64,000 bases of DNA from Gemmatimonadales bacterium. Lineage in GTDB: Bacteria > Gemmatimonadota > Gemmatimonadetes > Gemmatimonadales > GWC2-71-9. The stretch covers positions 10,911 to 74,910 of the forward strand of contig JBBDNM010000062.1 of assembly GCA_040877595.1 (NCBI GenBank). Reading direction: 5' to 3'. Of this stretch, positions 1 through 64,000 are shown piece by piece. The notes beneath the pieces are model-generated. The model ran no database searches. It saw nothing but the letters and a program-made list of their open reading frames with translations, and was not told the DNA's origin. Numbering within the stretch: the stretch's first letter is position 1; every line of letters begins with the position of its first letter. The position numbers were made by a program, and so were the translations under genes.

Positions 1-3000
1 GGGTCGTCCATCAGGTAGTCCACCGTGTCGCCGCGGAAGACGGTGGTGTGGCCGCCGCTTGGAGCGAAGGAGCGCGTGTTGGTGGTTGAGAACTGGCGGA
101 AGTAGGCGGCCACGCGGAGCGTCCCGCCAGTGATGGCGCTGTCGGTTGACGCTCCGGCGAAGATCACCGTATCGGCATTTATCTCCATGGCGCTGGACTG
201 GAGAAGCCGGCCGCTCTCGCGGGTCGCGAAGGTTGTCGTGTTGATGGTGCAGCTGTCACAGCGTACCAGGCCCGATCCTCCGACGTGCAGTGAAGCAACA
301 TTTGACGTTCCATTCAGGACCACACTGTCGGTCACGACCACGTTGCTGAACGGCGGACTGGTGAGCGTCATCGGCCCGGCGAGTTCGATGGTATCGGGTG
401 CAAGGGCCACGTTGCCGGAACCGCCGGCGTCGTCAAGCTCGATGTGGCTGGACACCACGGCGCGGAGCGTCGTGATCGCCGCCGTCCCCCCCCCAACGCC
501 GAGCAGGTGCAGGGTATCGCTGACGAGCGGGAACAAGCCCGTCACCTCCACATGCGCTCCGCCGCTTTCAAAGTCGGAAATGAACACCCGCGCGGCGCGC
601 ACGGGGGACGCAAGGGTAATGGAGTCCTCCGCCGGGGGATCGAAGGCGAGCGTCGCGAACCGCGAGGCGCCGGTGGCATCCGAGAACGTGAGGATGTGGT
701 TCCCGCGCGGGGACGCGCTCTGGAAGCTCACCACGTGGTCGAGCGTGGCGTGGAAGCTTGAATCCGACGCACCGCTCAGCTGGGTGAAGTCGCCGCCTAC
801 GACCATCGTGCCGTTGAGGAGCCGCCCGGCCGTCGAGCCACCGCCGAAGACGACGTTGCCGAGGACCGTGAGCGCCCCTTCGGGGAAGGCCATATGCAGG
901 GTGCCGGAATCGGCCGTGATCAGGTCTCCGTTCACCGTGACGCCAGCGAACGACCCGGTGAGGGCGAACAGGCCACCGCCGTCAATCACGAGCCGGTCCA
1001 TGCTGAAGGACGAGACCTCGTCCGCGACCACCGAGTCGCCGCGCACGATCACGGTGCGGTACGCACCGTCGGCGGGCATCAACTGGGGGCCCGCCACGCC
1101 GAGGAACACGGCGGTGTCCGGCTGGAAGATATTGCTCGACGAGGGGGTGAAGTGCAGCACGCCCTCGAGGTTCACGCGGCGCGGCCGGACGATGGCGCCC
1201 TCAAGGTTGACGCCGCTCAGAATCAAGCTGTCGCGAACAGCCAGTGCCCCAGGGCCACCAACAATCACCGGCCCACCACCGGCGGAATCCTGCACCGAGA
1301 CACGGTGGGTATAGACGTCCGACGCGAGGCTGATCGAGTCCCCCTGGTTCGCGGATCGCGTGAGCCGCACGTGGCCGAAATGCGACGCGGCGGGCCCTGG
1401 GGTCGTGAAGGAAACGATCGCGTTGGGCCGGAGAATGGTCGTGAAGCTCGAGTCCGCCGCGAAGCTCGTGCTCGAGCCCGTGTCGGTCTGCGTGAAATTG
1501 CCCAACACGTTGAGCGTGCCGGACTGCCACAGACCCGTAGCCCCGTTGAATGCGGCGTCGCCGGCAACCCGGATCGTGGCGAACGCCGCCATGATGATGT
1601 ACCCGCTTCCAGTCGTGACCAAGTTGCCGCCGACATCGATGAGGTCGGCTGTGTTGGGCGTGAACTGGCCGTCGCTGACGGTGAGGTCGCCGGCGATGCG
1701 GATCGGCGTGGTCGTGAAGTTGTTCGCTCCTCCCGTTACCTCGAGATGGTGGATCTGGCTGCCGGGGCCCATCGCGATCGATGTCGGCGCCGAGATGCTC
1801 GCGAGCTCCGTCACGTGGTTCCCGAACGCGTAGTACGCGGCCGAGTCGCCGGATACGCCGAGCGAAATGCTCGTCCCCGTACTGACGACCCGGCCGGACG
1901 TCAGCAGCCCGTTGGTGGAGCCGCCGCCGAAACTCAGGTTGCCGGCCAGCAGGCTGTCGCTCGCCTGCATGATGAACGTCCCGGTCCCGCGCGTCAGGAA
2001 GGTCCCGGTGGAGACATCGAACGTGGCGCCGTTCAGGTCGAGGTATCCGGCGGACACGACAGCAGAGTCGGTGACGGTGGTCCGCCCGCCCAGCACGATG
2101 CTGTCCTGGATCTCTAGGTTGACGACGGTGCCCTGGAGCACCTCCCCGCCGGCCGATCCTGTCATGATGACCCGGCCCGTGGAGCCGGTGACGCCGCCGC
2201 CGCCCGCGGCAACGTCGGTCGGCACCGTGATGTCGGACGTGCCGATGTTCAGGGTCCCCGACGGGTCGACCGTCAGGCCCGCGCCAATGGTGAGGTTGCC
2301 CGGCAGGGACGCGGTGCCATTCACGGTGAGCGCCTGATAGGGCAGGCCCAGGGGAATGGTCTGCGTCGCCCCGGCAAAGATTGTGTTGGCCACGTCATAG
2401 TCGCCCGATACGGACAGGGAGCCGCCGACCGTGAGCGCCGAGACCGAAAGACCGCTGCCCGAACCGGCGGTGACGTTTCCGAGCACCCCAAGCACGCCCG
2501 GGCTACCCACGCGGGCGTTGGCGCTCACGACCAGCGAACTGTCGAGCCAGGCGGTGCTCGTGAAATGCGTGCTGTCGGCCGACAGGCTCAGGTGGCCGAA
2601 TCCGGACGAGTCGGTCGTGGTGCCCGGCGTGTCGAAGTGCACCGTGGCGAGCGTGGGGTTGTCCAGGGTCGTCCGATGCGTGCCGCTGGCCCGGAACGCG
2701 TTGGACGTGCCCGTCTGCGTGAAATCCCCGCCGATGCTGAGGTCGCCGGCGGTGAGCCGGCCCGCCGTGCTGCCGCCGGCCATGGTCACCGAGCCGTCCA
2801 CGCGCAGCACCGTGCCGACCGTCTGCGTCAGCGTCCCGCCCGTCTGCGTGGCCAGGTTGCCGGTCACCGTGACGCTGGCGTTGACCTCGAGGTCAGCACC
2901 GGCACCCGCAATCGTCAGGTCGCCGTTTACCGTGATGCCGCCGGTCGCCTGGCGCGCGCCGGTGATGAGCAGACTCGGGAGGACGCCCTTGACGCCCAGC

Positions 3001-6000
3001 GGACCCGTGCCGCCGAGTTCGAGCACCCCGGGACCGGCGATGCTCGAGATGCCGCCGTCCACGACGCCCAGGCTCGTGAGCGTCACGGCGTCGGCGATGG
3101 TGAGCGACGCGCCGATCTCGACGATCAGGTCGCCCACGGTGGCAAGCGCGCCCACGGTGGGATAGTTCGGCGCGGACCACGGCACGAACACGTTGTCGCC
3201 GCTGGTCGGCGCGGTGCCGTCGTCCCAGTTGGCAGGGTTCGCCCAGTCGCCGTCGGCCGCGGCGGCCGTCCACAGGTCGGTCATGCCGGTGGGTGTGATG
3301 ATGAACTCCCCGCTCACCGCGCTGTCGAGGCCGGCGGTGACCACGCGCACGGTCACCCCGCTCACGAACCGGTCCACGCTCAGATCATTGAACGTGGCGA
3401 CGCCGTCCACCACCGTGACCGTCTTGGTGCCGGACAGGACCGGCGGGCAGATCTGGCAGAGGACCGGACCTTGCGGCAGGTTCGGGAACTCGATCGAGAT
3501 CTGCGTGGTATCGTCGCTGGTCACCGTGTTGCCGGACGCGTCCTTGAGGGCGACCTGGATCGCGCTCAGGGTCTGCGTTTCGGGCGCGTTGGCGGGCTGA
3601 ACCGTGAACTCCATGCTCGACGCCACGGAACTGCCCGCCAGGACGAGCAACGTGTCCGGGCCGCCGGCCACGATCACCGTCAGCGTGTCCAGCGCGATCC
3701 CCTCGATGGCGGGCAGGAGCACGTTGCCGAACGCGCCCACCGTGCTGTCCGCCACGAGGACGGCGAGACGGTCGCCGACCGTCGGCGTGTAGAACAGCTG
3801 GACGTCGAGCGTGCCGCCCCGCGTAAGAACGCCGTCCACCACCAGTTGGTCGTGGCCGCTCACCGGCACAGGGCCGCTCGCCTCGGCCAGCAGGATCACG
3901 CTGGCGTCGAACACCACGTCGCCCACCATCGTGAGCCGGCCGGGTGAGGCGCCCGGATCGATCGTGCCGAACAGCGTGTCCGGATCAATGGCGAGCAGGT
4001 TGAGCGTGCCGTCACCCTCGAGCCGGGACCCCGCACTTGGCGTAAACGGATCCCGGTCGAGCGTGGTGGTGCCGGTGTCGGCCCGGAGGACGCCGTTCTG
4101 TATCAGCCCCACGTCAAACCGATTGCCGTTGCCGACCCCCGCCAGGCTCCAGAGCAGGCCGTCGTTGACGAACAGCTTGTTGACGGACGTCGTGCCCCAG
4201 TCCACGTCGGCGCTGCCCTGCATCAGCCAAGTGGCCCCGACCTCGTTGAGGATGGTGGTTGGGTTGGAGCCCTCGAGGCGCACGACCCCGCCGTCCGGGA
4301 TGCGGAACACGCCCTGGTTACGGAACGTGCGCTGGTTGATGGTCCGGATGTTGGTGCTCGGCACGATCGCCGTAGCGGTTGCCGCGATGTAGGTCGTCCC
4401 GATACCAGCGTGGGTGCCGGCGGTCCAATGGAGCGAGTCCCGCACCGTGAAGGCGCCATCGCCGGTCACCGTGCCGCTGCTGTGATGGAATCGCGGCACG
4501 ACGATCGAGTCGCCCGCCGCCGCCGTCAGGGTGCCGTTGACCAGCTCGAGGATGCCGCTGTTCGGGAACGCGACGTCGCCCCCAAACCCAAACGCCGTGC
4601 CCGAGACGCCATCGAAGCGTACCCGGCCGGCGGGATCGATGTCCACCGTGCCCCCCAGCGTGCCGCCTCCGTCCAGGGTGAGGGCGAACGGGCCGACGTC
4701 CAGCAGGCCGGTCTGGGTGAACGCCACGTCAATGACGCCACCGCTATCTGCCCGGACCGTCCCGTCGTTCACGAGCGCCTTGCCGGTCGGCGTGGTGCCC
4801 CAGTCCATGGTCCGGGTGCCGAGGAACTCGATGGTCCCGGTGTTGACCACGCTCGTGGGGTTGCTGCCTTCCAGCCGCCAGATGCCCGTCACGAGCTGTA
4901 CCAGGCCGGCATTGCGGAACGTGCGCTGGCTCAGGACCTTGGTGTTGCCTGACGTCATCAGCGTCGTCGCGGTCGCCGAGAGGTAAGTGGTGCCGGGGCC
5001 GGTCTGCGTGCCGCTGCTCCAGAGGAGCGAGTCGGTCACGGTCAGGGCGCCGTCACCGGCCACTGTGCCGCCCGATTGCGCGAAGCGGGGCAGCACGATG
5101 GAGTCGCCGGCGGCGATGGTGATCGTATTGTTGATCAGCTCGACCCGGCCGGTGTTGGGGAACCGGAAATCGCTGGCAAAGACGACCGAGACATTCTGGA
5201 TGCGGAGCGCGCCCGCGGGGTCCACGTCCACCGTGTCGCCCAGCGTCGCGCCTTCATCCAGAATCAGCGTCGCCGGCCCCACCGTGAGCTGGCCGTTCTG
5301 CGTGAACGGCACGTCGATCGTGCCGCCGCTCAACGCGAGCAGGACGCCGTCGTTCTGGAGCAGCTTGCCGGTGGGCGTGGTGCCCAAGTCCATGGTGCGG
5401 GCGCCCACGAACTCGATGGTCCCGCTGTTCAGCACCGCGGTCGGATTGCTGCCGTCGAGCCGCCAGATGCCGTTCTCGAGGCGCACCAGCCCCGCATTCG
5501 CGAACGTGCGCTGATTCTGCAACTTGGTTGCCGTGCTCGTCAGCACCGCCGTCGCCCCCACCGGGATGTAGGTCGTGCCGGTGCCGGCGTGCGTACCGGC
5601 GCTCCAGAGCAGCGAATCGGTCACGGTGAGCCAGCCGTCGCCCGTCAGCGTCCCGCTGGTGTGCGCAAAGCGCGGCAGCACGATCGAATCCCCGGCCACC
5701 ACCGTCAGCGTCGTGCCCACGAGCTCGATCCGTCCCGTGTTCGGGAACGAGAAGTCGCTCGCGAACGCGACCGGCACGCTCTGGAAGCGGAGCACGCCGG
5801 CGGGGTCGACGTCCACGGTGTCGCCCAGGGTGGCCCCTTCGAGGAGGTCGAGCACCGCGGGCCCCACCGTGAGCTGGCCGTTCTGCGTGAAAGGCACGTC
5901 GATCGTGCCGCCGTCGGCGGCCAGCAGCACGCCGTCGTTCACCAGTGCCTTGCCAGTCGGCGTAGTGCCAAACTCGATCGTCCGGGCCCCCACCAACTCC

Positions 6001-9000
6001 AAGGTCCCGAGGTTCAGCAGGGTCGTGGGGTTGCTGCCGTCCAGCCGCCAGACGCCATTGTCGAGCTGGATCAGGCCGGCATTGTGGACCGTCCGCTGGT
6101 TCTGGAACTTGGTTGCCGTGCTCGTCAGCACCGCCGTGGCCCCCACCGGGATGTAGGTCGTGCCGGTGCCAGCGTGCGTACCGGCGCTCCAGAGCAGCGA
6201 ATCGGTGACGGTGAGCCAGCCGCCACCGGTCAGCGTGCCGCTCGTGTGGATGAACCGCGGCAACACGATCGAGTCGCCGGCCGCCACCGTGAGTGTCGTG
6301 CCCACGAGTTCGATCCGTCCCGTGTTCGGGAAGGAGAAGTCGCTGGCAAAGGTGACCGGCACGCTCTGGAAGCGGAGCACGCTGGCCGGGTCCACATCCA
6401 CCGTGCCGCCGAGGGTTCCGCCGCCCATGATGACCAGGGGGCCGCCCGCCGCCACGGTCACCGTCCCCTGCTGGGTCCAGCTGACCTCAATCGAGTCCGA
6501 CTCGGCGAGCAGGAGCCCGTTGTTGACGAAGCTCTTGCCCGCGTTCGTGCTGCCCCAGGTGATCCGGCGCCCGCCCACTGGGTCAATCGTCCCTCCCGTC
6601 TCGTTCACGATCTGGGTCGGATTGCTGCCCGTGAGCTGCCACCAGCCGCCATCCCACACTACGGTCCCAAAGTTCCGGAACGTCCGCGTGTCGAGAACCT
6701 TCGTGCTGCCGCCGGTGAAATGTGCCGTGGCGCTGGAAGCGAGAATCGTGGTTCCGGTGCCGCGCTGGGTTCCGGCACTCCAGGTCATCGTGTCTGTGAC
6801 CGTCAGCGTGCCATCGCCCTCGACGGACCCGCCCGACTGCACAAACTCGGATGCGGTGAGCGGACGGCCGACCTGAAGAATGCCTCCCAGCTGCGCGAGG
6901 CGGAGCAATGCCAGCGAGTCCCCGGCGGGGATGGTGAAGGTCGAGCTCACGAGCTCGACGAGGCCGGTGCCGGGGTAAGTGAACGTCCCATCCAGCGTGA
7001 CCGGTCCGTCCTGGATCCGGAGGATGGCCGTATCCGCCACGTCCACCGTGCCGCCCAGCGTGCCGCCTTCCTGAATCACGAACCGCCCTGCTTCGACCGA
7101 CACCGTGCCGGCCTGCGTGAACACCACGTCCACGGAGTCGTTCGAGCCCAGCAGGGTCCCATCGTTCACAAAGCTCTTGCCCGTCGGCGTGCTGCCCCAG
7201 GTGATCCGGCGCCCGCCCACCGCGTCAATCGTCGCCCCCGTCTCGTTCACGATCTGGGTCGGGTTGCTGCCTGTGAGCTGCCACCAGCCGCCGTCCCACA
7301 CGACGGTCCCGAAGTTCCGGAACGTCCGCGTGCTGAGGGCCTTGGTGCTGGTGCTCGTGAGATAGGCCACTGCCCCCCCCGACACCTGGGTGGTGCCAGA
7401 GCCGCTCTGCGTTCCGGCGCTCCAGATCAGGGAGTCCGTTACCGTAAGGGTCCCGCTTCCCTGGAAGATCCCGCCCGACTGGGCGAAGCGGGCCACCGTC
7501 AGGGTGCCGTCCCCCTCGAGGGTTCCGCCCGACTGAATGAAGCGTGAGAACGCCAGGGAATCGCCGCTCGGGAGCGTGAGGGTAGAGTTCAGAAGCTCAA
7601 CCCGTCCCGCGCCCGGGTATTCGAAGGTGGCTTCGACGGTGACGGGGGCATCCTGGACCCGGAGGGCCGCGGAATCCACGACGTCCACCGTGCCACGCAG
7701 CGTGCCACCCTCCTGAATCACGAACAGGCCTGACGCCACCGAGACCGTGCCGTTGTGGGTGAACAGTACGTCCACCGAATCGCCTGCCCCCAGCAGGGTC
7801 CCGTCGTTCACGAACGACTTGCCCGCGTTCGTGGTGCCCCAAGTCAGCCGCCGGCCGCCCACGGCGTCGATCGTGGCCCCCGCCTCGTTGACCACCTGGG
7901 TCGGATTGCTGCCCGTGAGCTGCCACCAGCCGCCGTCCCACACGACGGTCCCGAAGTTCCGGAACGTCCGCGTGTTGAGGGCCTTGGTGGCCGTTCCAGT
8001 AAGCGTCGCCGAATTGGTGGACGTCACGAGGGTGACACCGGTGCCGCTCATGGTGCCGCCCGACCAGAGCAGGTCGCCGTCGATCGTGATCGTGGCCGGT
8101 CCAGTGAGGGTGCCCGACGACAACGCCAAGGTGGTGGTCGGGCCGAAGAGGCCCGCCGTATCGACCGTGAGGGTGCCGCCCTCGATGCTCACCGTAGCGC
8201 TGGATCCTACCTCAAGCACCGCGGCCGCGGCCGAGACGCCGGACCCGACCGTGACGACATAACTGCCGCTCGCGATGATGCGTACCGTGTCGAGTGCCGT
8301 AGGCACAAGACCCGTGTTCCAGCGGGCCGGATCGTTCCAACTGCCGCTCACCGGCTCCGCCCAGAACGCCCCGGTCGGCGGGAACGTGATGTCGAACGTG
8401 GCGCTCGTATCGGGCGCGAGACCAACGGCCGTCGCCACCAGCTGGTACCCACCGCCGGCGTTGTCCACGCTCAGGTCGTCAAAGGCCGCCTGGCCACTCA
8501 CGGCAAGCACCCCGAGGGTACCGGACAGGATCCCGCCGGCGCCGGCGGTATCGAGCAGGCTGATGGTGATACTGTCGGTGGCCGTCGTCAGCAGTTGGCC
8601 GAGGGCGTCACGCACCGTCACGGTGATGACCGGCGCGATCGTGACACCCAACAGCGCGGTGGTCGGCTGCCCATCAAACGCGAGCCTGGCCGCGACCTGA
8701 TTGATCACCACCTGCGCCGTGTCGGTAATCGTGTCGGAGGCGGCCTCAACCAGTGCCACGCCATTGGCGAGCGCGGTGACGAGGCCGTTTGCATCCACGC
8801 TGGCAAGGGCCGGCGACAGCGACGTCCACGTGATGGTGGCGCCCGGCACCACGGTCGCGCTCAGGTCGAACGCGGTGGCCGCAAGGCGCACCGTGTCGGT
8901 GAGAGACGCCAGGTCGGTGCTGTCGGGCGTAATGACCACGCTGGCGACCGTCTGGCCGACGGTCAGCGTGGCGGTGTCGGCCACGCCGTGTGCGGTCGCA

Positions 9001-11498
9001 ATCACCGAGATGGTGCCGGCCAGGCCGGCCGTGACAAGCCCCGTGCCATCAATCGTCGCGACGCTGGAGTCGGTGGTCTCCCACAGGACCGCGGTCGCCA
9101 CCATCTGGCCGAGGCTGTCGGTCAGGGTGGCCGTGAACGGCGCGGTGGCGCCCGCAAACGTCAGGGTAGTATCGGAGGGCGCGATCACGACTGTCGCGAC
9201 GCGCTGGTCCACCACGAGCGTCGCCGTGTCGGCGGCAATCCCCGTGGTGGCGATCACGCTCACGGTCCCGTTGGCGATGGCGGTCACAACGCCGGCCACA
9301 TCAATGGATACGATGCTCGAGTCGGTCACTTCCCACGTGAACACGGCGCCGACGATCACGTTGCCGCCGGCATCGCGCGCCACGGCCGTGAACGGCGCGG
9401 TGGCGGTCAGGGCGTGCAGGGAGTCGAGGGCCGGCGCCACCAGCACGGACGCGGCGGCGCCAATCGTGATGTTGAAGGTGGCGCTTGTGGCGGCGGCCAG
9501 GCCCGTGGCGGTGGCCTGCAGGGCGTAGTTGGTGCCGGCGCTGTCAATCGAGAGCCCCGTGAACGTCGCGACGCCGGCGACAGCGGCTTGGGACATCGTG
9601 CCTGACAGCAGGGCGCCGCTCGTGCCGGTGCCGCCCACGATGGCCATCGTCACTCCGTCGGTAGCTCCGGTCGCGACGTTGCCGTACTGGTCATGAATGG
9701 CCACGGTAGCATTCAGCGCCTCGCCCGCGTTGGCCGTGACCGGATCGGTTGTGAACGCGAGCTGCGTCGGCGTCGCCGGGGTTACCGTCGCGGTGAAGGT
9801 CACCGTATCCACGGCGGCCAGGGCGGCGGTGACCGCATGGGCGGTCCCGGCCAACGTGCCCTGCGTCCACTGAATGGCGGCGCGCCCGTTGGCGTCAGCC
9901 GCCGTGCTGGCCGCGCTCGTGCTACCGCCACCAAGGGCAACGGCCCAGGTCACCACAGCGCCGGGTACCGTGTTGCCGAGGGCGTCGGTGGCGCGCACCA
10001 CCAGCGAATCGCCGAGCACGGCGGCGGCCGTGTCGGTCTGCGCGTTGCCGGCCAGGATCGTGAGCGTGGTCGCGGCGCCGGGAATCGCGGTGGCGGTGAA
10101 CGTCACGGCCAGCGTGTCCATCTCCGCGGCCTGCGGAGCGTTAAGTGGCGTCGCCTCGTCGCGGAGTCGCGTGGTGTCGGTGGGCAGGGAGCCCTGATGG
10201 GTGACGCTCACCGTCTGGGGCGCCGTGCCAATCACGAACGCGCGCAGGCTATTTGGTCCGACAATCGCGCCGAGGCTCCAGGAGCCCACGGTGGCGATGC
10301 CGGACGCGTTGGTGGTGGCCGCGGCACCGGTCAGGATCCCGCCACCCTGCACGATCTCGAACGTCACGGACGCAGCTGGCACCAGGTTGCCGTGCGCATC
10401 CGTCACGGTCACCGCCGGCGACACGGCCACCGCGACACCGGCAACAGCCGTCTGCCCGTCGCCCGCCGCGATCGCGATGGCGGCCGGGTCACCCGCGATC
10501 GCGGTCGCAGTGAAGTCGGTGGTCAGGCTCGGGGCAACAGCCACGGTCGCCCGCGTGGTCTGGGCACCGGCCGCGCCGCCCAGGCGCCAGGTCGCGCGCG
10601 CATCCCCGCTCGCGTCCGTGAGCGCCGAGTCGGGCGTCACCAGCCCGCCACCCGCCGTGGCGGCGAACCGCACCCAGACACCCGCCACCCCCAGGCCGTC
10701 GGTCGCGGTCACGCGGGCCACGAGCTCCTGCGCCAACAGACTGTCCACGATCGCCGTCTGGGCGTTCCCTCCCTGCACGGCGATCGCGCTCGGCGCGGGC
10801 TGGATAGACGCGGTGACCGTGTCGGCCTGATTGGTGAGAAGGCGGGCGACCACCAGTCCGGTCCCGCGGGTGCCGCGCGCCCGGATCAGGCCGTTGGCGG
10901 GGTTCGGCACCACGACGCGCGCGGTATCCAGCGACTCCCAGGCAATCGGCGTGTTGGGGATCGGGACGCCCGCGGAGTCCAGGGCCTCAGCCACCAGCGT
11001 CACGGAATCGCCCGCCAGCAACGGCACGGGTTCCGGCCCCAGGATCCGGACGGACGCCGCCTGGCTGCCGACTCCCACATACGTGATGGGGATGGACACG
11101 AGGGGCGGCGGCGCCGTCCCGCTGGTGGGGGTGACCGGCACCGGCCCGCCGCGGAAGACCACGACGCCGCTCGTGTCACGCAGCGCCACCTCCAGCGTGA
11201 ACGTTTCGCTGGAGCTGAACATGGCCACAGTGACCACGAGCTCCACGGAATCCTGGCCGACCGCGAGCTGGATCGTCGTGTCGCGGGCAGGGAGGGTGTC
11301 GGTTGACCGGCGGATGACGAATTGGATCGAGCTGAGCGGGATGATGCCCGCGAACTGGCTCTGGAACAGCGGCGCGATCCCGAACCGCCCCTCAATACTC
11401 GGGGCGGGACTGACCGAATCCGTACAGCTCGCGATCAAGCCCCCCGCCGTGAGCACGGCGAGCAACAGGGACAAGCGGCGGGCCCGGCGCGCGGCCAT
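1..11498 (-). CDS. Giant surface lipoprotein / adhesin-like protein, >3832 aa, C-terminus lies beyond window start (lipoprotein signal; Ig-like Big-type domain array; beta-helix-like repeat modules)
   Basis: I hand-translated the complement frame whose codon upper coordinate is 2 mod 3. Sampled stretches were 3-143 (..DSAITGGTLRVAAYFRQFSTTNTRSFAPSGGHTTVFRGDTVDYLMDD), ~5570-5760 (ASDFSFPNTGRIELVGTTLTVVAGDSIVLPRFAHTSGTLTGDGWLTVTDSLLWSAGTHAGTGT), ~8280-8400 (FWAEPVSGSWNDPARWNTGLVPTALDTVRIIASGSYVV) and 10830-11498. No stops were seen. None of the seven minus-strand ORFs listed in 1-11500 is in this frame, as expected for one ORF with no in-window stop. The ATG is complement(11496..11498). The N-terminus MAARRARRLSLLLAVLTAGGLIASCTD has a lipobox (LIAS|C). 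Downstream come repeated Ig-like segments (..VTATDGLGVAGVWVRFAAT.., ..DSSVATIDGTGLVTAGLAGTISVIATA..) and then G/T/V-rich beta-strand repeats. Confidence 0.85.
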   Translation of the reverse strand, partial: MAARRARRLSLLLAVLTAGGLIASCTDSVSPAPSIEGRFGIAPLFQSQFAGIIPLSSIQFVIRRSTDTLPARDTTIQLAVGQDSVELVVTVAMFSSSETFTLEVALRDTSGVVVFRGGPVPVTPTSGTAPPPLVSIPITYVGVGSQAASVRILGPEPVPLLAGDSVTLVAEALDSAGVPIPNTPIAWESLDTARVVVPNPANGLIRARGTRGTGLVVARLLTNQADTVTASIQPAPSAIAVQGGNAQTAIVDSLLAQELVARVTATDGLGVAGVWVRFAATAGGGLVTPDSALTDASGDARATWRLGGAAGAQTTRATVAVAPSLTTDFTATAIAGDPAAIAIAAGDGQTAVAGVAVAVSPAVTVTDAHGNLVPAASVTFEIVQGGGILTGAAATTNASGIATVGSWSLGAIVGPNSLRAFVIGTAPQTVSVTHQGSLPTDTTRLRDEATPLNAPQAAEMDTLAVTFTATAIPGAATTLTILAGNAQTDTAAAVLGDSLVVRATDALGNTVPGAVVTWAVALGGGSTSAASTAADANGRAAIQWTQGTLAGTAHAVTAALAAVDTVTFTATVTPATPTQLAFTTDPVTANAGEALNATVAIHDQYGNVATGATDGVTMAIVGGTGTSGALLSGTMSQAAVAGVATFTGLSIDSAGTNYALQATATGLAAATSATFNITIGAAASVLVAPALDSLHALTATAPFTAVARDAGGNVIVGAVFTWEVTDSSIVSIDVAGVVTAIANGTVSVIATTGIAADTATLVVDQRVATVVIAPSDTTLTFAGATAPFTATLTDSLGQMVATAVLWETTDSSVATIDGTGLVTAGLAGTISVIATAHGVADTATLTVGQTVASVVITPDSTDLASLTDTVRLAATAFDLSATVVPGATITWTSLSPALASVDANGLVTALANGVALVEAASDTITDTAQVVINQVAARLAFDGQPTTALLGVTIAPVITVTVRDALGQLLTTATDSITISLLDTAGAGGILSGTLGVLAVSGQAAFDDLSVDNAGGGYQLVATAVGLAPDTSATFDITFPPTGAFWAEPVSGSWNDPARWNTGLVPTALDTVRIIASGSYVVTVGSGVSAAAAVLEVGSSATVSIEGGTLTVDTAGLFGPTTTLALSSGTLTGPATITIDGDLLWSGGTMSGTGVTLVTSTNSATLTGTATKALNTRTFRNFGTVVWDGGWWQLTGSNPTQVVNEAGATIDAVGGRRLTWGTTNAGKSFVNDGTLLGAGDSVDVLFTHNGTVSVASGLFVIQEGGTLRGTVDVVDSAALRVQDAPVTVEATFEYPGAGRVELLNSTLTLPSGDSLAFSRFIQSGGTLEGDGTLTVARFAQSGGIFQGSGTLTVTDSLIWSAGTQSGSGTTQVSGGAVAYLTSTSTKALSTRTFRNFGTVVWDGGWWQLTGSNPTQIVNETGATIDAVGGRRITWGSTPTGKSFVNDGTLLGSNDSVDVVFTQAGTVSVEAGRFVIQEGGTLGGTVDVADTAILRIQDGPVTLDGTFTYPGTGLVELVSSTFTIPAGDSLALLRLAQLGGILQVGRPLTASEFVQSGGSVEGDGTLTVTDTMTWSAGTQRGTGTTILASSATAHFTGGSTKVLDTRTFRNFGTVVWDGGWWQLTGSNPTQIVNETGGTIDPVGGRRITWGSTNAGKSFVNNGLLLAESDSIEVSWTQQGTVTVAAGGPLVIMGGGTLGGTVDVDPASVLRFQSVPVTFASDFSFPNTGRIELVGTTLTVAAGDSIVLPRFIHTSGTLTGGGWLTVTDSLLWSAGTHAGTGTTYIPVGATAVLTSTATKFQNQRTVHNAGLIQLDNGVWRLDGSNPTTLLNLGTLELVGARTIEFGTTPTGKALVNDGVLLAADGGTIDVPFTQNGQLTVGPAVLDLLEGATLGDTVDVDPAGVLRFQSVPVAFASDFSFPNTGRIELVGTTLTVVAGDSIVLPRFAHTSGTLTGDGWLTVTDSLLWSAGTHAGTGTTYIPVGATAVLTSTATKLQNQRTFANAGLVRLENGIWRLDGSNPTAVLNSGTIEFVGARTMDLGTTPTGKLLQNDGVLLALSGGTIDVPFTQNGQLTVGPATLILDEGATLGDTVDVDPAGALRIQNVSVVFASDFRFPNTGRVELINNTITIAAGDSIVLPRFAQSGGTVAGDGALTVTDSLLWSSGTQTGPGTTYLSATATTLMTSGNTKVLSQRTFRNAGLVQLVTGIWRLEGSNPTSVVNTGTIEFLGTRTMDWGTTPTGKALVNDGTVRADSGGVIDVAFTQTGLLDVGPFALTLDGGGTLGGTVDIDPAGRVRFDGVSGTAFGFGGDVAFPNSGILELVNGTLTAAAGDSIVVPRFHHSSGTVTGDGAFTVRDSLHWTAGTHAGIGTTYIAATATAIVPSTNIRTINQRTFRNQGVFRIPDGGVVRLEGSNPTTILNEVGATWLMQGSADVDWGTTSVNKLFVNDGLLWSLAGVGNGNRFDVGLIQNGVLRADTGTTTLDRDPFTPSAGSRLEGDGTLNLLAIDPDTLFGTIDPGASPGRLTMVGDVVFDASVILLAEASGPVPVSGHDQLVVDGVLTRGGTLDVQLFYTPTVGDRLAVLVADSTVGAFGNVLLPAIEGIALDTLTVIVAGGPDTLLVLAGSSVASSMEFTVQPANAPETQTLSAIQVALKDASGNTVTSDDTTQISIEFPNLPQGPVLCQICPPVLSGTKTVTVVDGVATFNDLSVDRFVSGVTVRVVTAGLDSAVSGEFIITPTGMTDLWTAAAADGDWANPANWDDGTAPTSGDNVFVPWSAPNYPTVGALATVGDLIVEIGASLTIADAVTLTSLGVVDGGISSIAGPGVLELGGTGPLGVKGVLPSLLITGARQATGGITVNGDLTIAGAGADLEVNASVTVTGNLATQTGGTLTQTVGTVLRVDGSVTMAGGSTAGRLTAGDLSIGGDFTQTGTSNAFRASGTHRTTLDNPTLATVHFDTPGTTTDSSGFGHLSLSADSTHFTSTAWLDSSLVVSANARVGSPGVLGVLGNVTAGSGSGLSVSALTVGGSLSVSGDYDVANTIFAGATQTIPLGLPYQALTVNGTASLPGNLTIGAGLTVDPSGTLNIGTSDITVPTDVAAGGGGVTGSTGRVIMTGSAGGEVLQGTVVNLEIQDSIVLGGRTTVTDSAVVSAGYLDLNGATFDVSTGTFLTRGTGTFIMQASDSLLAGNLSFGGGSTNGLLTSGRVVSTGTSISLGVSGDSAAYYAFGNHVTELASISAPTSIAMGPGSQIHHLEVTGGANNFTTTPIRIAGDLTVSDGQFTPNTADLIDVGGNLVTTGSGYIIMAAFATIRVAGDAAFNGATGLWQSGTLNVLGNFTQTDTGSSTSFAADSSFTTILRPNAIVSFTTPGPAASHFGHVRLTRSANQGDSISLASDVYTHRVSVQDSAGGGPVIVGGPGALAVRDSLILSGVNLEGAIVRPRRVNLEGVLHFTPSSSNIFQPDTAVFLGVAGPQLMPADGAYRTVIVRGDSVVADEVSSFSMDRLVIDGGGLFALTGSFAGVTVNGDLITADSGTLHMAFPEGALTVLGNVVFGGGSTAGRLLNGTMVVGGDFTQLSGASDSSFHATLDHVVSFQSASPRGNHILTFSDATGASRFATLAFDPPAEDSITLASPVRAARVFISDFESGGAHVEVTGLFPLVSDTLHLLGVGGGTAAITTLRAVVSSHIELDDAGGSGNVALAPDTIELAGPMTLTSPPFSNVVVTDSVVLNGTSNVASLHVGGSGLVRCDSCTINTTTFATRESGRLLQSSAMEINADTVIFAGASTDSAITGGTLRVAAYFRQFSTTNTRSFAPSGGHTTVFRGDTVDYLMDD
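4387..8030 (-). repeat. Six tandem coding repeats (units ~594, 585, 585, 593, ~642, ~640 bp; 195-215 aa modules) inside the giant gene
   Basis: The phase marker atgtaggtcgt(g/c)cc recurs at 4387, ~4981, 5566, 6151 and ~6744, with more diverged copies near 7386 and 8025. Plus-strand shadow ORFs 4987, 5575 and 6160 start with near-identical peptides (MPVPACVPALQSSESVTV..). Shadow ORFs 6160, 7105 and 7747 share ..WVGLLPVSCHQPPSHTTVPKFRNVRV... Adjacent 585-bp copies appear roughly 85-90% identical by eye over the first ~250 nt. Confidence 0.85.
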
Positions 11499-11587
11499 GC
11501 AATTCCAATGGGCGGGAGGGTCAGCAAGTTTGCACCTGCGGACCCTTATCGGCAAGCAGCTACGACGCGTTCCGGGTGTGAGCTACA

Positions 11588-13447
11588 TCACGAAACGGTG
11601 CCGAGCCGCTCCAGCCAGAGATACTCGTCGGCCAGGACACGCCGCGCCATCTGGTACACGTCGTCGTCGTCGTTGTCGAAGAGCCGGTCGAACCGGTCTT
11701 CGATCCGGCGCCGCGCCAGCTTGGACGCCACATCGGCCAGGGTCGCGGCCTTCTCGGCAAAGGCGCGCTCTTCGGCCTCGGAACTCGTGCGGAGACTCTG
11801 GGCCTTCACACACACCGCCGTGATGGCAAACAGCTCGGCCCCGATGTCCACCAGTCGGGCCAGCACGCTCTGACGCTTCTCCAACCCCGGCCCGAACCGG
11901 ACAATGGCGTGGAACAGTCCGCGCGCTAACCGCCGTGATGTGCGGTTCACATAGCGGATATGCGCGGCCAGCTTGCCGAACTCGCGGTAGCGCGGCCAAC
12001 GACCCCACCCCAGCCAGCGGGACGGATACCACCACCCATAGAACAAGCCGGCCGACACCAAGCCCTTCAGCTTGGCCCCCATCGAGCTGTCGGCTTGGGC
12101 CAGACCGCCCGCCACCTTCAAATGCGTGTCCACTGCCTCGCGGGCGATGAACAACCGCATGATCTCGCTCGAACCTTCAAAAATCAGGTTGATGCGGAAG
12201 TCGCGGAGCATGCGTTCGACCGGCACGGGCTCCTCGCCGCGCGCCTTGAGTGACCACTCGGTCTCGTACCCGCGGCCGCCGCGCACCTGGAGCGTGTCGT
12301 CCACGATACGCCAGCCGCGCTCGGTGGTCCACATCTTGGCGATCGCCGCTTCGAGGCGGATGTCGTAGTTCAGGTCGTTCATCATGACCGCGATTTCCGA
12401 CATCGCATCCATGACCCAGGCATCGGCCGCGATGGCGCCGATCTTCTGTGCCACGGCATCGTGCCGGCCCACCGGCTGGCCCCACTGCACGCGCGATTGG
12501 CCGAACTTCCGCACGTACTCGACACACTTCTTGGCGGCCCCCGCCGCCACCGACGGAATGGACAGCCGCCCGGTGTTGAGCGTAATCAAGGCGAGCTTCA
12601 ACCCCTTGCCTTCCCCCAAGAGCACGTTGTCGGCCGGTACCTTGACGTTGGTGAACCGCATCACCGCGTTCTCGATGCCGTGCAATCCCATGAAATGGCA
12701 GCGCGTGACGACCTCGACGCCTTCCCACGCGGTCTCGACGATGAACGCCGTGATGCCTTTGGTGGTCTTGGCCATCACCACCATGATCTCGGCGATGGAC
12801 CCGTTGGTGCACCACAGCTTCTCGCCGTTCAGGATCCAGTGCTGGCCGTCCGGGGTGAGCTCCGCCGTCGCGGTCATCCGGGCGGGGTCGCTGCCGACCG
12901 TGTCTTCGGTCAGCGCAAAGGCGCTCACGGCACCCTTGGCGAGTCGCGGGAAGTATTGCTTTTTCTGTGCATCCGTGCCGAACAGCTTGAGCGGTTGCGG
13001 CACGCCAATGGATTGATGGGCCGAGAGCAAGGTGGCGATGGAGCCGTCCACGCTGCCGACCAGGGAAATGGCGCGGTTGTACGTGGTTTGCGTGAAGCCC
13101 AGGCCGCCGTACTCCTGCGGAATCTTGATGCCAAACGCGCCCAGCTTTCGGAGGCCGTCGATGACCTCGGGCGGCACCTTGCGGTTCCGGTCAATGGCGC
13201 TGGCATCCACCGTAGCCATGAAGGCGGCGAGCTGCTTGAGCCAGGGCTTGGCGCGCGCTTCCTCTTCGGCATCCACGACATCGGGCCAGGGGTGAATCAG
13301 GTCAAGACGGAGCGTGCCCTCGAAGAGCGAGCGCACGAAGCTCGGGGCTTTCCAATCTTTCTGGCGGGCCCCTTCGGCGACGGCGCGCGCTTCCTTTTCG
13401 GACACTTCGCGCACGGGCTTCCGGGTATCAGCAGCGACGGAGGTCAT
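11588..13447 (-). CDS. Acyl-CoA dehydrogenase family protein with long C-terminal extension (VLCAD/ACAD9-like, 619 aa)
   Basis: This is the lower part of track ORF 11588..14209. Diagnostic peptides include ..GAFGIKIPQEYGGLGF.., ..AFALTEDTVGSDPA.., ..LNGEKLWCTNG.. and ..LQVRGGRGYETE..IFEGSSEIM... The chosen start MTSVAADTRK is ATG at complement(13445..13447), preceded by GGAG 7 nt upstream. The upstream 254 codons of the ORF are Arg/Gly-rich and overlap a convincing plus-strand gene. Confidence 0.85.
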   Translation of the reverse strand: MTSVAADTRKPVREVSEKEARAVAEGARQKDWKAPSFVRSLFEGTLRLDLIHPWPDVVDAEEEARAKPWLKQLAAFMATVDASAIDRNRKVPPEVIDGLRKLGAFGIKIPQEYGGLGFTQTTYNRAISLVGSVDGSIATLLSAHQSIGVPQPLKLFGTDAQKKQYFPRLAKGAVSAFALTEDTVGSDPARMTATAELTPDGQHWILNGEKLWCTNGSIAEIMVVMAKTTKGITAFIVETAWEGVEVVTRCHFMGLHGIENAVMRFTNVKVPADNVLLGEGKGLKLALITLNTGRLSIPSVAAGAAKKCVEYVRKFGQSRVQWGQPVGRHDAVAQKIGAIAADAWVMDAMSEIAVMMNDLNYDIRLEAAIAKMWTTERGWRIVDDTLQVRGGRGYETEWSLKARGEEPVPVERMLRDFRINLIFEGSSEIMRLFIAREAVDTHLKVAGGLAQADSSMGAKLKGLVSAGLFYGWWYPSRWLGWGRWPRYREFGKLAAHIRYVNRTSRRLARGLFHAIVRFGPGLEKRQSVLARLVDIGAELFAITAVCVKAQSLRTSSEAEERAFAEKAATLADVASKLARRRIEDRFDRLFDNDDDDVYQMARRVLADEYLWLERLGTVS

Positions 13448-13540
13448 CGCGGAACTCCAGGCAGGAGTCAGAGGGATCCAACGCGTCAAATATAGCCGCC
13501 CCGTTGCGCACTCGGCGAGGGTGGGGCCAGATTCCCCGCT

Positions 13541-14185
13541 GTGAGCGACCCTCAGCCACTGTACCCGACCCGCAGCGCGGCAGGCGCCACGCTCGGCCGG
13601 CTCCTGACGGGCCGGGTGCGTCCGCCCGCGGTGTTGCTGGGGATCACCCCAACCGGGGTGGAGATCGCCGCCGCCGCGGCCCAGGCCATGGTCTGCGGTT
13701 TTGACGTGATCGTGGGCGCCTACGTGCGGTTGGAAGGGATGGGCATTATCGGCGCCGTGGCGGAAGACGGCGACGCCGTGATTGACCGCCAGTTCGAACC
13801 CCGCTTCAACATGCTCGAGACGCTCGACGCGGCCATTGACGCCGCCCGCCGCGCGGTCAAGACCGAACGCCTCCTGTTCCGCGGTCAGCGGCAGATGCGG
13901 TCCCTGGAGGAACACACGGTGGTTGTCGTGGATGGGCACGTGATTACGCCATGGAAGATGCTCGCCGCAGTCGAAACCGTCCGGAAGCTTGGGGCCGGCC
14001 ACGTGATGGCGGCGGCCGCCGTCGCCACCCAGGCGGTCAAGGAACGGATGAGCGCCTACCAGTGTGATCTCGTGTGTCCCTCGGTGGTCCTCGACCCGGG
14101 TGGCCATGCCAAACCCTTCGGCGACCCGCAGGATCCGAGCGCGGAACGGTTGCGGAGCATTGTTGTTGCTCGCCAGGCGGCCTAG
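13541..14185 (+). CDS. Phosphoribosyltransferase-like protein with degenerate PRPP-binding loop
   Basis: 214 aa. The layout ..AVLLGITPTGVEIAAAAAQAM..DVIVGAYVRL..GAVAEDGDAV.. followed by VVVVDGHVITPWKM matches the type I PRTase-like fold family (usual motif VILVDDGxATGxT). The acidic pair and TG loop are not conserved. Confidence 0.55.
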   Translation: MSDPQPLYPTRSAAGATLGRLLTGRVRPPAVLLGITPTGVEIAAAAAQAMVCGFDVIVGAYVRLEGMGIIGAVAEDGDAVIDRQFEPRFNMLETLDAAIDAARRAVKTERLLFRGQRQMRSLEEHTVVVVDGHVITPWKMLAAVETVRKLGAGHVMAAAAVATQAVKERMSAYQCDLVCPSVVLDPGGHAKPFGDPQDPSAERLRSIVVARQAA

Positions 14186-16472
14186 TTCCGTCCTGCTGGG
14201 CCTCTGCATCGCGATAGGCCTTTCCGCTCAACAGCCCGGTCCGCCAACCACCGGCGGGGTCGCCCGACTCGATTTCCTTCTGCAACATCTGGCGGAGACG
14301 CGCCGTGTCCTGATGATCGGGGCCCACCCCGATGATGAAGACACGGAGCTGCTGACCTGGGTGACGCGCCACGTCGGTGCGGACGCCGCGTATCTCTCCC
14401 TCACACGGGGGGAAGGCGGCCAGAACCTGATCGGCGACGAACTGGGCGTGGCGTTGGGCCTTTTGCGGACGCGGGAACTGGAAGCTGCCCGCGCCATTGA
14501 CGGGGCCCACCAGTTCTTCACCCGCGCGTACGATTTCGGGTTCACGCGCTCACTGGAAGAGACCGAGCGCTTCTGGTCCACCGATTCCATTCTCAAGGAT
14601 GTGGTGCGGATCATCCGACGGTTCCGGCCGCATGTGATCGTCACCGTGTTCAGCGGCACGCCGCGCGATGGGCACGGCCAGCACCAGTATTCGGGGCAGA
14701 TGGCGCTGCGCGGGTTCGCGGTGGCCGGCGATCGGTCCGTGTATCCCGCACTGATGACCGAGGAAGGGTTGGAGCCGTGGACGCCGCTCCGTCTGTTTCG
14801 CGCACGCGCGCCGCAGGCCGAGGTGACGCTGGAGATTGATGGTGGCGTCATGGACCATCGGGTGGGGAAGACGATTCACCAGATGGCCATGGATTCCCGC
14901 AGCCAGCATCGATCACAGAACTTCGGGTCACTCCAGACGATCGGTCCGACGACGCTGCGGCTCGCGTTGCTGGAGGATCGCACGGGGGCGGGGAGCGGGA
15001 GCCTGTTTGCCGGGGTGCCCATCGAGGAAACGCCCGTCACCCGCACGGCCGACTCGCTTCGTCGCCACCTGGCAGCGGCCAACATGCCGGCGGTGGTGAT
15101 GGCGCTGGCCAATACCCCCGGTGTGCCGGCTGAGGTCATCGCCGTGGCCCGCGGGCACCTCCGCGACGTTCGCGCGCCGCAACCGGTGGTGGCCGCCGAT
15201 GCCTCCGTTGAACTGGTGGTCGAAGAATGGGCGCCCGGCGATTCAGTTCTCCGGCGCGCGACGCGTGAGTGGCGACCGTATACGGCATCGAACCCATACT
15301 TTCTGGACCGCCGGATGAACGGGGCCATGTACGACTGGTCGTCGGTTGATCCGGCACATCGCGGGCTCCCGTTCCAGCCGGGACCGACGGCCACGTTTCG
15401 ATTGCGCGACCAGGTGCTGGGTGAAGTGCGCCAGCAGGTGCGGGTCGTGCCTCGCATCGGTGTCGCGGCGTCCCCCGAGATTGTGATCTGGCCTGACAAC
15501 GATTCCTCGCCGCGGACCATCGAGCTACAGATCACAAGCTACCGGCAGGATTCGATCACGGTTGACCTCCAGCTGACCACTCCCGGCTGGTTGCTCCCGA
15601 TGGTGAAGGCGATCTTGCTGGCCCCGGGCGAATCCCGGCAGGTCCCGGTGCGCCTTCCAGAGCCCCCGTCGGCCCGCGCCAGCTATCCTGTGCGGGTCTG
15701 GGTGTTCGCGCAGTCGGAATTGCGTGACAGCGCCGTGTTCTTCCGGGACGTGCGGTTGATCGACTATCCGCACATCGCGCCGGTTCAGTATCTCCCGTTG
15801 ACGGAGATCCAGGTCGCGGTGGCACCCATCACGCTTCCCGAGTTGCGCAACGTCGGATACGTCCGAGGCGCCGCCGACCGGATCCCGGAGGTGCTGACGG
15901 GCATTGGCCTGCCGCTGACGGTGCTCGATTCTGCCGTGCTCGCGACCGGTGACCTCTCGGTGTTCGATGTCATCGTCGTCGGTCCGCGCGCGTACGAAGC
16001 GGATGCGAACCTCGTGCGACACAATGCGCGCCTGCTCGCCTACGCGCGCGACGGCGGACGTCTCGTGGTGCAGTACCAGCAATACGAGTTCGTGACGGGC
16101 AACTTCGCGCCGTATCCACTGACCATTCGCCGTCCGCACGACCGCATCACCGACGAAACGGCGCCCGTGCGCCTCCTCCAGCCCGACCACGCAGTCTTCC
16201 GTACGCCGAATCGTATCACCGATGACGACTGGCTCGACTGGCCGCAGGAACGCGGCCTGTATTTTGCGGGTACATGGGACGACGCGTATGTGCCGTTGCT
16301 CGAGATGCAGGACCCGGGGCTGGACCCGGTACGCGGAGGCCTGCTCACCGCCCGCGTGGGCGCGGGCTCCTTCATTTATACTGGGATCAGCTTCTTTCGG
16401 GCGATTCCGGCGGGGAATGCGGGGGCGCTTCGGTTGTTTCTGAATCTGTTGGCCTTCCGAGGTGAACCATGA
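14106..16472 (+). CDS. Large secreted PIG-L (LmbE-like) family deacetylase with C-terminal glutamine-amidotransferase-like domain
   Basis: Motif VLMIGAHPDDEDTELL..SLTRGEGGQN..GHGQHQ is the PIG-L/LmbE signature. The signal-like segment is LLLLARRPSSVLLGLCIAIGLSAQQ. The start is uncertain: ATG 14106 overlaps the upstream gene by 80 nt, TTG 14160 gives a cleaner signal peptide, and track start 14064 is less likely. Confidence 0.8.
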   Translation: MPNPSATRRIRARNGCGALLLLARRPSSVLLGLCIAIGLSAQQPGPPTTGGVARLDFLLQHLAETRRVLMIGAHPDDEDTELLTWVTRHVGADAAYLSLTRGEGGQNLIGDELGVALGLLRTRELEAARAIDGAHQFFTRAYDFGFTRSLEETERFWSTDSILKDVVRIIRRFRPHVIVTVFSGTPRDGHGQHQYSGQMALRGFAVAGDRSVYPALMTEEGLEPWTPLRLFRARAPQAEVTLEIDGGVMDHRVGKTIHQMAMDSRSQHRSQNFGSLQTIGPTTLRLALLEDRTGAGSGSLFAGVPIEETPVTRTADSLRRHLAAANMPAVVMALANTPGVPAEVIAVARGHLRDVRAPQPVVAADASVELVVEEWAPGDSVLRRATREWRPYTASNPYFLDRRMNGAMYDWSSVDPAHRGLPFQPGPTATFRLRDQVLGEVRQQVRVVPRIGVAASPEIVIWPDNDSSPRTIELQITSYRQDSITVDLQLTTPGWLLPMVKAILLAPGESRQVPVRLPEPPSARASYPVRVWVFAQSELRDSAVFFRDVRLIDYPHIAPVQYLPLTEIQVAVAPITLPELRNVGYVRGAADRIPEVLTGIGLPLTVLDSAVLATGDLSVFDVIVVGPRAYEADANLVRHNARLLAYARDGGRLVVQYQQYEFVTGNFAPYPLTIRRPHDRITDETAPVRLLQPDHAVFRTPNRITDDDWLDWPQERGLYFAGTWDDAYVPLLEMQDPGLDPVRGGLLTARVGAGSFIYTGISFFRAIPAGNAGALRLFLNLLAFRGEP

Positions 16473-17581
16473 CTGCAACAGCAAGTGCAGCGTACAGGGG
16501 GCAAGGGGCAGGGGGCAGGGGCGCGAGCGGAGCGACCCTGCTCCCTGCCCCCTGCACCCTGCTCCTTGCACTTCTTGTGGGGTGTGGGGACGGGCGGACG
16601 CCTCTCGTCGTCTACTCCCCCCACGGCCGCGATCTGTTGTCCTTGTTCGAGGAACGCTTCGAGGCCGCGCACCCCGACATTGACCTCCGCTACCTCGACA
16701 TGGGCTCGCAGGATGCCCTCGATCGTGTGCGCACCGAGCGTGCCAACCCCCAAGCCGATGTCTGGTTCGGCGGGCCCTCGGCGTTGTTCGCGCGGGCGGC
16801 GGCGGAATCCTTGCTGACGGCCTATCGGCCGAGCTGGGCGGACCACATTGCCCCGCATGGGTGGGGAGCGGGCGACCTCTTCTTCGCCGCGTACGAGACG
16901 CCGGGCGTGATCTATTACAACGCCGCCGCGCTCCGACATCCCGACAGCGCGGACGATGGCCGCCGAGCGGCGCCGTCCGATTGGGATGACGTCCTCACGC
17001 CCGCGTGGCACGACCAGGTGCTGATTCGTGATCCGATCGCGTCCGGCACCATGCGCGCGATCTTCGGCATGATCATCCAGCGCGGGCTGCGGGAGACCGG
17101 CGACACCGCCTGGGGATTCCATTGGTTGCGCCGGCTGGATGCCAACACGCGCGAGTACGCGCTCAATCCCTCGCTGCTCGACCAGAAACTCATTCGCCAG
17201 GAGGGCCTGGTCTCGCTGTGGGACCTGCCCGACGTGCTGATCGCGCAGGGTACCGGAGCGCCGGTGGGGTTCGTGCTCCCCACGAGCGGCGCGCCGGTCA
17301 TCGTGGACGGCATCGCCATCGTGCGCGGCAGCGATCACTCGGAGGCGGCCCAGCGGTTTGTCGAGTGGGTCGGAACGGTTGCGGCCCAGTTGATGGCGGC
17401 GCGTGCGGTCTACCGCCTGCCGGCCCGTCTCGATCTGCCGGCGGACTCGGTGCCCGACTGGTACATTGCCGTGCGCACGCAGATGGTGGTGGCCGAGATG
17501 GACTGGGAGCAGCTCGCGGATCGCGGCAACGACTGGATGCAATGGTGGGACCGTCACGTCCGCAACAAGGGCGCCCCGTGA
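16469..17581 (+). CDS. ABC transporter substrate-binding lipoprotein, Fe(III)/thiamine-type (AfuA/FbpA-like)
   Basis: Lipobox LLALLVG|C, followed by a PBP2-like sequence (PLVVYSPHGRDLL..DVWFGGP..). The ATG at 16469 overlaps the upstream stop (ATGA). No other ATG, GTG or TTG lies between it and the lipobox. Residues ~9-30 are therefore encoded by the heptamer element. Confidence 0.8.
   Translation: MTATASAAYRGQGAGGRGASGATLLPAPCTLLLALLVGCGDGRTPLVVYSPHGRDLLSLFEERFEAAHPDIDLRYLDMGSQDALDRVRTERANPQADVWFGGPSALFARAAAESLLTAYRPSWADHIAPHGWGAGDLFFAAYETPGVIYYNAAALRHPDSADDGRRAAPSDWDDVLTPAWHDQVLIRDPIASGTMRAIFGMIIQRGLRETGDTAWGFHWLRRLDANTREYALNPSLLDQKLIRQEGLVSLWDLPDVLIAQGTGAPVGFVLPTSGAPVIVDGIAIVRGSDHSEAAQRFVEWVGTVAAQLMAARAVYRLPARLDLPADSVPDWYIAVRTQMVVAEMDWEQLADRGNDWMQWWDRHVRNKGAP
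16485..16571. repeat. Heptamer-unit inverted-arm element (G-rich arm gcagggg-type x5, 14-nt loop, C-rich arm x5); the G-arm is a canonical G4 motif
   Basis: Left arm is gtgcagc gtacagg gggcaag gggcagg gggcagg gg (16485-16521). Loop is cgcgagcggagcga. Right arm is ccctgct ccctgcc ccctgca ccctgct ccttgca c (16536-16571). The arms are imperfect reverse complements. 16497-16521 reads GGGGGcaaGGGGcaGGGGGcaGGGG. Confidence 0.8.
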
Positions 17582-18588
17582 CCGCGCCGTTCCTGCAGGT
17601 CGAAGGGCTGAGCAAGCGCTTCGGCGACCATCAGGCGGTCGCCGATCTTTCGTTTACGCTCGCGCGCGGTGCCATGCTCGCATTGCTCGGGCCCAGTGGC
17701 AGCGGCAAGACCACCACGCTCCGCATGCTGGCAGGCTTCGAGCAACTCGACGCGGGGCGCATCCTGGTCGAAGGCCGCGACGTGACGCCGCTCGGGCCGG
17801 CCGCTCGGCGGTTCGGCATGGTCTTTCAGCACTACGCGCTGTTTCCCCACTTGTCGGTGTTCGAGAACGTGGCGTTTGGCTTGTCCAAGGACGCCGATCG
17901 CGCGTCGCGCGTAGCCGAGGTGCTGCGTCTGGTGGACCTCGCCGGGTTCGAGTCGCGCAGCATCGGGCAACTGTCCGGCGGTCAGCAGCAACGCGTGGCA
18001 CTGGCGAGAGCCTTGGCGCCGGAACCGCGCCTCCTGTTTCTGGACGAACCCCTGTCCAACCTGGATCCCTCCTTACGCGAACGCACCCGCGCCGAGCTGC
18101 GCGCCGCGCTCAAGCAGATCGGGATCACCACGATCCTGGTAACCCACGAACAGGAAGAAGCGTTCGCGCTGGGCGATCTGGTCGCCGTGCTCAAGGACGG
18201 TCGTCTCCAGCAACTCGGCACGCCGACGGAGCTGTACGAACATCCGCAGAACCAGTTTGTGGCCACGTTCGTCGGCCGGGCCAGTGCACTTCCCGGCACG
18301 ATCACCGCCCCTGGGCGGGTGCGGGTGGGTGATGTGGACTGGCCGACCGCCGGCTCGGCGACCGGTGCGGTCACGACGGTGGTGCGACCGGAAGATGTGG
18401 TGTTCACCGACTCGGGCCTGCCCGGGACCGTCGTCGAGCGGCGGTATTTGGGCGGGCGCGCGCTCTTTCGCGTGTCCACCGCGGCGGGGACGCTCGAGAT
18501 CGAGGCCCCCATGGCGTCCGCCGAGTTGGAAGCGAAGGTGCACGTCACCGCCCGCCGATCCCTATCGTTCAACCGGGACAGCGTGTGA
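17578..18588 (+). CDS. ABC transporter ATP-binding protein (FbpC/PotA-like)
   Basis: Walker A GPSGSGKTT, signature LSGGQQQRVALARAL, Walker B LLFLDEP. The GTG at 17578 overlaps the upstream stop (GTGA). The upstream 152 codons of track ORF 17122 are rejected. Confidence 0.9.
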   Translation: MTAPFLQVEGLSKRFGDHQAVADLSFTLARGAMLALLGPSGSGKTTTLRMLAGFEQLDAGRILVEGRDVTPLGPAARRFGMVFQHYALFPHLSVFENVAFGLSKDADRASRVAEVLRLVDLAGFESRSIGQLSGGQQQRVALARALAPEPRLLFLDEPLSNLDPSLRERTRAELRAALKQIGITTILVTHEQEEAFALGDLVAVLKDGRLQQLGTPTELYEHPQNQFVATFVGRASALPGTITAPGRVRVGDVDWPTAGSATGAVTTVVRPEDVVFTDSGLPGTVVERRYLGGRALFRVSTAAGTLEIEAPMASAELEAKVHVTARRSLSFNRDSV

Positions 18589-20216
18589 AGCGTCCCTGGG
18601 GCGTACTGCTCGCCCTCCTGCTCACGTGGCTGGTGGTCTACCCGATAGGACTCATACTGATCGAGGCCTTCCGGGCGGATGGCGCGTGGTCGCTCGTCAA
18701 CCTGCGCGAGTTTGCCGAGCATCGGGAAGAGTGGGGCGCGCTGTGGAATACGCTGTGGATTTCGTTTGCGAGTGTGGCCTTGGCAGGGGTGATCGGCATA
18801 CCGGTCGCCTTTGTCTTTGAGCGCTTGGACTTTCCCGGTCGCCGCATGCTTGGCGCACTCGTGGCCCTGCCCGCCGTGTTGCCCCCGCTGGTCGGGGTGC
18901 TGGCGTTCATGTTCCTGTACGGCGAGAGCGGGTTCGTAGCACGCAGCGTGCAGGTGGTGTTGGGGCTCGCCAATGCACCGTGGCGCTTGCAGGGGGCCGG
19001 GGCCATTCTGCTGGTCCATGCGTATTCCATGTATGTGTATTTCTACTTGTTCACGCGGGCGGGGTTGGCTCGGCTCGATGCATCCATGCTCGAAGCCGCG
19101 CAGTCCCTGGGCGCCGGCCGGTGGGAGACGCTGCGGCGGGTAACGCTGCCGCTGCTCCGTCCCCAGATCGCGGCGGCGGCCTTGCTGGTGTTCATGACGT
19201 CACTCGGTTCCTTCAGCGCGCCGTACATCTTCGGCGGCGGCTTCCGCGTGATGACCACGCAAATTGTCTCCACCAAGCTCAACGGCAACGACGGACTCGC
19301 GATGGTGCAGACCGCCATGCTGGCCATCGTCGCCCTGGTGGGACTCTGGTTGCTGGAACGTGGGCGCGGCGCTCGCAACGTCGCCGTGCTCCAGAAAGGT
19401 GCGGCGCCTGACGCGCACGCGATTCGCGCGCCGCTCGCGCGATGGGGTGCCACCGGGCTCGGTTGGGCCTTCGCGCTCTTCCTGCTGCTGCCGCATCTCA
19501 CGTTGCTGGTGGTCTCGCTGGTGCCGCGCGGCACGTGGACCACCGAGCTGATTCCTCCGGCCTGGACCCTCGGCAACTACGCGGCGCTGCTGGCCGATCC
19601 CGAACGGTTGCGGCCGATGGTCAACTCGCTCTGGATGGCTGCCGTCGCGACGGTGGGCGTGGTGCTGTTGACGTTAGGGGCCGGTCGTATGGTGGTGCAA
19701 CGCAAAGCGCGGTTGGGTCGGGCCATCGAGGCGCTCACCAACGTGCCCTGGGCGGTGCCGGGCACCGTGCTCGCCATCGCGGTCGCCACCACGTTCAGCG
19801 TGCACGCCCCGTGGGTGGGACGGGTGGTGTTGATCGGGACGCTCGCGATCTTGCCGCTGGCGTATTTGATCCGGAACCTGCCGATTGCGGCCGGCTCCAT
19901 CCTGGCCGGCTTCCGTCAGCTCGATCCCGCGCTGGATGAAGCGGCGGCGTCGCTGGGCGCGGGACGCGCGCGCACGATGTGGCGGGTTACGGTCCCCCTG
20001 CTGCGGCCCGCGATTCTGGCCGGAGCGGCCCTGGCATTTGCCACCGCACTCGGCGACTTCGTCACGTCCATCGTGCTCTACACGTATCACACCCGGCCGA
20101 TCTCGATCGAGATTCTCTCGGTACTGCGAGGCTATGACGTCGGCCAGGCTGCCGCGTACGGCGTGGTGCTGATGCTGATCTCCGCCGGCGCCATGCTGAT
20201 TGGCACTCGGCGATGA
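18585..20216 (+). CDS. ABC transporter permease, duplicated two-domain type (FbpB/ThiP-like)
   Basis: 543 aa, hydrophobic, with two internal permease repeats. The second carries ..AASLGAGRARTMWRVTVPLLRPAI... GTGA overlap with the ATPase gene. Confidence 0.88.
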   Translation: MKRPWGVLLALLLTWLVVYPIGLILIEAFRADGAWSLVNLREFAEHREEWGALWNTLWISFASVALAGVIGIPVAFVFERLDFPGRRMLGALVALPAVLPPLVGVLAFMFLYGESGFVARSVQVVLGLANAPWRLQGAGAILLVHAYSMYVYFYLFTRAGLARLDASMLEAAQSLGAGRWETLRRVTLPLLRPQIAAAALLVFMTSLGSFSAPYIFGGGFRVMTTQIVSTKLNGNDGLAMVQTAMLAIVALVGLWLLERGRGARNVAVLQKGAAPDAHAIRAPLARWGATGLGWAFALFLLLPHLTLLVVSLVPRGTWTTELIPPAWTLGNYAALLADPERLRPMVNSLWMAAVATVGVVLLTLGAGRMVVQRKARLGRAIEALTNVPWAVPGTVLAIAVATTFSVHAPWVGRVVLIGTLAILPLAYLIRNLPIAAGSILAGFRQLDPALDEAAASLGAGRARTMWRVTVPLLRPAILAGAALAFATALGDFVTSIVLYTYHTRPISIEILSVLRGYDVGQAAAYGVVLMLISAGAMLIGTRR

Positions 20217-21400
20217 ATCCGTCGGTCAAGAAGCTGTCCGTCCTGATCGGCATCGCGTTCGTGGACATGATCGGGTTCGCGATGATCTTCCCGCTGCTGC
20301 CGTTTTACGCGCTGCGGCTGGAGGCCAGTCCCGCGACTATCGGCTGGATGATCGCGAGTTTCTCGATTGCGCAGATGGCCTCCTCGCCGCTGTGGGGCCG
20401 CGTGTCGGACCGTTTTGGCCGTCGGCCGGCGCTCATGGTGGGCCTGTTGGGCTCGTCCATCGGGTTTCTCGTGTTTGGATTCGCGACCTCCATCTGGATG
20501 TTGTTCCTCTCCCGCATCATTCAGGGTGCGGGCGGCGGCACCACGGGTGTAGCGCAGGCGTACATCGGGGACGCCGTCGAACCCAGGGAGCGCGCCAAGG
20601 CGCTGGGCTGGTTGTCGGCGGCGACGTCGGCAGGGGTCATGATCGGCCCGGCACTCGGATCGCTTGCGGCTAACCTGGGTCCCGAAGCGCCGGGCATCCT
20701 CGCCGCGGCCTTGTGTGCCATCAATCTCGGGTTTGCGTGGCGGTGGCTGCCCGAGACCAACGTGCGGAAGCCGCGCACGTCCACGGACGGACCCGAGCCG
20801 ATCATGCGCTCCGTCCGTACCGTCATGGCCGAGGTCGTGCTCAAGCCGGCGAACGACATCTCGAAGCTCATCTGGATCTACGCCACCGGCATGCTGGGCT
20901 TCATGTCCATGACGGCGGTGTTTGCGCTGTTCCTGGGAGCCGAGTTCGGGATTACGGAGCGTACCATCGGGTACTTCTTCGTGTATAACGGATTGGTGGG
21001 GGTGGTGATGCGGGCGGTACTGCTCGGGCCGCTGGTGGATCGGTTTGGCGAGGTCCGTCTCATGCGGGCGGGCGCGCTTATCATGACCTTGGGCCTGCTG
21101 CTCCTCCCGCTGACCCAGAGTGTCTGGATGGTTGCGGCGGTGATGGGACTGGTGCCTGTGGGTACGGCGCTGCTGTTTCCGGCGACCTCGGCGCTGGTGA
21201 CGCATCGCGCTCCCGCTCATGAGCGCGGCCAGGTACTGGGCGTGCAACAAACGTTCGGCGGTGTAGCCCGGGTGTTTGCCCCCATCTGGGCAACGTACGT
21301 CTTTCAGATCGGGACGCGCTTGCCGTTTCTGGTTGCGGCGGGGGTCGTGGCGGGGGTCGGGATACTGACGTTGCGCGTCAGGAGTACGGAGTCCGGGTAA
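20213..21400 (+). CDS. MFS transporter
   Basis: 395 aa with about 12 hydrophobic segments. MFS motif GRVSDRFGRRPALM. ATGA overlap with the permease stop. Confidence 0.88.
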   Translation: MNPSVKKLSVLIGIAFVDMIGFAMIFPLLPFYALRLEASPATIGWMIASFSIAQMASSPLWGRVSDRFGRRPALMVGLLGSSIGFLVFGFATSIWMLFLSRIIQGAGGGTTGVAQAYIGDAVEPRERAKALGWLSAATSAGVMIGPALGSLAANLGPEAPGILAAALCAINLGFAWRWLPETNVRKPRTSTDGPEPIMRSVRTVMAEVVLKPANDISKLIWIYATGMLGFMSMTAVFALFLGAEFGITERTIGYFFVYNGLVGVVMRAVLLGPLVDRFGEVRLMRAGALIMTLGLLLLPLTQSVWMVAAVMGLVPVGTALLFPATSALVTHRAPAHERGQVLGVQQTFGGVARVFAPIWATYVFQIGTRLPFLVAAGVVAGVGILTLRVRSTESG

Positions 21401-21454
21401 GGGTGCAAAAAGGTGCAAAGGCGCAAAGGTGCAAAGGTGCAAGGGTGCAAGGGG
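21401..21454. repeat. Direct octamer array (ggtgcaaa-type, ~6 units) filling a convergent intergenic gap
   Basis: gggtgcaaaaa ggtgcaaa ggcgcaaa ggtgcaaa ggtgcaag ggtgcaag gggg lies exactly between the MFS stop (21398-21400) and the amidohydrolase stop (21458-21460). No inverted partner arm was seen. Confidence 0.8.
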
Positions 21455-21457
21455 ACG

Positions 21458-23110
21458 CTACCGCCGGTAGACCACGTGTCCGCCGAGCACCGTCATGACA
21501 ACCTCCGTATCCAGTACCGCGCGCTCATCCACCGTCATGATGTCCTGACTCAAGACCACAAAATCCGCATACTTGCCCGCCGTCAACGATCCCGACTCGT
21601 TCTCCATGAACGCCGCATACGCCGGCCACAGCGTCATCGAGAGCAGCGCCTCCATGCGCGTCGTACGCTCGGCCGGGAACCAGCCGCCGGCCGGCCAGCC
21701 GTTGTTGTCCATGCGCGTAAAGAAGGCGCGGAACGAGATCAACGGGTTCACCTGCTCGACCGGAAAGTCTGAGCCGTTGGGAATCACGACACCGGTGTTG
21801 AGCAGGGACCGCCACACGTAGGCGCCCTGGCTGCGGTTCCAGCCGATGCGGTTCGGCACCCACGCCATGTCGCTGGTCTGGTGCGAGCCCTGCATGGAGG
21901 GAATCACGTCGAGCTGGGCAAAGCGCGGGATGTCCTGGCGGTGCAGGTTCTGCGCGTGTTCCACTCGGAACCGGTGATCGCCACGGGGTGCCTGGCCAAG
22001 CGCCCATTCAAAGGCGTCGAGGGCCATGCGATTGGCGCGGTCGCCGATGGCATGCACGTTGAGCTGGAACCCGCTGCGGAGTGCCTTGACGGCGATGCGG
22101 CGGAGCACAGAATCGGGGAAGGTGATGAGACCGGTGACGCCGGGCTCATCGCTGTACTCCTCGATCATCGCCGCCCCTCGGCTGCCGAGGGCCCCGTCGA
22201 CACTGATCTTGATGGATCGCACCCAGAGGCGGTCGTGGACCGCGAGGCGCGGTCCGCGCTCCATCAACCGGTCGAGTGTCGCTTCGTTGTCCCGCACCAT
22301 CACATAGTTGCGCAAGGGGTAGCGGCCGGTGCGGGCCAGTTCCTCGTAGACCGAGAGGAGCCCTTCGCTCACGCCAGCGTCGTGAATGCCGGTCAGGCCC
22401 CACCGGTTGGCTTCCGCGATGGCCGCGAGTACGGCGGCGCGCGTCTCATCGCCCGACTCACGGGCCATAACCCGGTTCACCAGCGCCATCGCGTTGTCCA
22501 CCAGCACGCCGGTGGCGTCGCCGTCGGCGTCCCGGATGATGCGGCCGCCGCTCGGGTCGGGCGTGTCGCGCGTGATGCCGGCCAGTTCAAGCGCGCGGGC
22601 GTTCACGAACAGCGCGTGCCCATCCACGCGGGTCATGGCTACCGGATGATCGGGTACCGCGCTGGACAGCGATTGATGGGTGGGGAAACGCGTGTCGGCC
22701 CAGAGGTTCTGGTCCCAGCCCCGGCCGCGAATCCAGTCGCCGCTTCGCGTGTCGACGGCCCGGGCCCGTACGCGGGCAATGACGTCGTCCAGCGACCGCG
22801 TGCCCACCAGGTCCACCCGCCGCAGGGCAAGCCCAAGGTTCAGCAGGTGCGCGTGAGCGTCCACCATGCCGGCGATGACGGTCAGGCCGCCCACATCCAT
22901 GCGTTCCGTGCGCGGGCCGGCCATGGCCTCCGCCCCGCGGCGGCTGCCGACAAAGACGATCAGGCCGTCCCGCACGGCCAAGGCTTCCGCCCGTGGCCGG
23001 TTGACGTCCGACGTCCAGATGTTGGCGTTGACCACGATCAAATCGGCGGGTTGCTGGGCCAGCACGGATTGCCCGGCGAGAGCGATGGCAAGCAGGGGGA
23101 TGAGTCGCAT
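21458..23110 (-). CDS. Secreted metal-dependent amidohydrolase (YtcJ/Amidohydro_3-like)
   Basis: Start MRLIPLLAIALAGQSVLAQQ is ATG at complement(23108..23110) and gives a signal peptide. Motifs include ..GMVDAHAHLLNLG.., ..NVHAIGDRAN.., ..RVEHAQ.. and ..GSDFPVE... The 49 upstream codons of the track ORF run through a repeat element and are rejected. Confidence 0.85.
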   Translation of the reverse strand: MRLIPLLAIALAGQSVLAQQPADLIVVNANIWTSDVNRPRAEALAVRDGLIVFVGSRRGAEAMAGPRTERMDVGGLTVIAGMVDAHAHLLNLGLALRRVDLVGTRSLDDVIARVRARAVDTRSGDWIRGRGWDQNLWADTRFPTHQSLSSAVPDHPVAMTRVDGHALFVNARALELAGITRDTPDPSGGRIIRDADGDATGVLVDNAMALVNRVMARESGDETRAAVLAAIAEANRWGLTGIHDAGVSEGLLSVYEELARTGRYPLRNYVMVRDNEATLDRLMERGPRLAVHDRLWVRSIKISVDGALGSRGAAMIEEYSDEPGVTGLITFPDSVLRRIAVKALRSGFQLNVHAIGDRANRMALDAFEWALGQAPRGDHRFRVEHAQNLHRQDIPRFAQLDVIPSMQGSHQTSDMAWVPNRIGWNRSQGAYVWRSLLNTGVVIPNGSDFPVEQVNPLISFRAFFTRMDNNGWPAGGWFPAERTTRMEALLSMTLWPAYAAFMENESGSLTAGKYADFVVLSQDIMTVDERAVLDTEVVMTVLGGHVVYRR

Positions 23111-23122
23111 ACGGAGTAAGAT

Positions 23123-23201
23123 GGCGGGAAGGCGGGAAGTCGGGAAGGCGGGACGGGCGAACCGCCTACTTCCCGCCCTCCCGCCCTTCCGCCTTCCCGC
23201 C
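23123..23201. repeat. Octamer-unit inverted-arm element (ggcgggaa-type); the G-arm is a G4 motif
   Basis: Left arm is ggcgggaa ggcgggaa gtcgggaa ggcgggac gggcg (23123-23159). Right arm is cttcccgccctcccgcccttccgccttcccgcc (23169-23201). The outermost 13 bp pair perfectly and the inner part needs bulges. The element lies between the decarboxylase stop (23166-23168, inside the element) and the amidohydrolase start (23110). Confidence 0.8.
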
Positions 23202-24602
23202 GAGCTCAACGACCACCTCAACCGCCACCGCAATATCCGGCATCTCCGTCCTCGCATTCACGATACATGCCCGTAGGCAGTAGATCCCGTCCACCGTCGT
23301 TCCCGACAGGAATACCCGACCGTCCTTCTGGAGGCGGTCCACCAACTTCTTGTTGATTGCGTCGGCGTGGCCCGAGGTCGGGAGGTAGCGGAAGCACACA
23401 ATAGAAAGGTCGGTCTCACCCACCAGTTCCAGGCGCGGGTGTGCCGCCACCTGACGTCTGAGCTCCGCGGCCATGGCGAGATCGTGGCGCCACAGCTCGT
23501 GGTATCCCTTGAGTCCCATCCGCCGCATGACCGCGTACACCTTGAGCGCGCGGAACGCCCGCGACAGCTGCGGCCCCTGCTGGTGGTACCAGAGCGGGCC
23601 GTTGTACCAGTCGTTGTCTTCCACTTCGAGATAATCGGCCTTGGTGGCGAACGCCTGGGTGAGGGCGTTCCGGTCCTTGACCAGCACCGCGCCCGCCTCA
23701 TAAGGCACGTAGAGCCACTTGTGCGGGTTCATCGTAAGGGAGTCCGCGAGTTCCATGCCGCGGTAGTGGTCGGCCAGTTCGGGCAACGAGCGCAGCGCGG
23801 CACCGTACGCGCCATCAACGTGGAGCCACAGCCCTTCGTCATCACCCACCTTGCGTAGCTCGGCCAGCGGATCAATCGCGCCCGTGTTCACGGTGCCCGC
23901 GGTCCCCACCACGCAGAGGGGCAGGCAACCGTCCGCACGATCCCGAGCAATGGCGGCGCGCAAAGCCTTGATGTCGAACACTCGGCCCCGCATGGGTACG
24001 AGCCGGAGCGAGTCATCGCCCAGGCCCAGCATCTCAACCGCACGGCGAATGGACGAATGCGTTTCGTGCGTCACATAAACCGCGGGCCGGATGCCCAGCT
24101 GGCCAAGTCCGGTCTTCCGGCTGCCGGGCAACAGGCGCTCGCGCATGGCGGCCAGGGCCACGAAATTGGCGGCAGATCCGCCCGAGAGCAGGATGCCGCC
24201 GGCGGACAGCTCGTAGCCGACGAGTTCCGCCAGCCACCGCATCACGCACATCTCCACCCAGGTCGCAATCTGCGCCGAGCCCGCGCAGTTGTTGTTCATG
24301 GTCGCGGCCAGCAGGTCGGCCGCCATGCCCATCGGGGCGGCGCTGCCGCGGATGTAGCCCCACCAGCGCGGATGCCCGATGCCGAGCGAGTAGGGCAGGA
24401 CGTCCCGCTCGAGGTCGGCGAGAATCGTGGCCGCGTCAGTGCCTTCCAGCGGCAGCGGCGCCCGCTCGAACCGGGCAATCACGTCATCGGGTGGTCGCAC
24501 AAACGCGGGGCGGTCCGGCAGGCCGCGCAGGTAGTCGGCAGCCATATGCGAAACGCGGGCCAGCGTCTGTTCAAAATCGTCAGGCGAAAAGTCAGGGTGC
24601 AT
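23166..24602 (-). CDS. Pyridoxal-dependent (group II) amino-acid decarboxylase
   Basis: Diagnostic peptides are ..SGGSAANFVALAA.., ..HVDGAYG.. and ..SLTMNPHKWLYVP.. (PLP-lysine motif). The chosen start MHPDFSPDDF is at complement(24600..24602). The last 11 residues (GGKAEGREGGK) are encoded by the right arm of the repeat element. Confidence 0.85.
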   Translation of the reverse strand: MHPDFSPDDFEQTLARVSHMAADYLRGLPDRPAFVRPPDDVIARFERAPLPLEGTDAATILADLERDVLPYSLGIGHPRWWGYIRGSAAPMGMAADLLAATMNNNCAGSAQIATWVEMCVMRWLAELVGYELSAGGILLSGGSAANFVALAAMRERLLPGSRKTGLGQLGIRPAVYVTHETHSSIRRAVEMLGLGDDSLRLVPMRGRVFDIKALRAAIARDRADGCLPLCVVGTAGTVNTGAIDPLAELRKVGDDEGLWLHVDGAYGAALRSLPELADHYRGMELADSLTMNPHKWLYVPYEAGAVLVKDRNALTQAFATKADYLEVEDNDWYNGPLWYHQQGPQLSRAFRALKVYAVMRRMGLKGYHELWRHDLAMAAELRRQVAAHPRLELVGETDLSIVCFRYLPTSGHADAINKKLVDRLQKDGRVFLSGTTVDGIYCLRACIVNARTEMPDIAVAVEVVVELGGKAEGREGGK

Positions 24603-25512
24603 CGGTGGCGAATGCCTTGGCGAGGAACGCATGGACCGTGTCGCGATACATGGGCCCCGCATCGTCGTAGGTCTCGTTGTGTCCGGCGCCCTCGATAGGC
24701 ACCAGGGTGGCCTGTCGTGCGGCGTCCGCCAGACGCTGCCCCATCCAGAATGGCGCGATCCGGTCTTGCGTTCCGTGCAGGATCAGGACCGGTACGTCCA
24801 CCGACCGCAGACGTTCCAGATTGTCGAGGTCGAGACGCGTCATGATGCGCGGCAGGAACCAGTAGTGCCGCCGCGCCATGTCGCGTGCGTTGGTGAACGG
24901 CGCGTCGAGCACCACCGCCGCCGGTGTGCGGTGCGCGGCAAGCCACGTGGCCGACACGCCGCCGATCGAGCGGCCGTACACCGCGATCCGCATCGCATCC
25001 ACGTCCGGTCGCGCGGCAAGCCAGTCCCATATGGCTTCTGCGTCGCGGTAGACGTCGGCCTCGGTCGGCTTGCCCGGGTTCTCCCCGTAGCCGCGGTAGT
25101 CCACGGCCAGCAGCGCGGCGCCGGGCAGTCGCATCTGGAGCAGCATCGGCGCCATCGCGCCGACGGTTTCCATGATGCCGGTGAACCAGATGACGGCAGG
25201 CGCAGGGCGGGAGGTCGGGCGGGCGGGAGGCAAGAACCATCCGCTGAGCGTGAGTCCGTCGTGGGTACGAATCGCGACCCGTTCGCCGCCCTCCGGGGTA
25301 CCGAGCACATGGCGCGGCGACGGAAACGCGAGCCGGTCCTGCATCAGCCAGGCGACGAACACAATGACCAGGTAACTGACCGCGATGTACGCGGCGATGC
25401 GGAGGGCAATCGTCACGACGGTGAATCTACTGTCCCCGCGTCTCCGCGCCTCCGCGTGAGTATCTTCTCTCGCCATGTCCGACCTTGCCATCAGCTGTCG
25501 CGGTCTCGTCAA
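24592..25512 (-). CDS. Membrane-anchored alpha/beta hydrolase
   Basis: N-terminal TM segment VVTIALRIAAYIAVSYLVIVFVAWLM, nucleophile elbow GRSIGG, then ..ILHGTQDRI.. and ..GAGHNE... The start is uncertain: 25512, 25491 or 25476. The last shares a CATG with the divergent ABC gene start. Confidence 0.75.
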   Translation of the reverse strand: MTRPRQLMARSDMAREDTHAEARRRGDSRFTVVTIALRIAAYIAVSYLVIVFVAWLMQDRLAFPSPRHVLGTPEGGERVAIRTHDGLTLSGWFLPPARPTSRPAPAVIWFTGIMETVGAMAPMLLQMRLPGAALLAVDYRGYGENPGKPTEADVYRDAEAIWDWLAARPDVDAMRIAVYGRSIGGVSATWLAAHRTPAAVVLDAPFTNARDMARRHYWFLPRIMTRLDLDNLERLRSVDVPVLILHGTQDRIAPFWMGQRLADAARQATLVPIEGAGHNETYDDAGPMYRDTVHAFLAKAFATDAP

Positions 25513-26404
25513 GCGCTATCCGCCCGACGTGATCGCCCTGGACGGCCTCGATCTCGAGGTCCGTCGCGGCGAATGCTTCGGCCTGCTTGGTCCGAACGGT
25601 GCGGGGAAGACCACGACGGTCGAGATCCTGCAGGGCCTGACCGCGCGCGATGCGGGTGCGGTGGAAGTGCTGGGCCAGACCTGGGAACGCAACGGCCATG
25701 CGCTTCGTGAGCGCTTGGGCACCGCCCTCCAGGAAACCAGGTTCCCCGACAAGCTGACCGTCATCGAGGTGCTGCGCCTCTTCCGGAGCTTCTATAAGGA
25801 AGGTACGGACATCGACAGGGCGTTGGCACAGGTGAATCTGCAGGAAAAGCGCAACGCGCGCGTCACCCAGCTCTCGGGCGGGCAGCATCAGCGGCTGGCG
25901 GTGGCCACCGCGCTCGTGGCGGATCCGGAGCTGCTGTTCCTGGATGAGCCCACCGCCGGTCTCGACCCGCAGGCTCGGCGCGGCTTGTGGGACATCATCC
26001 TCGACCTGCGTTCCCGTGGCCGCACGGTCCTGCTGACCACGCACTATATGGATGAAGCGGAACGCCTCTGCGATCGCGTCGCCATCGTGGATCACGGCAA
26101 GGTGATTGCGCTGGGGACGCCGCGCGAACTCATCGCGGGTCTGGGCGCCGAGCACGTGGTGGAGTTCGCGGTCGAAGACGGCATGCCGTCGGTGGCCGAC
26201 CTCGAACCCCTGCCGGGGGTACGGGCCGTCCGCGCCGAGACCAGCGCGATGCGGCTGACCGTGACCCGCGTCCATGAAGCCGTGCCGGCCCTGATGGGCC
26301 TGTTGCGCGACCGCGAACTCACGCTGAGCCAGCTCGCCACGCATCACGCCACGCTCGAAGACGTGTTCCTGCAGCTGACCGGTCGGAGCCTGCGCGATGG
26401 CTGA
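25475..26404 (+). CDS. ABC-2 type transporter ATP-binding protein
   Basis: Walker A GPNGAGKTT, signature LSGGQHQRLAVATAL, Walker B LLFLDEPT. Confidence 0.9.
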   Translation: MSDLAISCRGLVKRYPPDVIALDGLDLEVRRGECFGLLGPNGAGKTTTVEILQGLTARDAGAVEVLGQTWERNGHALRERLGTALQETRFPDKLTVIEVLRLFRSFYKEGTDIDRALAQVNLQEKRNARVTQLSGGQHQRLAVATALVADPELLFLDEPTAGLDPQARRGLWDIILDLRSRGRTVLLTTHYMDEAERLCDRVAIVDHGKVIALGTPRELIAGLGAEHVVEFAVEDGMPSVADLEPLPGVRAVRAETSAMRLTVTRVHEAVPALMGLLRDRELTLSQLATHHATLEDVFLQLTGRSLRDG

Positions 26405-27440
26405 GCGACACGGCGGCCCGCTGGTCCAGCTCACGCTGTGGCGCGTGCGGGAGCTCCTGCGCGAGCCGGAGGCGGTGTTCTGGGTGTTCGCGTTCCCGGT
26501 GCTCCTTGCGCTGGCGCTTGGGCTCGCGTTCAAGAACCGTGGGCCCCAGGCCATCACGGTGGGCGTCGTCGAGGGTACGGCCGACTGGGTGGAGGTCGAG
26601 CGCGTGCTGGGCGAAGCCGACGGCATCCGCGCTGAAGCGTTGTCGGCCGGCGAGGGCGCCCGCCGCCTGCGCACGGGTCGCATTGCGCTGCTCGTGACAC
26701 CGGGAGAACCGATCACGTTCACGTTCGACGAAACCCGCGAAGAGAGCGGGCTCGCGCGCATGCTGGTGAACAACGCCTTGCAGGAGGCCGGTGGGCGGCA
26801 TGATGTCCGCGAGGTGCGCGAAGTGCGCGTGACCGAAAAGGGCTCGCGCTACATTGATTTCCTGATCCCGGGCCTGCTGGGTCTCAACATCATGGGCACG
26901 GGGCTCTGGGGCATCGGGTTCGGGTTGGTGCGCACACGGAAGAACGGCCTGCTCAAGCGGCTCCTGGCGTCGCCGATGCCCAAGAGTCAATTGTTATTGT
27001 CGCAGATTCTCGCGCGGCTCGTCTTCCTGGTGCTGGAAGTGGCCGCGGTCGTACTGTTTGGCATCTTCGTTTTTGGCGTGCCGTTTCGCGGCGGACTGAT
27101 CGCGTTCCTGGCGGTGGTATTCATCGGGGCGACGGCGTTCTCAGGCCTGGGCTTGCTGGTGGCGGCGCGGGCGCGCACCATTGAAGGCGTCTCCGGCCTG
27201 ATGAATTTGGTGATGGTCCCGATGTGGATCTTCTCGGGGGTGTTCTTTGCCTGGGCGAACTTTCCGGACGCCATGCACCTGTACATTCAGATGTTGCCGC
27301 TCACGGCGTTGAACGACGCCTTACGCGCGGTCATGCTGGATGGCACGGGACTGGGGGGTATACTGGGGTGGTTAGGGATCCTCGCAGCCTGGGGCGTCGC
27401 GAGCTTCGCGGTCGCGCTACGGCTGTTCCGCTGGAGCTAG
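26397..27440 (+). CDS. ABC-2 type transporter permease
   Basis: 347 aa with a large N-terminal loop followed by about 6 hydrophobic helices. 8-nt overlap with the ATPase gene. Confidence 0.85.
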   Translation: MAERHGGPLVQLTLWRVRELLREPEAVFWVFAFPVLLALALGLAFKNRGPQAITVGVVEGTADWVEVERVLGEADGIRAEALSAGEGARRLRTGRIALLVTPGEPITFTFDETREESGLARMLVNNALQEAGGRHDVREVREVRVTEKGSRYIDFLIPGLLGLNIMGTGLWGIGFGLVRTRKNGLLKRLLASPMPKSQLLLSQILARLVFLVLEVAAVVLFGIFVFGVPFRGGLIAFLAVVFIGATAFSGLGLLVAARARTIEGVSGLMNLVMVPMWIFSGVFFAWANFPDAMHLYIQMLPLTALNDALRAVMLDGTGLGGILGWLGILAAWGVASFAVALRLFRWS

Positions 27441-27449
27441 GAGGCCGAG

Positions 27450-27821
27450 ATGGCGGGTTTGAAGCTGTCGTCCAAGGCGCAGAAAGCGATGGACACGTTG
27501 CAGCTCGTGCGCCGCAAGGTTGAACGAGTCCACTCGCTGGTCGAACAGTACTGCTCCGCCAGGTCCGCTCAGGACTCCATGGCGCAATCGTTGAGCCGCG
27601 CCGCCGCGGACGTCGGTCGCCTGCTCATGAACAACGGCCTGGGCGTGATGGCCGACTCGGCCAATCAGGTCGCCATGGGTGCCAAGCGCGGTGGGCACAC
27701 CCAAGCCAAGTACCGCCAGTTGCGCGAACTGGTTGGCGGCCTTCGGGTCGCCATCGATCGGGCGGAGAAGAATGTGCTGGACGCGGAGAGGCAGCATGAA
27801 CACGATGAGGCCGGACACTGA
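27450..27821 (+). CDS. Hypothetical helical protein (123 aa)
   Basis: Strong SD (aggagg) 6-7 nt upstream of the ATG, 9 nt after the permease stop. Non-repetitive, charged, helix-prone sequence. No family recognised. Confidence 0.6.
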   Translation: MAGLKLSSKAQKAMDTLQLVRRKVERVHSLVEQYCSARSAQDSMAQSLSRAAADVGRLLMNNGLGVMADSANQVAMGAKRGGHTQAKYRQLRELVGGLRVAIDRAEKNVLDAERQHEHDEAGH

Positions 27822-27861
27822 TGGCAAGGGTGTTTCACGCTAACCAACGGAAAGGCAGACC

Positions 27862-28326
27862 ATGCGTACGCTGATTACGGCAGGACTCCTCGGCGCGGCC
27901 CTGACGGCGGCGCCCACACTCACCGCGCAGGACCCCGGCGCGCGGCCCACGTACGGCGAGGTGCGGCTGGAGGGGGGCTTCCTGCCGGATCCGCACCGCA
28001 TGGAACTCACGGCCGGCGGCTCGATCCAGGTGAGCGTAAGCGGCTGTGCCTACGGGTTCGTAGCCAACGCACCCGACGTCAAGATGTACTATAGTGGCAA
28101 TGCCAAGCGCACGCTCCACTTCTACTCCACGTCCGATGACGACACGACGCTGCTGATCAACCTGCCGGATGGGTCGTGGGTCTGCAACGACGACGGCCTG
28201 GGGAACCGGAACCCGCTCGTGACGATCCCGAACGCCGCGTCCGGCCGCTACGATATCTGGGTGGGTACGTACGGGTCGACCATGGTGCGGGCGACGCTCA
28301 ACATCTCGGAAATCACGCCGCGCTGA
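27862..28326 (+). CDS. Secreted protein with pre-peptidase-C-terminal-like beta-sandwich domain
   Basis: Signal peptide MRTLITAGLLGAALTAAPTLTAQD. The body ..GFLPDPHRMELTAGG..C.GF....PDV..Y......L.F....DDDTTLLINLPDGSWVCNDDG..NPLV......GRYDIWVGTYG resembles a Cys-pair 'DTTL..PDG.W.C.DD' domain seen appended to secreted peptidases. That match is from memory and was not searched. Confidence 0.65.
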   Translation: MRTLITAGLLGAALTAAPTLTAQDPGARPTYGEVRLEGGFLPDPHRMELTAGGSIQVSVSGCAYGFVANAPDVKMYYSGNAKRTLHFYSTSDDDTTLLINLPDGSWVCNDDGLGNRNPLVTIPNAASGRYDIWVGTYGSTMVRATLNISEITPR

Positions 28327-28347
28327 CGGGGCACCGCCTCGTCTTGT

Positions 28348-28382
28348 GACGCGCGGGAGGGCCTGGGGTTCTCCCGCGCGTC
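28348..28382. terminator. Perfect 12-bp GC-rich hairpin between convergent genes (possible bidirectional terminator, no U-tract)
   Basis: gacgcgcgggag (28348-28359), 11-nt loop, ctcccgcgcgtc (28371-28382). It sits between stops at 28326 (+) and 28389 (-). Confidence 0.5.
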
Positions 28383-28388
28383 GTGCGT

Positions 28389-29138
28389 TCAACTGAGTGC
28401 CGCCACCGCGGCCCGCACCGCCTGCGGATGCGACAGCGGCGGAACGTGCCGCGCCCCCGGCAGCAATCGCAGCTCGGCTGAGAGGCCCGTGGCGAGCGCC
28501 TGGGCCTCGCGCACGCGGAAGTAGGTGTCATGGGTTCCGTGGAGCACGATCGCGGGAACGTTGACCTCCTGCAATCGGTTCCGCACGTCGTAACCCACCA
28601 TCCCGGCGCGATACGCCCGGCGCCCCCGCACGGTCGTCTGGCGCCAGCCGGCGATACCCACCGCCAGTTCACTCCGGCCGCGATACTGCTGGAAGTCCAC
28701 GGTCCCGGTGCGGCCACCACCCAGGATGAGCTTGGTCGCCGCGCTGACGATGCCACTGTTCCAGATGGGCATCAGGGGCTTGGCGGGAAGGCGGAAAGGC
28801 GGGAGGCGGACGGCCGCCACATCATACATCGGGCCCGCGGTCGTGGAAATCAGAACGAGTCCGTGGATCGGTGGTTGCCCGGTCCCGTTGTGGCGGAGCA
28901 GCCACGCCAGCGCGAGCATCCCACCAAAGCTGTGGCCGACCACGATGCGTCGAGTCGCGTCACGCCATGACGGGGTGTTGGTGAACGTGTCGAGCGCATC
29001 CATGTACGCACCCATGCCCGCCCCCGGGCCGCCCGGGCCGTCGGAAAAATCCGGCCCAAACGACTCGGCCCCGAACGCCGGAAAGATCGTGGCGTTCAGG
29101 GCCATGCCGGGCAGGAGGAGGATGCGCGGTGCGGTCAC
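28389..29138 (-). CDS. Alpha/beta hydrolase
   Basis: GTG start. Nucleophile elbow GHSFGG, then ..VLHGTHD.. and ..GARHVPPLSHP... Confidence 0.8.
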   Translation of the reverse strand: MTAPRILLLPGMALNATIFPAFGAESFGPDFSDGPGGPGAGMGAYMDALDTFTNTPSWRDATRRIVVGHSFGGMLALAWLLRHNGTGQPPIHGLVLISTTAGPMYDVAAVRLPPFRLPAKPLMPIWNSGIVSAATKLILGGGRTGTVDFQQYRGRSELAVGIAGWRQTTVRGRRAYRAGMVGYDVRNRLQEVNVPAIVLHGTHDTYFRVREAQALATGLSAELRLLPGARHVPPLSHPQAVRAAVAALS

Positions 29139-29330
29139 CTACCCAAGTGTAGCCGAACGCCAGCCCTCCGCGCAGACGCCAATTCCGGTGCGGCGCTTCG
29201 CGACGACCACCGATGTCACCCCATCGGGCCTCCCCGATCACGTCCGCAAAGAACTGGCCAGGAAGCAACCGTAGGCCGAACTCCGCAACCGGCGTGGCGT
29301 GACGGGACCATCCCTGAAACTCTTCAACAC

Positions 29331-29370
29331 TTGACTCCGTAGTTAACCTTGTTAACTTAACGCCGTTAAG
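29331..29370 (+). promoter_or_regulatory. Putative sigma70-type promoter with two overlapping TTAAC-core palindromes (candidate TetR operators)
   Basis: This is the only AT-rich patch of the locus. TTGACT (29331-29336), 16-nt spacer, TAACTT (29353-29358). IR1 is AGTTAAC-ctt-GTTAACT (29341-29357). IR2 is CTTAACG-c-CGTTAAG (29356-29370), a perfect 15-bp palindrome overlapping the -10. The site lies 55 nt upstream of the TetR start. Confidence 0.45.
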
Positions 29371-29424
29371 ATTGTGAAATCAGTAACAAACTATTAAAGT
29401 CGTTGTCTGACAAGGACTTGCAGG

Positions 29425-30057
29425 TTGTCTCCGCAAGAAGTGGCAGTTCGCGAACAAGAATCCCAGATCCTGGAAGCCGCGCGGGACTTGATACTCGAAG
29501 GTGGTATCGAGGCCATTTCGATGCGCGCCGTGGCGGATCGTGTGGGGGTCAGTGCCACCGCGCTCTACCATTATTTCGCCAGCAAGCAGGACCTGGTTGA
29601 CCGCGTCAGTCGCCGCGCTTTTGAAGCCTTTGACGAAGCGGTCCGTAAGGCCGCTGAGCAACAGCCGGAGGGCTCAATAGACCGGATCCGCGCGATCGGC
29701 GAAGCCTACATCCGGTTTGCATTCGAGAACGAGGCGTATTTCCGGGTGATTTTCGGCGCCGAAGCCCCCGACCCCCGCGCCATCGAAGACCTGCCCGGCG
29801 GTGGCGGCTATCCCGTGCTTCGCCAGGCGGTCGTCCGGGCCATGGAATCCGGCCAGATGCGCTCTGGCGATCCGGACATATCTTCGGTATATCTTTGGTC
29901 CCTCGTTCACGGCCTGGTCACGCTGTATCTGGCCTGCCGGATCGGGGATGAGAAGTGCCAGAACGCGCAGTTGCCCGGTGATCCGCAAGTGATGTTCGCC
30001 GCATTCGGCGATCTGTTGGCGCACGGCCTCCGCGCGCCGGACCCGAAAGGACCGTGA
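29425..30057 (+). CDS. TetR/AcrR family transcriptional regulator
   Basis: N-terminal HTH ..ILEAARDLILEGGIEAISMRAVADRVGVSATALYHYFASKQDL... TTG start at 29425, with GTG 29440 as an alternative. Confidence 0.88.
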   Translation: MSPQEVAVREQESQILEAARDLILEGGIEAISMRAVADRVGVSATALYHYFASKQDLVDRVSRRAFEAFDEAVRKAAEQQPEGSIDRIRAIGEAYIRFAFENEAYFRVIFGAEAPDPRAIEDLPGGGGYPVLRQAVVRAMESGQMRSGDPDISSVYLWSLVHGLVTLYLACRIGDEKCQNAQLPGDPQVMFAAFGDLLAHGLRAPDPKGP

Positions 30058-31490
30058 CCCGTTCCATGATACGGTGGTTGATGGGCGCCACGCTGGTGCC
30101 CTGGACGCTTGCAGCCCAAGTCCCCGATACGCTCCCGCTCGGCCAGGCCCTTCGGCTCGCGCTCGCCAACAATCGCGAGCTTGCCCAGGCCGAGGCCGCG
30201 GTGCGCGGCGCCAACGCCCGCGTTACCGAAGCGTTCGCGACGGCCATGCCCGACGTGTCGGCCAGTGCGTCGTACCAGCGCAATTTCCGCGTGCAGGAAG
30301 CCTTCCTGCCCGCCATCATCTTCGATCCGACGGCGGATCCGGACGACCTGATCCCGGTCCGCTTCGGCGCGGACAATCAATGGTTTGCCGGCCTCACGCT
30401 GAGCCAGACGCTGTTCGAGTACGGCGTGTTGGTCGGCATTGGCGCGGCCGGCCGGTTCCGGCAACTCGAAAACGAACGTGCCCGCGGCGTGGCGCAACAG
30501 GTGGTCACCACCGTGCGGCGTGCGTATTTCGATGTGCTGTTGGCCACGGAGCAGGAACGGCTGACCGCGCAGTCCGTCGAACGCGTGCGCCAGACGTTGG
30601 CCGAGACCCAGGCACTGAACCAGCAGGGACTCGCGAGCGACTACGACGTGCTGCGGCTCGAGGTTCAGCTGGCGAATCTGGAGCCCAATCTCCGCCGCGC
30701 TCGCGATCAGGTGCGTGCCACGCGTCGCCAGCTGGCCATCACGGTCGGCCTGGAGCCGGAAGTGGCCTTTGTGGTCAGCGGATCCCTGCACACCGTCGTC
30801 GTGGACGACCGCACCGGGAATGATGCGGCCAACCTCGAGCTGCTGGCCGCCTCCGGCGGTGTGGGGCTTGAGGTGCTCACCTACGACGACGCTTGGCGCC
30901 GGGCAACGATCGATCGGTCGGACGTGCGGCAGACGCAGCTGGCCGTGTCATTGGAACAATCCCGCGTCAAAGTGGAGATCGCGGAATACTTCCCGCGCGT
31001 GTCGCTGTTCTCGAACTACAACATCACGGCGCAGGAGAATCGCGCGCCGAATTTCTTCGGCGATGCCAACTCGCGCACCACGTCGTTTTTTGGCGGCATC
31101 CGGGTAGAGATGCCGATCTTCCGCGGCTTCACGCGGCCGGCCCGGGTGACGCAGGCGCGGGCGAGTCTCGCCCAGGCGGAGGCGGTCGCCTCACTCACGG
31201 AAGACCAGGCGGCCCATCAGTTGCAGTCGTTGTTCGACGGGCTGGCCGAGGCGCGCGACCGCGTGGCCAGCCAACGCCGGGCGGTCGAGCAGGCGCGACG
31301 CGGGTTCGAGATCGCGTCCGCCGAGTACCGGGCGGGGACGGGGTCCCAATTGCAGATCACCGATGCCGAAGTGGCGCTCCGGCAGTCGGAATTCAATTAC
31401 GCGCAGGCAGTCTACGATTACCTCACGACCCGATCGGCCCTTGAAGCGGCTGTCGGTACCGTCGCTGTGGGCGACGGGCAGGAGTTCTAG
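30054..31490 (+). CDS. TolC family outer-membrane efflux protein
   Basis: 478 aa with a signal peptide and two-repeat OEP-like sequence (..LAQAEAAVRGANARVTEA.., ..YRAGTGSQLQITDAEVALRQSEFNYAQAVYDY..). GTGA overlap with the TetR stop. Confidence 0.85.
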   Translation: MTRSMIRWLMGATLVPWTLAAQVPDTLPLGQALRLALANNRELAQAEAAVRGANARVTEAFATAMPDVSASASYQRNFRVQEAFLPAIIFDPTADPDDLIPVRFGADNQWFAGLTLSQTLFEYGVLVGIGAAGRFRQLENERARGVAQQVVTTVRRAYFDVLLATEQERLTAQSVERVRQTLAETQALNQQGLASDYDVLRLEVQLANLEPNLRRARDQVRATRRQLAITVGLEPEVAFVVSGSLHTVVVDDRTGNDAANLELLAASGGVGLEVLTYDDAWRRATIDRSDVRQTQLAVSLEQSRVKVEIAEYFPRVSLFSNYNITAQENRAPNFFGDANSRTTSFFGGIRVEMPIFRGFTRPARVTQARASLAQAEAVASLTEDQAAHQLQSLFDGLAEARDRVASQRRAVEQARRGFEIASAEYRAGTGSQLQITDAEVALRQSEFNYAQAVYDYLTTRSALEAAVGTVAVGDGQEF

Positions 31491-31492
31491 TC

Positions 31493-32572
31493 ATGACGAC
31501 GAAGTATCTGATGGCCGTTGCCGCCCTCCTTGTGGTGGCGGCCTGCGCGGATTCCGAAGCCGAAGTGCCCGTCCAGGGCGACGACACGACGGGCGTGCGC
31601 ATCGTGAACGTCGAGGTGACGACGCTCGCCCCGACCGACTTCACGGAGTACCTGCGCGTGACCGGTGAGGCCGCGGCCCTGCACAACGTGACGCTGTCGG
31701 CGGAGGAAATGGGCCAGGTCACGCGGTTCCTGGTCGAGAAGGGTGCGCGCGTGCGCGCCGGCCAGGTCATCGCCGAGCTCGACGCCTCGGTGCTTCGGGC
31801 CCAGGTGGACGAAGCGCGCGCCGCGGCGGAACTCGCCGCGCAGCAGTTTGAGCGCCAGGGCACCCTGTGGGAAGATCAGCGCATCGGCAGCGAGATGGCG
31901 TTCCTACAGTCGCGGAGCGCGTCGGCGACGGCGGCCGCGCGGCTCGCCCAGCTCGAGGCGCGGCTGGAGAACACGCGCATCCGGGCTCCGGTGGACGGGG
32001 TGCTCGATGCGCGACTCATCGAAGCCGGTGAGATGGCGACGCCGGGCATGCCGATCGCCCGCGTGATTTCGGCCGGTCGACTCAAGATCGAGGCTGGCGT
32101 GCCGGAGCGTGCGGCCCTGGCCATCCGCGCGGGGTCGGCGGCCATCGTGACGTTTGATGTCCTTCCCGGCCAGCGCTTTGCCGGCCGCGTCACGTTCGTG
32201 GCGGCCAGCGTGGATCGCGTCAACCGGACCGTGCCCGTGGAAATCCAGCTGGATGACACCGGCAATCTCGTCAAGGCGCACATGGTGGCCAACGTGGAAC
32301 TCGTGCGCGAACAGCGGACCGGCGTGCTGGTCGTGCCGCAACAGGCCGTGCTGCGCACCGAATCCGGGTATCAGGTGTTCGTGGTGGAAGAACGGGAGGG
32401 ACGCACCGTTGCCGCGGCGCGTGCGGTCCGGCTCGGACCGGCGTGGGCGAGCCAGGTCGTAATTGAAGAGGGCCTGGCGCCCGGCGACCGCTTGATCCGG
32501 CTCGGCCAACAGCTGGTGGATCCGAACACGCGCGTCCGTGTGGTTGCCGCCGCTGCCGCGGGGAGGAACTGA
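31493..32572 (+). CDS. Efflux RND transporter periplasmic adaptor (MFP) lipoprotein
   Basis: Lipobox LVVAA|C. HlyD/MFP-like sequence ..IRAPVDGVL.. with a coiled-coil hairpin region. Confidence 0.88.
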   Translation: MTTKYLMAVAALLVVAACADSEAEVPVQGDDTTGVRIVNVEVTTLAPTDFTEYLRVTGEAAALHNVTLSAEEMGQVTRFLVEKGARVRAGQVIAELDASVLRAQVDEARAAAELAAQQFERQGTLWEDQRIGSEMAFLQSRSASATAAARLAQLEARLENTRIRAPVDGVLDARLIEAGEMATPGMPIARVISAGRLKIEAGVPERAALAIRAGSAAIVTFDVLPGQRFAGRVTFVAASVDRVNRTVPVEIQLDDTGNLVKAHMVANVELVREQRTGVLVVPQQAVLRTESGYQVFVVEEREGRTVAAARAVRLGPAWASQVVIEEGLAPGDRLIRLGQQLVDPNTRVRVVAAAAAGRN

Positions 32573-35500
32573 TGACGCCGCACAACGCCCCCGGCGAGTT
32601 CCGGGAGTTCGGCCTCACGTCGCTCGCCATCCGGCACCCCACAGTGGTGCTGGTGATGACGGCGATCATCATCCTGACAGGGCTTTCGGCGTATATCACG
32701 ATCCCCAAGGAGTCGTCGCCCGAAATCGTGGTGCCGATGGTGGTCGTGAACACGATCTATACCGGCGTGGCGCCGCGCGATATCGAGACCCTGCTCACGC
32801 GCCCGCTGGAAGAAGAGCTCAACACGATCGCCGACGTGAAACGCATCACGTCCACGTCGGTGGAAGGCTACTCGTCCATCATCGTCGAGTTCGATGCGGG
32901 GATGGATATGGATGAGGCGTTGCAGCGGGTGCGCGAGAAGGTGGACATCGCCAAGCCCAGGTTGCCAACAGCCGCCGAGGAGCCGGGCATCTTCGAGATC
33001 AACTTCGCGCAGTTCCCGATCATGCAGGTGAACATCGCCGGGCCCTATTCGCTGGTGCGCCTGCGGGAGGTGGCCGAAGACCTGCAGGATCGCATCGAAC
33101 AGATCCCGAGCGTGCTCGAAGTGACCCTGTCGGGCGGACTGGAACGCGAGGTCCAGGTTGATGTGGACCTGGCCAAGCTCCAGTTCTACAACCTGGCGTA
33201 CGGTGACGTGATTGACGCCATCCGTGACGAGAACGTCACGATCCCGGGCGGGTCGGTGGACGTGGGGGACATGAAGTTCCTCGTGCGTGTGCCCGGCCAG
33301 TTCGAGGCGACGGCGCTCATTGCCGACATCGTGGTCAAGGTGGCGGGCGGGCGGGCCATCTACGTGCGTGACGTGGCCACCGTGGATTTCGGCTTCAAGG
33401 AACGGGACTCCTATGCGCGCCTCGACGGGCAGTCGGTGGTGTCGCTGGCCATTTCCAAGCGCGCCGGCGAGAACATTATCGCGACCGCCGAGGCCGTGCG
33501 GGATGTCCTCGCGAGCCGCGAGGCCCATTTCCCCGTGGGGACCGTCGTGAAGGTGACGGCGGATCAGTCCGAAGACATTCACGACATGGTGAGCAGCCTC
33601 GAGAACAACATCATCTCGGGGCTCATTCTGGTGGTCGCCGTCCTCTTGTTCTTCCTCGGTATGCGGACCGCCTCGTTTGTCGGTCTCGCGATCCCGATGT
33701 CCATGCTGCTGTCATTCAGCGTGATGCAACTGACCGGCATGACCATGAACATGGTCGTGCTGTTCGCGCTGATCCTGGCGCTCGGCATGCTGGTGGACAA
33801 CGCCATCGTAGTGGTGGAGAACATTTATCGTTTTGTCGAACAGGGATTTGACCGCAAGACGGCCGCACGGTATGCCGTGGGCGAAGTGGCCGTGCCCATT
33901 ATCGCCTCAACGCTCACCACCCTCGCCGCGTTCTTTCCGCTGACCTTCTGGCCCGGCATTGTGGGCGAGTTCATGAAGTTCCTGCCGCTCACGCTGATCA
34001 TCACGCTCTCCGCCTCGCTGTTCGTCGCACTCGTGATCGTCCCGGTCCTGTGCTCGTTGCTGCTGGAGTTGGAAGGCGCGCGCACGCCGCCGATGACGCC
34101 TGCGGCGCGGTGGACCCTGATCGGTGGTGGTGGCGTCGCGATGCTGATCGTCGGGTCGGGTGCGTGGCTGGCGCCGCCGCTGTTGATCCTGACCGGTATC
34201 CTGATCTGGCAGTTCCATACGCGCGTGGCGGCACCCATCGGCGCGTGGTTCATGACCGCAGCGCTTCCCCGCATCATAAGCCGCTATGAGCACCTCTTGC
34301 GCTGGGCGCTGGAACACCGCCTGCGCATGCTGGCCGCCGCTGCCGGCGCCATGGTGCTGGCGATCATGGCCTTCAGCGTCCTGAATGCCGGGATTGAGTT
34401 CTTCCCCGAAGATATTCCGCCGGCCACCGTGTACGTGCAGGTCGAGGCCCCGGCGGGCACTCGGCTGGAAGCGACCGACGCCATGGTCCAGGGTCTCGAG
34501 GCCGAACTGCGCGCGCTCAGCGGCAGCGAGGATTTTCAGTCCGTGGTGGCCACGTCAGGCAACCGCGTGAGCCAGAATTTCGGCGGCCCCAGCAATGGGT
34601 CGCACCTGGCGACGATCGCGGTCAACTTCGTGGACTTCCAGGATCGCCGGACCGACGGCTTCGTGACGCTCGAACGGATGCGGCAGACCATCGGTCGTAC
34701 CGTAGCGGGCGCGCACATCTCCGTGGAGGCCATGCAGGGTGGACCGCCGAGCGGAGCGCCGGTCGCCATCGAGATTGCGGGTGAAGACCCCGAAGTCTTG
34801 CGCGACCTTGGCGCCGAGGTTGTACGCATTCTGGAAAACAGTCCGGCGTATCCCAAGCTCGATGGCCTGGCCAGCGACATGGAAGGCGGCCGGCCGGAGC
34901 TGGTCATCAACGTCGACCGTGAACGGGCCGCGTTGTGGGGTCTGAACACGCAGGACGTCGGCTTCATGGTCCGTAGCGCCATCAACGGCACGGAGGCGTC
35001 CAAGTACCGCGATGGCAAGGATGAGTACGACATTACGGTCCGGCTGGCGCCGGCGTGGCGTAGCGACCTCTCGGCGCTGGGCGACTTGATGCTCGCCACC
35101 GATGACGGCGCGCAGGTGCCGTTGTCGTCCGTGGCGTCGTGGCACGTCGGCACCGGCATGGGCGATGTCCGCCGGAAGGACCTGGACCGCGTGGTCAGCA
35201 TCACGTCCGACGTACGCGCCGGGTACAACGCCAATGCCGTGGTCGCCGAGGTGCGTGAGCTGCTCGCGCCGTTCGAGCGCGAGTTACCCGCGGGCTACAC
35301 GTTCGCGTTCGGCGGCCAGCAGGAAGAGCAGGCCGAAGCCCAGGCCTTCCTGTCCGCCGCGTTCGTGATGGCTGTGCTGTTGATCGGGTTTATCCTGGTC
35401 AGCCAGTTCGACTCGGTGACCAAGCCGCTCATCATCCTGAGCTCGGTCGTGCTTTCCACGATCGGCGTGCTGATCGGGCTGATCGTGTTCCGCATGCCGT

Positions 35501-35991
35501 TCGGCATCATCATGACGGGAGTCGGCGTGATTTCGCTGGCCGGCGTGGTGGTGAACAATGCTATCGTGCTGCTTGACTACACCGACATTCTGCGCGATCG
35601 CGACGGCCTCACGCGCCGGGAGGCCGTGGTCACCGCCGGTCGCACCCGGTTCCGCCCGGTCGTGCTCACCGCGATCACCACCGTGCTCGGCCTCGTGCCA
35701 CTGGCCATTGGGCTCAACTTTGATTTTCTCGGCCTCTACACGCGCCTGGCGCCGGAATTCTACTGGGGCGGGGAACAGGCCGCCTGGTGGGGCCCGATGG
35801 CCATCGCGGTCATTGCCGGCCTCACCTTCGCGACGTTCCTCACGTTGGTGATTGTGCCGGTGATGTACTCACTGCTGGACGACCTGGACAAAGTCATCAA
35901 GCGGTACTTCCTGCCGCAGGAGACCTCGGAGGCGGCCGTGCCGCACGCGCCGGTTCGACCGAGTCGGGAGACGGAAGCGATTACTGTATAG
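32572..35991 (+). CDS. RND efflux permease (AcrB/HAE1-like, 1139 aa)
   Basis: Typical N-terminus ..SLAIRHPTVVLVMTAIIILTGL... 12-TM pattern with two large loops. ..LGMLVDNAIVVVENI.. and ..LAGVVVNNAIVLLDY... The start shares one base with the MFP stop (TGATG). Confidence 0.92.
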   Translation: MTPHNAPGEFREFGLTSLAIRHPTVVLVMTAIIILTGLSAYITIPKESSPEIVVPMVVVNTIYTGVAPRDIETLLTRPLEEELNTIADVKRITSTSVEGYSSIIVEFDAGMDMDEALQRVREKVDIAKPRLPTAAEEPGIFEINFAQFPIMQVNIAGPYSLVRLREVAEDLQDRIEQIPSVLEVTLSGGLEREVQVDVDLAKLQFYNLAYGDVIDAIRDENVTIPGGSVDVGDMKFLVRVPGQFEATALIADIVVKVAGGRAIYVRDVATVDFGFKERDSYARLDGQSVVSLAISKRAGENIIATAEAVRDVLASREAHFPVGTVVKVTADQSEDIHDMVSSLENNIISGLILVVAVLLFFLGMRTASFVGLAIPMSMLLSFSVMQLTGMTMNMVVLFALILALGMLVDNAIVVVENIYRFVEQGFDRKTAARYAVGEVAVPIIASTLTTLAAFFPLTFWPGIVGEFMKFLPLTLIITLSASLFVALVIVPVLCSLLLELEGARTPPMTPAARWTLIGGGGVAMLIVGSGAWLAPPLLILTGILIWQFHTRVAAPIGAWFMTAALPRIISRYEHLLRWALEHRLRMLAAAAGAMVLAIMAFSVLNAGIEFFPEDIPPATVYVQVEAPAGTRLEATDAMVQGLEAELRALSGSEDFQSVVATSGNRVSQNFGGPSNGSHLATIAVNFVDFQDRRTDGFVTLERMRQTIGRTVAGAHISVEAMQGGPPSGAPVAIEIAGEDPEVLRDLGAEVVRILENSPAYPKLDGLASDMEGGRPELVINVDRERAALWGLNTQDVGFMVRSAINGTEASKYRDGKDEYDITVRLAPAWRSDLSALGDLMLATDDGAQVPLSSVASWHVGTGMGDVRRKDLDRVVSITSDVRAGYNANAVVAEVRELLAPFERELPAGYTFAFGGQQEEQAEAQAFLSAAFVMAVLLIGFILVSQFDSVTKPLIILSSVVLSTIGVLIGLIVFRMPFGIIMTGVGVISLAGVVVNNAIVLLDYTDILRDRDGLTRREAVVTAGRTRFRPVVLTAITTVLGLVPLAIGLNFDFLGLYTRLAPEFYWGGEQAAWWGPMAIAVIAGLTFATFLTLVIVPVMYSLLDDLDKVIKRYFLPQETSEAAVPHAPVRPSRETEAITV

Positions 35992-36060
35992 GGTGTAAGG
36001 TGTAGGGTGTACGGTGTGCCATTCCCTTACACCCTACACCTTACACCCTTCACCTTGTAC
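35991..36060. repeat. Heptamer-unit hairpin (ggtgtaa-type): perfect 21-bp stem, 16-nt loop, plus extra right-arm units; possible bidirectional terminator
   Basis: gggtgtaaggtgtagggtgta (35991-36011) is the exact reverse complement of tacaccctacaccttacaccc (36028-36048). Further units ttcac cttgtac run to 36060. The element fills the gap between the RND stop (35989-35991) and the nitrilase-family stop (36061-36063). Confidence 0.85.
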
Positions 36061-36906
36061 CTAAATCTCAAACCAGCTCTGATATAGATCCGCCCGCCGA
36101 TCCCGCCAAAACAACGTCTTCGCCGGTGACGCCTGGTTCGCATCCAGATCCACGGTGCAGACGAGGAGATCTTCCTCGAGCCGCTTCCCGCGCGCCACCA
36201 CAGCGCCCGCCGCGTCTACCACGAACGATTCGCCGGCAAACGTGAGCTTCTCCTCGACGCCTACGCGGTTGCACAGCGCCGCCACGTAGCCGTTCTGGAA
36301 CGCCGCCGTCCGCACCTCGGCTTCGAACAATCCCTCCGGCCATTCATCCAGCGCGCCGGCCTGCGGAATGATCACGACCTCCGCCCCGCCAAGTGCGAGG
36401 GCACGCATGTACTCCGGGTAGTGACGGTCGTAGCAGATGGCGACAGCGATCTTGCCCACCGCCGTGTCGTACACCGGCGCGCCGGTGTCACCCTGATCGT
36501 AGTACTGCTGCTCGTGAAAACAGGCGTACTCGGTGATATGCAGCATGCGGGTGACGCCGAGCAACGTGCCATCGGCGTCGAACACGGGGGAACTGTCGTA
36601 GCAACGGTCGCCGGCCTGCTCGTACAGGTTGAAGACGGTGACCAGCCCAAGCGCCCTGGCCGCGGCCGCGATGCGTTGGGTCGTGGGGCCGGGAATCGGC
36701 TCCGCCAGCGCCCGCGCCCCGCCGTATCCCTCGTGTTGCGGGAAGAACCGCGTGACCGCGAGCTCGGGAAACGCGATGAGACCGGCACCCAGCGCGTGGG
36801 CGCGACGCATGGCGTCGAGCGCCTTGTCGAGATTGACGGCCGGGTCGGCGTCCGCCGCGAGCTGCGCCAAGGCCAGCGTGACGGTCCGGCCCGCCTCCCG
36901 TCTCAC
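36061..36906 (-). CDS. Carbon-nitrogen hydrolase (nitrilase superfamily)
   Basis: ..VTLALAQL.., ..LIAFPELAVTRF.., ..KIAVAICYDRHYPE.. (catalytic Cys context) and ..IIPQAG... The chosen start is GTG at complement(36904..36906) inside the heptamer array. The upstream 162 codons of the track ORF are rejected because they overlap the hemoglobin gene in another frame. Confidence 0.8.
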   Translation of the reverse strand: MRREAGRTVTLALAQLAADADPAVNLDKALDAMRRAHALGAGLIAFPELAVTRFFPQHEGYGGARALAEPIPGPTTQRIAAAARALGLVTVFNLYEQAGDRCYDSSPVFDADGTLLGVTRMLHITEYACFHEQQYYDQGDTGAPVYDTAVGKIAVAICYDRHYPEYMRALALGGAEVVIIPQAGALDEWPEGLFEAEVRTAAFQNGYVAALCNRVGVEEKLTFAGESFVVDAAGAVVARGKRLEEDLLVCTVDLDANQASPAKTLFWRDRRADLYQSWFEI

Positions 36907-36962
36907 GTCTCCCGTCTCCCGTCTCCCGTCTCCCGTCTCCCGTCTCCCGTCTCCCGTCTCCC
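36897..36962. repeat. Direct heptamer array (cccgtct / GGGAGAC on minus strand), 9 units + 3 nt, no inverted partner
   Basis: Eight consensus units and one variant unit cacgtct (36904-36910). It encodes the hemoglobin tail GRRETGDGRRETGDGRRET. The variant unit supplies the minus-strand GTGA, which is the hemoglobin stop (36903-36905) and the candidate nitrilase start (36904-36906). The minus strand is a (G3N4)n G4 motif. Confidence 0.9.
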
Positions 36963-37421
36963 AACGATCTCCGCCCGCACCGCCCGCAGAATCGCATCCA
37001 ACTCGCGCCGCTCTCGCGTGGGGATGCCGAACGCATCGAACGTGGCAAGCAAATGCTGCACCGCGACGTTCCATACAGCCGGCGTTATCTCCATCTCGGC
37101 GTGCGCGGTCGCCATGTCGAGACCCACGTAGAAGCACGGGCCGCCGGCGGCCGCACAGAGCTGATCGACCACCATCTGGCGAACGTAGCGCATCCCGTCC
37201 GTATCGAGGTGTGCAAAGAACGGTCCCAGGATGGAATCCTGGTGCCAGCGACCCATGAAGTCGTCGACGACGGCGGCGATCGCATCGTAGCCGCCGAGCC
37301 GGCGATACAGCGTGCCGTCGGCTGGGGGGCCGGCCGCGGATGGGGCAGGGGGCGCGGAGGCTGCAGGTCCTGCACCGCGGCAAGCCAGACACATGAGGAC
37401 GCTGAAGAGCACGATGCGCAT
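36903..37421 (-). CDS. Truncated hemoglobin (group I trHb-like) with N-terminal signal-like hydrophobic segment
   Basis: Start MRIVLFSVLMCLACRGAG is ATG at complement(37419..37421), 11 nt after the kinase stop. The core is ..TLYRRLGGYDAIAAVVDDFMGRW..D..LGPFF..D....R.MVDQLCAAAGGPCFYVG.DMATAHAEMEITPAVWNVAVQHLLATFDAFGI.., matching the 2-on-2 globin pattern. Confidence 0.75.
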   Translation of the reverse strand: MRIVLFSVLMCLACRGAGPAASAPPAPSAAGPPADGTLYRRLGGYDAIAAVVDDFMGRWHQDSILGPFFAHLDTDGMRYVRQMVVDQLCAAAGGPCFYVGLDMATAHAEMEITPAVWNVAVQHLLATFDAFGIPTRERRELDAILRAVRAEIVGRRETGDGRRETGDGRRET

Positions 37422-37432
37422 AGACGATCCGC

Positions 37433-39226
37433 CTAGAAGGGAAACAGTTTGCGCAGGCGCGGGAGCGGGTTGAATCGCGGTCGTCGCATGGCCGCCTGCA
37501 CCGCCTGACGGAAGCGCTCGGCCGACGGGTACCGCATCTCGGCGTCGCACGAGGCCGCGGTCAGCAGGACCCGCACGAACTCGGGCGGGACATCGTCCCG
37601 CGCGGCGCGAATATCCGGCAACAGGCCGGCATTCTGCCGCGCCAGAATGGCCTCGATCGTGCCTCTCCCGAACGGCGGCTGCCCGGTGAGGGCAAAGATC
37701 GCCACGAGCGCCAGCGAATAGAGGTCGGCCCTGAGATCCACGGCCTCGCCCATCAGTTGCTCGGGCGCCGCGAACTCCGGCGTGCCCGAGCGGGAGTGGT
37801 GACGCGAAGGTTGCCCGGCGGTCACGGTCAGCGCCAGACCGAAGTCGGTGATGAGGGCGTCGCCCGATCGGCGCTCCAAAAGCACGTTCTCAGGTTTCAG
37901 GTCGCGATGCACCAGCCCACGCTGGTGCGCGTGCTGGAGCGCATCGAGACTCTGCAACAGGAGCTTCACCGCGCGGGCTACTGGCAGCGGTCCGTGCTGG
38001 CGCACATGTTGCGCCACGTTCTCGCCCGGGACGTACGCCATTTCGTACCAGATGAACCCACCGCGCCCGCCCGTGCCGTACACATCCACGATGTGGGGAT
38101 GACTCAGGCTGGCGGCGAGGCGCGCCTCGCGCACGAAGCGCTCCACAACATCCGGATGGGCCGTGAGACCCGTATGCAGCACCTTGAGCGCCACTTCGCG
38201 CTCCAGCGACAGATCCCGCACCAGGTACACGCGACCGAACCCACCCGCGCCGAGTTCGCCCAACAGCTCGTAGTCGTCGCCCAGGGCACGGCGGAGCCGT
38301 TTCTCCGTCTGGGCTGCGTCGTCGCCGGTGGGCGGGCCGACATGGGTGTGGAACTCGAGGTCGCCGAGGTCGGACACCAGGTCCTCGCCCATCTCGTGGG
38401 CGGAGAGGAACCGGGTGCTGGGGCTGGCCTGCAGTGCGCGGAGGATGACACGCTCCAGCGCCTGTGGCGTGCTGGCCCGCCGTTCGCGCGGTGGGATCAA
38501 CAGGGCCGGCTCCGCTTCAGGAGCATGTCCCGTGGCCGCGAAGTACAGCAGGGCGCCCGCGGTGTACACGTCGGCGGTCGGGTCCCCGGCCGCGCCATTG
38601 CGCACTTCCGGCGCAAGGAACGGCAGGGCTTCGTTCGCGACGATCGGGACATCGGCCACATCCATGCAGCGGTTGGCCCACCGCAGGTCCGTGATCACGG
38701 CGCGGCCCAATCGGTCGAGCATGAGGGACTCGGGCGTGATTCGCCGAACCACGATTCCGGTGGAGTGCACGTGGTCGAGCGCGCCGATCAGGTCGCGTGC
38801 CAGCTGGAGTACGGCGGGCAGGGGCCGCGGTGCGCGGTCCACCGCACTGGCCAGGCTTTCGCCGTCAATCCATTTGCTGACGCGGTAGGCCCAGTCGCCC
38901 CGGTACCCGGCGGAGAACACCGGCCGTACGCCCGAATGATCCACCAGTGCGAGCAGCTCGCCTTCGCGCACGAACCAGTCGCGCCCCGCGCCCTGGGGTT
39001 CGAGATGAACTCGCAGGGCCACGCGCCGCTTGAGTACCGCATGGCGGGCCCGGAAGAGCGCGCGCACCTCGTTGGCGGCCACCAGTTCCTCCAACTCGAA
39101 GAACCCGGCGAACACGCCCTCGGCCCGCGTAAACAGGCGGGGAGCGTCAACGGTCGGCAGGACCTGCGGCTGGGACGGCCGAGAGGGTCGAGAAGGTTGG
39201 GAGGGGGCGGCCATGGATGAAAGCAA
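37433..39226 (-). CDS. Tandem pseudokinase + Ser/Thr protein kinase (Hanks type)
   Basis: The C-terminal domain has GAGGFGRV, VALKV, HRDLKPEN, DFG and APE. The N-terminal domain aligns to it with VAANEVRA (no Gly loop), VALRV (Lys to Arg), VVRRITPES (HRD..K..N lost), DLR (DFG) and retained APE. The start is uncertain (ATG 39226 or 39214) because it abuts the divergent gene. Confidence 0.85.
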   Translation of the reverse strand: MLSSMAAPSQPSRPSRPSQPQVLPTVDAPRLFTRAEGVFAGFFELEELVAANEVRALFRARHAVLKRRVALRVHLEPQGAGRDWFVREGELLALVDHSGVRPVFSAGYRGDWAYRVSKWIDGESLASAVDRAPRPLPAVLQLARDLIGALDHVHSTGIVVRRITPESLMLDRLGRAVITDLRWANRCMDVADVPIVANEALPFLAPEVRNGAAGDPTADVYTAGALLYFAATGHAPEAEPALLIPPRERRASTPQALERVILRALQASPSTRFLSAHEMGEDLVSDLGDLEFHTHVGPPTGDDAAQTEKRLRRALGDDYELLGELGAGGFGRVYLVRDLSLEREVALKVLHTGLTAHPDVVERFVREARLAASLSHPHIVDVYGTGGRGGFIWYEMAYVPGENVAQHVRQHGPLPVARAVKLLLQSLDALQHAHQRGLVHRDLKPENVLLERRSGDALITDFGLALTVTAGQPSRHHSRSGTPEFAAPEQLMGEAVDLRADLYSLALVAIFALTGQPPFGRGTIEAILARQNAGLLPDIRAARDDVPPEFVRVLLTAASCDAEMRYPSAERFRQAVQAAMRRPRFNPLPRLRKLFPF

Positions 39227-41354
39227 AGCTAATCTGGTCGGGGGCCGCTGCGCGCTGTATGTTCGCCATCACATGGCCTATCTCCGACTCCACGATCTCC
39301 GTGACCACAGCCGGATCGAGTTCGACGACGTGGCACTGGTCCGCGTTGGTCGCGATCCCTCCTCCGAGTTCGTGGTGGCGGGACCGGGCAGCGAAGTCGT
39401 CTCGGGATCGCATGCCCGGTTCACGCACCGCGACGGTGCGTGGTATGTCGAAGATGCGGGTGGTCGCAACGGCACGTTCGTGAAGGGCACCCGCGTGACG
39501 CCCGAAGCCCCATTGCGGCTCACGGCGGACGTGGAAATCCGTTTTGGCCAGCAGGGGCTGCGGTTTCAGGTCGAGGCCGTGACCAAACGGATCATCGCCG
39601 AGACCATCGCGGAGGCTCCAGTACGCGCGGTGGACCCGGAGAGGACGGCGCCCATGGACGCGGTGGATATCCCGGCGCCGCCGCCGCCACCGAAACCGGT
39701 TCCGCCACCGCCGCCGCCCCCGAAGCCGGCTCCGCCGCCGCCACCCAAGGCGCCAGAACCACCGAAGCCGCCGTCCGGCCTGGTGGTCACGCTGCGGCAC
39801 GGTGCCAGCGGCAACACGTTCACGGGGCAGGGGGGACGCCAGCGGATTGGTCGCGGGCGGGAGTGTGAACTGCGACCGGTGGAGCCGGGTGACGCCGCCG
39901 TGTCGCGGGTGCACGCCGAGATCGTGCAGAAGCCCGATGGATCGGTCGTGTTGCGGGATGCCCAGAGCCGGAACGGCACCCTGCTCAACGGCCAACGTGT
40001 GGAGGGCGAGCGTCCCGTCAACGTCGGGGATCGCATTCAGCTCGGTGATCACGGACCGGAGCTGGTGGTGGAATCCCTCACGGGCGCGGCATCCGTCGCA
40101 GCGTCCGCGGCCCCGCCTCCGCCGCGTCCGGTGGTGGTCTCGGGCGCCCCGAAGGACTCACGACGCTCGTTCGCGGGGAAGGGGCGCACGCTCTTCTTCA
40201 AGGATTTGATTCAGGAGACGGAGCGCAAGAGCCGGGATCGGGTCCGCGCGATTGTGTGGACGTTCGTTGTGCTGCTCGCCGGAGCGGCCGGCGGCCTGTG
40301 GTGGGTTGGTGAGCTCCGCGTGCGGGGGACCGAGGCCGTGCTCGAGGCGCAGCGCCTGGCCGCTGACTCGGTCAGTCAGGCGGCGCAAGCGGAGGTGCGC
40401 CGCCTCACGTCCGAGATCCTTGCCGCGCGCGCCGGGTCGGCACCGGTGGCAGTGCTCGATTCCCTCCGGAACGCGCTGTCCTCCGCCGAACGACGCACCA
40501 CGCAGCTCGAAGGCGCGCTCGCGCGCTCGCAGGCGTTGATCACTGAACAGCTGGCCTCCGGCGATTCGCTGCGCGTGGCCGCCGAGCGGGAAACCGCGCG
40601 GCTGCGGCAGCAGCTCCAATCGGGGGGTGGGAGCGGCTCCAGCGCCGCGCTCGACAGCATTCGCGCGGCGATGCGCGCGGCGGAGGAACGCGCCGCCGAG
40701 CTGGAGGCAGGGCTCCGGGCCGTGCGCGGCGTGGATCTGGCGCACATCGCCGAGCGGAATCAGGCCGCCGTCGGACTGGTCACGGCCTTCTCAGCGGGCG
40801 GCGCCTTTGATGGATCCGGATTCGTGCTCACCGCCTCCGGGTATCTCGTCACCAACCGGCACGTGGTGACGCCCGATGGCCGGCGCGCGGATTCGGTGCA
40901 CGTGATGATGGCGGACCAGCAAACACCGTTCCGCGCGGACATTATCGCCGTCGCGGATGCCCAGGGACCCGATCTGGCGGTGCTCCGGTTGCGTAGCTAC
41001 TCCGGCGCGCGCATCGCGGCAGTGGATTGGCGCGGCGATGCGGCACGCCAGGGTGAACCGGCTGCCTCCATTGGCTTCCCGACGGGCATTGCCGCCGCCT
41101 ACGACCAGACCACCCGCACCGTGCGCACCTCCCTGAGCGGTGGATACTTCTCAAAAGTGTCCGAAGACATGATCCAGTACGATGGATTCACGGTCCCGGG
41201 GTCGAGCGGCAGTCCGATCTTCAACGCCTCCGGGACGGTCGTGTCGGTGCATGCCCGGGGCTTGCGTGAAGGGCCGGGCTTGGCGTTCACCGTGCCCATT
41301 CGTCTGGTGCTTCCCCTCTTGCCAGCGGAGGCGCGTCGCGAACTGGGGCTGTGA
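39213..41354 (+). CDS. FHA-FHA / TM / coiled-coil / trypsin-like (S1) serine protease
   Basis: FHA1: ..VGRDPSSEFVV..VSGSHARF..WYVEDAGGRNGTFVKG... Pro-rich linker PPPPPKPVPPPPPPPKPAPPPPPK. FHA2: ..IGRGRECEL..VSRVHAEI..LRDAQSRNGTLLNG... TM: IVWTFVVLLAGAAGGLWWV. About 150 aa of Ala/Arg/Glu/Leu-rich helix. Protease triad contexts TNRHV, DLAVLRL and GSSGSPIF. The start is ATG 39213 or ATG 39273. Confidence 0.85.
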   Translation: MDESKANLVGGRCALYVRHHMAYLRLHDLRDHSRIEFDDVALVRVGRDPSSEFVVAGPGSEVVSGSHARFTHRDGAWYVEDAGGRNGTFVKGTRVTPEAPLRLTADVEIRFGQQGLRFQVEAVTKRIIAETIAEAPVRAVDPERTAPMDAVDIPAPPPPPKPVPPPPPPPKPAPPPPPKAPEPPKPPSGLVVTLRHGASGNTFTGQGGRQRIGRGRECELRPVEPGDAAVSRVHAEIVQKPDGSVVLRDAQSRNGTLLNGQRVEGERPVNVGDRIQLGDHGPELVVESLTGAASVAASAAPPPPRPVVVSGAPKDSRRSFAGKGRTLFFKDLIQETERKSRDRVRAIVWTFVVLLAGAAGGLWWVGELRVRGTEAVLEAQRLAADSVSQAAQAEVRRLTSEILAARAGSAPVAVLDSLRNALSSAERRTTQLEGALARSQALITEQLASGDSLRVAAERETARLRQQLQSGGGSGSSAALDSIRAAMRAAEERAAELEAGLRAVRGVDLAHIAERNQAAVGLVTAFSAGGAFDGSGFVLTASGYLVTNRHVVTPDGRRADSVHVMMADQQTPFRADIIAVADAQGPDLAVLRLRSYSGARIAAVDWRGDAARQGEPAASIGFPTGIAAAYDQTTRTVRTSLSGGYFSKVSEDMIQYDGFTVPGSSGSPIFNASGTVVSVHARGLREGPGLAFTVPIRLVLPLLPAEARRELGL

Positions 41355-42082
41355 ACTGCGTCGTGGTGGTGCATCGGTCGCAGAACATCATCAACCTCGC
41401 GTCCATCGTGCGGTTGATGAAGAACTATGGCCTGCGCGACCTCCGGCTGGTGGAACCAGCCGAGTTCGATGTCCGCCGCATCGAGGGGGTGGCGCACCAG
41501 TCGGGTGATGTGCTCAAGCGCGTGCAGGAATTCCCCACGCTCGACGCTGCCCTGGCCGACTGCACGCACGTCGTGGCCCTCACCGCGCGCGGACGTACGG
41601 CCAAGCGGAACTACCAGCGCCCCCGTGACGCGGCGCCCGAGATCCTCGCCGAGAGTGCTCACGGTCTCGCGGCGCTCGTACTGGGCCCGGAGGACAAGGG
41701 ATTATCCAATGACGACCTGGACCGCTGCCACCGCGCTGTCGTGATTCCGACGCATCCGGACTATCCCTCCCTCAACGTCGCGCAGGCATTCAACGTCATG
41801 GCGTACGAGCTGTTCGTGGCCGCCGATGCCGCCGCGCCGCTCAAGCCGGCCAAGCGGGAGGCCGAACCCGCCAGCCGCGATCAGGTGGAACGCCTCTTCG
41901 TGGACGTTGAAGCGGCGTTGCACCGCGTGGATTTCTTCAAGGCGCGCGAACCCGAGCTGATCCTGCGTTCGATCCGCACGATGGTGCACCGGACGCCGCT
42001 CGACGGGCGGGAGACGACCCTGCTGCGGGCGATGGCCCTGGAAGTGGTGCGCTATCTCGATCGCGTCGAGGCGCGCGCATGA
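41351..42082 (+). CDS. SpoU/TrmH-family RNA 2'-O-methyltransferase (TrmJ/LasT-like)
   Basis: ..VVVVHRSQNIINLASIVRLMKNYGL.., ..ALVLGPEDKGLSNDDL.. and ..IPT...YPSLNVAQAFNVMAYEL.. are SPOUT motifs. GTGA overlap with the protease gene and ATGA overlap with the following kinase. Confidence 0.8.
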   Translation: MNCVVVVHRSQNIINLASIVRLMKNYGLRDLRLVEPAEFDVRRIEGVAHQSGDVLKRVQEFPTLDAALADCTHVVALTARGRTAKRNYQRPRDAAPEILAESAHGLAALVLGPEDKGLSNDDLDRCHRAVVIPTHPDYPSLNVAQAFNVMAYELFVAADAAAPLKPAKREAEPASRDQVERLFVDVEAALHRVDFFKAREPELILRSIRTMVHRTPLDGRETTLLRAMALEVVRYLDRVEARA

Positions 42083-44061
42083 AGGAGCGGCCCAAGCGCT
42101 GCACCCAGTGCGGGCGCGAAGCGCCGGGGGACCTGTTCCGCTGCCCCAACTGTCAGGTGTGGTTGCCGGCGCAGAGTGCCACCGACCGGCTGGCGGCGCG
42201 TGTGTCGGCCGCGTTGGGCGAGGGGTACCGTCTGGAAGAACAGATGGGGCGCGGCGGGTGCGCGATGGTGTTTCGCGTGCGGGACCTGCGTCTCGAACGG
42301 GACTTGGCCATCAAGGTCCTGTTGCCTGCCTTGGCCGGTAGCGAGGAACTGGCGGCGCGCTTCCGGCGCGAGACGCGTGTCGCCGCCGGATTGTCGCATC
42401 CCAATATCGTCCCCATCTATTTCCTGGGACCTGACGACGGGTTGCCGTGGTTTGCCATGCCACGCGTCCATGGGGAGTCGCTCGCCGACCGCATGAAGCG
42501 TGAGGGCCCCCAGCCGTATGCCGTGGCCCTGGGCATTGCGCGCGATGTCGCCGCGGCCCTCGATGCCGCACACGCCACCGGCGTGATCCACCGTGACGTC
42601 AAGCCGGCCAACATCCTGCTCGAACTGGCCACCGGGCGGGCGCTGCTCACGGACTTCGGGATCGCCAAGGCGATGAGCGGCGACGCCAACTTCCGCACGG
42701 CGTCCGGCATCGTGGTGGGCACGCCGTACTATGTGTCGCCCGAGCAGGCGGCCGCCGACCCGAACGTGGACGGCCGGAGCGACGTGTACAGTCTCGCGGT
42801 GGTGCTGTACGAAATGCTGGCGGGGGAGCCGCCGTTCACCGGGCCGTCGGCGCAGGCGGTATTTGCGGCCCATCAGGCCGGAACCGTACCGCCTCTCGTC
42901 ACCAAGCGGCCGGACCTGCGTCCTGCCGTGGCTGACACGCTGATCGCGGGCTTGGCCAAGGACCCGGCACATCGCCCAGGCACGCCGAGCGAGCTGGTGG
43001 CCCTCATCGAGCGGGCGCAGGGCCGGGCCAGTCTGCGCCGCTCCGGCGCCACCATCGTGCCGCGGATGTCCCTGGACGATCCGCACTTGTTCCGGTCGGC
43101 TGACGCCGCCGGTCACGATCCCCTGAATCCCGAGGGTGAGTTGCCGGTGTGGATCGAGGCGGTGGCCGAGACGGAGCGAACCATCGAAGCGGCCCTGGCC
43201 CAGGGGCCGGAGCAGGTTGTGGAGGCGGTGGCGCGCCTTGCCCGACATACGGGACTTGAGCGCGCCGCGTATCGCAACCCGGTGGAGACCGCCCTCCAGC
43301 GTCTGGGTGAACGTGCGGAACTGGTCGCCATACTCATTGATGTGTGGCAGCGCGGGGTGGGCCGCGATCCCGCCACCATCGAGCAGCATGTGCGCGCGCT
43401 GTTGCCTGCGGCGCGCCGAGCCCTGGTGGACCTGGCCGACCAGCGCCGTGATCCGGCGGTGTTTCTGCTGCTGGACCGGTTGGGGCTGCTGGATGAGGCC
43501 GCCGGCCGCTCGTTCGCCGAGCATCGCAGTCCCGCGGTTGCGCAGGCGTTTGCCGAAGCGCTCAGGGAGAGCACCCGGGCGGGCGCCGTGGTGGAAGGAT
43601 GGTTGCTGCGGTTGGCCCGACACGAATCCGCGGCCGTGCGGGTCGCGGCGGGGTCCACGGCCGCGGCAAGGCGCGGGGCGGTGGCCACGGTACTGGGGCG
43701 GCACCTGGTTTCGGACAAACAGCCCGTGGTGCGCCGGGCCGGACTCGCGGTCCTCGGTGCGTCGGGTCGCCGGGACGCCATCGTGGATCTGGATGGGACG
43801 CTCAAGCGGGGGGATCGGGATGACAAGCTCGCGGCGATCGAAGCGCTGGCAGCCCTGGGCTTGGCCGAGGTCGTGCCAGTCCTGGCCGCCATCCTCAGCG
43901 GACGTTCGATGTTTGGTGGGTCGGGTCACGCCGTGCTTCGGCGGGCGGCTGCCCGGGCCCTGTCCACACTCCCGCACGAGGCCGCCCGAACGGCCCTGGC
44001 CGCCTGCCGAGACGATAAGGACGACGAGGTCCGGGCGCTGGCCCGTTCGGTAGTTGTGTGA
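42079..44061 (+). CDS. Ser/Thr protein kinase with N-terminal zinc ribbon and C-terminal HEAT-like repeats
   Basis: CTQCG..x..CPNC ribbon. Kinase motifs GRGGCAMV, AIKVL, HRDVKPANILL, DFG and SPEQ. The C-terminal ~300 aa are Ala/Arg/Leu-rich repeats (..DDEVRALARS.., ..AIEALAALG..). Confidence 0.88.
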   Translation: MKERPKRCTQCGREAPGDLFRCPNCQVWLPAQSATDRLAARVSAALGEGYRLEEQMGRGGCAMVFRVRDLRLERDLAIKVLLPALAGSEELAARFRRETRVAAGLSHPNIVPIYFLGPDDGLPWFAMPRVHGESLADRMKREGPQPYAVALGIARDVAAALDAAHATGVIHRDVKPANILLELATGRALLTDFGIAKAMSGDANFRTASGIVVGTPYYVSPEQAAADPNVDGRSDVYSLAVVLYEMLAGEPPFTGPSAQAVFAAHQAGTVPPLVTKRPDLRPAVADTLIAGLAKDPAHRPGTPSELVALIERAQGRASLRRSGATIVPRMSLDDPHLFRSADAAGHDPLNPEGELPVWIEAVAETERTIEAALAQGPEQVVEAVARLARHTGLERAAYRNPVETALQRLGERAELVAILIDVWQRGVGRDPATIEQHVRALLPAARRALVDLADQRRDPAVFLLLDRLGLLDEAAGRSFAEHRSPAVAQAFAEALRESTRAGAVVEGWLLRLARHESAAVRVAAGSTAAARRGAVATVLGRHLVSDKQPVVRRAGLAVLGASGRRDAIVDLDGTLKRGDRDDKLAAIEALAALGLAEVVPVLAAILSGRSMFGGSGHAVLRRAAARALSTLPHEAARTALAACRDDKDDEVRALARSVVV

Positions 44062-44148
44062 GGCCGGACCACTCCATACTTTTCCCGCGGCCGTAAGCCC
44101 GGTTTTCGTTCTCGGCCCACTCAACACCCCGGTTTCAAAGGCGGATTC

Positions 44149-44736
44149 ATGGCGAAGTGGGTCAGGCCCATGGCCAAGGCAAGCGGCGTGCTGATGACCG
44201 GCGCCCTCCTTGTGGTCCTGGTCGGCGCCATGCAGACCAGCCAAACCGCGCCGTCGGCGACGATGCAGTCGTTCGAGCCCTTCCAGGCCCCGCGCGACGT
44301 GGACACCACCAACCTCCGTGGCCCGCGCCAGCCGATTCTTTACCGTCACGACATTCATGCCGGCCAGTACCAGATGGATTGCCGGTACTGCCACGGGTAC
44401 GTCGAGGTCAGCAGCAGTCCCGGCCTGCCCTCCACGGCGGTCTGCATGGGCTGTCATATGGTCGTCCAGACCCAGAGCCCGGAAGTACAGAAGCTGGCGG
44501 AGGCCCATAACAGCGGCACGCCCGTGGAGTGGGTAGAGGTCCACGAGCTCGCGCAGTTCGTCCGCTTCCCACACCAGCGGCACGTCGTGGCCGGCCAGGT
44601 GGCCTGCCAGGAGTGCCATGGCCCGGTGCAAGAGATGGTGCAGGTCTGGCAGTTCAGCTCGCTCAAGATGGGTTGGTGCCTTGACTGCCATAAAGAGCGC
44701 GGTCAGACCACCGACTGCACGGCCTGCCACTACTAA
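44149..44736 (+). CDS. actA: Alternative complex III subunit ActA (pentaheme cytochrome c)
   Basis: Five CxxCH motifs (CRYCH, CMGCH, CQECH, CLDCH, CTACH) and an N-terminal TM anchor. First gene of the act-type order. Confidence 0.88.
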   Translation: MAKWVRPMAKASGVLMTGALLVVLVGAMQTSQTAPSATMQSFEPFQAPRDVDTTNLRGPRQPILYRHDIHAGQYQMDCRYCHGYVEVSSSPGLPSTAVCMGCHMVVQTQSPEVQKLAEAHNSGTPVEWVEVHELAQFVRFPHQRHVVAGQVACQECHGPVQEMVQVWQFSSLKMGWCLDCHKERGQTTDCTACHY

Positions 44737-44748
44737 GAGGACCGACCA

Positions 44749-47736
44749 ATGACCGACGGGATGGACCGACGGAAGTTCCTCAAGGTGCTGGGCGTCACCG
44801 GTGGCGGTACCGCGGCGTTGGCGGGCTGCTCCACGGATGACGTGGCCAAGCTCATTCCGTATATGGTGCCGGTGGAAGACCAGATCCCAGGGGTCGCCAC
44901 CTACTACGCCTCGACCTGCCGCGGATGTGCCGCCGGGTGCGGCGTCCACGTCAAGGTCCGCGAGGGCCGGGCGGTGAAGCTCGAGGGCAACCCCGAGGCG
45001 CCCATCAATCGCGGCAAGCTCTGCGCCCGCTCGCAGGCCTCGCTCCAAGCCACGTATCACCCCGATCGCAACCGCTCCGCGATGATGCGCCAGGGCGAGG
45101 GGCTCGCGCCGGCCGAGTGGGAAGCGGCGCTGGCGGAAGTCGCCACCCGCCTGCAGGCGGCTCCGGCCGGGTCCGTGTGGTTCATGCACGGCACGCAGAC
45201 GGGCTCGCTGGACGCGTTGATCGGGGAGTTCGTCACGGCCATCGGCGGTCGCCGCCTGGTGTTCGAGGCATTTGCCCACGAAGCGGTGCGGCACGCCAGC
45301 CGTGAGACGTTCGGCCGCGACGAAGTGCCGCTGTATCGGTTTGCCGACGCGCAGTACATCCTGTCGTTCGGCGCCGACTTCCTCGAAACGTTCATGAGCC
45401 CCGTCGAGTACACGCGGGGCTTTGCCGACGCCCACGGCTACCGCGACGGGCGCATGGCCAAGTACGTGCATATCGAGCCGCGCATGAGCGGCACGGCCAT
45501 GAGCGCCGACGAGTGGATCGCGCCGACGCCCGGCTCGGAAGGCACGCTGGCCCTGGCGATGGCGCAGGTGATCGTCGAACGCGGGCTCGGCCGCCCGCCG
45601 GCGGACGCGCGCTCATTGCGGGCGGCCCTGGCGTCGTTCACGCCCGACCTGGCGGCGCAGGCCACCGACATTGATGCCGCCACGATCACGCGGCTCGCCC
45701 AGGAGTTTGCGGCGGGCCCAAGCGTGGCCCTGCCGGGCGGCATCGGGACCCAGCATGCCGACGCGCATCGCACGGCGGCCGCGGTCAACGTGCTCAACTA
45801 CGTGGCCGGCAACATCGGCCACACGGTCGAGTACGGCCACGGACTCCGCCAGGGCGATGGCTACGCCACGTTGCGGGAGTTCACGGTCGCTGCCGAGGCG
45901 GGCAGCATTCAGGTGTTGCTGATCCACGACGCGAATCCGGTGCATGCGAGCCCGAGCGCGCTGAATGTGAGCGGTGCACTCGGCCACATTCCGTTCGTCG
46001 CGAGCTTCAGCCGGTTCCAGGACGAGACGTCGGCCTGGGCCCACGTGGTCCTGCCCGATCACGATGCGATGGAACAGTGGAATGACTGGCAGCCCCGCGC
46101 CGGCGTGCAGATGCTGCTCCAGCCGGCCATGGCGCCGGTGTTCGACACGCGCCAGACCGGTGATGTCCTGCTCGACCTGAGCCGCCGGATGGGTCGCACC
46201 CCGCGCCAGGCCACCTACAAGGAATACGTGCAGGCGCGCTGGGCCGATCTGCAGCGTACCCTCGGCGATCGCGCGCCGTTCGACACGTTCTGGCGCAACG
46301 CCCTCCAGCGGGGCGGGGTATGGACCGAAGCGCGTCCCGCCACCGTACGGTTAGCGGCGGGCGCCACACGCGTCACGAATCCCGCGTGGGCACCGACCGA
46401 AGGCCAACTCACGCTGATCGCCTACCCATCGTCCACGTTCTATGACGGTCGCGATGCGCACGTGCCGTGGCTGCAGGAACTGCCCGATCCCGTCACCAAG
46501 ATGACCTGGGGATCGTGGGTCGAGATTCATCCCGACACGGCTGACCGGTTCGGGATCATGGAAGGTGACGTGGTGCAGGTGACGTCGGCGCAGGGCACGG
46601 TGGCAGTGCCCGCCTACCTCTACCCCGGCTTGCGCCCCGATGTGGTCGCGATGCCGCTGGGCCAGGGGCATACGGCCTACACGCGCTACGCCACCGGCGT
46701 CGGTGTGAACACGTGGTCGCTGTTGCCGGGTGAAGCGGCGGTGTTCGGTGGTGCCCAGCATTACGTGTCGGTGTCGCTCACGCGCACCAGCCGCCACGAG
46801 CGCCTGGCCAAGACCGAGGGCCGCAATCGCCAGCTGGGTCGCGGGATCGCGCAGGCCGTCACGTTGGGCGGCATCGCCCACGGGGCGCTGGACCACCCGT
46901 TCCACGTGGCGCACGCGGCCCCGGTGCCCGAGCGCGAGGAACACCTGCTTGATGAAGTGGCCGCGGCCCAACGGCGCGCCACGGACTATGGCCCCTACGC
47001 CCTGCGCAACACGCGCTGGGGCATGACGATTGACCTGTCGCGCTGCACGGGCTGTAACGCCTGTGTGGCGGCGTGCAGCGCCGAGAACAACGTGCCGTAC
47101 ATCGGTGCCGAGCAGGTACGCCGCGGCCGCGCGATGCAGTGGATCCGTATCGAGCGGTACTTCGAGGGCGGCGAGCACGGCGAGCCGCTGGAGACCCGCT
47201 TCGTGCCGATGCTGTGCCAGCACTGCGGCAACGCCCCCTGCGAGCCGGTCTGCCCGGTGTTCGCGGCGTACCACACGCCGGACGGCCTGAACGGCCAGGT
47301 GTACAACCGCTGCGTCGGCACGCGGTACTGCGGCAACAACTGTCCGTACAAGGTCCGCTACTTCAACTGGTATGACATGTCGGAACCCGGCGCGCCCAAG
47401 TTTGCCTGGCCGGACCCGATGCATTGGATGCTCAATCCCGACGTGACCGTGCGGTCCCGGGGCGTCATGGAGAAGTGCACGTTCTGCGTCCAGCGTATTC
47501 GCGGGGCACAACACCGGGCCGCGACGGAGGGTCGCGCGCTGGTGGATGGCGAAGTGCGCACCGCGTGCCAACAGACCTGCCCGGCGGACGCCATCACCTT
47601 CGGCAACATGATGGACCCGGAAGCCCAGGTCACGCGGACGGCCGCCGACCCGCGCGGGTATCGCGTGCTCGAGGGACTCAACACCAAGCCCGCGGTGACG
47701 TACCTGATGAAGGTACGCCACCTCGAGGAGGCCTGA
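44749..47736 (+). CDS. actB: Alternative complex III subunit ActB (molybdopterin-oxidoreductase-like + 4Fe-4S ferredoxin fusion)
   Basis: Tat signal MDRRKFLKVLGV. N-terminal MopB-like domain with ..CRGCAAGCGV... C-terminal Fe-S cluster motifs CTGCNACVAAC, CQHCGNAPCEPVCP, CVGTRYCGNNCPY and CTFC..C..CP. Confidence 0.9.
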   Translation: MTDGMDRRKFLKVLGVTGGGTAALAGCSTDDVAKLIPYMVPVEDQIPGVATYYASTCRGCAAGCGVHVKVREGRAVKLEGNPEAPINRGKLCARSQASLQATYHPDRNRSAMMRQGEGLAPAEWEAALAEVATRLQAAPAGSVWFMHGTQTGSLDALIGEFVTAIGGRRLVFEAFAHEAVRHASRETFGRDEVPLYRFADAQYILSFGADFLETFMSPVEYTRGFADAHGYRDGRMAKYVHIEPRMSGTAMSADEWIAPTPGSEGTLALAMAQVIVERGLGRPPADARSLRAALASFTPDLAAQATDIDAATITRLAQEFAAGPSVALPGGIGTQHADAHRTAAAVNVLNYVAGNIGHTVEYGHGLRQGDGYATLREFTVAAEAGSIQVLLIHDANPVHASPSALNVSGALGHIPFVASFSRFQDETSAWAHVVLPDHDAMEQWNDWQPRAGVQMLLQPAMAPVFDTRQTGDVLLDLSRRMGRTPRQATYKEYVQARWADLQRTLGDRAPFDTFWRNALQRGGVWTEARPATVRLAAGATRVTNPAWAPTEGQLTLIAYPSSTFYDGRDAHVPWLQELPDPVTKMTWGSWVEIHPDTADRFGIMEGDVVQVTSAQGTVAVPAYLYPGLRPDVVAMPLGQGHTAYTRYATGVGVNTWSLLPGEAAVFGGAQHYVSVSLTRTSRHERLAKTEGRNRQLGRGIAQAVTLGGIAHGALDHPFHVAHAAPVPEREEHLLDEVAAAQRRATDYGPYALRNTRWGMTIDLSRCTGCNACVAACSAENNVPYIGAEQVRRGRAMQWIRIERYFEGGEHGEPLETRFVPMLCQHCGNAPCEPVCPVFAAYHTPDGLNGQVYNRCVGTRYCGNNCPYKVRYFNWYDMSEPGAPKFAWPDPMHWMLNPDVTVRSRGVMEKCTFCVQRIRGAQHRAATEGRALVDGEVRTACQQTCPADAITFGNMMDPEAQVTRTAADPRGYRVLEGLNTKPAVTYLMKVRHLEEA

Positions 47737-47737
47737 G

Positions 47738-49075
47738 GTGATGGCTACCGGGAAGGCCCCTCAGCCCACGTACGCCGAGATCACCCGCGATATCGCGGCC
47801 ACCCTCGGCAATCCGGGCAAAGGGTATTACGCCCTGCTCACGACCGCCGTCGTGCTCTTCCTGGCGGGCGCGATCACGGTCCTGCTCGAGGTGCGCTATG
47901 GCCTCGGGCTCGCGGGCTACCGCACGCCGGTCTTCTGGGGTGTGTACATCACGACCTTCGTCTTCTGGGTCGGCATCGCGCACTCGGGCACGCTGATCTC
48001 GGCGATCCTGTACCTGTTCCGGTCGGCGTGGCGCACGGCGGTGTACCGCACCGCGGAAGCGATGACAGTCTTCGCGGTGCTCACCGCCGGCCTGTTTCCG
48101 CTGATCCATGTCGGGCGCATGTGGTACGCGTACTGGCTGATCCCGTACCCGAACCAGCGGCAACTGTGGGTCAACTTCAAGTCGCCGCTCATCTGGGACG
48201 TGTTCGCCGTCTCGACGTATCTGACCGTGTCCACGCTCTTCCTGATGGTCGGCCTGATCCCGGATATCGCGTCGCTGCGTGACAAGGCGACCGGCTGGCG
48301 CAAGAAGCTGTACCAGGCCACCGCACTCGGCTGGCGCGGCACCGACCAGCAGTGGCGCCACTACACCAAGGCCTACATGTACATGGCCGCCCTGGCCACG
48401 CCGCTCGTGCTCTCCGTGCACAGCGTCGTGTCCTGGGACTTCGCCATGGCCATCGTGCCCGGCTGGCACGCTACCATCTTCGCCCCGTACTTCGTGGCGG
48501 GCGCCATTTACTCCGGCGTCGCGATGGTGATCACCCTGCTGGTGCCCATCCGGAAGGTGTTCAAGCTTGAGCGGTACATCCACGAAGATCATTTTGAAAA
48601 CCTGAGCAAGCTGATGCTCCTGACGGGCATGATCGTCGCGTATGCCTACGTCACGGAGTACTTCATCGCCTGGTACAGCGGGAACCCGTTCGAACAGGCC
48701 TCGTTCTGGAACCGCGCGTTCGGCGATTACTGGTGGGCCACCTGGACCATGCTGATCTGCAACGGCCTCCTGCCGTTGTTCCTGTGGTCCCGGAAGATCC
48801 GTCGCAGCATCCCGGCGCTGTTTGTCCTGTCGCTCTTCGTCAACCTCGGGATGTGGTTCGAGCGGTTCGTCATCATCGTCGTCTCATTGTCGTTCGAGTA
48901 TGAGCCCTATGCGATGGGCCATTACTCGGCCACCTGGGCGGACTGGCTGGTGCTGTCCGGCAGCTTCGGATGGTTCTTCATGTGGTTCCTGCTGTTCGCC
49001 AAGAACTTCCCGACCGTCTCGATCACCGAGGTGAAAGAAGTGATCCCGATGCCACGGAAGGGAGGAGCGCACTGA
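47738..49075 (+). CDS. actC: Alternative complex III subunit ActC (NrfD/PsrC-like membrane subunit)
   Basis: 445 aa polytopic NrfD-like protein. The start is GTG 47738 or ATG 47741, 2-5 nt after the actB stop. Confidence 0.88.
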   Translation: MMATGKAPQPTYAEITRDIAATLGNPGKGYYALLTTAVVLFLAGAITVLLEVRYGLGLAGYRTPVFWGVYITTFVFWVGIAHSGTLISAILYLFRSAWRTAVYRTAEAMTVFAVLTAGLFPLIHVGRMWYAYWLIPYPNQRQLWVNFKSPLIWDVFAVSTYLTVSTLFLMVGLIPDIASLRDKATGWRKKLYQATALGWRGTDQQWRHYTKAYMYMAALATPLVLSVHSVVSWDFAMAIVPGWHATIFAPYFVAGAIYSGVAMVITLLVPIRKVFKLERYIHEDHFENLSKLMLLTGMIVAYAYVTEYFIAWYSGNPFEQASFWNRAFGDYWWATWTMLICNGLLPLFLWSRKIRRSIPALFVLSLFVNLGMWFERFVIIVVSLSFEYEPYAMGHYSATWADWLVLSGSFGWFFMWFLLFAKNFPTVSITEVKEVIPMPRKGGAH

Positions 49076-49581
49076 TGTCGGCGCATCCCGGCGGCGTGCT
49101 CGCCGCCTTCCTCCATGAAGACGCGGCGGTGTCGGCCATCCGCTCGCTCAAGGAACTGGGCTACAAGGACTTCACGGTCTATTCGCCGGCGCCGAATCAC
49201 GCGCTGATGGAGGCCGTGGGCCACAAGATCAGCCCGGTCCGGCTCTGGACCCTGGTCGGCGGTCTGGTTGGCGTGACCTCGGGGTTTGCCATGACCATCT
49301 GGATGTCGCTGGATTATCCGATCGTGGTGGGGGGCAAGCCGATTCCGTCGTGGATCCCGTACGTCGTGATCGGGTTCGAGTTGACCATCCTGATTGGCGC
49401 CATCGCCACGCTGACGGGGTTGGCGGTGCACATCCTGCTGACCCGGAAGGCGGCCGCCTACGATCCCCGGTTTACCGATGACCAGATCGGCGTGTTCGTG
49501 CCGTGCCCCACGGAACGGCGCGGCGCCGTGGAACAGATGCTCAATGCCGCGGGAGCGGTGGAGGTGCGCGTTGCCGCGTAA
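49075..49581 (+). CDS. actD: Alternative complex III subunit ActD (DUF3341-like)
   Basis: MSAHPGGVLAAFLHEDAAVSAIRSLKELGYKDFTVYSP.. followed by two TM helices. The ATG shares a base with the actC stop (TGATG). The upstream 35 codons of the track ORF are rejected. Confidence 0.85.
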   Translation: MSAHPGGVLAAFLHEDAAVSAIRSLKELGYKDFTVYSPAPNHALMEAVGHKISPVRLWTLVGGLVGVTSGFAMTIWMSLDYPIVVGGKPIPSWIPYVVIGFELTILIGAIATLTGLAVHILLTRKAAAYDPRFTDDQIGVFVPCPTERRGAVEQMLNAAGAVEVRVAA

Positions 49582-49585
49582 ACCC

Positions 49586-50137
49586 ATGCTCGCCGTCATC
49601 GCCGCGGTCCTGCTGCTGAGCGGATGCACCCGAGACCAGTGGCAGCGGTTCCCGGGGCCGGATGAAGCCGTCAAGCTGATCCCGCTCTTTGCCACCATGA
49701 CCAGGGGCCTCGCGGTGCAGCCGTACAAGTGGCCCACGCCGCGCCCGCCGGTCGAAGGCACCGTCCCGGTGACGGGGGGCGAGGCGCCGACCCCAATTAC
49801 CAACCGGCCCGACGATCTCGCGCGCATCAACGCGCTGCGGAACCCGGTGCAGATGACCGCGCTGTCGCTCGAACGGGGCCGCGAGCGGTACGACATCTAC
49901 TGCACGCCCTGTCACGGTGCGATGGGTGATGGTCAGGGGCCGGTGCCGGTCGGCACCAACCTGCCGTGGGTGCCGAGCCTGCTGACGCCGATCGCAGCGC
50001 GGCATTCCGACGGCATGCTGTATGCCATCACGCGCCACGGCCGGGGCCTGATGCCTGCCTATGGTGATCGCCTGCGCGGCGAGGACCGGTGGCACGTGGT
50101 CAACTACGTGCGCCAGCTCCAGGGAGCCGCCCGATGA
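49586..50137 (+). CDS. actE: Alternative complex III subunit ActE (monoheme cytochrome c lipoprotein)
   Basis: Lipobox LLLSG|C and a single CTPCH heme motif. An alternative TTG start at 49571 would add MPRKP. Confidence 0.85.
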   Translation: MLAVIAAVLLLSGCTRDQWQRFPGPDEAVKLIPLFATMTRGLAVQPYKWPTPRPPVEGTVPVTGGEAPTPITNRPDDLARINALRNPVQMTALSLERGRERYDIYCTPCHGAMGDGQGPVPVGTNLPWVPSLLTPIAARHSDGMLYAITRHGRGLMPAYGDRLRGEDRWHVVNYVRQLQGAAR

Positions 50138-51387
50138 GCGCCCCCGTGAATCATGCGGACGCCTACGCGCGGGCGGCCCACGCGCCGGCCGGTGGCATGC
50201 TGCTGGTGGGCGCGATCCTTGCCGTCATCGGCACGGGCGCGTTCCTCGTGCTGACGCACGGTGAGCAGCATCATCTCGCCTGGCAGCTCTTCCTCGTCAA
50301 CTTCGTGTTCTTCACGGGGCTCTCGACGGGCGCGGTCATCTTCGCCGCCGTGCAGAAGATCACCAAGGGCAAGTGGTCCGGCCCGATCGTCCGGTTCGCC
50401 GAAGCCGGCGTGGCGTTTCTCCCCGTGGCCGTCCTCGGGTTCCTCGTGCTGTGGATCGGGCGCGACCATCTGTTCCCGTGGATCGACAGCCCGACCCCCG
50501 CCCGCGGGCCGTGGCTCACCGAAGGGTTCGTGTTCTGGCGCGATCTGCTGAGCCTGGTCATCGTGATGCTGGTGTCCATCCGCTTCGTCATGCTCGACCT
50601 GCGCCCCGACCTGCTGCCGCTGCGGGATGCGGCGACCGGACTCAAGCGCATGAAGTACGATTTCATCCTCGGGAACTACACCGGCACGCCGGAGCAGGTG
50701 GCCCAGAACGAGCACAAGATTCACTGGTTGGCGCCGGTCCTGGTGTTGCTGTACGCCTACCTGTACTCGCTGCTGGCGTTCGACCTCATCATGTCGCTCG
50801 CGCCCTACTGGATCAGCAACCTGTTCGGCGCCTACTATTTCATGGGGTCGTTCCTGACCGGGCTCACCATGCTGGCCATGATGACCCTGTACTGGCGCAA
50901 GACGCTGGGTCTGGAGCAGTTGATCGGTCGCCAGCAGTTCCATGACCTGGGCAAGCTGATCTTCGGCTTCACGGTCTTCTGGGCGTACCTCACGTACAGC
51001 CAGGTATTGGTGATCTGGTACGGCAACCTGCCTGAGGAAACCGCGTTCCTGTTCTGGCGTATCTTCGGTGAGTGGCAGCCGGTCACCATCATGGTGGGCC
51101 TGATGGTGTTCGCCATCCCGTTCTGGGGGCTGATCTGGGTCAAGTCCAAGACCACGCCGCTCACGTTCGGCCTGTTCGCGTTGATCAGCTTTAGCGGCAT
51201 GTGGCTGGAGAAGTACGTGCAGGTGGTGCCCTCGTACGGCGCGCGTGAAACGCTCGGCCTCCCGGCCGTCCTGATCACGCTCGGGTTCCTCGGCCTGTTC
51301 CTGCTGAGTTATGGGGCGTTTGCGAAGATGTTCCCCATGGTAAGCCCCCGTCTGGCCGAGCAGGTGAAAGAGATGGTGCACCACTAG
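50134..51387 (+). CDS. actF: Alternative complex III subunit ActF (second NrfD-like membrane subunit)
   Basis: Polytopic protein. ATGA overlap with the actE stop (ATG 50134). The upstream 15 codons of the track ORF are rejected. Confidence 0.85.
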   Translation: MSAPVNHADAYARAAHAPAGGMLLVGAILAVIGTGAFLVLTHGEQHHLAWQLFLVNFVFFTGLSTGAVIFAAVQKITKGKWSGPIVRFAEAGVAFLPVAVLGFLVLWIGRDHLFPWIDSPTPARGPWLTEGFVFWRDLLSLVIVMLVSIRFVMLDLRPDLLPLRDAATGLKRMKYDFILGNYTGTPEQVAQNEHKIHWLAPVLVLLYAYLYSLLAFDLIMSLAPYWISNLFGAYYFMGSFLTGLTMLAMMTLYWRKTLGLEQLIGRQQFHDLGKLIFGFTVFWAYLTYSQVLVIWYGNLPEETAFLFWRIFGEWQPVTIMVGLMVFAIPFWGLIWVKSKTTPLTFGLFALISFSGMWLEKYVQVVPSYGARETLGLPAVLITLGFLGLFLLSYGAFAKMFPMVSPRLAEQVKEMVHH

Positions 51388-51408
51388 GCGGCGAGGCGTC
51401 TCGCCGCC
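51387..51408 (+). terminator. 9-bp GC hairpin directly after actF stop (possible attenuator/terminator, no U-tract)
   Basis: ggcggcgag (51387-51395), loop gcgt, ctcgccgcc (51400-51408). Confidence 0.35.
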
Positions 51409-51420
51409 TATGTTCCCCGC

Positions 51421-51765
51421 ATGACCGACTCCCTCGCCGAGTTCGAGCATTTTCGCTCGAAGATGAACGCCGCTATCTCGGCGGCCGACAATCTCGTCAT
51501 CAACCGGTTCTTCAATCTCGATACCCGGACGTACGAACCCGGGGCGCTTGACGCGAAAACCAAGGAGCTGCTCGGCCTGGTCGCCTCGATGGTGCTCCGA
51601 TGTGATGATTGCATCACCTACCACATCATCGAATCGCACAAGGAAGGCGTCACCAAGGCGCAGTTCTTCGAGGCGTTCTCGGTGGCACTCGTGGTGGGAG
51701 GATCCATTGTGATCCCGCATCTGCGTCGCGCGGTGGCGCGGCTCGAGGAACTCGGCGTTCAGTGA
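51421..51765 (+). CDS. Carboxymuconolactone decarboxylase / AhpD-like family protein
   Basis: 114 aa with ..LLGLVASMVLRCDDCITYH.. (CxxC of the AhpD core). Confidence 0.8.
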   Translation: MTDSLAEFEHFRSKMNAAISAADNLVINRFFNLDTRTYEPGALDAKTKELLGLVASMVLRCDDCITYHIIESHKEGVTKAQFFEAFSVALVVGGSIVIPHLRRAVARLEELGVQ

Positions 51766-52715
51766 GCGACCACGCGGGCGTATGGCGCGCGGCCGCGGAA
51801 GCGGCGGGGCGGGGCGCCAGGGCGGCGCTCGCCACGGTGTCGCGACGGCGCGGCTCATTGCCCATGGCGTCCGACGCCAAACTGTTCATCTCGCCCGAGC
51901 GGCGCGTGGGGACCGTCGGCGGGGGATGTGTGGAGGCCGATGTCATCCTGCAGGCGCTGGGCACGGATCGGCCCGTGACGGTGCAACACACTCTCAACAG
52001 CGACGTGGCCGGCGACCTGGGTCTTTCGTGCGGCGGGACCGTGGACCTCTTTCTCGAGCCCGTCGTACCGGAAGCCGCGGTGCTGTATGCCGCCGTCGCG
52101 GACGCCATCGACCGGCGCGTGGCGGGGCAGGTGACGACCGCGCACCGGTGGGAACGAGGACCGCGCAAGCTGGCCCGGTTGGGCGAGGCGTCCGTGGTAG
52201 TGGGTGACATGCCCTCGGGCGAGGTATTTGAAGAGCGCGTGCCGCGGGCACCGCGCCTGGTGCTGTTCGGGGCAGGTCACGTGGCCGAGGCCATCGCGCG
52301 GGTAGCCGCTGCCACGGACTTCCGCGTCACGGTGGTGGATGACCGGGCGGAGTTCGCGCACCTCGATCGTTTTCCCGGAGCGGAGGTCGTGGTGGATGAC
52401 CTGCGCGCGGCGCTGCGCGGGTTCACATGGGATGCGGACGATTACGTGATCGCCTGTACGCGCGGCCACGCGCAGGATGCGCTGGTGGTTCAGTCCGTCG
52501 CAGGAACTTCCGCGCGATACGTGGGGATGTTGGGGAGTCGGCGGAAGCAGGCGGTGATCTGGAAGGCGCTGGCGCAGGCCGGCGTCAGCGAGCAGGCACT
52601 GGCGCGAGTCAAGGTGCCCATTGGGGAACGGATCGGAGCCGACACGCCGGGGGAGATCGGCGTGTCGGTAATGGCTGAGCTGATCCGCCTGCGGCGCCTT
52701 ACTTCGCCTGCTTGA
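51762..52715 (+). CDS. XdhC/CoxI family accessory protein
   Basis: ..VGGGCVEADV.. in the N-domain and ..LVLFGAGHVAEAIARVAAATDFRVTVVDDR..YVGMLGSRRK.. in the Rossmann-like C-domain. The GTG at 51762 overlaps the upstream stop (GTGA). Confidence 0.8.
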   Translation: MSDHAGVWRAAAEAAGRGARAALATVSRRRGSLPMASDAKLFISPERRVGTVGGGCVEADVILQALGTDRPVTVQHTLNSDVAGDLGLSCGGTVDLFLEPVVPEAAVLYAAVADAIDRRVAGQVTTAHRWERGPRKLARLGEASVVVGDMPSGEVFEERVPRAPRLVLFGAGHVAEAIARVAAATDFRVTVVDDRAEFAHLDRFPGAEVVVDDLRAALRGFTWDADDYVIACTRGHAQDALVVQSVAGTSARYVGMLGSRRKQAVIWKALAQAGVSEQALARVKVPIGERIGADTPGEIGVSVMAELIRLRRLTSPA

Positions 52716-53235
52716 CGGTGACCGCCGGCAGGTCCGGCGCCGCGACATGCTGGGACGCGACCGGCGTGATCTCCATTGTGTACGGTCCCGTGTCGTCGCT
52801 GCCGAACCCATTCATGACGACAAAGTAGTCCAGGTTGACCTGGAGCGACGCGCCCGCAATCAGGGCGTTGAAGCCGGGGCCCGAGTCGTCGTCCGCCGCG
52901 ATAGTCGTGAGCGTGGCGGATTCGCCAGTGTACGATTCGAGGCGCAGCAGCACCACGAAGTTGTCGAACTCGGACTCGGCCCCAATGCGATACGTCCCGC
53001 TCTCGCCGACGCGGACGCGCCACACCTCGTAGTAGGAGCCGTCGTCGAGCTGGCAATCGCCGGTCGAGATGGTTCCCGAGATCGCGTCGCCGGGCGCGCG
53101 ATCACCGCGCACGCAGAACGCGTCGAGCAGTTCGGCTGGGAGCGCTGGGAACGTGACGTTGGGGCCGCTCGAGTCGCCGCATCCGATCAAGACAGCGAGC
53201 AACATCATTGGGACGGACCGTTGCATCCACGCCAT
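52699..53235 (-). CDS. Lipoprotein with pre-peptidase-C-terminal (PPC)-like domain
   Basis: Lipobox AVLIG|C. ..GTISTGDCQLDDGSYYEVWRVRVGESGTYRIGAESEFDNFVVLL.. resembles PPC beta-sandwich domains. The start may be 53235, 53226 or TTG 53265. The 3' end overlaps the convergent xdhC-like gene by 17 nt. Confidence 0.7.
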   Translation of the reverse strand: MAWMQRSVPMMLLAVLIGCGDSSGPNVTFPALPAELLDAFCVRGDRAPGDAISGTISTGDCQLDDGSYYEVWRVRVGESGTYRIGAESEFDNFVVLLRLESYTGESATLTTIAADDDSGPGFNALIAGASLQVNLDYFVVMNGFGSDDTGPYTMEITPVASQHVAAPDLPAVTVKQAK

Positions 53236-53300
53236 GGCAGACCCCACAGGAAAAAGGATGAACAAGTATAGGGTCTGCCGGTGAGGTCCGCCAGCAGCGT

Positions 53301-54200
53301 CTACTGCAGGCGCAGCAACAGCGCCCGGAGGGAGTCACGCGGGATCGGCGCGCGACCGGACACCTCGAAGTCGCCGCGACGCACGGCATCCGCGGCAAGG
53401 AGATTGTCCCGCAGGCGTCGCTGCAACAGCTCAAGCACCGCACCACCCCCCAACACTTGTTCCGTGCGCACCTCCACGCCGCCGCGCACGGCGCGCACCG
53501 CGTAGCCCAGCGTCTGCAGACCAGCCACGGTCTGCAAGTCACCGCCGAGCATGGTCTGCGCCTCCTCCAACGAGACCGCGCGCCAGTCCGAGATGGCGTC
53601 CTGCTCCTCGCGAAGGCGGCCCAGGCGTTGCGCAGCCTCTGGTTCCGCTTGGCGCAGGGCAAAGGCCCGTTCGGGTGGCGGGGCCGCTGGCAGCCGCTCG
53701 ATCCCGCCGACCGTTCCGGTCCCAGCGCCTGCGCCCGAGGTTGTGGGACCCGCGAGGTCCGCCATGGTCACCGGACTCGGAGCTGGCGCGGCCGGAGTAG
53801 CGGGCGCCTCCGACGCCGGTGCCTCAGCCATCACGATCAGGGACTCGCCCACGGGCACCTGGATGTAGGTGACAACCGGGGTCGGGGCCGGAAGCACCAA
53901 CGCTCGACCGTACCAGCCCAGCCCGGCGGCCAACGCCACAGTGGCCGCCCACGCCAGACCCCGATACGAACGACGGCGCACGGGCGTCCGGCCCGCGCGT
54001 GCCAGAATCCCAGTGAACGGTGGTGGATCCGCGGTCGCGAGCCCGCGGTGCAGGATCGCCTTCGCCTGCTCGCGCACCCGCACGGCGTCCTCCACCAGCA
54101 CGCGGCACTCGGCACACGCGCTCAGGTGGCGTTCGTGGTCCCGGCTGATCACCGCCGTGTCGATATACTCGGCGATGACCGCGTCATCCAGATGCAGCAT
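53301..54200 (-). CDS. Anti-sigma factor (zf-HC2 type, single TM)
   Basis: Start MLHLDDAVIAEY is ATG at complement(54198..54200) with GGAGGA 4-5 nt upstream. H-x3-C-x2-C motif (HERHLSACAEC). TM segment GLAWAATVALAAGLGWY. 17-nt overlap with the sigma gene. Confidence 0.8.
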   Translation of the reverse strand: MLHLDDAVIAEYIDTAVISRDHERHLSACAECRVLVEDAVRVREQAKAILHRGLATADPPPFTGILARAGRTPVRRRSYRGLAWAATVALAAGLGWYGRALVLPAPTPVVTYIQVPVGESLIVMAEAPASEAPATPAAPAPSPVTMADLAGPTTSGAGAGTGTVGGIERLPAAPPPERAFALRQAEPEAAQRLGRLREEQDAISDWRAVSLEEAQTMLGGDLQTVAGLQTLGYAVRAVRGGVEVRTEQVLGGGAVLELLQRRLRDNLLAADAVRRGDFEVSGRAPIPRDSLRALLLRLQ

Positions 54201-54684
54201 CGCGTCCTCCGATCTGTTCATACGCCTCGACCAGTCGTTTCCGCGCGCGGGACAGCGTGGTCCCGATCGCGCCTTTGGTGAGCCCGGTCTCGCCGGCGAT
54301 CGCCTCGTAATCCAACCCGGCATCCCACAACAGCAGCACGTCGCGGTCACGATCCGTCAGCAGGGCCAACGCCTCCCGAACCAAACGCAGCTGCTGCCCC
54401 CGCTCCATCTCCTCAATCGGATCCGGCGCAGTGGGCGCGGGTTCCGATTTGATCAACTCGAGCTTGTGGCGGCGCCGAATGTCTCCGCGCGCCTCATCGC
54501 GCGCGAGGTTCGCCGCCACCGTGAACAACCACGCACGCGCGTCCTCTGGGTCCTCGTCCAGTGCGCGCACAAACACCTCCTGCGCCAGGTCGCGGGCCCG
54601 GTCCGCGTCCCACACCTTGTGGTGCAGGAAGCGAACCAGGTCTCCCCACGTCGCGGTGTACACGCTCGCCCAATCGGTTGGCAC
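54184..54684 (-). CDS. ECF-type RNA polymerase sigma factor
   Basis: 166 aa. Region 2 is ..DLAQEVFVRAL..W.WLFTVAANLARDE... Region 4 is ..REALALLTDRDRDVLLL..GLDYEAIAGETGLTKGAIGTTLSRARKRL... GTG start 13 nt after the vWA gene stop. Confidence 0.88.
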   Translation of the reverse strand: MPTDWASVYTATWGDLVRFLHHKVWDADRARDLAQEVFVRALDEDPEDARAWLFTVAANLARDEARGDIRRRHKLELIKSEPAPTAPDPIEEMERGQQLRLVREALALLTDRDRDVLLLWDAGLDYEAIAGETGLTKGAIGTTLSRARKRLVEAYEQIGGRDAASG

Positions 54685-54697
54685 GAGCGGAACCTAC

Positions 54698-56836
54698 CTA
54701 CCGACCGCGGAAGTCCGCGACCAGCCGGTCCACGCCGGACACGGTATCGCGACCACCTTCGGCAATGCGAATCCGCACCCGGACGCCCGCCACCGTGACG
54801 GCGTCGAACGCCTCCGCGTACGGTACCAATTCCGGCAACGCCCGCAGCACCGCGAAGTACGCCGGGCTGAACGGAGCGATATGCACCAACCGCAGACTGT
54901 CCCGCGCTGACGCATCGGTCCATACACCCGCTTCCTGCCGGAACACGCGGCCCGCCACCGTGCGCCCCGTGCCCCTCGGTGCGAACTGCGCCGCGACGGC
55001 ATCTTCGGCCGCGGTCGCCTGAACGAGGGTGCGTTGCTCCCGCCGACCGCGGTCTCGCTCAGCCTGCTGCACCGCGCCCATCCCGGAGGCGCCGGCGCCC
55101 GGCGCGGCCGGCGCTGGCATCGGCGTCACGCGACCGTTGAGCGCGAACTGCGGTTCCTGCACCAGATACGCTGTGTACTCGCTCAACAGACCGTACCGCA
55201 ATGCGTGATCGCGGATCTCGGCGATCAGCGCAGGCGTGGCGCCCTCGAGTCGAGCCTGCCGATGCAACTCGCCCAGCTTGCGCCCGGCCCAGAGCTTGGC
55301 CACGAAGTCATTCGCCTCCACCGTGGGCGCCAGATCGGCCCGCACCGTGAACCGACGCGATTCGCCGCCCGCGCGGCCCATCAGGGCGATGGTCTGCGTT
55401 CCGCGTGCCTCGCGGTAGCGCCCGAAGATGATCAGCTCTTCACCCTGGAAGAGATCCGGCAACTGGCGCGGATACACATCCGTGATGCCGGCGGGCAACG
55501 TAAGAGCGAGATCGGTCAGCAGGGGCCGGCTGATCATGCTCGCCAGACGGCCCACGCTCGCTTCAATGTCCTGATCGGGCTCGACGTACTCGGTGCGACC
55601 GCGACCCGCAGCGCTCAGGCGATCCAGCAGGTACGTGTTGACGTCGTAGCCCACGCCGAACGCGAACACCCGAGCGCGCCCGTGCTGCGACTCGGCGTGG
55701 TCGGCGATGACTTCCGGGTCCCGCTCGCCCACGGTGGGCAGGCCGTCGGTCAGGAACAGCACGATCGGCAGGTGCTGCGCGGCCGGTTCCACGCGGAAGG
55801 CCTCCTGCAGGGCGCCCGCGATGTTGGTGCCGCCATCCGCGCGCAGGCCATCCACCCACGTGCGCGCCTCGCGTACCGCGTCCGGCGTGGCGGGTGTCCA
55901 GTCCGGTGCTTGTGCCCGCACCTGTGGGCCAAACGCGATGAGCCGGAACCGGTCGCGCGGGGTCAGTGTGCCCAACAGCTGGTGCAGCGCGCCACGCGCC
56001 TGCTCCATCTTGCTGCCCGACATCGAGCCGGAGACGTCCACCACAACCGCAATGTCCCGGGGCACGGATTGTTGCGCATCATTGCCCGGCGTGAGCGTCA
56101 GCATGAACCAGCCGTCGCGTTCGCCGGCAGGGCGATGGGTCACCATCGTGAGCCCTACGGTTGGCTCGGCGGGCGGGAAGAAGATCGCGATCTCGCCGGT
56201 GGGGCGCGCGGTTGGACGGACCACCAATCGGCCGCGGTCGCGGCGCACGTCCAGCTCATGGGTCGGGGAGAAGGGTTCGAGAAACTGCGCGCCGTCAGGA
56301 ACCGTGACCGTGATGGCTACCGGCACCGAGTCGCGCCGGCCTGCCACGTAGCGGAACCCGAGCGCCTGGCCCGCGGCATCCAACATCTGCACGTAGCGCA
56401 GCGTGACACGGCGCTCTTCGCCGGGCGCGAACGGAAACACGCGGGCGCGAATCAGCCCGCGGCCGGCGAACTCGATGAGCGCAGGGTCGCGGCGGCGGCG
56501 GACGATGTCTTCGTAGATCTGGCGGGCGTCCTGGGCATGCATCATCTCGCCGCGGAGTTCCTGGTCTCCCTGCCACAGGGAGTAGTTGCCGAAGACCGCT
56601 TCGCCGGGCAGCGGGAAGTGGTAGTCGGCCTCACCGAAGGGGCCGCCACGGTTCATAAACCATTCATTGACAACAACTTCCGCGATCCTGCCACGGATGG
56701 TGACATCGACCTGCGTCCGAATCTTGACGACGCTCATGACTGCCGGCCGCGGGCGACCGGGCAGGGGCTCGATCCAGCCCTGGGCCGCGAGGGGCGCCGA
56801 CACCAGAACTCCAAGTACTCTCATGACTCCGCGCAT
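54698..56836 (-). CDS. Secreted VIT + von Willebrand factor A domain protein
   Basis: VIT-like region: ..VKIRTQVDVTIRGRIAEVVVNEWF.N......ADYHFPLP..A....SLW.GD.. and ..ARVFPF.PGEERRVTLRY... vWA MIDAS: ..VVVDVSGSMSG.K.. and ..FLTDGLPT... Signal MRVLGVLVSAPLAAQG. The start is 56836 or 56824. Confidence 0.85.
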   Translation of the reverse strand: MRGVMRVLGVLVSAPLAAQGWIEPLPGRPRPAVMSVVKIRTQVDVTIRGRIAEVVVNEWFMNRGGPFGEADYHFPLPGEAVFGNYSLWQGDQELRGEMMHAQDARQIYEDIVRRRRDPALIEFAGRGLIRARVFPFAPGEERRVTLRYVQMLDAAGQALGFRYVAGRRDSVPVAITVTVPDGAQFLEPFSPTHELDVRRDRGRLVVRPTARPTGEIAIFFPPAEPTVGLTMVTHRPAGERDGWFMLTLTPGNDAQQSVPRDIAVVVDVSGSMSGSKMEQARGALHQLLGTLTPRDRFRLIAFGPQVRAQAPDWTPATPDAVREARTWVDGLRADGGTNIAGALQEAFRVEPAAQHLPIVLFLTDGLPTVGERDPEVIADHAESQHGRARVFAFGVGYDVNTYLLDRLSAAGRGRTEYVEPDQDIEASVGRLASMISRPLLTDLALTLPAGITDVYPRQLPDLFQGEELIIFGRYREARGTQTIALMGRAGGESRRFTVRADLAPTVEANDFVAKLWAGRKLGELHRQARLEGATPALIAEIRDHALRYGLLSEYTAYLVQEPQFALNGRVTPMPAPAAPGAGASGMGAVQQAERDRGRREQRTLVQATAAEDAVAAQFAPRGTGRTVAGRVFRQEAGVWTDASARDSLRLVHIAPFSPAYFAVLRALPELVPYAEAFDAVTVAGVRVRIRIAEGGRDTVSGVDRLVADFRGR

Positions 56837-56837
56837 G

Positions 56838-56871
56838 AAAAATCCCCTGATGGGAGGTACACAGCAGGGGA
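56838..56871 (-). terminator. Candidate intrinsic terminator of the sulfur operon (7-bp stem, 15-nt loop, T5 tract)
   Basis: The minus strand reads tcccctg-ctgtgtacctcccat-cagggga-ttttt. It lies 27 nt after the stop at 56898. The T-tract ends 1 nt before ATG 56836. Confidence 0.4.
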
Positions 56872-56897
56872 CGAATCAAGGGCGCAGACTTGCACAA

Positions 56898-58037
56898 CTA
56901 CATCACGGCACACTCGTTTCGCCCGGATTCCAGTACTTCGGCCTCCTCGTCAGATACGCTGCGAAGGCCAATATTGATCGCCTTCATTTCCCGGTAGGCA
57001 TCGGGGGCGGGTTTCTCGCGCTTGAGAACCCAGCGCACGAACGTAGCCTTGTCCTGCATCCGATGCACGGCGTTGCGGCCGGGCAAGTCGCCGAACGCCA
57101 CGGATACCACGCCGTCCGATCCCCGTTCGTCGGCCCCCGCGTAGTGGGCTGGGAAAATCCGCATGCTCGTCGGCCACTCGGCGCGTACGCGTTCGAGCGA
57201 GTGCCACAGGTCCTCCGCCCACGCGGCGGTCTTGCCGGCGAGGTCAGGGCGCCCAATGGACAGGACGAACAGGAAGTCACCAGTCAGCGCGGCATCACCG
57301 GTCACCAGCGTTACGCTCCCCGACGTGTGGCCCGGCGTGTGGAGCACGCGGACCACGGCCTTGCCGACACGAATCTCCTGCCCCTCCTCCATCCTCTCGA
57401 ATCCGATGGTCCCAGGTGTCCCGTCGTACGGATACACCGCGTCGGCCGGGTGCAGGTAGTACGGCACCCCGAATTGCTCGGCGAGTGCGACCGCACCAGA
57501 CAGATAGTCCGCATGCACGTGCGTATCGGCGACGCCGATGATCCGGGCGTGAACGCGCTCGGCCTCGGCGAGGATGACGGACGCATCGCGTGGTGGATCA
57601 ACCACCAGCGCCGCACCATCGGCCACGAGCAGGTACGCGAGCGCGCCTTTGCCGATCCGGTCGAACTGGATCAGGTGGGAAAACCCGGCGGGCGCTGGCA
57701 CCGCGTGGGGGACCAGCAGTCGGTCCCAGGCCGCCATGCCGCCGGTGAGCGACCGTGCGGCGAATCCGTGGCTCAGCAGCCAGCGCGTGGTCTGTCGCGA
57801 GGCGTTCCCGTGCCCGCAGACGGCGATCACGGGCCGATCGGTGTCGAGCCCCGTCGCGGCGGGGTCGGTGAGGGCAAACAACTGCGAGTTCGGCATGTTC
57901 ACGAACCGCGCGGTGGCCGGCGTCTCGATGGTGCCGTTGGCCAGCCGATGCGGCGCCCGGACATCGAGCACCTGCACGCGCTCGCCCTGGGCAAGCGCAC
58001 GGGCCAGTTCGTCGGGGGGAATCTCAGGTACGCTCAT
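56898..58037 (-). CDS. Rhodanese-domain + metallo-beta-lactamase-fold protein (persulfide dioxygenase-like)
   Basis: N-terminal rhodanese-like region (..QVLDVR.., ..VIAVCGHGNASR..). MBL motif ..GVADTHVHADY.., later ..LHTPGHTSGS... Confidence 0.8.
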   Translation of the reverse strand: MSVPEIPPDELARALAQGERVQVLDVRAPHRLANGTIETPATARFVNMPNSQLFALTDPAATGLDTDRPVIAVCGHGNASRQTTRWLLSHGFAARSLTGGMAAWDRLLVPHAVPAPAGFSHLIQFDRIGKGALAYLLVADGAALVVDPPRDASVILAEAERVHARIIGVADTHVHADYLSGAVALAEQFGVPYYLHPADAVYPYDGTPGTIGFERMEEGQEIRVGKAVVRVLHTPGHTSGSVTLVTGDAALTGDFLFVLSIGRPDLAGKTAAWAEDLWHSLERVRAEWPTSMRIFPAHYAGADERGSDGVVSVAFGDLPGRNAVHRMQDKATFVRWVLKREKPAPDAYREMKAINIGLRSVSDEEAEVLESGRNECAVM

Positions 58038-58040
58038 GAC

Positions 58041-58787
58041 TCATCCGAAAGTTCGCTCGATCAAGATAGCCGAGCCCATGACGAGAAGGAAAACGGCAAA
58101 CGCCCGCTTCAGTCGGGCGGCCGGGACATGCCGCGCGAGGCGACTCCCAGCCAGCACGCCCAGAATCGCGACGGCCGAAAAGCCCGCCAGAAAGGTCCAG
58201 CGCACCTCAACCTGATCGAGGTAGCCCGCAAACCCCGCAAACGATTTGAGGGCGATGACAAAAAGGGATGTCCCGATGGCATCTTTCATGGGGACCCGCG
58301 CGAACAGCACCAGCGCAGGTACGATCAGGAACCCGCCGCCGACGCCCACCAACCCCGTCAACACGCCAACGACCAGGCCCTCGATCGCAATCAGCGCCAT
58401 GCCGCCACGCCGCGTGCCGGGAATGGCGTCCATGGATCGGTCGCGCAACATCGCGACCGCCATCGCCAGCATGACCACGGCAAACAGCACCAGTTGGACG
58501 GTGCCGGTGACCAGGGTGGCGAGCCGCGCGCCGAGGAAGGTGCCGACCATCGCGACGAGCGCGAAGGGGACCGCCACGCGCCACACCACATGGCCCTGAC
58601 GCCAGTGGCTGATGGTGCCCACGGCGGCGGTGGTACCCACCACGGCGAGCGACATGGCGATGGCTGGTTTCGGGGCCATGCCGAGGATGTAGACGAAAAT
58701 CGGAACGGTCAGGATGGATCCGCCACCGCCCAGCAGACCCAGACTCGCCCCGATCAGGGCGGCGAGCGCAAGCCCAAGCAGTATCAC
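58041..58787 (-). CDS. TauE/SafE family sulfite/anion exporter
   Basis: 248 aa with ~8 TM helices, ..GGGSILTVP.. and ..GVGGGFLIVPAL... The GTG start overlaps the upstream stop (GTGA). Confidence 0.82.
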   Translation of the reverse strand: MILLGLALAALIGASLGLLGGGGSILTVPIFVYILGMAPKPAIAMSLAVVGTTAAVGTISHWRQGHVVWRVAVPFALVAMVGTFLGARLATLVTGTVQLVLFAVVMLAMAVAMLRDRSMDAIPGTRRGGMALIAIEGLVVGVLTGLVGVGGGFLIVPALVLFARVPMKDAIGTSLFVIALKSFAGFAGYLDQVEVRWTFLAGFSAVAILGVLAGSRLARHVPAARLKRAFAVFLLVMGSAILIERTFG

Positions 58788-59548
58788 GAGGCGTCGGTCA
58801 GGAACACACAGCCCGGATGCCCGGTGAAACCCTTGCGGTCAAAATCCGGCCATTCGTAGCACACGCCCGGCTTGGCATTGGAGCCGTCGGGGCGTTTCCG
58901 GTCGTGCAACACGCAGGTGACCTTGTCGTCCGGGGTCAGGTAGTCGCAGGCCGAGATGACCTCGCACTCCATGGAACGATCATCCACTCGCTCCACCTTG
59001 CAGAGGTAGGGTGACTTGCGGCTGCGGAGCAGGTCTTCGTCGTGGGTCTTGTCGGCGGGCAGGATGATGTCGAGCGTGAGGTCTCGACAACAGGCGGCTC
59101 CGCGGGTGTTGTCGGCGGTGCGGCACGGGGCTCCGACACACGGATTGGTCCCGAGGGTCGGAAGGGCTCGCGTGCGCGTGGGCGCCAGGGCGAGCGTGCG
59201 CATGCGCCCTCTGTGAAAGACGGTGTGGCGGCCATCCGGATGCCTTCTTGTCGCGTCCTCCCCATGGGGCACGGATCTCGGTAACGACCCGATATGCCCG
59301 TGCACCTTGCACCGTGCACCTTGCACGTTCTTCTCAAGATGCTTGCACGGCACCCGTACCACCGCCTCCACCAGCACCTCGCCCCCCGCCCGATACGGTT
59401 TCCCGAAGCTGATGCGCTCCGTGTGGCCGAGCAGCCAGGTCCCGAGGTCGTTCTGGGTCTCGGCGCTGTCGCTGGTGTCGGCGATATACAGGGTGAGGTG
59501 GAGTTCCTGGCAGTATCGGCCAAGGCGGGTACAGGCGGGGGCGGGCAT
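58784..59548 (-). CDS. Cysteine-rich protein, C-terminal half YkgJ/CxxCxxCC-like (putative Zn/Fe-binding)
   Basis: 254 aa with 17 Cys. ..NPCVGAPCRTADNTRGAACC.. and ..CVLHDRKRPDGSNAKPGVCYEWP.. resemble the cysteine-cluster family. Assignment is tentative. The gene contains a 14-mer x2 repeat at 59299-59326. Confidence 0.55.
   Translation of the reverse strand: MPAPACTRLGRYCQELHLTLYIADTSDSAETQNDLGTWLLGHTERISFGKPYRAGGEVLVEAVVRVPCKHLEKNVQGARCKVHGHIGSLPRSVPHGEDATRRHPDGRHTVFHRGRMRTLALAPTRTRALPTLGTNPCVGAPCRTADNTRGAACCRDLTLDIILPADKTHDEDLLRSRKSPYLCKVERVDDRSMECEVISACDYLTPDDKVTCVLHDRKRPDGSNAKPGVCYEWPDFDRKGFTGHPGCVFLTDAS
59299..59326. repeat. cgtgcac/cttgcac heptamer alternation (14-mer x2) inside the Cys-rich CDS
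   Basis: cgtgcac cttgcac cgtgcac cttgcac. On the minus strand it reads gtgcaag gtgcacg x2 and is translated as VQGARCKVHG. The unit is related to the gtgcaag-type units at 16.5 kb and 21.4 kb. Confidence 0.7.
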
Positions 59549-59596
59549 TAGGGGATAAAGTAATAGAAGGTTTGCGAGGCGGTCGGGGACCGATTA

Positions 59597-59618
59597 CTTT
59601 GTGAAGGTTTTCACAAAG
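59597..59618. promoter_or_regulatory. Perfect CRP/FNR-family-type palindrome (TGTGA-N6-TCACA core) in divergent promoter region
   Basis: CTTTGTGAaggtTTCACAAAG has 9-bp perfect arms and a 4-nt spacer. It is centred ~50 nt upstream of cupredoxin ATG 59658 and ~59 nt upstream of the divergent Cys-rich gene start (59548). Confidence 0.5.
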
Positions 59619-59657
59619 TCCCCTTCCATCGTTCCGTCTCAAGGAGCAGGTCAGCAT

Positions 59658-60122
59658 ATGCGTACGATTCTGGCAGGGTTGGTCCTCGTTGCCGTTGCGT
59701 GTGGTGGTGGTGAGAGCGGTTCATCTGACAGTGCCCCGGCCGCGACGCCGGCAGCCGATGCTGCGCAGCCGGCCGCGCAGGGTGCCGTGCACGAAGTGCG
59801 CATGGAGCTCACCGCGGGTGGCGATTACGTCTATAGCCCCGCCGCGCTTACGATCCGGCAGGGCGACCGCGTCCGCTGGCTCAACATCAGCGGATTTCCG
59901 CACAACGTCGCCTTCTACGGTGACCGGATTCCGGCCGGCGCCGAGGCGATCCTGAACGCCGCGATGACCAACCGCATGGGCAGCCTGTCCGGCGCGCTCA
60001 TGGTGGCACCGAATGCCGTGTATGAGATCAGTTTTGCCGGCGCCCCGACGGGCACCTACAACTATTTCTGCACGCCGCATGAAATGGTTGGCATGGTCGC
60101 GACGCTGACGATTACCCAATAG
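59658..60122 (+). CDS. Plastocyanin/azurin-family blue-copper lipoprotein (cupredoxin)
   Basis: SD aaggag (59641-59646). Lipobox VAVA|C. Type-1 Cu ligand contexts FPHNV and FCTPHEMVGM. The upstream 19 codons of the track ORF are rejected. Confidence 0.85.
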   Translation: MRTILAGLVLVAVACGGGESGSSDSAPAATPAADAAQPAAQGAVHEVRMELTAGGDYVYSPAALTIRQGDRVRWLNISGFPHNVAFYGDRIPAGAEAILNAAMTNRMGSLSGALMVAPNAVYEISFAGAPTGTYNYFCTPHEMVGMVATLTITQ

Positions 60123-60130
60123 CGAGAGCT

Positions 60131-60222
60131 GGGAGATGGGAGACGGGAGACGGAACACAGCCGCCATCTCCCGTCTCCTATCTCCCGTCTCCCGTCTCTC
60201 GTCTCCCGTCTCCCGTCTCTCG
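60131..60222. repeat. GGGAGAC heptamer element: 3-unit left arm, 10-nt loop, 8-unit right arm (asymmetric hairpin + direct array)
   Basis: gggagatgggagacgggagacgg (60131-60153) pairs with ccatctcccgtctcctatctccc (60164-60186) with 2 mismatches in 23 bp. Five more gtctc(c/t)c units run to 60222 and end exactly at ATG 60223. It uses the same unit as the array at 36897-36962. Confidence 0.88.
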
Positions 60223-61626
60223 ATGCCCCCCCGCGCCACCCTGATCATCCTCGACGGGGCTCGTCCCGACGTGTTCCGTCATGTGGTGGATCGCGGCGAC
60301 CTGCCGCACGTCAGTCGTCACCTGCTGGAACCGGGCGGTATCACGCCCGCCACCACCGTCTTTCCCTCGACCACCGGAGTGGCCTACCTGCCATTCCTGA
60401 CGGGATGCTACCCCGGCACCTGTGACGTGCCGGGGATTCGTTGGCTCGACCGGCGCCACTACGGTGGGCACTGGTGGCGTGATCGGGAGCACGTCCGGAG
60501 CTATTGCGGGTATCAGGGAGGCCGTCTGAACTCCGACCTGCCGGATGGCATGCGGACCGTGTTCGACCTCGAACCCGACAGCGTCGCGCTCTGTACGCCC
60601 TTTAACCGTGGGCTGAAGCCGGGCCGTGAAGGCGCGACCCGCGCACGCGCGTTGTGGGGCGGACTCGCGCACTATACCATGGGGTACGACCTGCTTGAGC
60701 GCGCCGTTGGCGCGGAACTCGTGCGTCGGGCACGTCAGCGGCATCGGTTCACGTTTGCCGTGTTCCCCGGCGTGGACGGTGTCACACACTTCTACGATCC
60801 GTGGCACGAAGACGTGCTCGATACGTACCGCGCCTTCGACGACATCTTTGGCGACTTCGCCAAGGCAGGCGGCACGGACGGCAATCACCTGATCGTTCTC
60901 GCGAGCGATCATGGGCTTTCCCGTGTGGATCGCCATACCGATATCGCCGTGGCGCTGGAGGGCAGGGGCGTGCCGGTTCTCCGCCATCCGCTGCACCTGT
61001 GGCGTCGCACCCCGCAGGCCGCGGTCATGGTCTCCGGCAATGCGTCGGCGCAGGTCTACTTCCATCCTGGCGACCAGCGCGCCGAGCGCTACACGGTGTC
61101 GGCTATGGAATCAGGGCTCCGTGGCATCCCCAACGGCATCGTCACGTGGTTGGCCAACCTGCCTGGGATCGCGTTCGTGGTGGGTACGGAAGGAAACGAC
61201 GTGGTCGCGGTGGGCCCGGGCGGGCGCGCGCGCCTGAGGGATCGGGGGAACGGCCGGATTGCCTACCAGCCGGAGACCGGCGACCCGCTGGCTCTTGGCG
61301 CCGCCGCCGAGCGGCATGAACGGGAATGGCTGGCCCTGAGCCACGACGGGGCATTTCCCGACGCGCCGATGCAGCTGCTCCAGTTGTTTCGCTCAGCGCG
61401 TACCGGCGATCTGGCGGTGATTGCCGCGCCCGGCGCCGACCTGCGCGCCGATTGGGAAATACCGGAGCACCGATCCGGCCACGGCTCGCTGCACGGTGAA
61501 CACATGCGGTGCCTGGTAGCCGCCAATCAGGCGTGGCCCGGCCCGATCCGCACGCCCGATCTGTTCCCCATCCTGCTGCGCCATCTGGGGCTGCCGGTAC
61601 CCGACGGATTGGACGCTGCGGCGTGA
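60223..61626 (+). CDS. Alkaline-phosphatase-superfamily nucleotide pyrophosphatase/phosphodiesterase-like protein
   Basis: MPPRATLIILDGARPDVF.., ..FPSTTGVAYLPFLTG.., ..LASDHG.. and ..HRSGHGSLH.. fit the type I phosphodiesterase/AP superfamily metal-site pattern. The 29 upstream codons of the track ORF are repeat-encoded (SRLLSPVSRLSSPVSRLS) and rejected. Confidence 0.8.
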   Translation: MPPRATLIILDGARPDVFRHVVDRGDLPHVSRHLLEPGGITPATTVFPSTTGVAYLPFLTGCYPGTCDVPGIRWLDRRHYGGHWWRDREHVRSYCGYQGGRLNSDLPDGMRTVFDLEPDSVALCTPFNRGLKPGREGATRARALWGGLAHYTMGYDLLERAVGAELVRRARQRHRFTFAVFPGVDGVTHFYDPWHEDVLDTYRAFDDIFGDFAKAGGTDGNHLIVLASDHGLSRVDRHTDIAVALEGRGVPVLRHPLHLWRRTPQAAVMVSGNASAQVYFHPGDQRAERYTVSAMESGLRGIPNGIVTWLANLPGIAFVVGTEGNDVVAVGPGGRARLRDRGNGRIAYQPETGDPLALGAAAERHEREWLALSHDGAFPDAPMQLLQLFRSARTGDLAVIAAPGADLRADWEIPEHRSGHGSLHGEHMRCLVAANQAWPGPIRTPDLFPILLRHLGLPVPDGLDAAA

Positions 61627-62309
61627 CGTGGTGGCAGCGGCTGACCCGCCGTCGCGGGAGTCTGGCGTGGGATGGCGTCGTGCGGGGCACGCTGGTGCTC
61701 GCCATCATCGGGATCGTCGTGTTGTTGCTGGGATCAGACGACGCGGGTGGACTGGTGGGCTTTACGATTGTGACGGTGTGGGTGAATGGCCCCATCGGGA
61801 TGTTCCTGCCCGCCACGTACGAACCCATCCTGATGCTGTTCGGTACGCTGTACCCAGCGGTGCTGATTGCCTCGTTTGGCATTGCCGGTACGCTGTACAT
61901 CGAAGGCCTCAACTACTACCTCTACCAACGTTTGCTGCACACGCGGGCGATGCGTCCCGCGCGCGACAACGCCCTCGTGCGGCGCCTCACGCGCATGTTT
62001 ACCCGCGCGCCGTTCTTCACGATCTGGATGTGCAGCTGGTCGCCGTTGCCCTACTGGGCGGTGCGCATCATGGCGCCGCTCGCCAACTATTCCGTTCCGC
62101 GCTACCTGTTCGCGACATTCCTGGGGCGTTTTCCGCGACTGTGGTTCTTTGCGTGGCTCGGCCCAGCCCTCAATCTCTCCACGCGGACGCTTGCGATTGT
62201 GACGGGGGCCTCGATACTTCTGTTTACCTCGATATTTCTCCTCAAGGGAAGGAGAGACGTGGAGCAAACACACGTGGAGCAAACACACGTGGAGCGCTCC
62301 AAGCGCTAG
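61623..62309 (+). CDS. VTT-domain (DedA/TVP38-like) membrane protein
   Basis: The GTG at 61623 overlaps the upstream stop (GTGA). Polytopic, with ..SPLPYWAVRIMAPLANYSVPRYLFATFLGRFPRLWFFAWLG... The C-terminal RRDVEQTHVEQTHVERSKR is encoded by the left inverted repeat. Confidence 0.65.
   Translation: MTWWQRLTRRRGSLAWDGVVRGTLVLAIIGIVVLLLGSDDAGGLVGFTIVTVWVNGPIGMFLPATYEPILMLFGTLYPAVLIASFGIAGTLYIEGLNYYLYQRLLHTRAMRPARDNALVRRLTRMFTRAPFFTIWMCSWSPLPYWAVRIMAPLANYSVPRYLFATFLGRFPRLWFFAWLGPALNLSTRTLAIVTGASILLFTSIFLLKGRRDVEQTHVEQTHVERSKR
62244..62297. repeat. Left inverted repeat (15-mer acgtggagcaaacac x2.6) of the element carrying the four-helix-bundle gene
   Basis: 62256-62282 gacgtggagcaaacacacgtggagcaa is the exact reverse complement of 62743-62769. 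Flanking similarity (aaggga..gg..gacg and cgt(g/t)gagcgc) extends the match to ~50 bp. Confidence 0.9.
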
Positions 62310-62371
62310 TTCAGCCCTCAGGTGCGCGATTCTGGTTAACGGCGGGATCGCCGGCCGCGTTATGGTCCGTG

Positions 62372-62728
62372 ATGCACCCCTTCGAGCGACTGGAAGCCTG
62401 GCAACTCAGTCATCGCCAGACCATCCGCGTCTACAAGCTTACGAGATCGTTTCCGGCTGACGAACGCTTTGGCCTGACGAACCAGCTACGACGGTCCGCG
62501 GCTTCGGTGTCGGCGAACATCGCGGAAGGCAGCGTCGCCTCCTCAAAGAAGGAGTTTCTGCGCTACCTCGGGATCGCGAAGAAATCTCTGAATGAGGTGG
62601 CCCACTGGTATATCCTGGCTCGGGATATTGAGTACATCACCTACGAGGTGTGGAGGGACCTGAACAACCTGAACCACCGGGTGGGCAAAGTCATCTGGGC
62701 TCTCCACAACCACTTGGGTGGTTCGTAG
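62372..62728 (+). CDS. Four-helix-bundle protein (23S rRNA intervening-sequence protein / DGR Avd family; TIGR02436/PF05635-like)
   Basis: MHPFERLEAWQLSHRQTIRVYKLTRSFPADERFGLTNQLRRSAASVSANIAEGSVASSKKEFLRYLGIAKKSLNEV..W..LARDIEYI matches the family hallmark (F..L.vWQ.a..l...iY.lt..FP.eE.ygLtsQlrRAa.Si..NIAEG......kef..fl.iA.gSl.E). The upstream 248 codons of track ORF 61628 are rejected. Confidence 0.9.
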   Translation: MHPFERLEAWQLSHRQTIRVYKLTRSFPADERFGLTNQLRRSAASVSANIAEGSVASSKKEFLRYLGIAKKSLNEVAHWYILARDIEYITYEVWRDLNNLNHRVGKVIWALHNHLGGS

Positions 62729-62777
62729 CGCTCAACGTCTTCTTGCTCCACGTGTGTTTGCTCCACGTCCCTCCCTT
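62728..62777. repeat. Right inverted repeat of the four-helix-bundle element
   Basis: gcgctcaacgtcttcttgctccacgtgtgtttgctccacgtccctccctt starts at the last base of the stop codon (62726-62728). Confidence 0.9.
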
Positions 62778-62888
62778 ACTTGCGACGAGGCCAATGAAGA
62801 GACCGATACCTAGTCCCGCAATCGCATCAACAGCATAGTGCATCTGAGACCAACCCAAGCCACCCCGCCAGCAGCTTGTCGGTGGCGG

Positions 62889-63845
62889 TCAGAGCCATCC
62901 GTGCCGCCGGTACCACGACGCCGTGTGCTCCAGCCCGCGCTCCAGATTCATCGCGGCCTTCCAGCCGGCGGCCGTCTCGAAGGGCTTGGGGTCGGCCGTC
63001 CACGCCGGCGCCAGAAACTCCGGTGCCTTGTCAGGCGAGAGCAATGTGGCCTTGCCCGCAAGCCGCGCGGCCGCACCCGTCAGCATCAGCGCGCCCCGGG
63101 CGAGGAAGCCTGGGATGGGCAGGATCCATGGCGCCTTCCCACGCACCTCACGCCCGATGGCGGTGACCAATTCGCGGGAGGTAACCGTTTCGGGGTGCGC
63201 GACGAACCAGGATTTTCGTGTGGGGACCGCCGTCGCGGCGAGCAGCGCGGCCACGAGGTCGTCCACATGAATGAGTGACAGTTCCTGCGCGCCCGTCCCA
63301 AACACCGGAGCGAGGCCCCAGCGGGCCAGCTTGAACACGCGGAGCAGCTCGACATCGCGCGGTCCGTACACGGTGGGTGGCCGGACAATGGTCCATTCGC
63401 CCGCATGACGCTCGACGGCTTCCTCAGCTGCGCGCTTGCTCCGCCCATAGGGCGTCACGGGGCGTGCGGGTTCGGTGCCACGCAACGGCCGGCCGGGCTC
63501 GCTGGGTCCCGCCGCCGCGAAACTGGAGACAAACACGAACCGCCCCGCGGTCGCGGCGAGCAACTTCTCGGTGGCCTGCACGTTGACGCGGTGGAACTCG
63601 GGCCAGCCCAGCGCGGCGGTCAGCGCCGCCAGGTGATACACGACCTCGGCCTCGCCGGCGCCGCGCGCAATGACGTCGGTGTCATGCAGGCTGCCCCGGA
63701 GGTAATGCGGCGCGCGCGCGCCAAACAGGCGGTCGGCCTTGGGCTGCGAGCGCACGAGCGCCGTGACGTCATGCCCCTCGGCCAGCAGGCGTTCCACCAG
63801 GTGGGAGCCGACAAAGCCCGTGCCCCCGGTAACGAATGCTTTCAC
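62889..63845 (-). CDS. NAD-dependent epimerase/dehydratase (extended SDR)
   Basis: MKAFVTGGTGFVGSHLVERLL (GxxGxxG). The GTG start overlaps the upstream stop (GTGA). Confidence 0.88.
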   Translation of the reverse strand: MKAFVTGGTGFVGSHLVERLLAEGHDVTALVRSQPKADRLFGARAPHYLRGSLHDTDVIARGAGEAEVVYHLAALTAALGWPEFHRVNVQATEKLLAATAGRFVFVSSFAAAGPSEPGRPLRGTEPARPVTPYGRSKRAAEEAVERHAGEWTIVRPPTVYGPRDVELLRVFKLARWGLAPVFGTGAQELSLIHVDDLVAALLAATAVPTRKSWFVAHPETVTSRELVTAIGREVRGKAPWILPIPGFLARGALMLTGAAARLAGKATLLSPDKAPEFLAPAWTADPKPFETAAGWKAAMNLERGLEHTASWYRRHGWL

Positions 63846-64000
63846 AGGGTGCGGTCGTACAGGCGGAGGGTCTTGTAGCGGCGGAACCCGATGTGCTCGA
63901 GCGCGTTGCTCATGGCCACGTTGTCATCGAGGATCCAACCGGCCTCGCCCCAGTCGTGCCCGCGCGCGCGAGCCTTCTCCCAGAGCCAGTGATACATCAA
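63842..64000 (-). CDS. 3' fragment of a gene running off the window end (possible N-acetyltransferase-like C-terminus)
   Basis: The complement frame gives ..LMYHWLWEKARARGHDWGEAGWILDDNVAMSNALEHIGFRRYKTLRLYDRTL* with the stop at 63842-63844. It is not in the ORF track because there is no in-window start. The functional guess is from memory of a W.LEDN...YK..R.Y C-terminal motif. Confidence 0.5.
   Translation of the reverse strand: MMYHWLWEKARARGHDWGEAGWILDDNVAMSNALEHIGFRRYKTLRLYDRTL

Follow-up and report, generated by a model that had tools for sequence, protein, structure and literature searches.

What links phosphothreonine recognition to proteolysis in a protein that carries two FHA domains at one end and a trypsin-like serine protease at the other? 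Such a protein is encoded within the 64,000-nt stretch of Gemmatimonadales DNA analysed here (the window), and its architecture, together with an adjacent kinase gene, suggests that intracellular phosphorylation may control periplasmic proteolysis. The gene lies on the + strand at 39273..41354, an ORF of 693 aa plus a stop codon (41352-41354). An earlier note on this DNA had placed the start at the ATG at 39213. This codon is in frame, but translation must be taken to start at the later ATG, 39273, because homologs begin at an aligned MPxLRLRD and an identical NCBI protein has 693 aa; the ATG at 39213 overlaps the ATG of the divergent kinase gene (CCATGG). The parts of the protein follow in the order FHA1, proline-rich disordered linker, FHA2, juxtamembrane motif, transmembrane (TM) helix, helical stalk and protease. 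AlphaFold2 (mean pLDDT 84 for the whole protein) models both FHA domains and the protease with confidence, leaves two linkers disordered and runs an 83-residue helix through the membrane. The architecture defines a phylum-wide family and is not unique to this genome: within the sampling, the two-FHA family was found across the Gemmatimonadota and only there. Database annotation of the protein is generic only, and our literature search found no functional study.

Both FHA domains appear competent to read phosphothreonine. Pfam finds two FHA stretches (E 3.5e-32), corresponding to FHA1 (residues 1-102; 39273..39578, + strand), an AlphaFold2 beta-sandwich with a pLDDT of 95-97, and FHA2 (residues 171-270; 39783..40082, + strand), which is likewise recovered by AlphaFold2. 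The signature GR, S..H and NG, claimed from the sequence to be present twice, is indeed found as G26-R27, S44..H47 and N66-G67 in FHA1 and as G193-R194, S211..H214 and N234-G235 in FHA2, with no or almost no variation among 96 relatives. Since the phosphorylation that these domains read is ATP-dependent, they are expected to be cytoplasmic.

This location agrees with the predicted topology. Kyte-Doolittle analysis and AlphaFold2 both point to a single TM helix at residues 327-345, IVWTFVVLLAGAAGGLWWV (40251..40307, + strand), with a 19-residue mean hydropathy of 1.91 compared to a family mean of 1.98. It sits inside one continuous predicted helix (305-387) and is conserved in the family, in line with the single TM helix that had been proposed at ~40240-40310. 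The protein has no signal peptide or N-terminal hydrophobic segment, and the helix flanks obey the positive-inside rule, with 4.0 K/R on the N-side against 2.5 on the C-side and a richer N-side in 80% of 119 relatives. The single TM helix, the positive-inside bias and the absent signal peptide support the N-in/C-out orientation suggested earlier, and hence a bitopic inner-membrane protein with a cytoplasmic N-terminus and a periplasmic C-terminus.

At the periplasmic end, residues 500-693 (40770..41351, + strand) form a predicted serine protease domain of the HtrA-like (S1C-like) type, identified by Pfam Trypsin_2 (E 1.6e-22), phmmer and Foldseek. Its triad consists of H530 (TNRHV; 40860-40862), D567 (DLAVLRL; 40971-40973) and S645 (GSSGSP; 41205-41207), all on the + strand and each invariant in 96 relatives. 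The phmmer matches in the PDB (Deg1, HtrA, MucD, AlgW and DegS; E 1e-11 to 1e-5) align with the triad, and Foldseek matches the fold to DegP, DegQ, HtrA1 and DegS (E about 1e-13). The earlier claim of an intact triad thus stands, and the alignments support a catalytically intact, HtrA-like domain. Against the NCBIfam HtrA and DegS models, the protease falls far under the cut-offs (59 bits versus 416), and Pfam detects no PDZ domain in the protein.

The membrane and the protease are separated by a periplasmic helical stalk of 154 aa (residues 346-499; 40308..40769, + strand), recognised by AlphaFold2, periodicity and repeats. The earlier description of a ~150-aa coiled coil holds in so far as the segment is predicted to be helical and its longer helices show a hydrophobic periodicity of 3.5-3.6 residues. 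It is only partly borne out, as AlphaFold2 predicts separate helices at 305-387, 392-451, 457-486 and 489-499, with conserved hinges interrupting the stalk at 388-391 and 452-456. Two ~65-aa units in tandem make up the stalk (about 362-427 and 428-492; repeat scores of 23.9 and 20.7, compared with at most 7.7 after shuffling), and both carry a pair of DSLR-type motifs (D365 and D396 in the first, D431 and D461 in the second). The length of the stalk has a median of 162 aa across the family (5th-95th percentile 155-166), and is tightly kept within both the two-FHA family and its one-FHA sister family.

The cytoplasmic half contains conserved threonines that may serve as phospho-acceptors and FHA-docking sites. 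The proline-rich linker between FHA1 and FHA2 (residues 103-170; 39579..39782, + strand) is disordered (pLDDT below 50), and a 30-bp tandem repeat of 2.2 copies (39678-39742) encodes its PPPPPKP tract. It holds two candidate sites, T111 (39603-39605, + strand; T-h-h-E, kept in 91/96 relatives) and T125 (39645-39647, + strand; T-[VLA]-P-[ML], 96/96). Just before the TM helix, where a disordered stretch of the AlphaFold2 model ends, lies the juxtamembrane motif R297-R298-S299-F300-x-G302-K-G304-x-T306-x-F308 (40161..40196, + strand). Its residues R297, S299, G302, G304, T306 and F308 are each conserved in 96/96 relatives, R298 in 95 and F300 in 94, which makes T306 and S299 further candidate phosphosites, as judged from conservation. 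T125, T306 and T111 all stand in otherwise variable, disordered segments, and their +3 residues are M/L, F/V and E, respectively. FHA domains select at the +3 position, and these are residues of the types selected.

A candidate kinase is encoded next door. The divergent gene at 37433..39214 (- strand) encodes a tandem pseudokinase-kinase with two Pkinase stretches and no TM helix, and hence a soluble protein. Motif conservation, assessed in 55 sequences (the one in this window plus 54 orthologs), identifies the N-terminal domain as a conserved pseudokinase (VALR for VAIK, VRR for HRD) and the C-terminal domain as a canonical Ser/Thr kinase (GAGGFG, VALK, HRDLKPEN, DFG). The 58-bp region between the two start codons (39215..39272) presumably holds a shared promoter region; across loci, the FHA start and the start of the kinase alignment lie a median of 151 nt apart. 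Of 63 informative loci, 53 have the tandem kinase upstream and head-to-head. Two other loci have partial matches only, and 8/63 are without any adjacent tandem-kinase match, so that the gene need not have a dedicated kinase as its neighbour. The earlier note had described the protease gene as flanked by two kinases. This is true in this window, where a kinase-HEAT gene follows downstream (42079-44061, + strand), but that gene adjoins in only 1/59 loci, namely in this genome. The link to kinases is therefore stronger than the earlier note could tell, but of another kind: the conserved partner is the divergent tandem pseudokinase-kinase and not the kinase-HEAT gene. An upstream block of an RND pump, a CN_hydrolase and the kinase is syntenic as a unit in many loci. 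Downstream genes vary between loci, with no conserved candidate substrate gene nearby, and the 64,000-nt window contains no PP2C phosphatase gene.

The family has two variants, a rare three-FHA form with a Pkinase gene directly downstream and a shorter one-FHA sister family, also of Gemmatimonadota (about 470 aa), which databases name 'trypsin-like peptidase domain-containing protein'. Homology between the one-FHA paralog and the two-FHA protein extends from FHA2 as far as the C-terminus (hhalign probability 100%, E 7e-76), FHA2 being the FHA domain common to both families. Since the paralog equals FHA2 through protease, the FHA-TM-stalk-protease core is an old conserved unit. Topology, invariant triad and kinase linkage are as in the two-FHA protein. 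In contrast, the one-FHA family lacks FHA1, the proline-rich linker and the invariant RRSFxGKG motif, and its stalk is shorter by about 57 residues, roughly one repeat unit. Moreover, its neighbour is not the tandem kinase; in 3/3 loci the paralog closes an operon of Zn-ribbon-FHA, Pkinase and PP2C genes, which adjoins peptidoglycan turnover genes (Amidase_3, NagZ-like GH3, AnmK and MurQ-like). Kinase linkage thus holds in the one-, two- and three-FHA variants.

The explanation that we favour, with a probability of about one half, follows the analogy with Rv1747, the two-FHA ABC transporter of Mycobacterium tuberculosis: a Ser/Thr kinase would control the periplasmic protease through FHA clustering. 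The soluble pseudokinase-kinase would be the cognate writer of the FHA-FHA-protease, phosphorylating T125, T111 and/or T306 or its own pseudokinase domain. FHA-phosphothreonine binding between copies would then cluster or oligomerise the protein in the membrane, as for Rv1747 with PknF, and the clustering could be passed via the juxtamembrane-TM-stalk helix to the assembly state of the protease, changing its activity or its position in the periplasm. HtrA proteases function as trimers or higher oligomers, and the PDZ sensor is absent here, hence clustering would be expected to set the assembly state. HtrA domains without PDZ, such as DegS-deltaPDZ, can be active alone, however, so that regulation by clustering is not required. 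The analysis itself shows the domain composition, the conserved residues, the sequence-based evidence on topology, the phylum-wide distribution and the linkage to the kinase gene, while phosphosites, clustering, signalling direction and substrates are the inferred parts of this best explanation. A mechanically linked inside-out device, as first proposed for this protein, is plausible; localisation or scaffolding would fit equally well.

FHA domains are often recruiters; in mycobacteria, for instance, the phosphorylated pseudokinase domain of MviN recruits FhaA. A possible, if clearly more tentative, alternative is that the protease is constitutively active and that its FHA domains do no more than anchor it to some phosphorylated complex of the inner membrane, for example in cell-wall synthesis or division, such that phosphorylation sets the place of periplasmic cleavage rather than enzyme activity. 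The conserved pseudokinase domain of the partner kinase could be the docking platform, a stalk whose length is conserved is suited to placing the protease at a constant height, and the one-FHA operon lies beside peptidoglycan turnover genes. Yet, cell-wall genes are not conserved neighbours of the two-FHA family, the partner is a soluble kinase and not a membrane complex, and the invariant threonines in the protein's own linkers suggest self-recognition, not solely recognition of a partner.

Signal flow in the opposite direction seems unlikely. Here, the protease and stalk would sense envelope stress, such as unfolded proteins in a DegS-like manner, and a change in oligomeric state would alter FHA engagement of phosphorylated cytoplasmic partners. 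HtrA members do sense stress, with DegS, AlgW and MucD among the closest solved relatives, and a continuous helix through the membrane could carry a signal either way. However, the peptide-sensing PDZ of DegS and AlgW is absent, the fully conserved triad points to proteolysis as the output, and FHA domains are non-catalytic readers, so that an inward signal needs an extra effector, of which none is evident nearby.

It is similarly improbable that the protein is just a membrane-anchored periplasmic quality-control protease, with FHA domains in a structural or minor role and kinase synteny without functional coupling. The kinase is absent at 8 loci and, as the RND pump/CN_hydrolase/kinase block is itself syntenic, adjacency could partly be phylogenetic inertia within one phylum. 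But all phosphothreonine-binding residues of both FHA domains are invariant at 40-59% overall identity, which argues for selection on phosphopeptide binding, and the one-FHA and three-FHA variants, with other gene orders, show the kinase linkage independently as well. The least probable reading is that protease domains cut the stalks of neighbouring copies, possibly at the conserved hinges 388-391 and 452-456, and that an intramembrane protease then sets the FHA-FHA module free as the cytoplasmic signalling species, so that a single polypeptide would play both parts known from the DegS/RseA pathway. No site-2 protease gene is linked in the neighbourhoods examined, and the tightly kept stalk length and repeats suggest a structural role.

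Among known proteins, a 2008 survey lists FHA-FHA-Trypsin for NP_811686.1 of Bacteroides thetaiotaomicron, an architecture listing without function, topology or context (Tripathi & Sowdhamini 2008; PMC2605481). The Pfam domain order is alike, a comparison at the level of domains, based on that listing. FHA components of secretion systems (T3SS YscD/PrgH/MxiG, T6SS Fha/TagH, T7SS EssC/EccC) likewise have one or more cytoplasmic FHA(-like) domains ahead of a TM helix that leads to an extracytoplasmic part, and there are domain-level matches to Pfam Yop-YscD_cpl and to NCBIfam TagH, the latter scoring 77, below its cut-off of 120. Unlike these, the Gemmatimonadota protein has an enzyme instead of a ring-building or ATPase module as its extracytoplasmic part and retains canonical phosphothreonine-binding residues; no secretion-system genes were found near its loci. 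DegS (E. coli), AlgW (P. aeruginosa) and HtrA/PepD (M. tuberculosis) share the N-in/C-out single-pass anchor and the periplasmic chymotrypsin-fold protease with a His-Asp-Ser triad, and are the best sequence and fold matches. They differ in having a PDZ domain, a short cytoplasmic tail where the protein described here has a large FHA-FHA module, and no counterpart of the ~154-aa repeat-built helical stalk between membrane and protease.

A parallel in regulatory logic is offered by M. tuberculosis Rv1747, in which threonines in the linker between the FHA domains (T150/T208, also numbered T152/T210) are phosphorylated and bound by FHA, leading to activation and phosphorylation-dependent clustering, with pknF in the same operon (PMC3138270, PMC8339232, PMC8573418). 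Both proteins fuse two N-terminal cytoplasmic FHA domains and a disordered linker to a membrane-embedded effector, both have an adjoining Ser/Thr kinase gene, and both have linker threonines, with the conserved T125 and T111 as candidate sites here. Where Rv1747 has an ABC exporter as its effector, the protein described here has a stalk-borne serine protease in the periplasm. Likewise, PknF is a membrane kinase encoded in the same operon, whereas the kinase here is a soluble tandem pseudokinase-kinase encoded divergently. Finally, the Gemmatimonadota protein has an additional invariant juxtamembrane motif, RRSFxGKGxTxF, between its FHA domains and the membrane.

The gene for the FHA-protease fusion is located at 39273-41354 on the plus strand (stop codon 41352-41354) and encodes 693 amino acids. 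The earlier note had started it at ATG 39213, which is in frame. However, the identical protein in the NCBI database (P0001, 'FHA domain-containing protein [Gemmatimonadales bacterium]') also has 693 amino acids, and the alignment of 119 full-length relatives begins with MPxLRLRD, encoded from ATG 39273. Hence, we take ATG 39273 as the start codon and reject ATG 39213, which would add 20 residues without conservation. ATG 39213 sits in a CCATGG palindrome that also supplies the ATG of the divergent kinase gene.

The protein matched the Pfam FHA model PF00498 in two stretches (111.1 bits against a gathering cut-off of 20.7; E 3.5e-32) and the Trypsin_2 model (E 1.6e-22). The residues for phosphothreonine binding are G26-R27, S44..H47 and N66-G67 in FHA1, and G193-R194, S211..H214 and N234-G235 in FHA2. 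Both sets of Gly-Arg, Ser-x-x-His and Asn-Gly signatures are therefore complete, in line with the earlier note. Across an alignment of 96 relatives with just 47–59% identity to the query, their residues are invariant or reach at least 90% conservation. The protease triad, H530 (TNRHV), D567 (DLAVLRL) and S645 (GSSGSP), is invariant in the same alignment, and aligns with the catalytic residues of Deg1, Thermotoga maritima HtrA and MucD. The triad contexts that had been read as intact thus came through careful alignment with no loss of catalytic residues. These are profile-level matches retained across the family rather than isolated motifs, and at the level of sequence this conservation settles that they are not due to chance. 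The FHA domains agree with the FHA family in profile, residues and fold, and are predicted to bind phosphothreonine.

In the AlphaFold2 model that we derived from the family alignment (mean pLDDT 84), FHA1 (residues 1-102) and FHA2 (residues 171-270) are multi-strand beta domains with the FHA beta-sandwich fold (pLDDT 91–97). The proline-rich linker between them (residues 103-170) is largely disordered, with pLDDT <50 at residues 108-136 and 157-165. Its PPPPPKP tract is encoded by a 30-bp tandem repeat of 2.2 copies (39678-39742), and differs in length between relatives, as seen from alignment gaps. A second disordered segment (residues 271-300) precedes a single continuous helix (residues 305-387), which holds the sole strongly hydrophobic stretch of the protein (residues 327-345). 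The stalk continues with helices at residues 392-451, 457-486 and 489-499, and leads into a confidently folded protease domain (residues 500-693).

The hydrophobic stretch corresponds to the single transmembrane (TM) helix proposed previously. It is conserved across the 119 relatives (mean Kyte-Doolittle hydropathy 1.98), in which hydropathy analysis revealed no N-terminal signal-like segment. Lys and Arg are more numerous in the N-terminal than in the C-terminal flank of the TM helix (4.0 versus 2.5), and this bias occurs in 80% of these relatives. Furthermore, FHA domains read ATP-dependent phosphorylation. Together, these observations support an N-in/C-out topology, in which the protease would be periplasmic, and hydropathy and charge bias thus agree with the previous placement of the protease outside the cytoplasm. 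A cytoplasmic protease was rejected in view of the strong, family-wide TM helix and the positive-inside bias.

The ~150-residue segment between membrane and protease had been described as a coiled coil. Our results support part of this description, as residues 346-499 are predicted to be helical and the longer helices show a hydrophobic periodicity of 3.5–3.6 residues. However, profile self-comparison revealed that the stalk consists of two tandem units of ~65 residues (offsets 66 and 65 score 23.9 and 20.7, versus a column-shuffle maximum of 7.7). Each unit carries two DSLR-type motifs (D365, D396, D431 and D461), and the predicted helix breaks at residues 388-391 and 452-456 fall at equivalent positions of the two units. 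The stalk is thus built from repeats and is not a generic coiled coil; that it forms a coiled coil at all is probable. Its length is tightly constrained in the two-FHA family (median 162 residues, 5th–95th percentile 155–166), with rare variants of ~30–50 or ~175 residues. We infer that it is a structural spacer; if extended, ~150 helical residues would span ~20 nm.

In Foldseek comparisons, the protease domain matched DegP, DegQ, HtrA1 and DegS at E ~1e-13. HtrA proteins carry one or more PDZ domains, whereas we found no Pfam match to a PDZ domain in the FHA-protease, whose C-terminus (residue 693) falls in the final helices of the protease domain. Yet, its chymotrypsin-fold domain and His-Asp-Ser order are alike. 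Scores for NCBIfam degP_htrA_DO (59.4 bits against a cut-off of 416.2) and DegS (31.3 bits against 423) were far below the curated cut-offs. Judged on these scores and the missing PDZ domain, the protease domain is HtrA-like but not an HtrA or MEROPS S1C member. We found no family-level NCBIfam model for the FHA-protease.

A genome scan detected 221 encoding loci, and the best 80 of these 221 were all from Gemmatimonadota MAGs. Likewise, every named protein match was from Gemmatimonadota. A profile search of 1.84 billion representatives recovered 392 proteins at E ≤ 1e-30. It also pointed to a larger sister family of ~470 amino acids with one FHA domain (at least 1,332 proteins at E ≤ 1e-10; named members from Gemmatimonadota), which corresponds to FHA2 through the C-terminus of the query (hhalign probability 100%, E 7e-76). 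Its stalk is ~57 residues shorter (median 105). In a rare variant, the TM helix and protease are preceded by three FHA domains (P0172, encoded at 6001-9732 of its own locus, L087; also P0159 and P0392). Its amino-acid composition, with fewer Ala, Gly, Arg and Pro and more Lys, Asn, Ile, Tyr and Phe, suggests a lower-GC organism. The weaker matches P0421, P0401 and P0413 include fusions of FHA with an SLT lytic transglycosylase and with an ABC transporter, and hence fusions of FHA to envelope enzymes may be a broader theme. The domain order FHA-FHA-trypsin was catalogued in 2008 for Bacteroides thetaiotaomicron NP_811686.1, in a survey that listed architectures and did not analyse this one further (PMC2605481).

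The earlier note described the gene as flanked by two kinases. This holds well for the upstream kinase, which is divergently oriented (37433-39214, minus strand) and was found in 53 of the 63 loci with enough upstream DNA. It encodes a soluble protein with two kinase-like domains. Among 55 sequences (the protein of the window and 54 orthologs), the G-loop and the motifs VALK, HRDLKPEN and DFG are retained in the C-terminal domain, while the N-terminal domain consistently has VALR and VRR instead of the catalytic Lys and HRD. The N-terminal domain is therefore a predicted, conserved pseudokinase. This two-domain layout resembles that of JAK kinases, here in a bacterial Ser/Thr kinase, and its position beside the FHA-protease gene is conserved across Gemmatimonadota.

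Two of the 10 other loci had partial kinase matches only. The remaining eight have no kinase neighbour and represent a subgroup of the two-FHA family that is more divergent (42–47% identity). In seven of these eight, with clear gene calls, the gene lies between 2-oxoacid dehydrogenase E1beta/E2 genes and an S9/DPP-IV peptidase gene. This layout occupies one strand at 2339-12123 of locus L054, recurs in L048, L050, L061 and L063, and is partly present in L040 and L062. FHA proteins regulate 2-oxoglutarate dehydrogenase in actinobacteria, and the adjacency may or may not be meaningful.

The downstream kinase, in contrast, is not a conserved partner. The downstream genes vary, with a SpoU methylase gene in 8 of 59 loci and the kinase-HEAT gene (42079-44061, plus strand) in only 1 of 59, and we therefore rejected the latter as a partner. 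In this genome, 4-bp stop/start overlaps (GTGA 41351-41354 and ATGA 42079-42082) join the FHA-protease, SpoU and kinase-HEAT genes, which suggests that they are co-transcribed or translationally coupled. The kinase-HEAT protein has a CxxC...CxxC zinc-ribbon-like motif at its N-terminus.

In all three loci examined of the one-FHA sister family (L084 3015-8440, L085 2891-8428 and L086 3049-8389), an operon encodes a Zn-ribbon-FHA protein, a Pkinase and a PP2C phosphatase, followed by the FHA-TM-protease as the last gene. It is flanked by peptidoglycan turnover genes (Amidase_3 and NagZ-like GH3, AnmK and MurQ-like SIS genes), an indication that the sister system may act on the cell wall. The three-FHA variant in L087 has a Ser/Thr kinase gene directly downstream. 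Linkage to a Ser/Thr kinase thus recurs in three different gene arrangements, which makes functional coupling of protease and kinase much more likely than inherited synteny. The 64-kb window contains neither a PP2C phosphatase gene nor a one-FHA paralog.

Two other functions were rejected. A component of a type III (YscD-type) or type VI (Fha/TagH) secretion system is at odds with the score for NCBIfam TagH (76.8 bits against a cut-off of 120.25) and with the neighbourhood, since secretion-system genes were absent beside the gene in the window and the other loci inspected. Its neighbours in the window are an RND pump, CN_hydrolase, globin, SpoU and alternative complex III (ACIII) genes, and other metabolic genes at the other loci. 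A role in anti-phage defence was dismissed because PADLOC returned only generic domain-level matches (the protease part of RT-Protease_XI and generic kinase models) and no specific defence protein; the gene is part of the syntenic core genome across the phylum.

Some of these neighbours have features of their own. The ACIII-like cluster (44149-51387) encodes a multihaem cytochrome c, a molybdopterin/FeS subunit of 995 amino acids, an NrfD-like membrane subunit, a cytochrome c and a second NrfD-like protein. The globin gene (36903-37424, minus strand) encodes a bacterial-like (truncated) globin whose N-terminus is hydrophobic and signal-like (MRIVLFSVLMCLAC...); this globin could be exported or lipid-anchored. 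At its boundary with the CN_hydrolase gene (36061-36900, minus strand), the 7-bp unit CCCGTCT is repeated 10.4 times in tandem (36890-36962, 95% matches). A change in copy number would shift the frame or spacing, because the unit is not a multiple of three.

How might the FHA domains act on the protease? The closest working analogy is Rv1747 of Mycobacterium tuberculosis, which has two N-terminal FHA domains separated by a disordered linker. The neighbouring kinase PknF phosphorylates threonines in this linker, which serve as ligands of the FHA domains, and this modification leads to activation and clustering of the transporter (PMC3138270, PMC8339232, PMC8573418). The FHA-protease similarly has two FHA domains and a disordered linker N-terminal to a membrane effector (TM helix 327-345), and is adjoined by a Ser/Thr kinase gene in most loci. 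Its variable, disordered linker contains T125 (96/96 sequences; motif T-[VLA]-P-[ML]) and T111 (91/96; motif T-h-h-E) as candidate counterparts of the Rv1747 phospho-acceptors. A third threonine, T306 (96/96), lies within the invariant juxtamembrane motif R297-R298-S299-F300-x-G302-K-G304-x-T306-x-F308. Phospho-acceptor and docking sites would be expected to appear as just such invariant threonines, in disordered segments beside FHA domains, and all three are candidates.

By this analogy, the partner kinase would write the phosphates, the FHA domains would then cross-link copies of the FHA-protease, and the continuous juxtamembrane-TM-stalk helix would relay the assembly state to the HtrA-type domain. 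HtrA-type domains normally act as trimers, and the one in the FHA-protease has no PDZ regulator. We give an Rv1747-type logic with a periplasmic protease as effector a probability of about 0.5. As the main alternative, the protease would be constitutively active and the FHA domains would merely recruit it to a phosphorylated complex. The cell-wall context of the one-FHA sister operon would fit with this explanation, as would the partner's pseudokinase domain. We consider it less likely than the Rv1747-type logic. Outside-in sensing, a purely housekeeping role and self-cleavage that releases the FHA module are less likely still.

A more elaborate version of the Rv1747-type logic is tentative. 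Possibly, Gemmatimonadota possess a dedicated route from cytoplasm to periplasm, in which phosphothreonines written by the soluble pseudokinase-kinase in the linkers lead to FHA cross-binding and to trimers or clusters, and a PDZ-less HtrA-type protease is switched on or repositioned on a repeat-built 'ruler' stalk of fixed height (~20 nm if extended) above the inner membrane. If true, cell-wall turnover would be controlled in a similar manner by the one-FHA sister system. Inside-out signalling is an attractive and testable hypothesis for the FHA-protease.

The FHA-protease is a real and coherent finding. It was already present in databases under generic names, and its bare architecture had been catalogued; beyond the 2008 listing we found no functional, structural or genetic study of the family in the literature. 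New are the corrected start codon, the phylum-wide distribution, the variation from one to three FHA domains, the tandem pseudokinase-kinase as a conserved partner, the candidate sites of phosphorylation and the repeat-built stalk of conserved length. The periplasm lacks ATP and hence, to our knowledge, few mechanisms are known by which bacteria regulate periplasmic enzymes from within the cell. For bacterial Ser/Thr kinases, the prevailing picture is that they sense outside conditions or regulate targets in the cytoplasm. Here, a phylum-wide family hard-wires phosphothreonine readers to a predicted extracytoplasmic protease, with repeated linkage to kinase and phosphatase genes. Control of periplasmic proteolysis by phosphorylation could be tested directly in this family, given its defined partner kinase and candidate phosphosites T111, T125 and T306, and the natural series of FHA numbers and stalk lengths can be used to probe the effects of both. 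The family also points to an unexplored side of the cell envelope in Gemmatimonadota, a phylum that is abundant in soil but has received little study.

Compared to known systems, the FHA-protease combines two known kinds, a membrane-anchored HtrA-like protease and FHA regulation of the Rv1747 type. Unlike Rv1747, where the effector is an ABC transporter, its effector is a Trypsin_2 protease. Inside-out control of the FtsEX-EnvC type is driven by ATP hydrolysis; if the proposed route is true, the FHA-protease would be a protease-based counterpart driven by Ser/Thr phosphorylation.

Follow-up and report, generated by a model that had tools for sequence, protein, structure and literature searches.

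The question raised by this locus is why a gene of the protein family found within 23S rRNA intervening sequences (IVSs) lies, enclosed by a long inverted repeat, at the end of an operon of protein-coding genes. The family has reportedly been known since 1993, when Ralph and McClelland are said to have described a 23S rRNA IVS with an S23p ORF, and with 46,573 clusters (50% identity, E <= 0.001) it is a large one. IVSs with S23p ORFs occur in Leptospira, Coxiella burnetii, Brucella and Haemophilus (Warrier et al., 2016; PMC4990558). An earlier note on the window, by which we mean the whole 64-kb stretch of DNA that was analysed, proposed that the same stem-plus-ORF geometry occurs here outside any rRNA gene, as either an RNA-processing cassette or an insertion module. 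The features of the window that bear on this proposal are collected in Table 1.

Table 1. Features of the module, its flanks and the cargo-less hairpins in the 64-kb window
Feature	Position	Strand	Basis or context
Hairpin, arms GGGGCAA/GGGGCAG	16492-16571	none	20 nt past the stop of a PIG-L-domain gene, before a solute-binding-protein gene
Hairpin, 8-nt GGCGGGAA arms	23123-23201	none	between two minus-strand genes, Pyridoxal_deC and Amidohydro_3
Hairpin, arms GGTGTAA/GGGTGTA	35990-36049	none	starts at the stop of an AcrB-type gene, convergent with CN_hydrolase
Hairpin, arms GGGAGAT/GGGAGAC .. GTCTCCC	60123-60219	none	repeat searches
VTT/DedA-type membrane protein, 228 aa, host gene	61623-62309	+	PF09335 6.5e-10; gene call in identical contig L001
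Left (5') arm of stem	62243-62298	none	inverted-repeat and tandem-repeat search; folds with right arm
Leader, left arm to start codon, 73 nt	62299-62371	+	sequence inspection, promoter search
Four-helix-bundle (4HB) protein gene, 118 aa, cargo in loop	62372-62728	+	PF05635/TIGR02436 profiles
Right (3') arm of stem	62727-62782	none	inverted-repeat and tandem-repeat search
Relic of PAP2 gene 3' end (..QMHYAVDAIAGLGIGLFIGLVAS)	~62783-62858	-	pairwise comparison with L005

Read in reverse complement, the 27 nt at 62743-62769 are identical to those at 62256-62282, 460 nt separate the two, and ungapped extension of this core gives arms of 56 nt that are 86% complementary and form the longest inverted repeat (partners <=1.5 kb apart) across the window. 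The outer part of the left arm is a unique G-rich sequence, CAAGGGAAGGAGAG, and the remainder consists of 2.6 tandem 15-nt units (ACGTGGAGCAAACAC) at 62257-62295. The right arm begins with the A in the TAG stop of the 4HB gene, carries 15-nt tandem units at 62730-62769, and ends with CCCTCCCTTACTTG, which is complementary to the outer left arm. The perfect repeat with its imperfect extension, the tandem 15-mer in both arms, and the start of the right arm inside the stop codon are as the earlier note had described them. When the two arms were joined, they folded with z = -13.6, and shuffled sequences never matched their fold energy; for the entire 556-nt segment z was -5.65, and the minimum free energy structure included the long stem, with the ORF of the loop in the same orientation as the upstream operon. 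The arm motif GACGTGGAGC had 16 matches in the window against 10.7 expected, the arms accounting for 6 of them, and is at chance level in the rest of the window. No direct repeat or target-site duplication was found at the module boundaries, and no T-run was found 3' of the arms. Inspection of the leader between left arm and start codon revealed no sigma-70-like promoter and no clear Shine-Dalgarno sequence, and only the short stretch GGTGCG..ATTCTGG.TA, picked out by eye rather than by alignment, was common to the related locus L004. An Rfam scan of positions 60000-64000 detected no rRNA, its sole matches being miRNA-hairpin look-alikes below threshold at the hairpin of 60.1 kb.

The gene in the loop, the only one of its kind within the window, encodes a protein with full-domain matches above the curated cutoffs to both PF05635 (1.7e-34; 118.6 bits, cutoff 33.8; residues 5-108 on profile positions 1-104 of 106) and TIGR02436 (6.2e-33; 113.3 bits, cutoff 24), which establishes the membership in the 23S-IVS family that had been proposed for this ORF. 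The RxxxSxxxNxxE core of the published family motif, GxxRxxxSxxxNxxE (PMC3936711), is present as R41-S45-N49-E52 in RSAASVSANIAE, and residues Q38, R40, S45, N49, E52, G53 and E75 are invariant in an alignment of 46 sequences. Relatives in the PDB, reached through the family profile, are 2GSC (3.6e-39) and 2RLD (4.5e-14), both entries with five chains of a single sequence, and the Xanthomonas family protein is described as a homopentamer (PMC4990558). The window protein is basic, with a pI of 9.9 (family median 8.9), and probably pentameric. Comparison with the 4HB orthologue of L004 gave pN 0.09 and pS 0.82, and purifying selection acts on the protein. A search against the PADLOC defence library was negative, and PHROGs yielded only a weak match to Avd (1.3e-3).

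Avd (PF22296, NF033474; PDB 4DWL), the accessory protein of diversity-generating retroelements (DGRs), is like the window protein a basic four-helix bundle, and the two are distantly homologous. Avd assembles as a pentamer and binds nucleic acid. It is essential for retrohoming (review). The window protein scored only 20.4-20.5 bits against the Avd models, far short of their cutoffs of 40 and 80, and so falls outside the DGR Avd proteins; the Pfam scan of genes near the module revealed no reverse transcriptase, and there was no TR/VR-like long direct repeat within ~1 kb on each side (61500-63500).

The host VTT gene is the last of a cupredoxin-phosphodiesterase-VTT operon and overlaps the phosphodiesterase gene by 4 nt; an SDR gene, an unannotated 390-aa gene and an aminotransferase gene complete the neighbourhood within ~6 kb. 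As had been noticed earlier, the left arm covers the 3' end of the VTT gene, and we find that it encodes the last ~22 codons (tail ..KGRRDVEQTHVEQTHVERSKR). Because the 15-nt unit is a multiple of three, the VTT frame reads through the entire arm. VTT tails differ in relatives without the module; an identical VTT C-terminus in the absence of the insert, which would have counted against the earlier proposal, was not seen. The module had also been placed between the VTT and SDR genes; these flanks are present, but the relic of a PAP2 gene separates the right arm from the SDR gene. The relic is 13/23 identical (E 5e-6, pairwise) to the end of the PAP2 gene of locus L005, which is intact and convergent there, and its frame continues into the right arm; the downstream neighbour was at first a PAP2 gene, of which the relic is left. 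Since the window cassette is located at the 3' end of an operon between convergent genes, the upstream junction alone matters here. No cistron in the same direction follows that the stem could protect, which weighs against an insulating role at this site.

The age of the arrangement was evaluated in related genomes. Locus L004 has the same VTT-arm-4HB-arm order, with a 4HB protein 85% identical to that of the window and arms of 58 nt that are 83% complementary; L005 also has this order, with a 4HB protein 72% identical and an arm fold of z = -4.7, and the contig end of L092 carries a left arm. The pN and pS values given above indicate that neutral sites are saturated between the window and L004, while the protein, the core motif of the arms and the pairing persist. 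The module is of long standing here, has passed down the lineage vertically, and is no recent insertion. A fresh insertion does not fit an arrangement kept in both L004 and L005 despite saturated synonymous sites. At two loci, L008 and L093, the VTT/PAP2 junction is empty, with both arms and the 4HB gene cleanly absent; because these two form a clade (87% bootstrap) nested in the module-bearing group, a single loss explains the empty junctions. At the L093 junction there is a small perfect palindrome, which lacks unit-array structure, and the L008 junction is without a hairpin. As neither empty site holds a unit-array hairpin, the idea that the module inserted into one already in place was rejected.

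To evaluate the family more widely, we sampled homologues across many phyla twice and independently, as 79 genomic loci and 70 metagenome loci, all within the clade marked by the FPx[DE]ERFGL motif. Isolate genomes and long-read MAGs are among the loci, which makes an assembly artefact unlikely. The metagenomes had been scanned for closer orthologues, and the best matches were <=52% identical over the best segment, so this set was used as replication. The flank-complementarity score of the 79 genomic loci averaged 42.6, compared to 17.5 for displaced controls (99th percentile 28), and 61 of the 70 metagenome loci exceeded the control 99th percentile (Mann-Whitney p = 5e-32). In both samples together, 129 of 149 homologues scored above this percentile, and the expectation that homologues would be flanked by unit-array inverted repeats was thus borne out, in loci sampled from other genomes. 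About 13-15% of sampled members lack an arm yet persist (e.g., L065, L199), and most of 25 matches in viral contigs show the same arms.

The modules share a defined geometry. The period of the arms was 7 or 14 nt in 101 of 118 modules and 15-16 nt in 6, with arms that have a median length of 32 nt and hold 4.4 units at the median. Across modules the 5' arm contains little C, and the units combine conserved and variable positions with strict strand polarity. Left arms end a median of 26 nt before the 4HB start, and right arms begin a median of 12 nt after its stop. Distances to the neighbouring genes are very tight, with a median of 1 nt (IQR -6 to +7) from the stop of the upstream co-directional ORF to the left arm, and a median of 10 nt from the end of the right arm to where the downstream ORF has its first in-frame start, suggesting selection at the level of RNA or translation, or else a very specific target. 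Upstream, the neighbour was co-directional in 91 of 112 cases, and downstream in 81 of 113; the 19-28% of modules not co-oriented with a neighbour include L200, which lies antisense between nrdB and nrdA. Hosts are housekeeping operons, among them sdhA/sdhB, atpG/atpD, liv and EF-Tu/G. In 11 orthologous sdhA-4HB-sdhB loci, the left arm always begins directly after the sdhA stop, and the right arm mostly ends in or beside the sdhB ATG, stopping 5-15 nt short in L048 and L074. The class to which these loci belong is one of cassettes in which a ~120-aa 4HB gene occupies the loop of a 30-60-bp stem whose arms are mirror unit arrays. The window module has the mirror-image unit arms, the C-poor 5' arm and the stop overlaps of this class, but differs in that its unit is 15 nt instead of 7 or 14 nt and its host ORF traverses the whole arm; the 15-nt unit is an unusual variant of the common 7-nt period.

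In 60 of 65 modules the in-register pairing of the arms (0.87) was higher than the identity between units (0.74), a significant difference, though one biased by the choice of the best register. RNAalifold, applied to ten sdhA-4HB-sdhB loci, gave 21 pairs, and at 6 of these both partners had changed in a compensatory manner. Mismatches on the sense strand of the stems comprised 122 G.U and 99 A.C (p = 0.14), a spectrum that does not favour RNA over DNA pairing, and this asymmetry was rejected as a discriminator of RNA from DNA or of strand. Left arms stop all three reading frames in 70 of 118 modules, compared to 46.7 expected from random heptamer tandems of the same composition. A three-frame stop insulator was nevertheless rejected as a general explanation, as there is none in the window arm or in the 5' arms of three of the four window hairpins.

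A search of the ~160 sampled loci for conserved rRNA motifs, five of 23S and one of 16S, was negative for all six, so the rRNA location of the family is the exception. An experimentally studied comparison is the IVS of Coxiella 23S rRNA, where terminal inverted repeats pair as a 28-bp stem with an S23p ORF in its loop, RNase III cleaves this stem in vitro and RACE has mapped the ends, the 5' arm contains tandem GACAGAT heptamers whose number varies by strain, and the S23p protein is not detectably made (PMC4990558). Like the 23S rRNA IVSs, the window has a PF05635 family ORF in the loop of a stem (56-nt arms, 428-nt loop), in sense to the host transcript and apparently with no promoter of its own; unlike them, it is located in a protein-coding operon rather than in helix 25 or 45 of 23S rRNA, its arms overlap the upstream coding tail, and its unit is 15 nt, not 7. 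The description as an rRNA-IVS-like stem-plus-ORF outside rRNA is supported by these comparisons, and the classic rRNA IVSs look like a special case of the wider cassette. Excision by RNase III is established for rRNA IVSs such as that of Coxiella and is predicted for the window module.

We consider the best explanation, with a probability of roughly 0.55, to be that the segment is an ordinary member of this large cassette class, promoter-less, transcribed from its host operon and insulated by its stem. The cassette, apparently without its own promoter, would be transcribed as part of the cupredoxin-phosphodiesterase-VTT operon, and pairing of the arms in the transcript would turn the ~400-nt insert into a side-branch, rejoining the upstream stop codon of the host with the downstream start codon. 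RNase III would probably cut the stem, by analogy with the 23S rRNA versions, and such a cut would free a 4HB mRNA with paired ends while leaving the function of the host RNA nearly untouched. Tolerance of the insert by the host would then explain its persistence in rRNA and core operons. Co-transcription, a stem formed in vivo, its cleavage by RNase III and its insulating role are all steps that we infer. Long-range RNA stems are familiar from polycistronic mRNAs, as RNase III sites (the T7 early region, rpsO-pnp), as coupling stems and in the CaMV leader shunt. As in these, the base of the module stem joins an upstream stop and a downstream start, and in the sdhA/sdhB group the downstream ATG lies within that base; the modules differ in that the loop is a complete conserved protein gene, and the consequences of their stems are proposed from sequence. 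Either form of the original proposal, RNA-processing cassette or insertion module, is viable, and we favour the reading at the RNA level. RNase III cleavage or structural bypass leaves the heptamer periodicity, the C-poor 5' arm and the units shared with cargo-less arrays unexplained.

The four cargo-less hairpins of the window resemble the modules in their tandem-unit arms and G-rich, C-poor 5' arm. Three of the four lie at or just past an upstream stop, and the hairpin at 23123-23201 spans the Pyridoxal_deC stop at ~23166. The 60123-60219 hairpin occupies the full spacer between the cupredoxin stop (60122) and the phosphodiesterase start, and its position is kept in L004 (units GGGAGCA) and L005 (units GGGAGAC). 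Each hairpin uses a different unit, and the 15-mer of the 4HB arms is absent from all of them. In other genomes, cargo-less heptamer arrays <=3 kb from a module share its heptamer family in 13 of 32 cases, compared to 6.6% at random (p = 2e-6), and this sharing, together with the common arm features, supports the architectural link between module and hairpins suggested in the earlier note. The modules also resemble heptanucleotide repeats described in cyanobacteria (STRR), Xanthomonas (GGGAATC; ~70 convergent pairs; Rehm et al., 2015, PMC4692102) and Beggiatoaceae (TAACTGA; MacGregor, 2015, PMC4679880), in having a 7-nt period, an intergenic position beside starts or stops, and convergent G-rich/C-rich pairs, whereas the window module differs in that its two mirror arms enclose a specific gene. 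Reports on the heptamer repeats (PMC4692102, PMC4679880) discuss G-quadruplexes and translational signals and mention the 4HB/S23p family 0 times. In X. campestris, which has 186 GGGAATC sites genome-wide, a GGGAATC x4 array is located 6 nt past accB and extends into XCC0516, which encodes the protein of 2GSC (PMC4692102 supplement), and 4HB genes on Nostoc plasmids carry arms of the heptamer type. In a full-text search of the open literature, we found nothing that links the 4HB family generally to flanking heptamer inverted repeats, and an earlier description is possible.

These data also bear on whether the module acts as DNA. A mobile or excisable element, with the arms as terminal inverted repeats or hairpin ends for a trans-acting enzyme, the 4HB protein as cargo or accessory, and the cargo-less hairpins as MITE-like or solo derivatives or as targets, would account for the patchy distribution with cleanly empty junctions (L008, L093), for hundreds of unrelated contexts (97 upstream and 87 downstream neighbour families), for several module copies per locus (L012, L044) and occurrence on plasmids (31 records), and for family members within rRNA genes, where authors working on the IVSs raised mobility as a hypothesis (PMC4990558). 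The 4HB gene was, moreover, the sole cargo noticed between heptamer arms in ~0.5 Mb, as read from the array list rather than by a dedicated scan. We nonetheless consider this unlikely, since the copies are unlike one another (67 different dominant heptamers among 118 modules), no reverse transcriptase, transposase or nuclease ranks in the top 25 neighbour families upstream or downstream, and inheritance here has been vertical for long enough to saturate synonymous sites. The window has the terminal inverted repeats of a MITE or IS, but no direct repeat or target-site duplication, dispersed arm motif or transposase, and the tight spacing of arms to stops and starts would require a very specific target. 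That the arms are an ordinary terminator or intergenic hairpin with an unrelated gene in the loop, or a chance inverted repeat, we regard as very improbable: the site between convergent genes is one where bidirectional terminators are expected, the same junction in L093 has its palindrome, and similar hairpins follow other genes in the genome, but arms recur in homologues from many phyla, the L093 palindrome lacks unit-array structure and no hairpin exists in L008, and shuffling never reaches the observed fold energy, nor does a T-run follow the arms.

Another reading places the protein at the centre, with a basic 4HB pentamer binding the units of its own arms, one per subunit, and hairpins of the same family, and thereby autoregulating or protecting its mRNA or maintaining or propagating the hairpins genome-wide in the manner of REPIN/RAYT. 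The median of 4.4 units per arm, the five chains of 2GSC and 2RLD, the high pI of the protein, its homology to Avd, the polarity and conserved positions of the units, the sharing of heptamer families with nearby arrays and the X. campestris array that runs into XCC0516 are all consistent with such binding. Binding sites alone, however, need no mirror complementarity, yet pairing exceeds unit identity and compensatory changes are seen; every window hairpin, moreover, differs in unit, and the 15-mer is unique to the 4HB arms. We judge this reading unlikely as well, and it would be compatible with, rather than exclusive of, the operon-cassette explanation. Modules and REPIN/RAYT have in common a gene flanked by inverted hairpin repeats and cargo-less copies in intergenic regions of the same genome; the modules differ in having no HUH/Y1 transposase, a 4HB cargo, units that vary by site, and no copy-paste identity that we could see. 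A broader version, held no more firmly, is that 4HB genes and heptamer-repeat hairpins (STRR, GGGAATC pairs, the window hairpins) may be two parts of one ancient, pan-bacterial system in which the 4HB pentamer would act in trans, as RAYT does on REPINs, to recognise, maintain or spread such hairpins at gene boundaries, each 4HB gene would lie within one of them, and rRNA IVSs would be the copies that came to lie in rRNA.

If nearly all members sit in unit-array stems at gene boundaries, the rRNA IVS would be a special case of a general cassette, one that resides in core operons (sdh, atp, liv, acc, translation factors) and leaves them intact. The arms would gain a candidate role, in RNase III excision or structural bypass, and the heptamer-repeat hairpins that several groups have described without explanation would gain a possible origin, and the cassettes would offer a rational way of approaching what Avd-like proteins do when no retroelement is present. 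There are also consequences for annotation and assembly: the repeats of the arms encode tails that lengthen host ORFs, the VTT gene being an example, and assemblies break at the arms, in which the contigs of both L004 and L092 terminate.

The inverted repeat at 62256-62282/62743-62769 claimed in the earlier note was confirmed as an exact 27-nt reverse complement with 460-nt spacing. Its imperfect extension, put there at about 50 bp, measured 56 nt without gaps (62243-62298/62727-62782) at 86% complementarity, and is the longest inverted repeat within a 1.5 kb span in the 64-kb window. The arms were found to be tandem 15-mers as described, ACGTGGAGCAAACAC x2.6 and its complement, and because they are built of tandem units, an alternative perfect register of 24 bp is also available; the arm motif was not dispersed elsewhere within the 64-kb window. 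When folded as RNA, the 556-nt segment gave z = -5.65, with the long stem within the minimum-energy structure, and the arms by themselves gave z = -13.6; this structure is far beyond chance. The right arm starts inside the TAG stop codon of the four-helix-bundle (4HB) gene, and the left arm codes for the final ~22 codons of the VTT/DedA-type membrane-protein gene (61623-62309). Since the C-terminal tails of VTT proteins differed wherever the module was absent among the relatives compared, the arm supplies the VTT tail in the window, in agreement with the suggestion that it had overwritten the 3' end of that gene.

The loop holds one convincing gene, the 118-aa 4HB gene noted previously, which matched both family models, while its scores against models of the distant relative Avd fell far under their cutoffs. 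The family profile matched PDB 2GSC (Xanthomonas XCC0516) at 3.6e-39, and the window protein is basic (pI 9.9). A sigma-70-like promoter was sought in the 73-nt leader of the gene, and none was found. The VTT gene and the phosphodiesterase gene before it overlap by 4 nt and a cupredoxin gene lies further upstream, so the cassette lies at the 3' terminus of an operon of three genes. Beyond the right arm come a relic of the PAP2 gene and then the convergent SDR gene; the rest of PAP2 was deleted, which brought the SDR gene beside the module. These surroundings are ordinary protein genes and an Rfam scan of the cassette found no family, which bears out the view of a stem-plus-ORF module outside rRNA.

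Features of the 4HB cassette region and cargo-less hairpins (tandem-unit arms, no gene inside) in the window
Feature	Position	Strand	Remarks
4HB gene	62372-62728	+	118 aa; PF05635 1.7e-34, TIGR02436 6.2e-33
PAP2 relic	62783-62858	-	last transmembrane helix, C-terminal; 3' of right arm; gene intact in L005
Cargo-less hairpin	16492-16571		tandem-unit arms
Cargo-less hairpin	23123-23201		spans stop (~23166) of minus-strand Pyridoxal_deC gene
Cargo-less hairpin	35990-36049		tandem-unit arms
Cargo-less hairpin	60123-60219		fills cupredoxin-phosphodiesterase spacer

The history of this junction was followed in loci of related genomes. L004, with a 4HB 85% identical to that of the window, has the order cupredoxin-phosphodiesterase-VTT-4HB and arms of four 15-nt units (58 nt, 83%). 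L005 and L006 (72% identical) have VTT-4HB, convergent with an intact PAP2 gene, and arms whose 16-nt units are degenerate (fold z = -4.7), and L092 has the VTT gene and a left arm of 16-nt units, its contig ending in the arm before any 4HB is seen. Between the window and L004, pN was 0.09 against a saturated pS of 0.82, which argues that the 4HB gene is under purifying selection, and the GACGTKGAGC core and arm complementarity were kept across this distance, which is enough to randomise neutral sites. At L008 and L093 the junction is empty, and the convergent VTT and PAP2 genes overlap; there was no hairpin at the L008 junction, and that of L093 (about 1045-1075) holds only a perfect 12+12-bp palindrome, AGGGGCGACGCA/TGCGTCGCCCCT, an ordinary hairpin with no unit array. 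These two loci form an 87%-bootstrap clade within the module-bearing group of the VTT tree, whose internal resolution is poor, and the simplest history is a single gain in an ancestor followed by a single clean loss. The metagenome contigs of L004 (end 3250) and L092 (end 1285) stop within an arm or just past it; such inverted arrays of units may interrupt short-read assembly, leaving cassettes under-represented in assemblies.

The stem-plus-gene layout characterises the entire 4HB family, which comprises 46,573 clusters at 50% identity (E <= 0.001). Eighty loci of relatives were fetched from one-genome-per-species contigs (Planctomycetota, Verrucomicrobiota, Bacteroidota, Acidobacteriota, Gemmatimonadota, Proteobacteria, Deinococcus and others), and in 79 we scored the best local alignment of the 200 nt upstream of the gene to the reverse complement of the 200 nt downstream, with pseudo-genes displaced within the same loci as the control. 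The mean score was 42.6, compared with a control mean of 17.5 and a control 99th percentile of 28. That percentile was exceeded by 61 of 70 independent metagenome loci (Mann-Whitney p = 5e-32), and most of the 25 matches in 2.9 million viral contigs had the same arms. Six conserved rRNA motifs (five of 23S, one of 16S) were looked for in ~160 loci, and none was found.

Arm features were measured in 118 modules scoring >= 30. The best period was 7 in 58 modules and 14 in 43, with 15-16 in just 6, including the window; median arm length was 32 nt, or ~4.4 units, with the left arm ending a median of 26 nt 5' of the start codon and the right arm starting a median of 12 nt 3' of the stop codon. Sixty-seven different dominant heptamers were seen (e.g., GTTGANN, TTAGNNN). 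Arm polarity is strict, the 5' arm being C-poor (C 11%, G 33%) with a positive GC skew in 102/114 modules. In 60 of 65 modules, pairing in register (0.87) exceeded the identity of neighbouring units within one arm (0.74), suggesting that the arms are mirror copies and not two independent arrays, in a comparison that is biased by choosing the best register.

Pfam scans of neighbours placed the cassettes in housekeeping operons. The longest neighbouring ORF was co-directional in 91/112 cases upstream and 81/113 downstream. Among 97 upstream families were SdhA (11), branched-chain amino-acid binding proteins, ABC ATPases and the ATP synthase gamma subunit, and among 87 downstream were SdhB-type Fe-S proteins, liv permeases, ATP synthase beta and EF-Tu/EF-G. 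Placement is tight. Between the upstream stop and the beginning of the left arm the median distance is 1 nt (IQR -6 to +7), and in 43/96 cases the stop falls within that arm; on the other side, the right arm is followed by the first in-frame start of the downstream ORF at a median distance of 10 nt. In all eleven orthologous sdhA-[4HB]-sdhB loci the left arm directly follows the sdhA stop, and in most the right arm extends into the sdhB ATG or right up to it (5-15 nt short in L048 and L074); in loci where the ATG is reached, stop and start are brought together at the base of the stem. RNAalifold of ten of these loci gave 21 pairs, 6 with compensatory double changes. In Xanthomonas, a GGGAATC x4 array lies 6 nt 3' of accB (XCC0517) and extends over the annotated start of XCC0516, the family member of known crystal structure (Rehm et al. 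supplement, PMC4692102). On the Nostoc edaphicum plasmid pNe_5 (L200, 1390-1930), AGTAGGG/AGTGGGG arms flank the 4HB gene on both sides, and on pCC7120alpha (L199, 1330-1990) the CTCTGCC right arm is kept, with no G-rich array upstream. The accB-XCC0516 array and the plasmid copies agree with placement at gene boundaries.

Several single loci depart from the general pattern. The L200 cassette is antisense between nrdB and nrdA, an exception to co-orientation. L141 has a small nested hairpin inserted in its right arm, L065 has no right arm and its 4HB TGA overlaps the sdhB ATG, and an apparent 3' end of a transposase ORF, read by eye and unannotated in the record, lies upstream in L199; these three are damaged modules that persist. 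Tandem cassettes with differing arm units were also seen, three 4HB genes within 3.4 kb in L044 and two within 2.3 kb in L012.

The median 26-nt leader leaves most loops without room for a promoter, and together with co-orientation this points to transcription by the host operon. Both arms would then lie on one RNA and pair, turning the insert into a side-branch and restoring the host stop/start junction. In the homologous elements borne by rRNA, the stem is a substrate of RNase III, with cleavage in vitro and RACE-mapped ends in Coxiella (PMC4990558, which cites earlier RNase III work on Leptospira and Salmonella). By analogy, RNase III cleavage is the most likely fate of the window stem as well; it would yield a 4HB mRNA whose ends are paired and would keep the host RNAs functional, and such tolerance would account for the persistence of cassettes in rRNA and core operons.

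Processing by RNase III, however, leaves the 7-nt period, the C-poor 5' arm and the shared units without explanation. Possibly, a C-poor 5' arm avoids forming a Rho-loading site while awaiting its partner, or there is one arm unit per subunit of a pentamer. Heptamer arms could also serve as three-frame stop codons, since a period of 7 turns a stop triplet through all three frames; left arms had stops in all three frames in 70/118 modules, where random heptamer tandems of equal composition would be expected to give 46.7, a pattern not shared by the GC-rich genome of the window. Alternatively, the module may be a mobile element acting at the DNA level, or the 4HB protein may bind its own arm units, and these two readings are compatible. 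The mismatch spectrum of the stem did not discriminate between RNA and DNA pairing, no target-site duplication was found at the window cassette boundaries, and no reverse transcriptase or transposase was among the 25 most frequent neighbour families on either side.

A stem with an S23p ORF is already known in 23S rRNA intervening sequences, whereas the window element is a variant with a 15-nt unit, an mRNA operon as host and coding overlap. Heptamer repeats, including convergent pairs, are known from Xanthomonas (PMC4692102), cyanobacteria and Beggiatoaceae (PMC4679880). In the literature we searched, with most subscription journals outside its scope, such repeats were never linked to S23p/4HB stems, the heptamer papers did not mention the 4HB family, and no such cassettes were described in mRNA operons. 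The generalisation to the family, provisionally novel, is more interesting than the window element itself.

The kinship proposed between the cassette and the cargo-less hairpins was supported by G-rich polarity, stop-codon placement and heptamer sharing. All four window hairpins have 10-22-nt loops and a G-rich 5' arm, and all except that at 23123-23201 begin at an upstream stop codon or no more than 20 nt beyond one. The spacer hairpin recurs in L004 (572-657) and L005 (2036-2104), and its unit is GGGAGCA in every copy of both arms in L004 versus GGGAGAC in the window and L005, implying that the arms change in concert. Around modules in other genomes, a period-7 array is found roughly every 13 kb; some of these arrays form short-loop hairpins, and 13/32 share the heptamer family of the nearby module versus 6.6% of random pairings (p = 2e-6). 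On reading the list of these arrays, the 4HB gene was the only cargo noticed between such arms.

Single-arm arrays, without a complementary partner nearby, were also seen in the window: CCCGTCT x10.4 (AGACGGG on the minus strand) at 36890-36962, just 5' of a CN_hydrolase domain region and of one unit family with the 60.1-kb hairpin; AAAGGTGC x5 at 21409-21450, immediately past an MFS gene stop; and two shorter GGCGG(A/G)AA-type arrays (28782-28810 and 25204-25230). A CCGCCG-rich 30-nt tandem repeat (x2.2) lies within a long ORF at 39672-39742.
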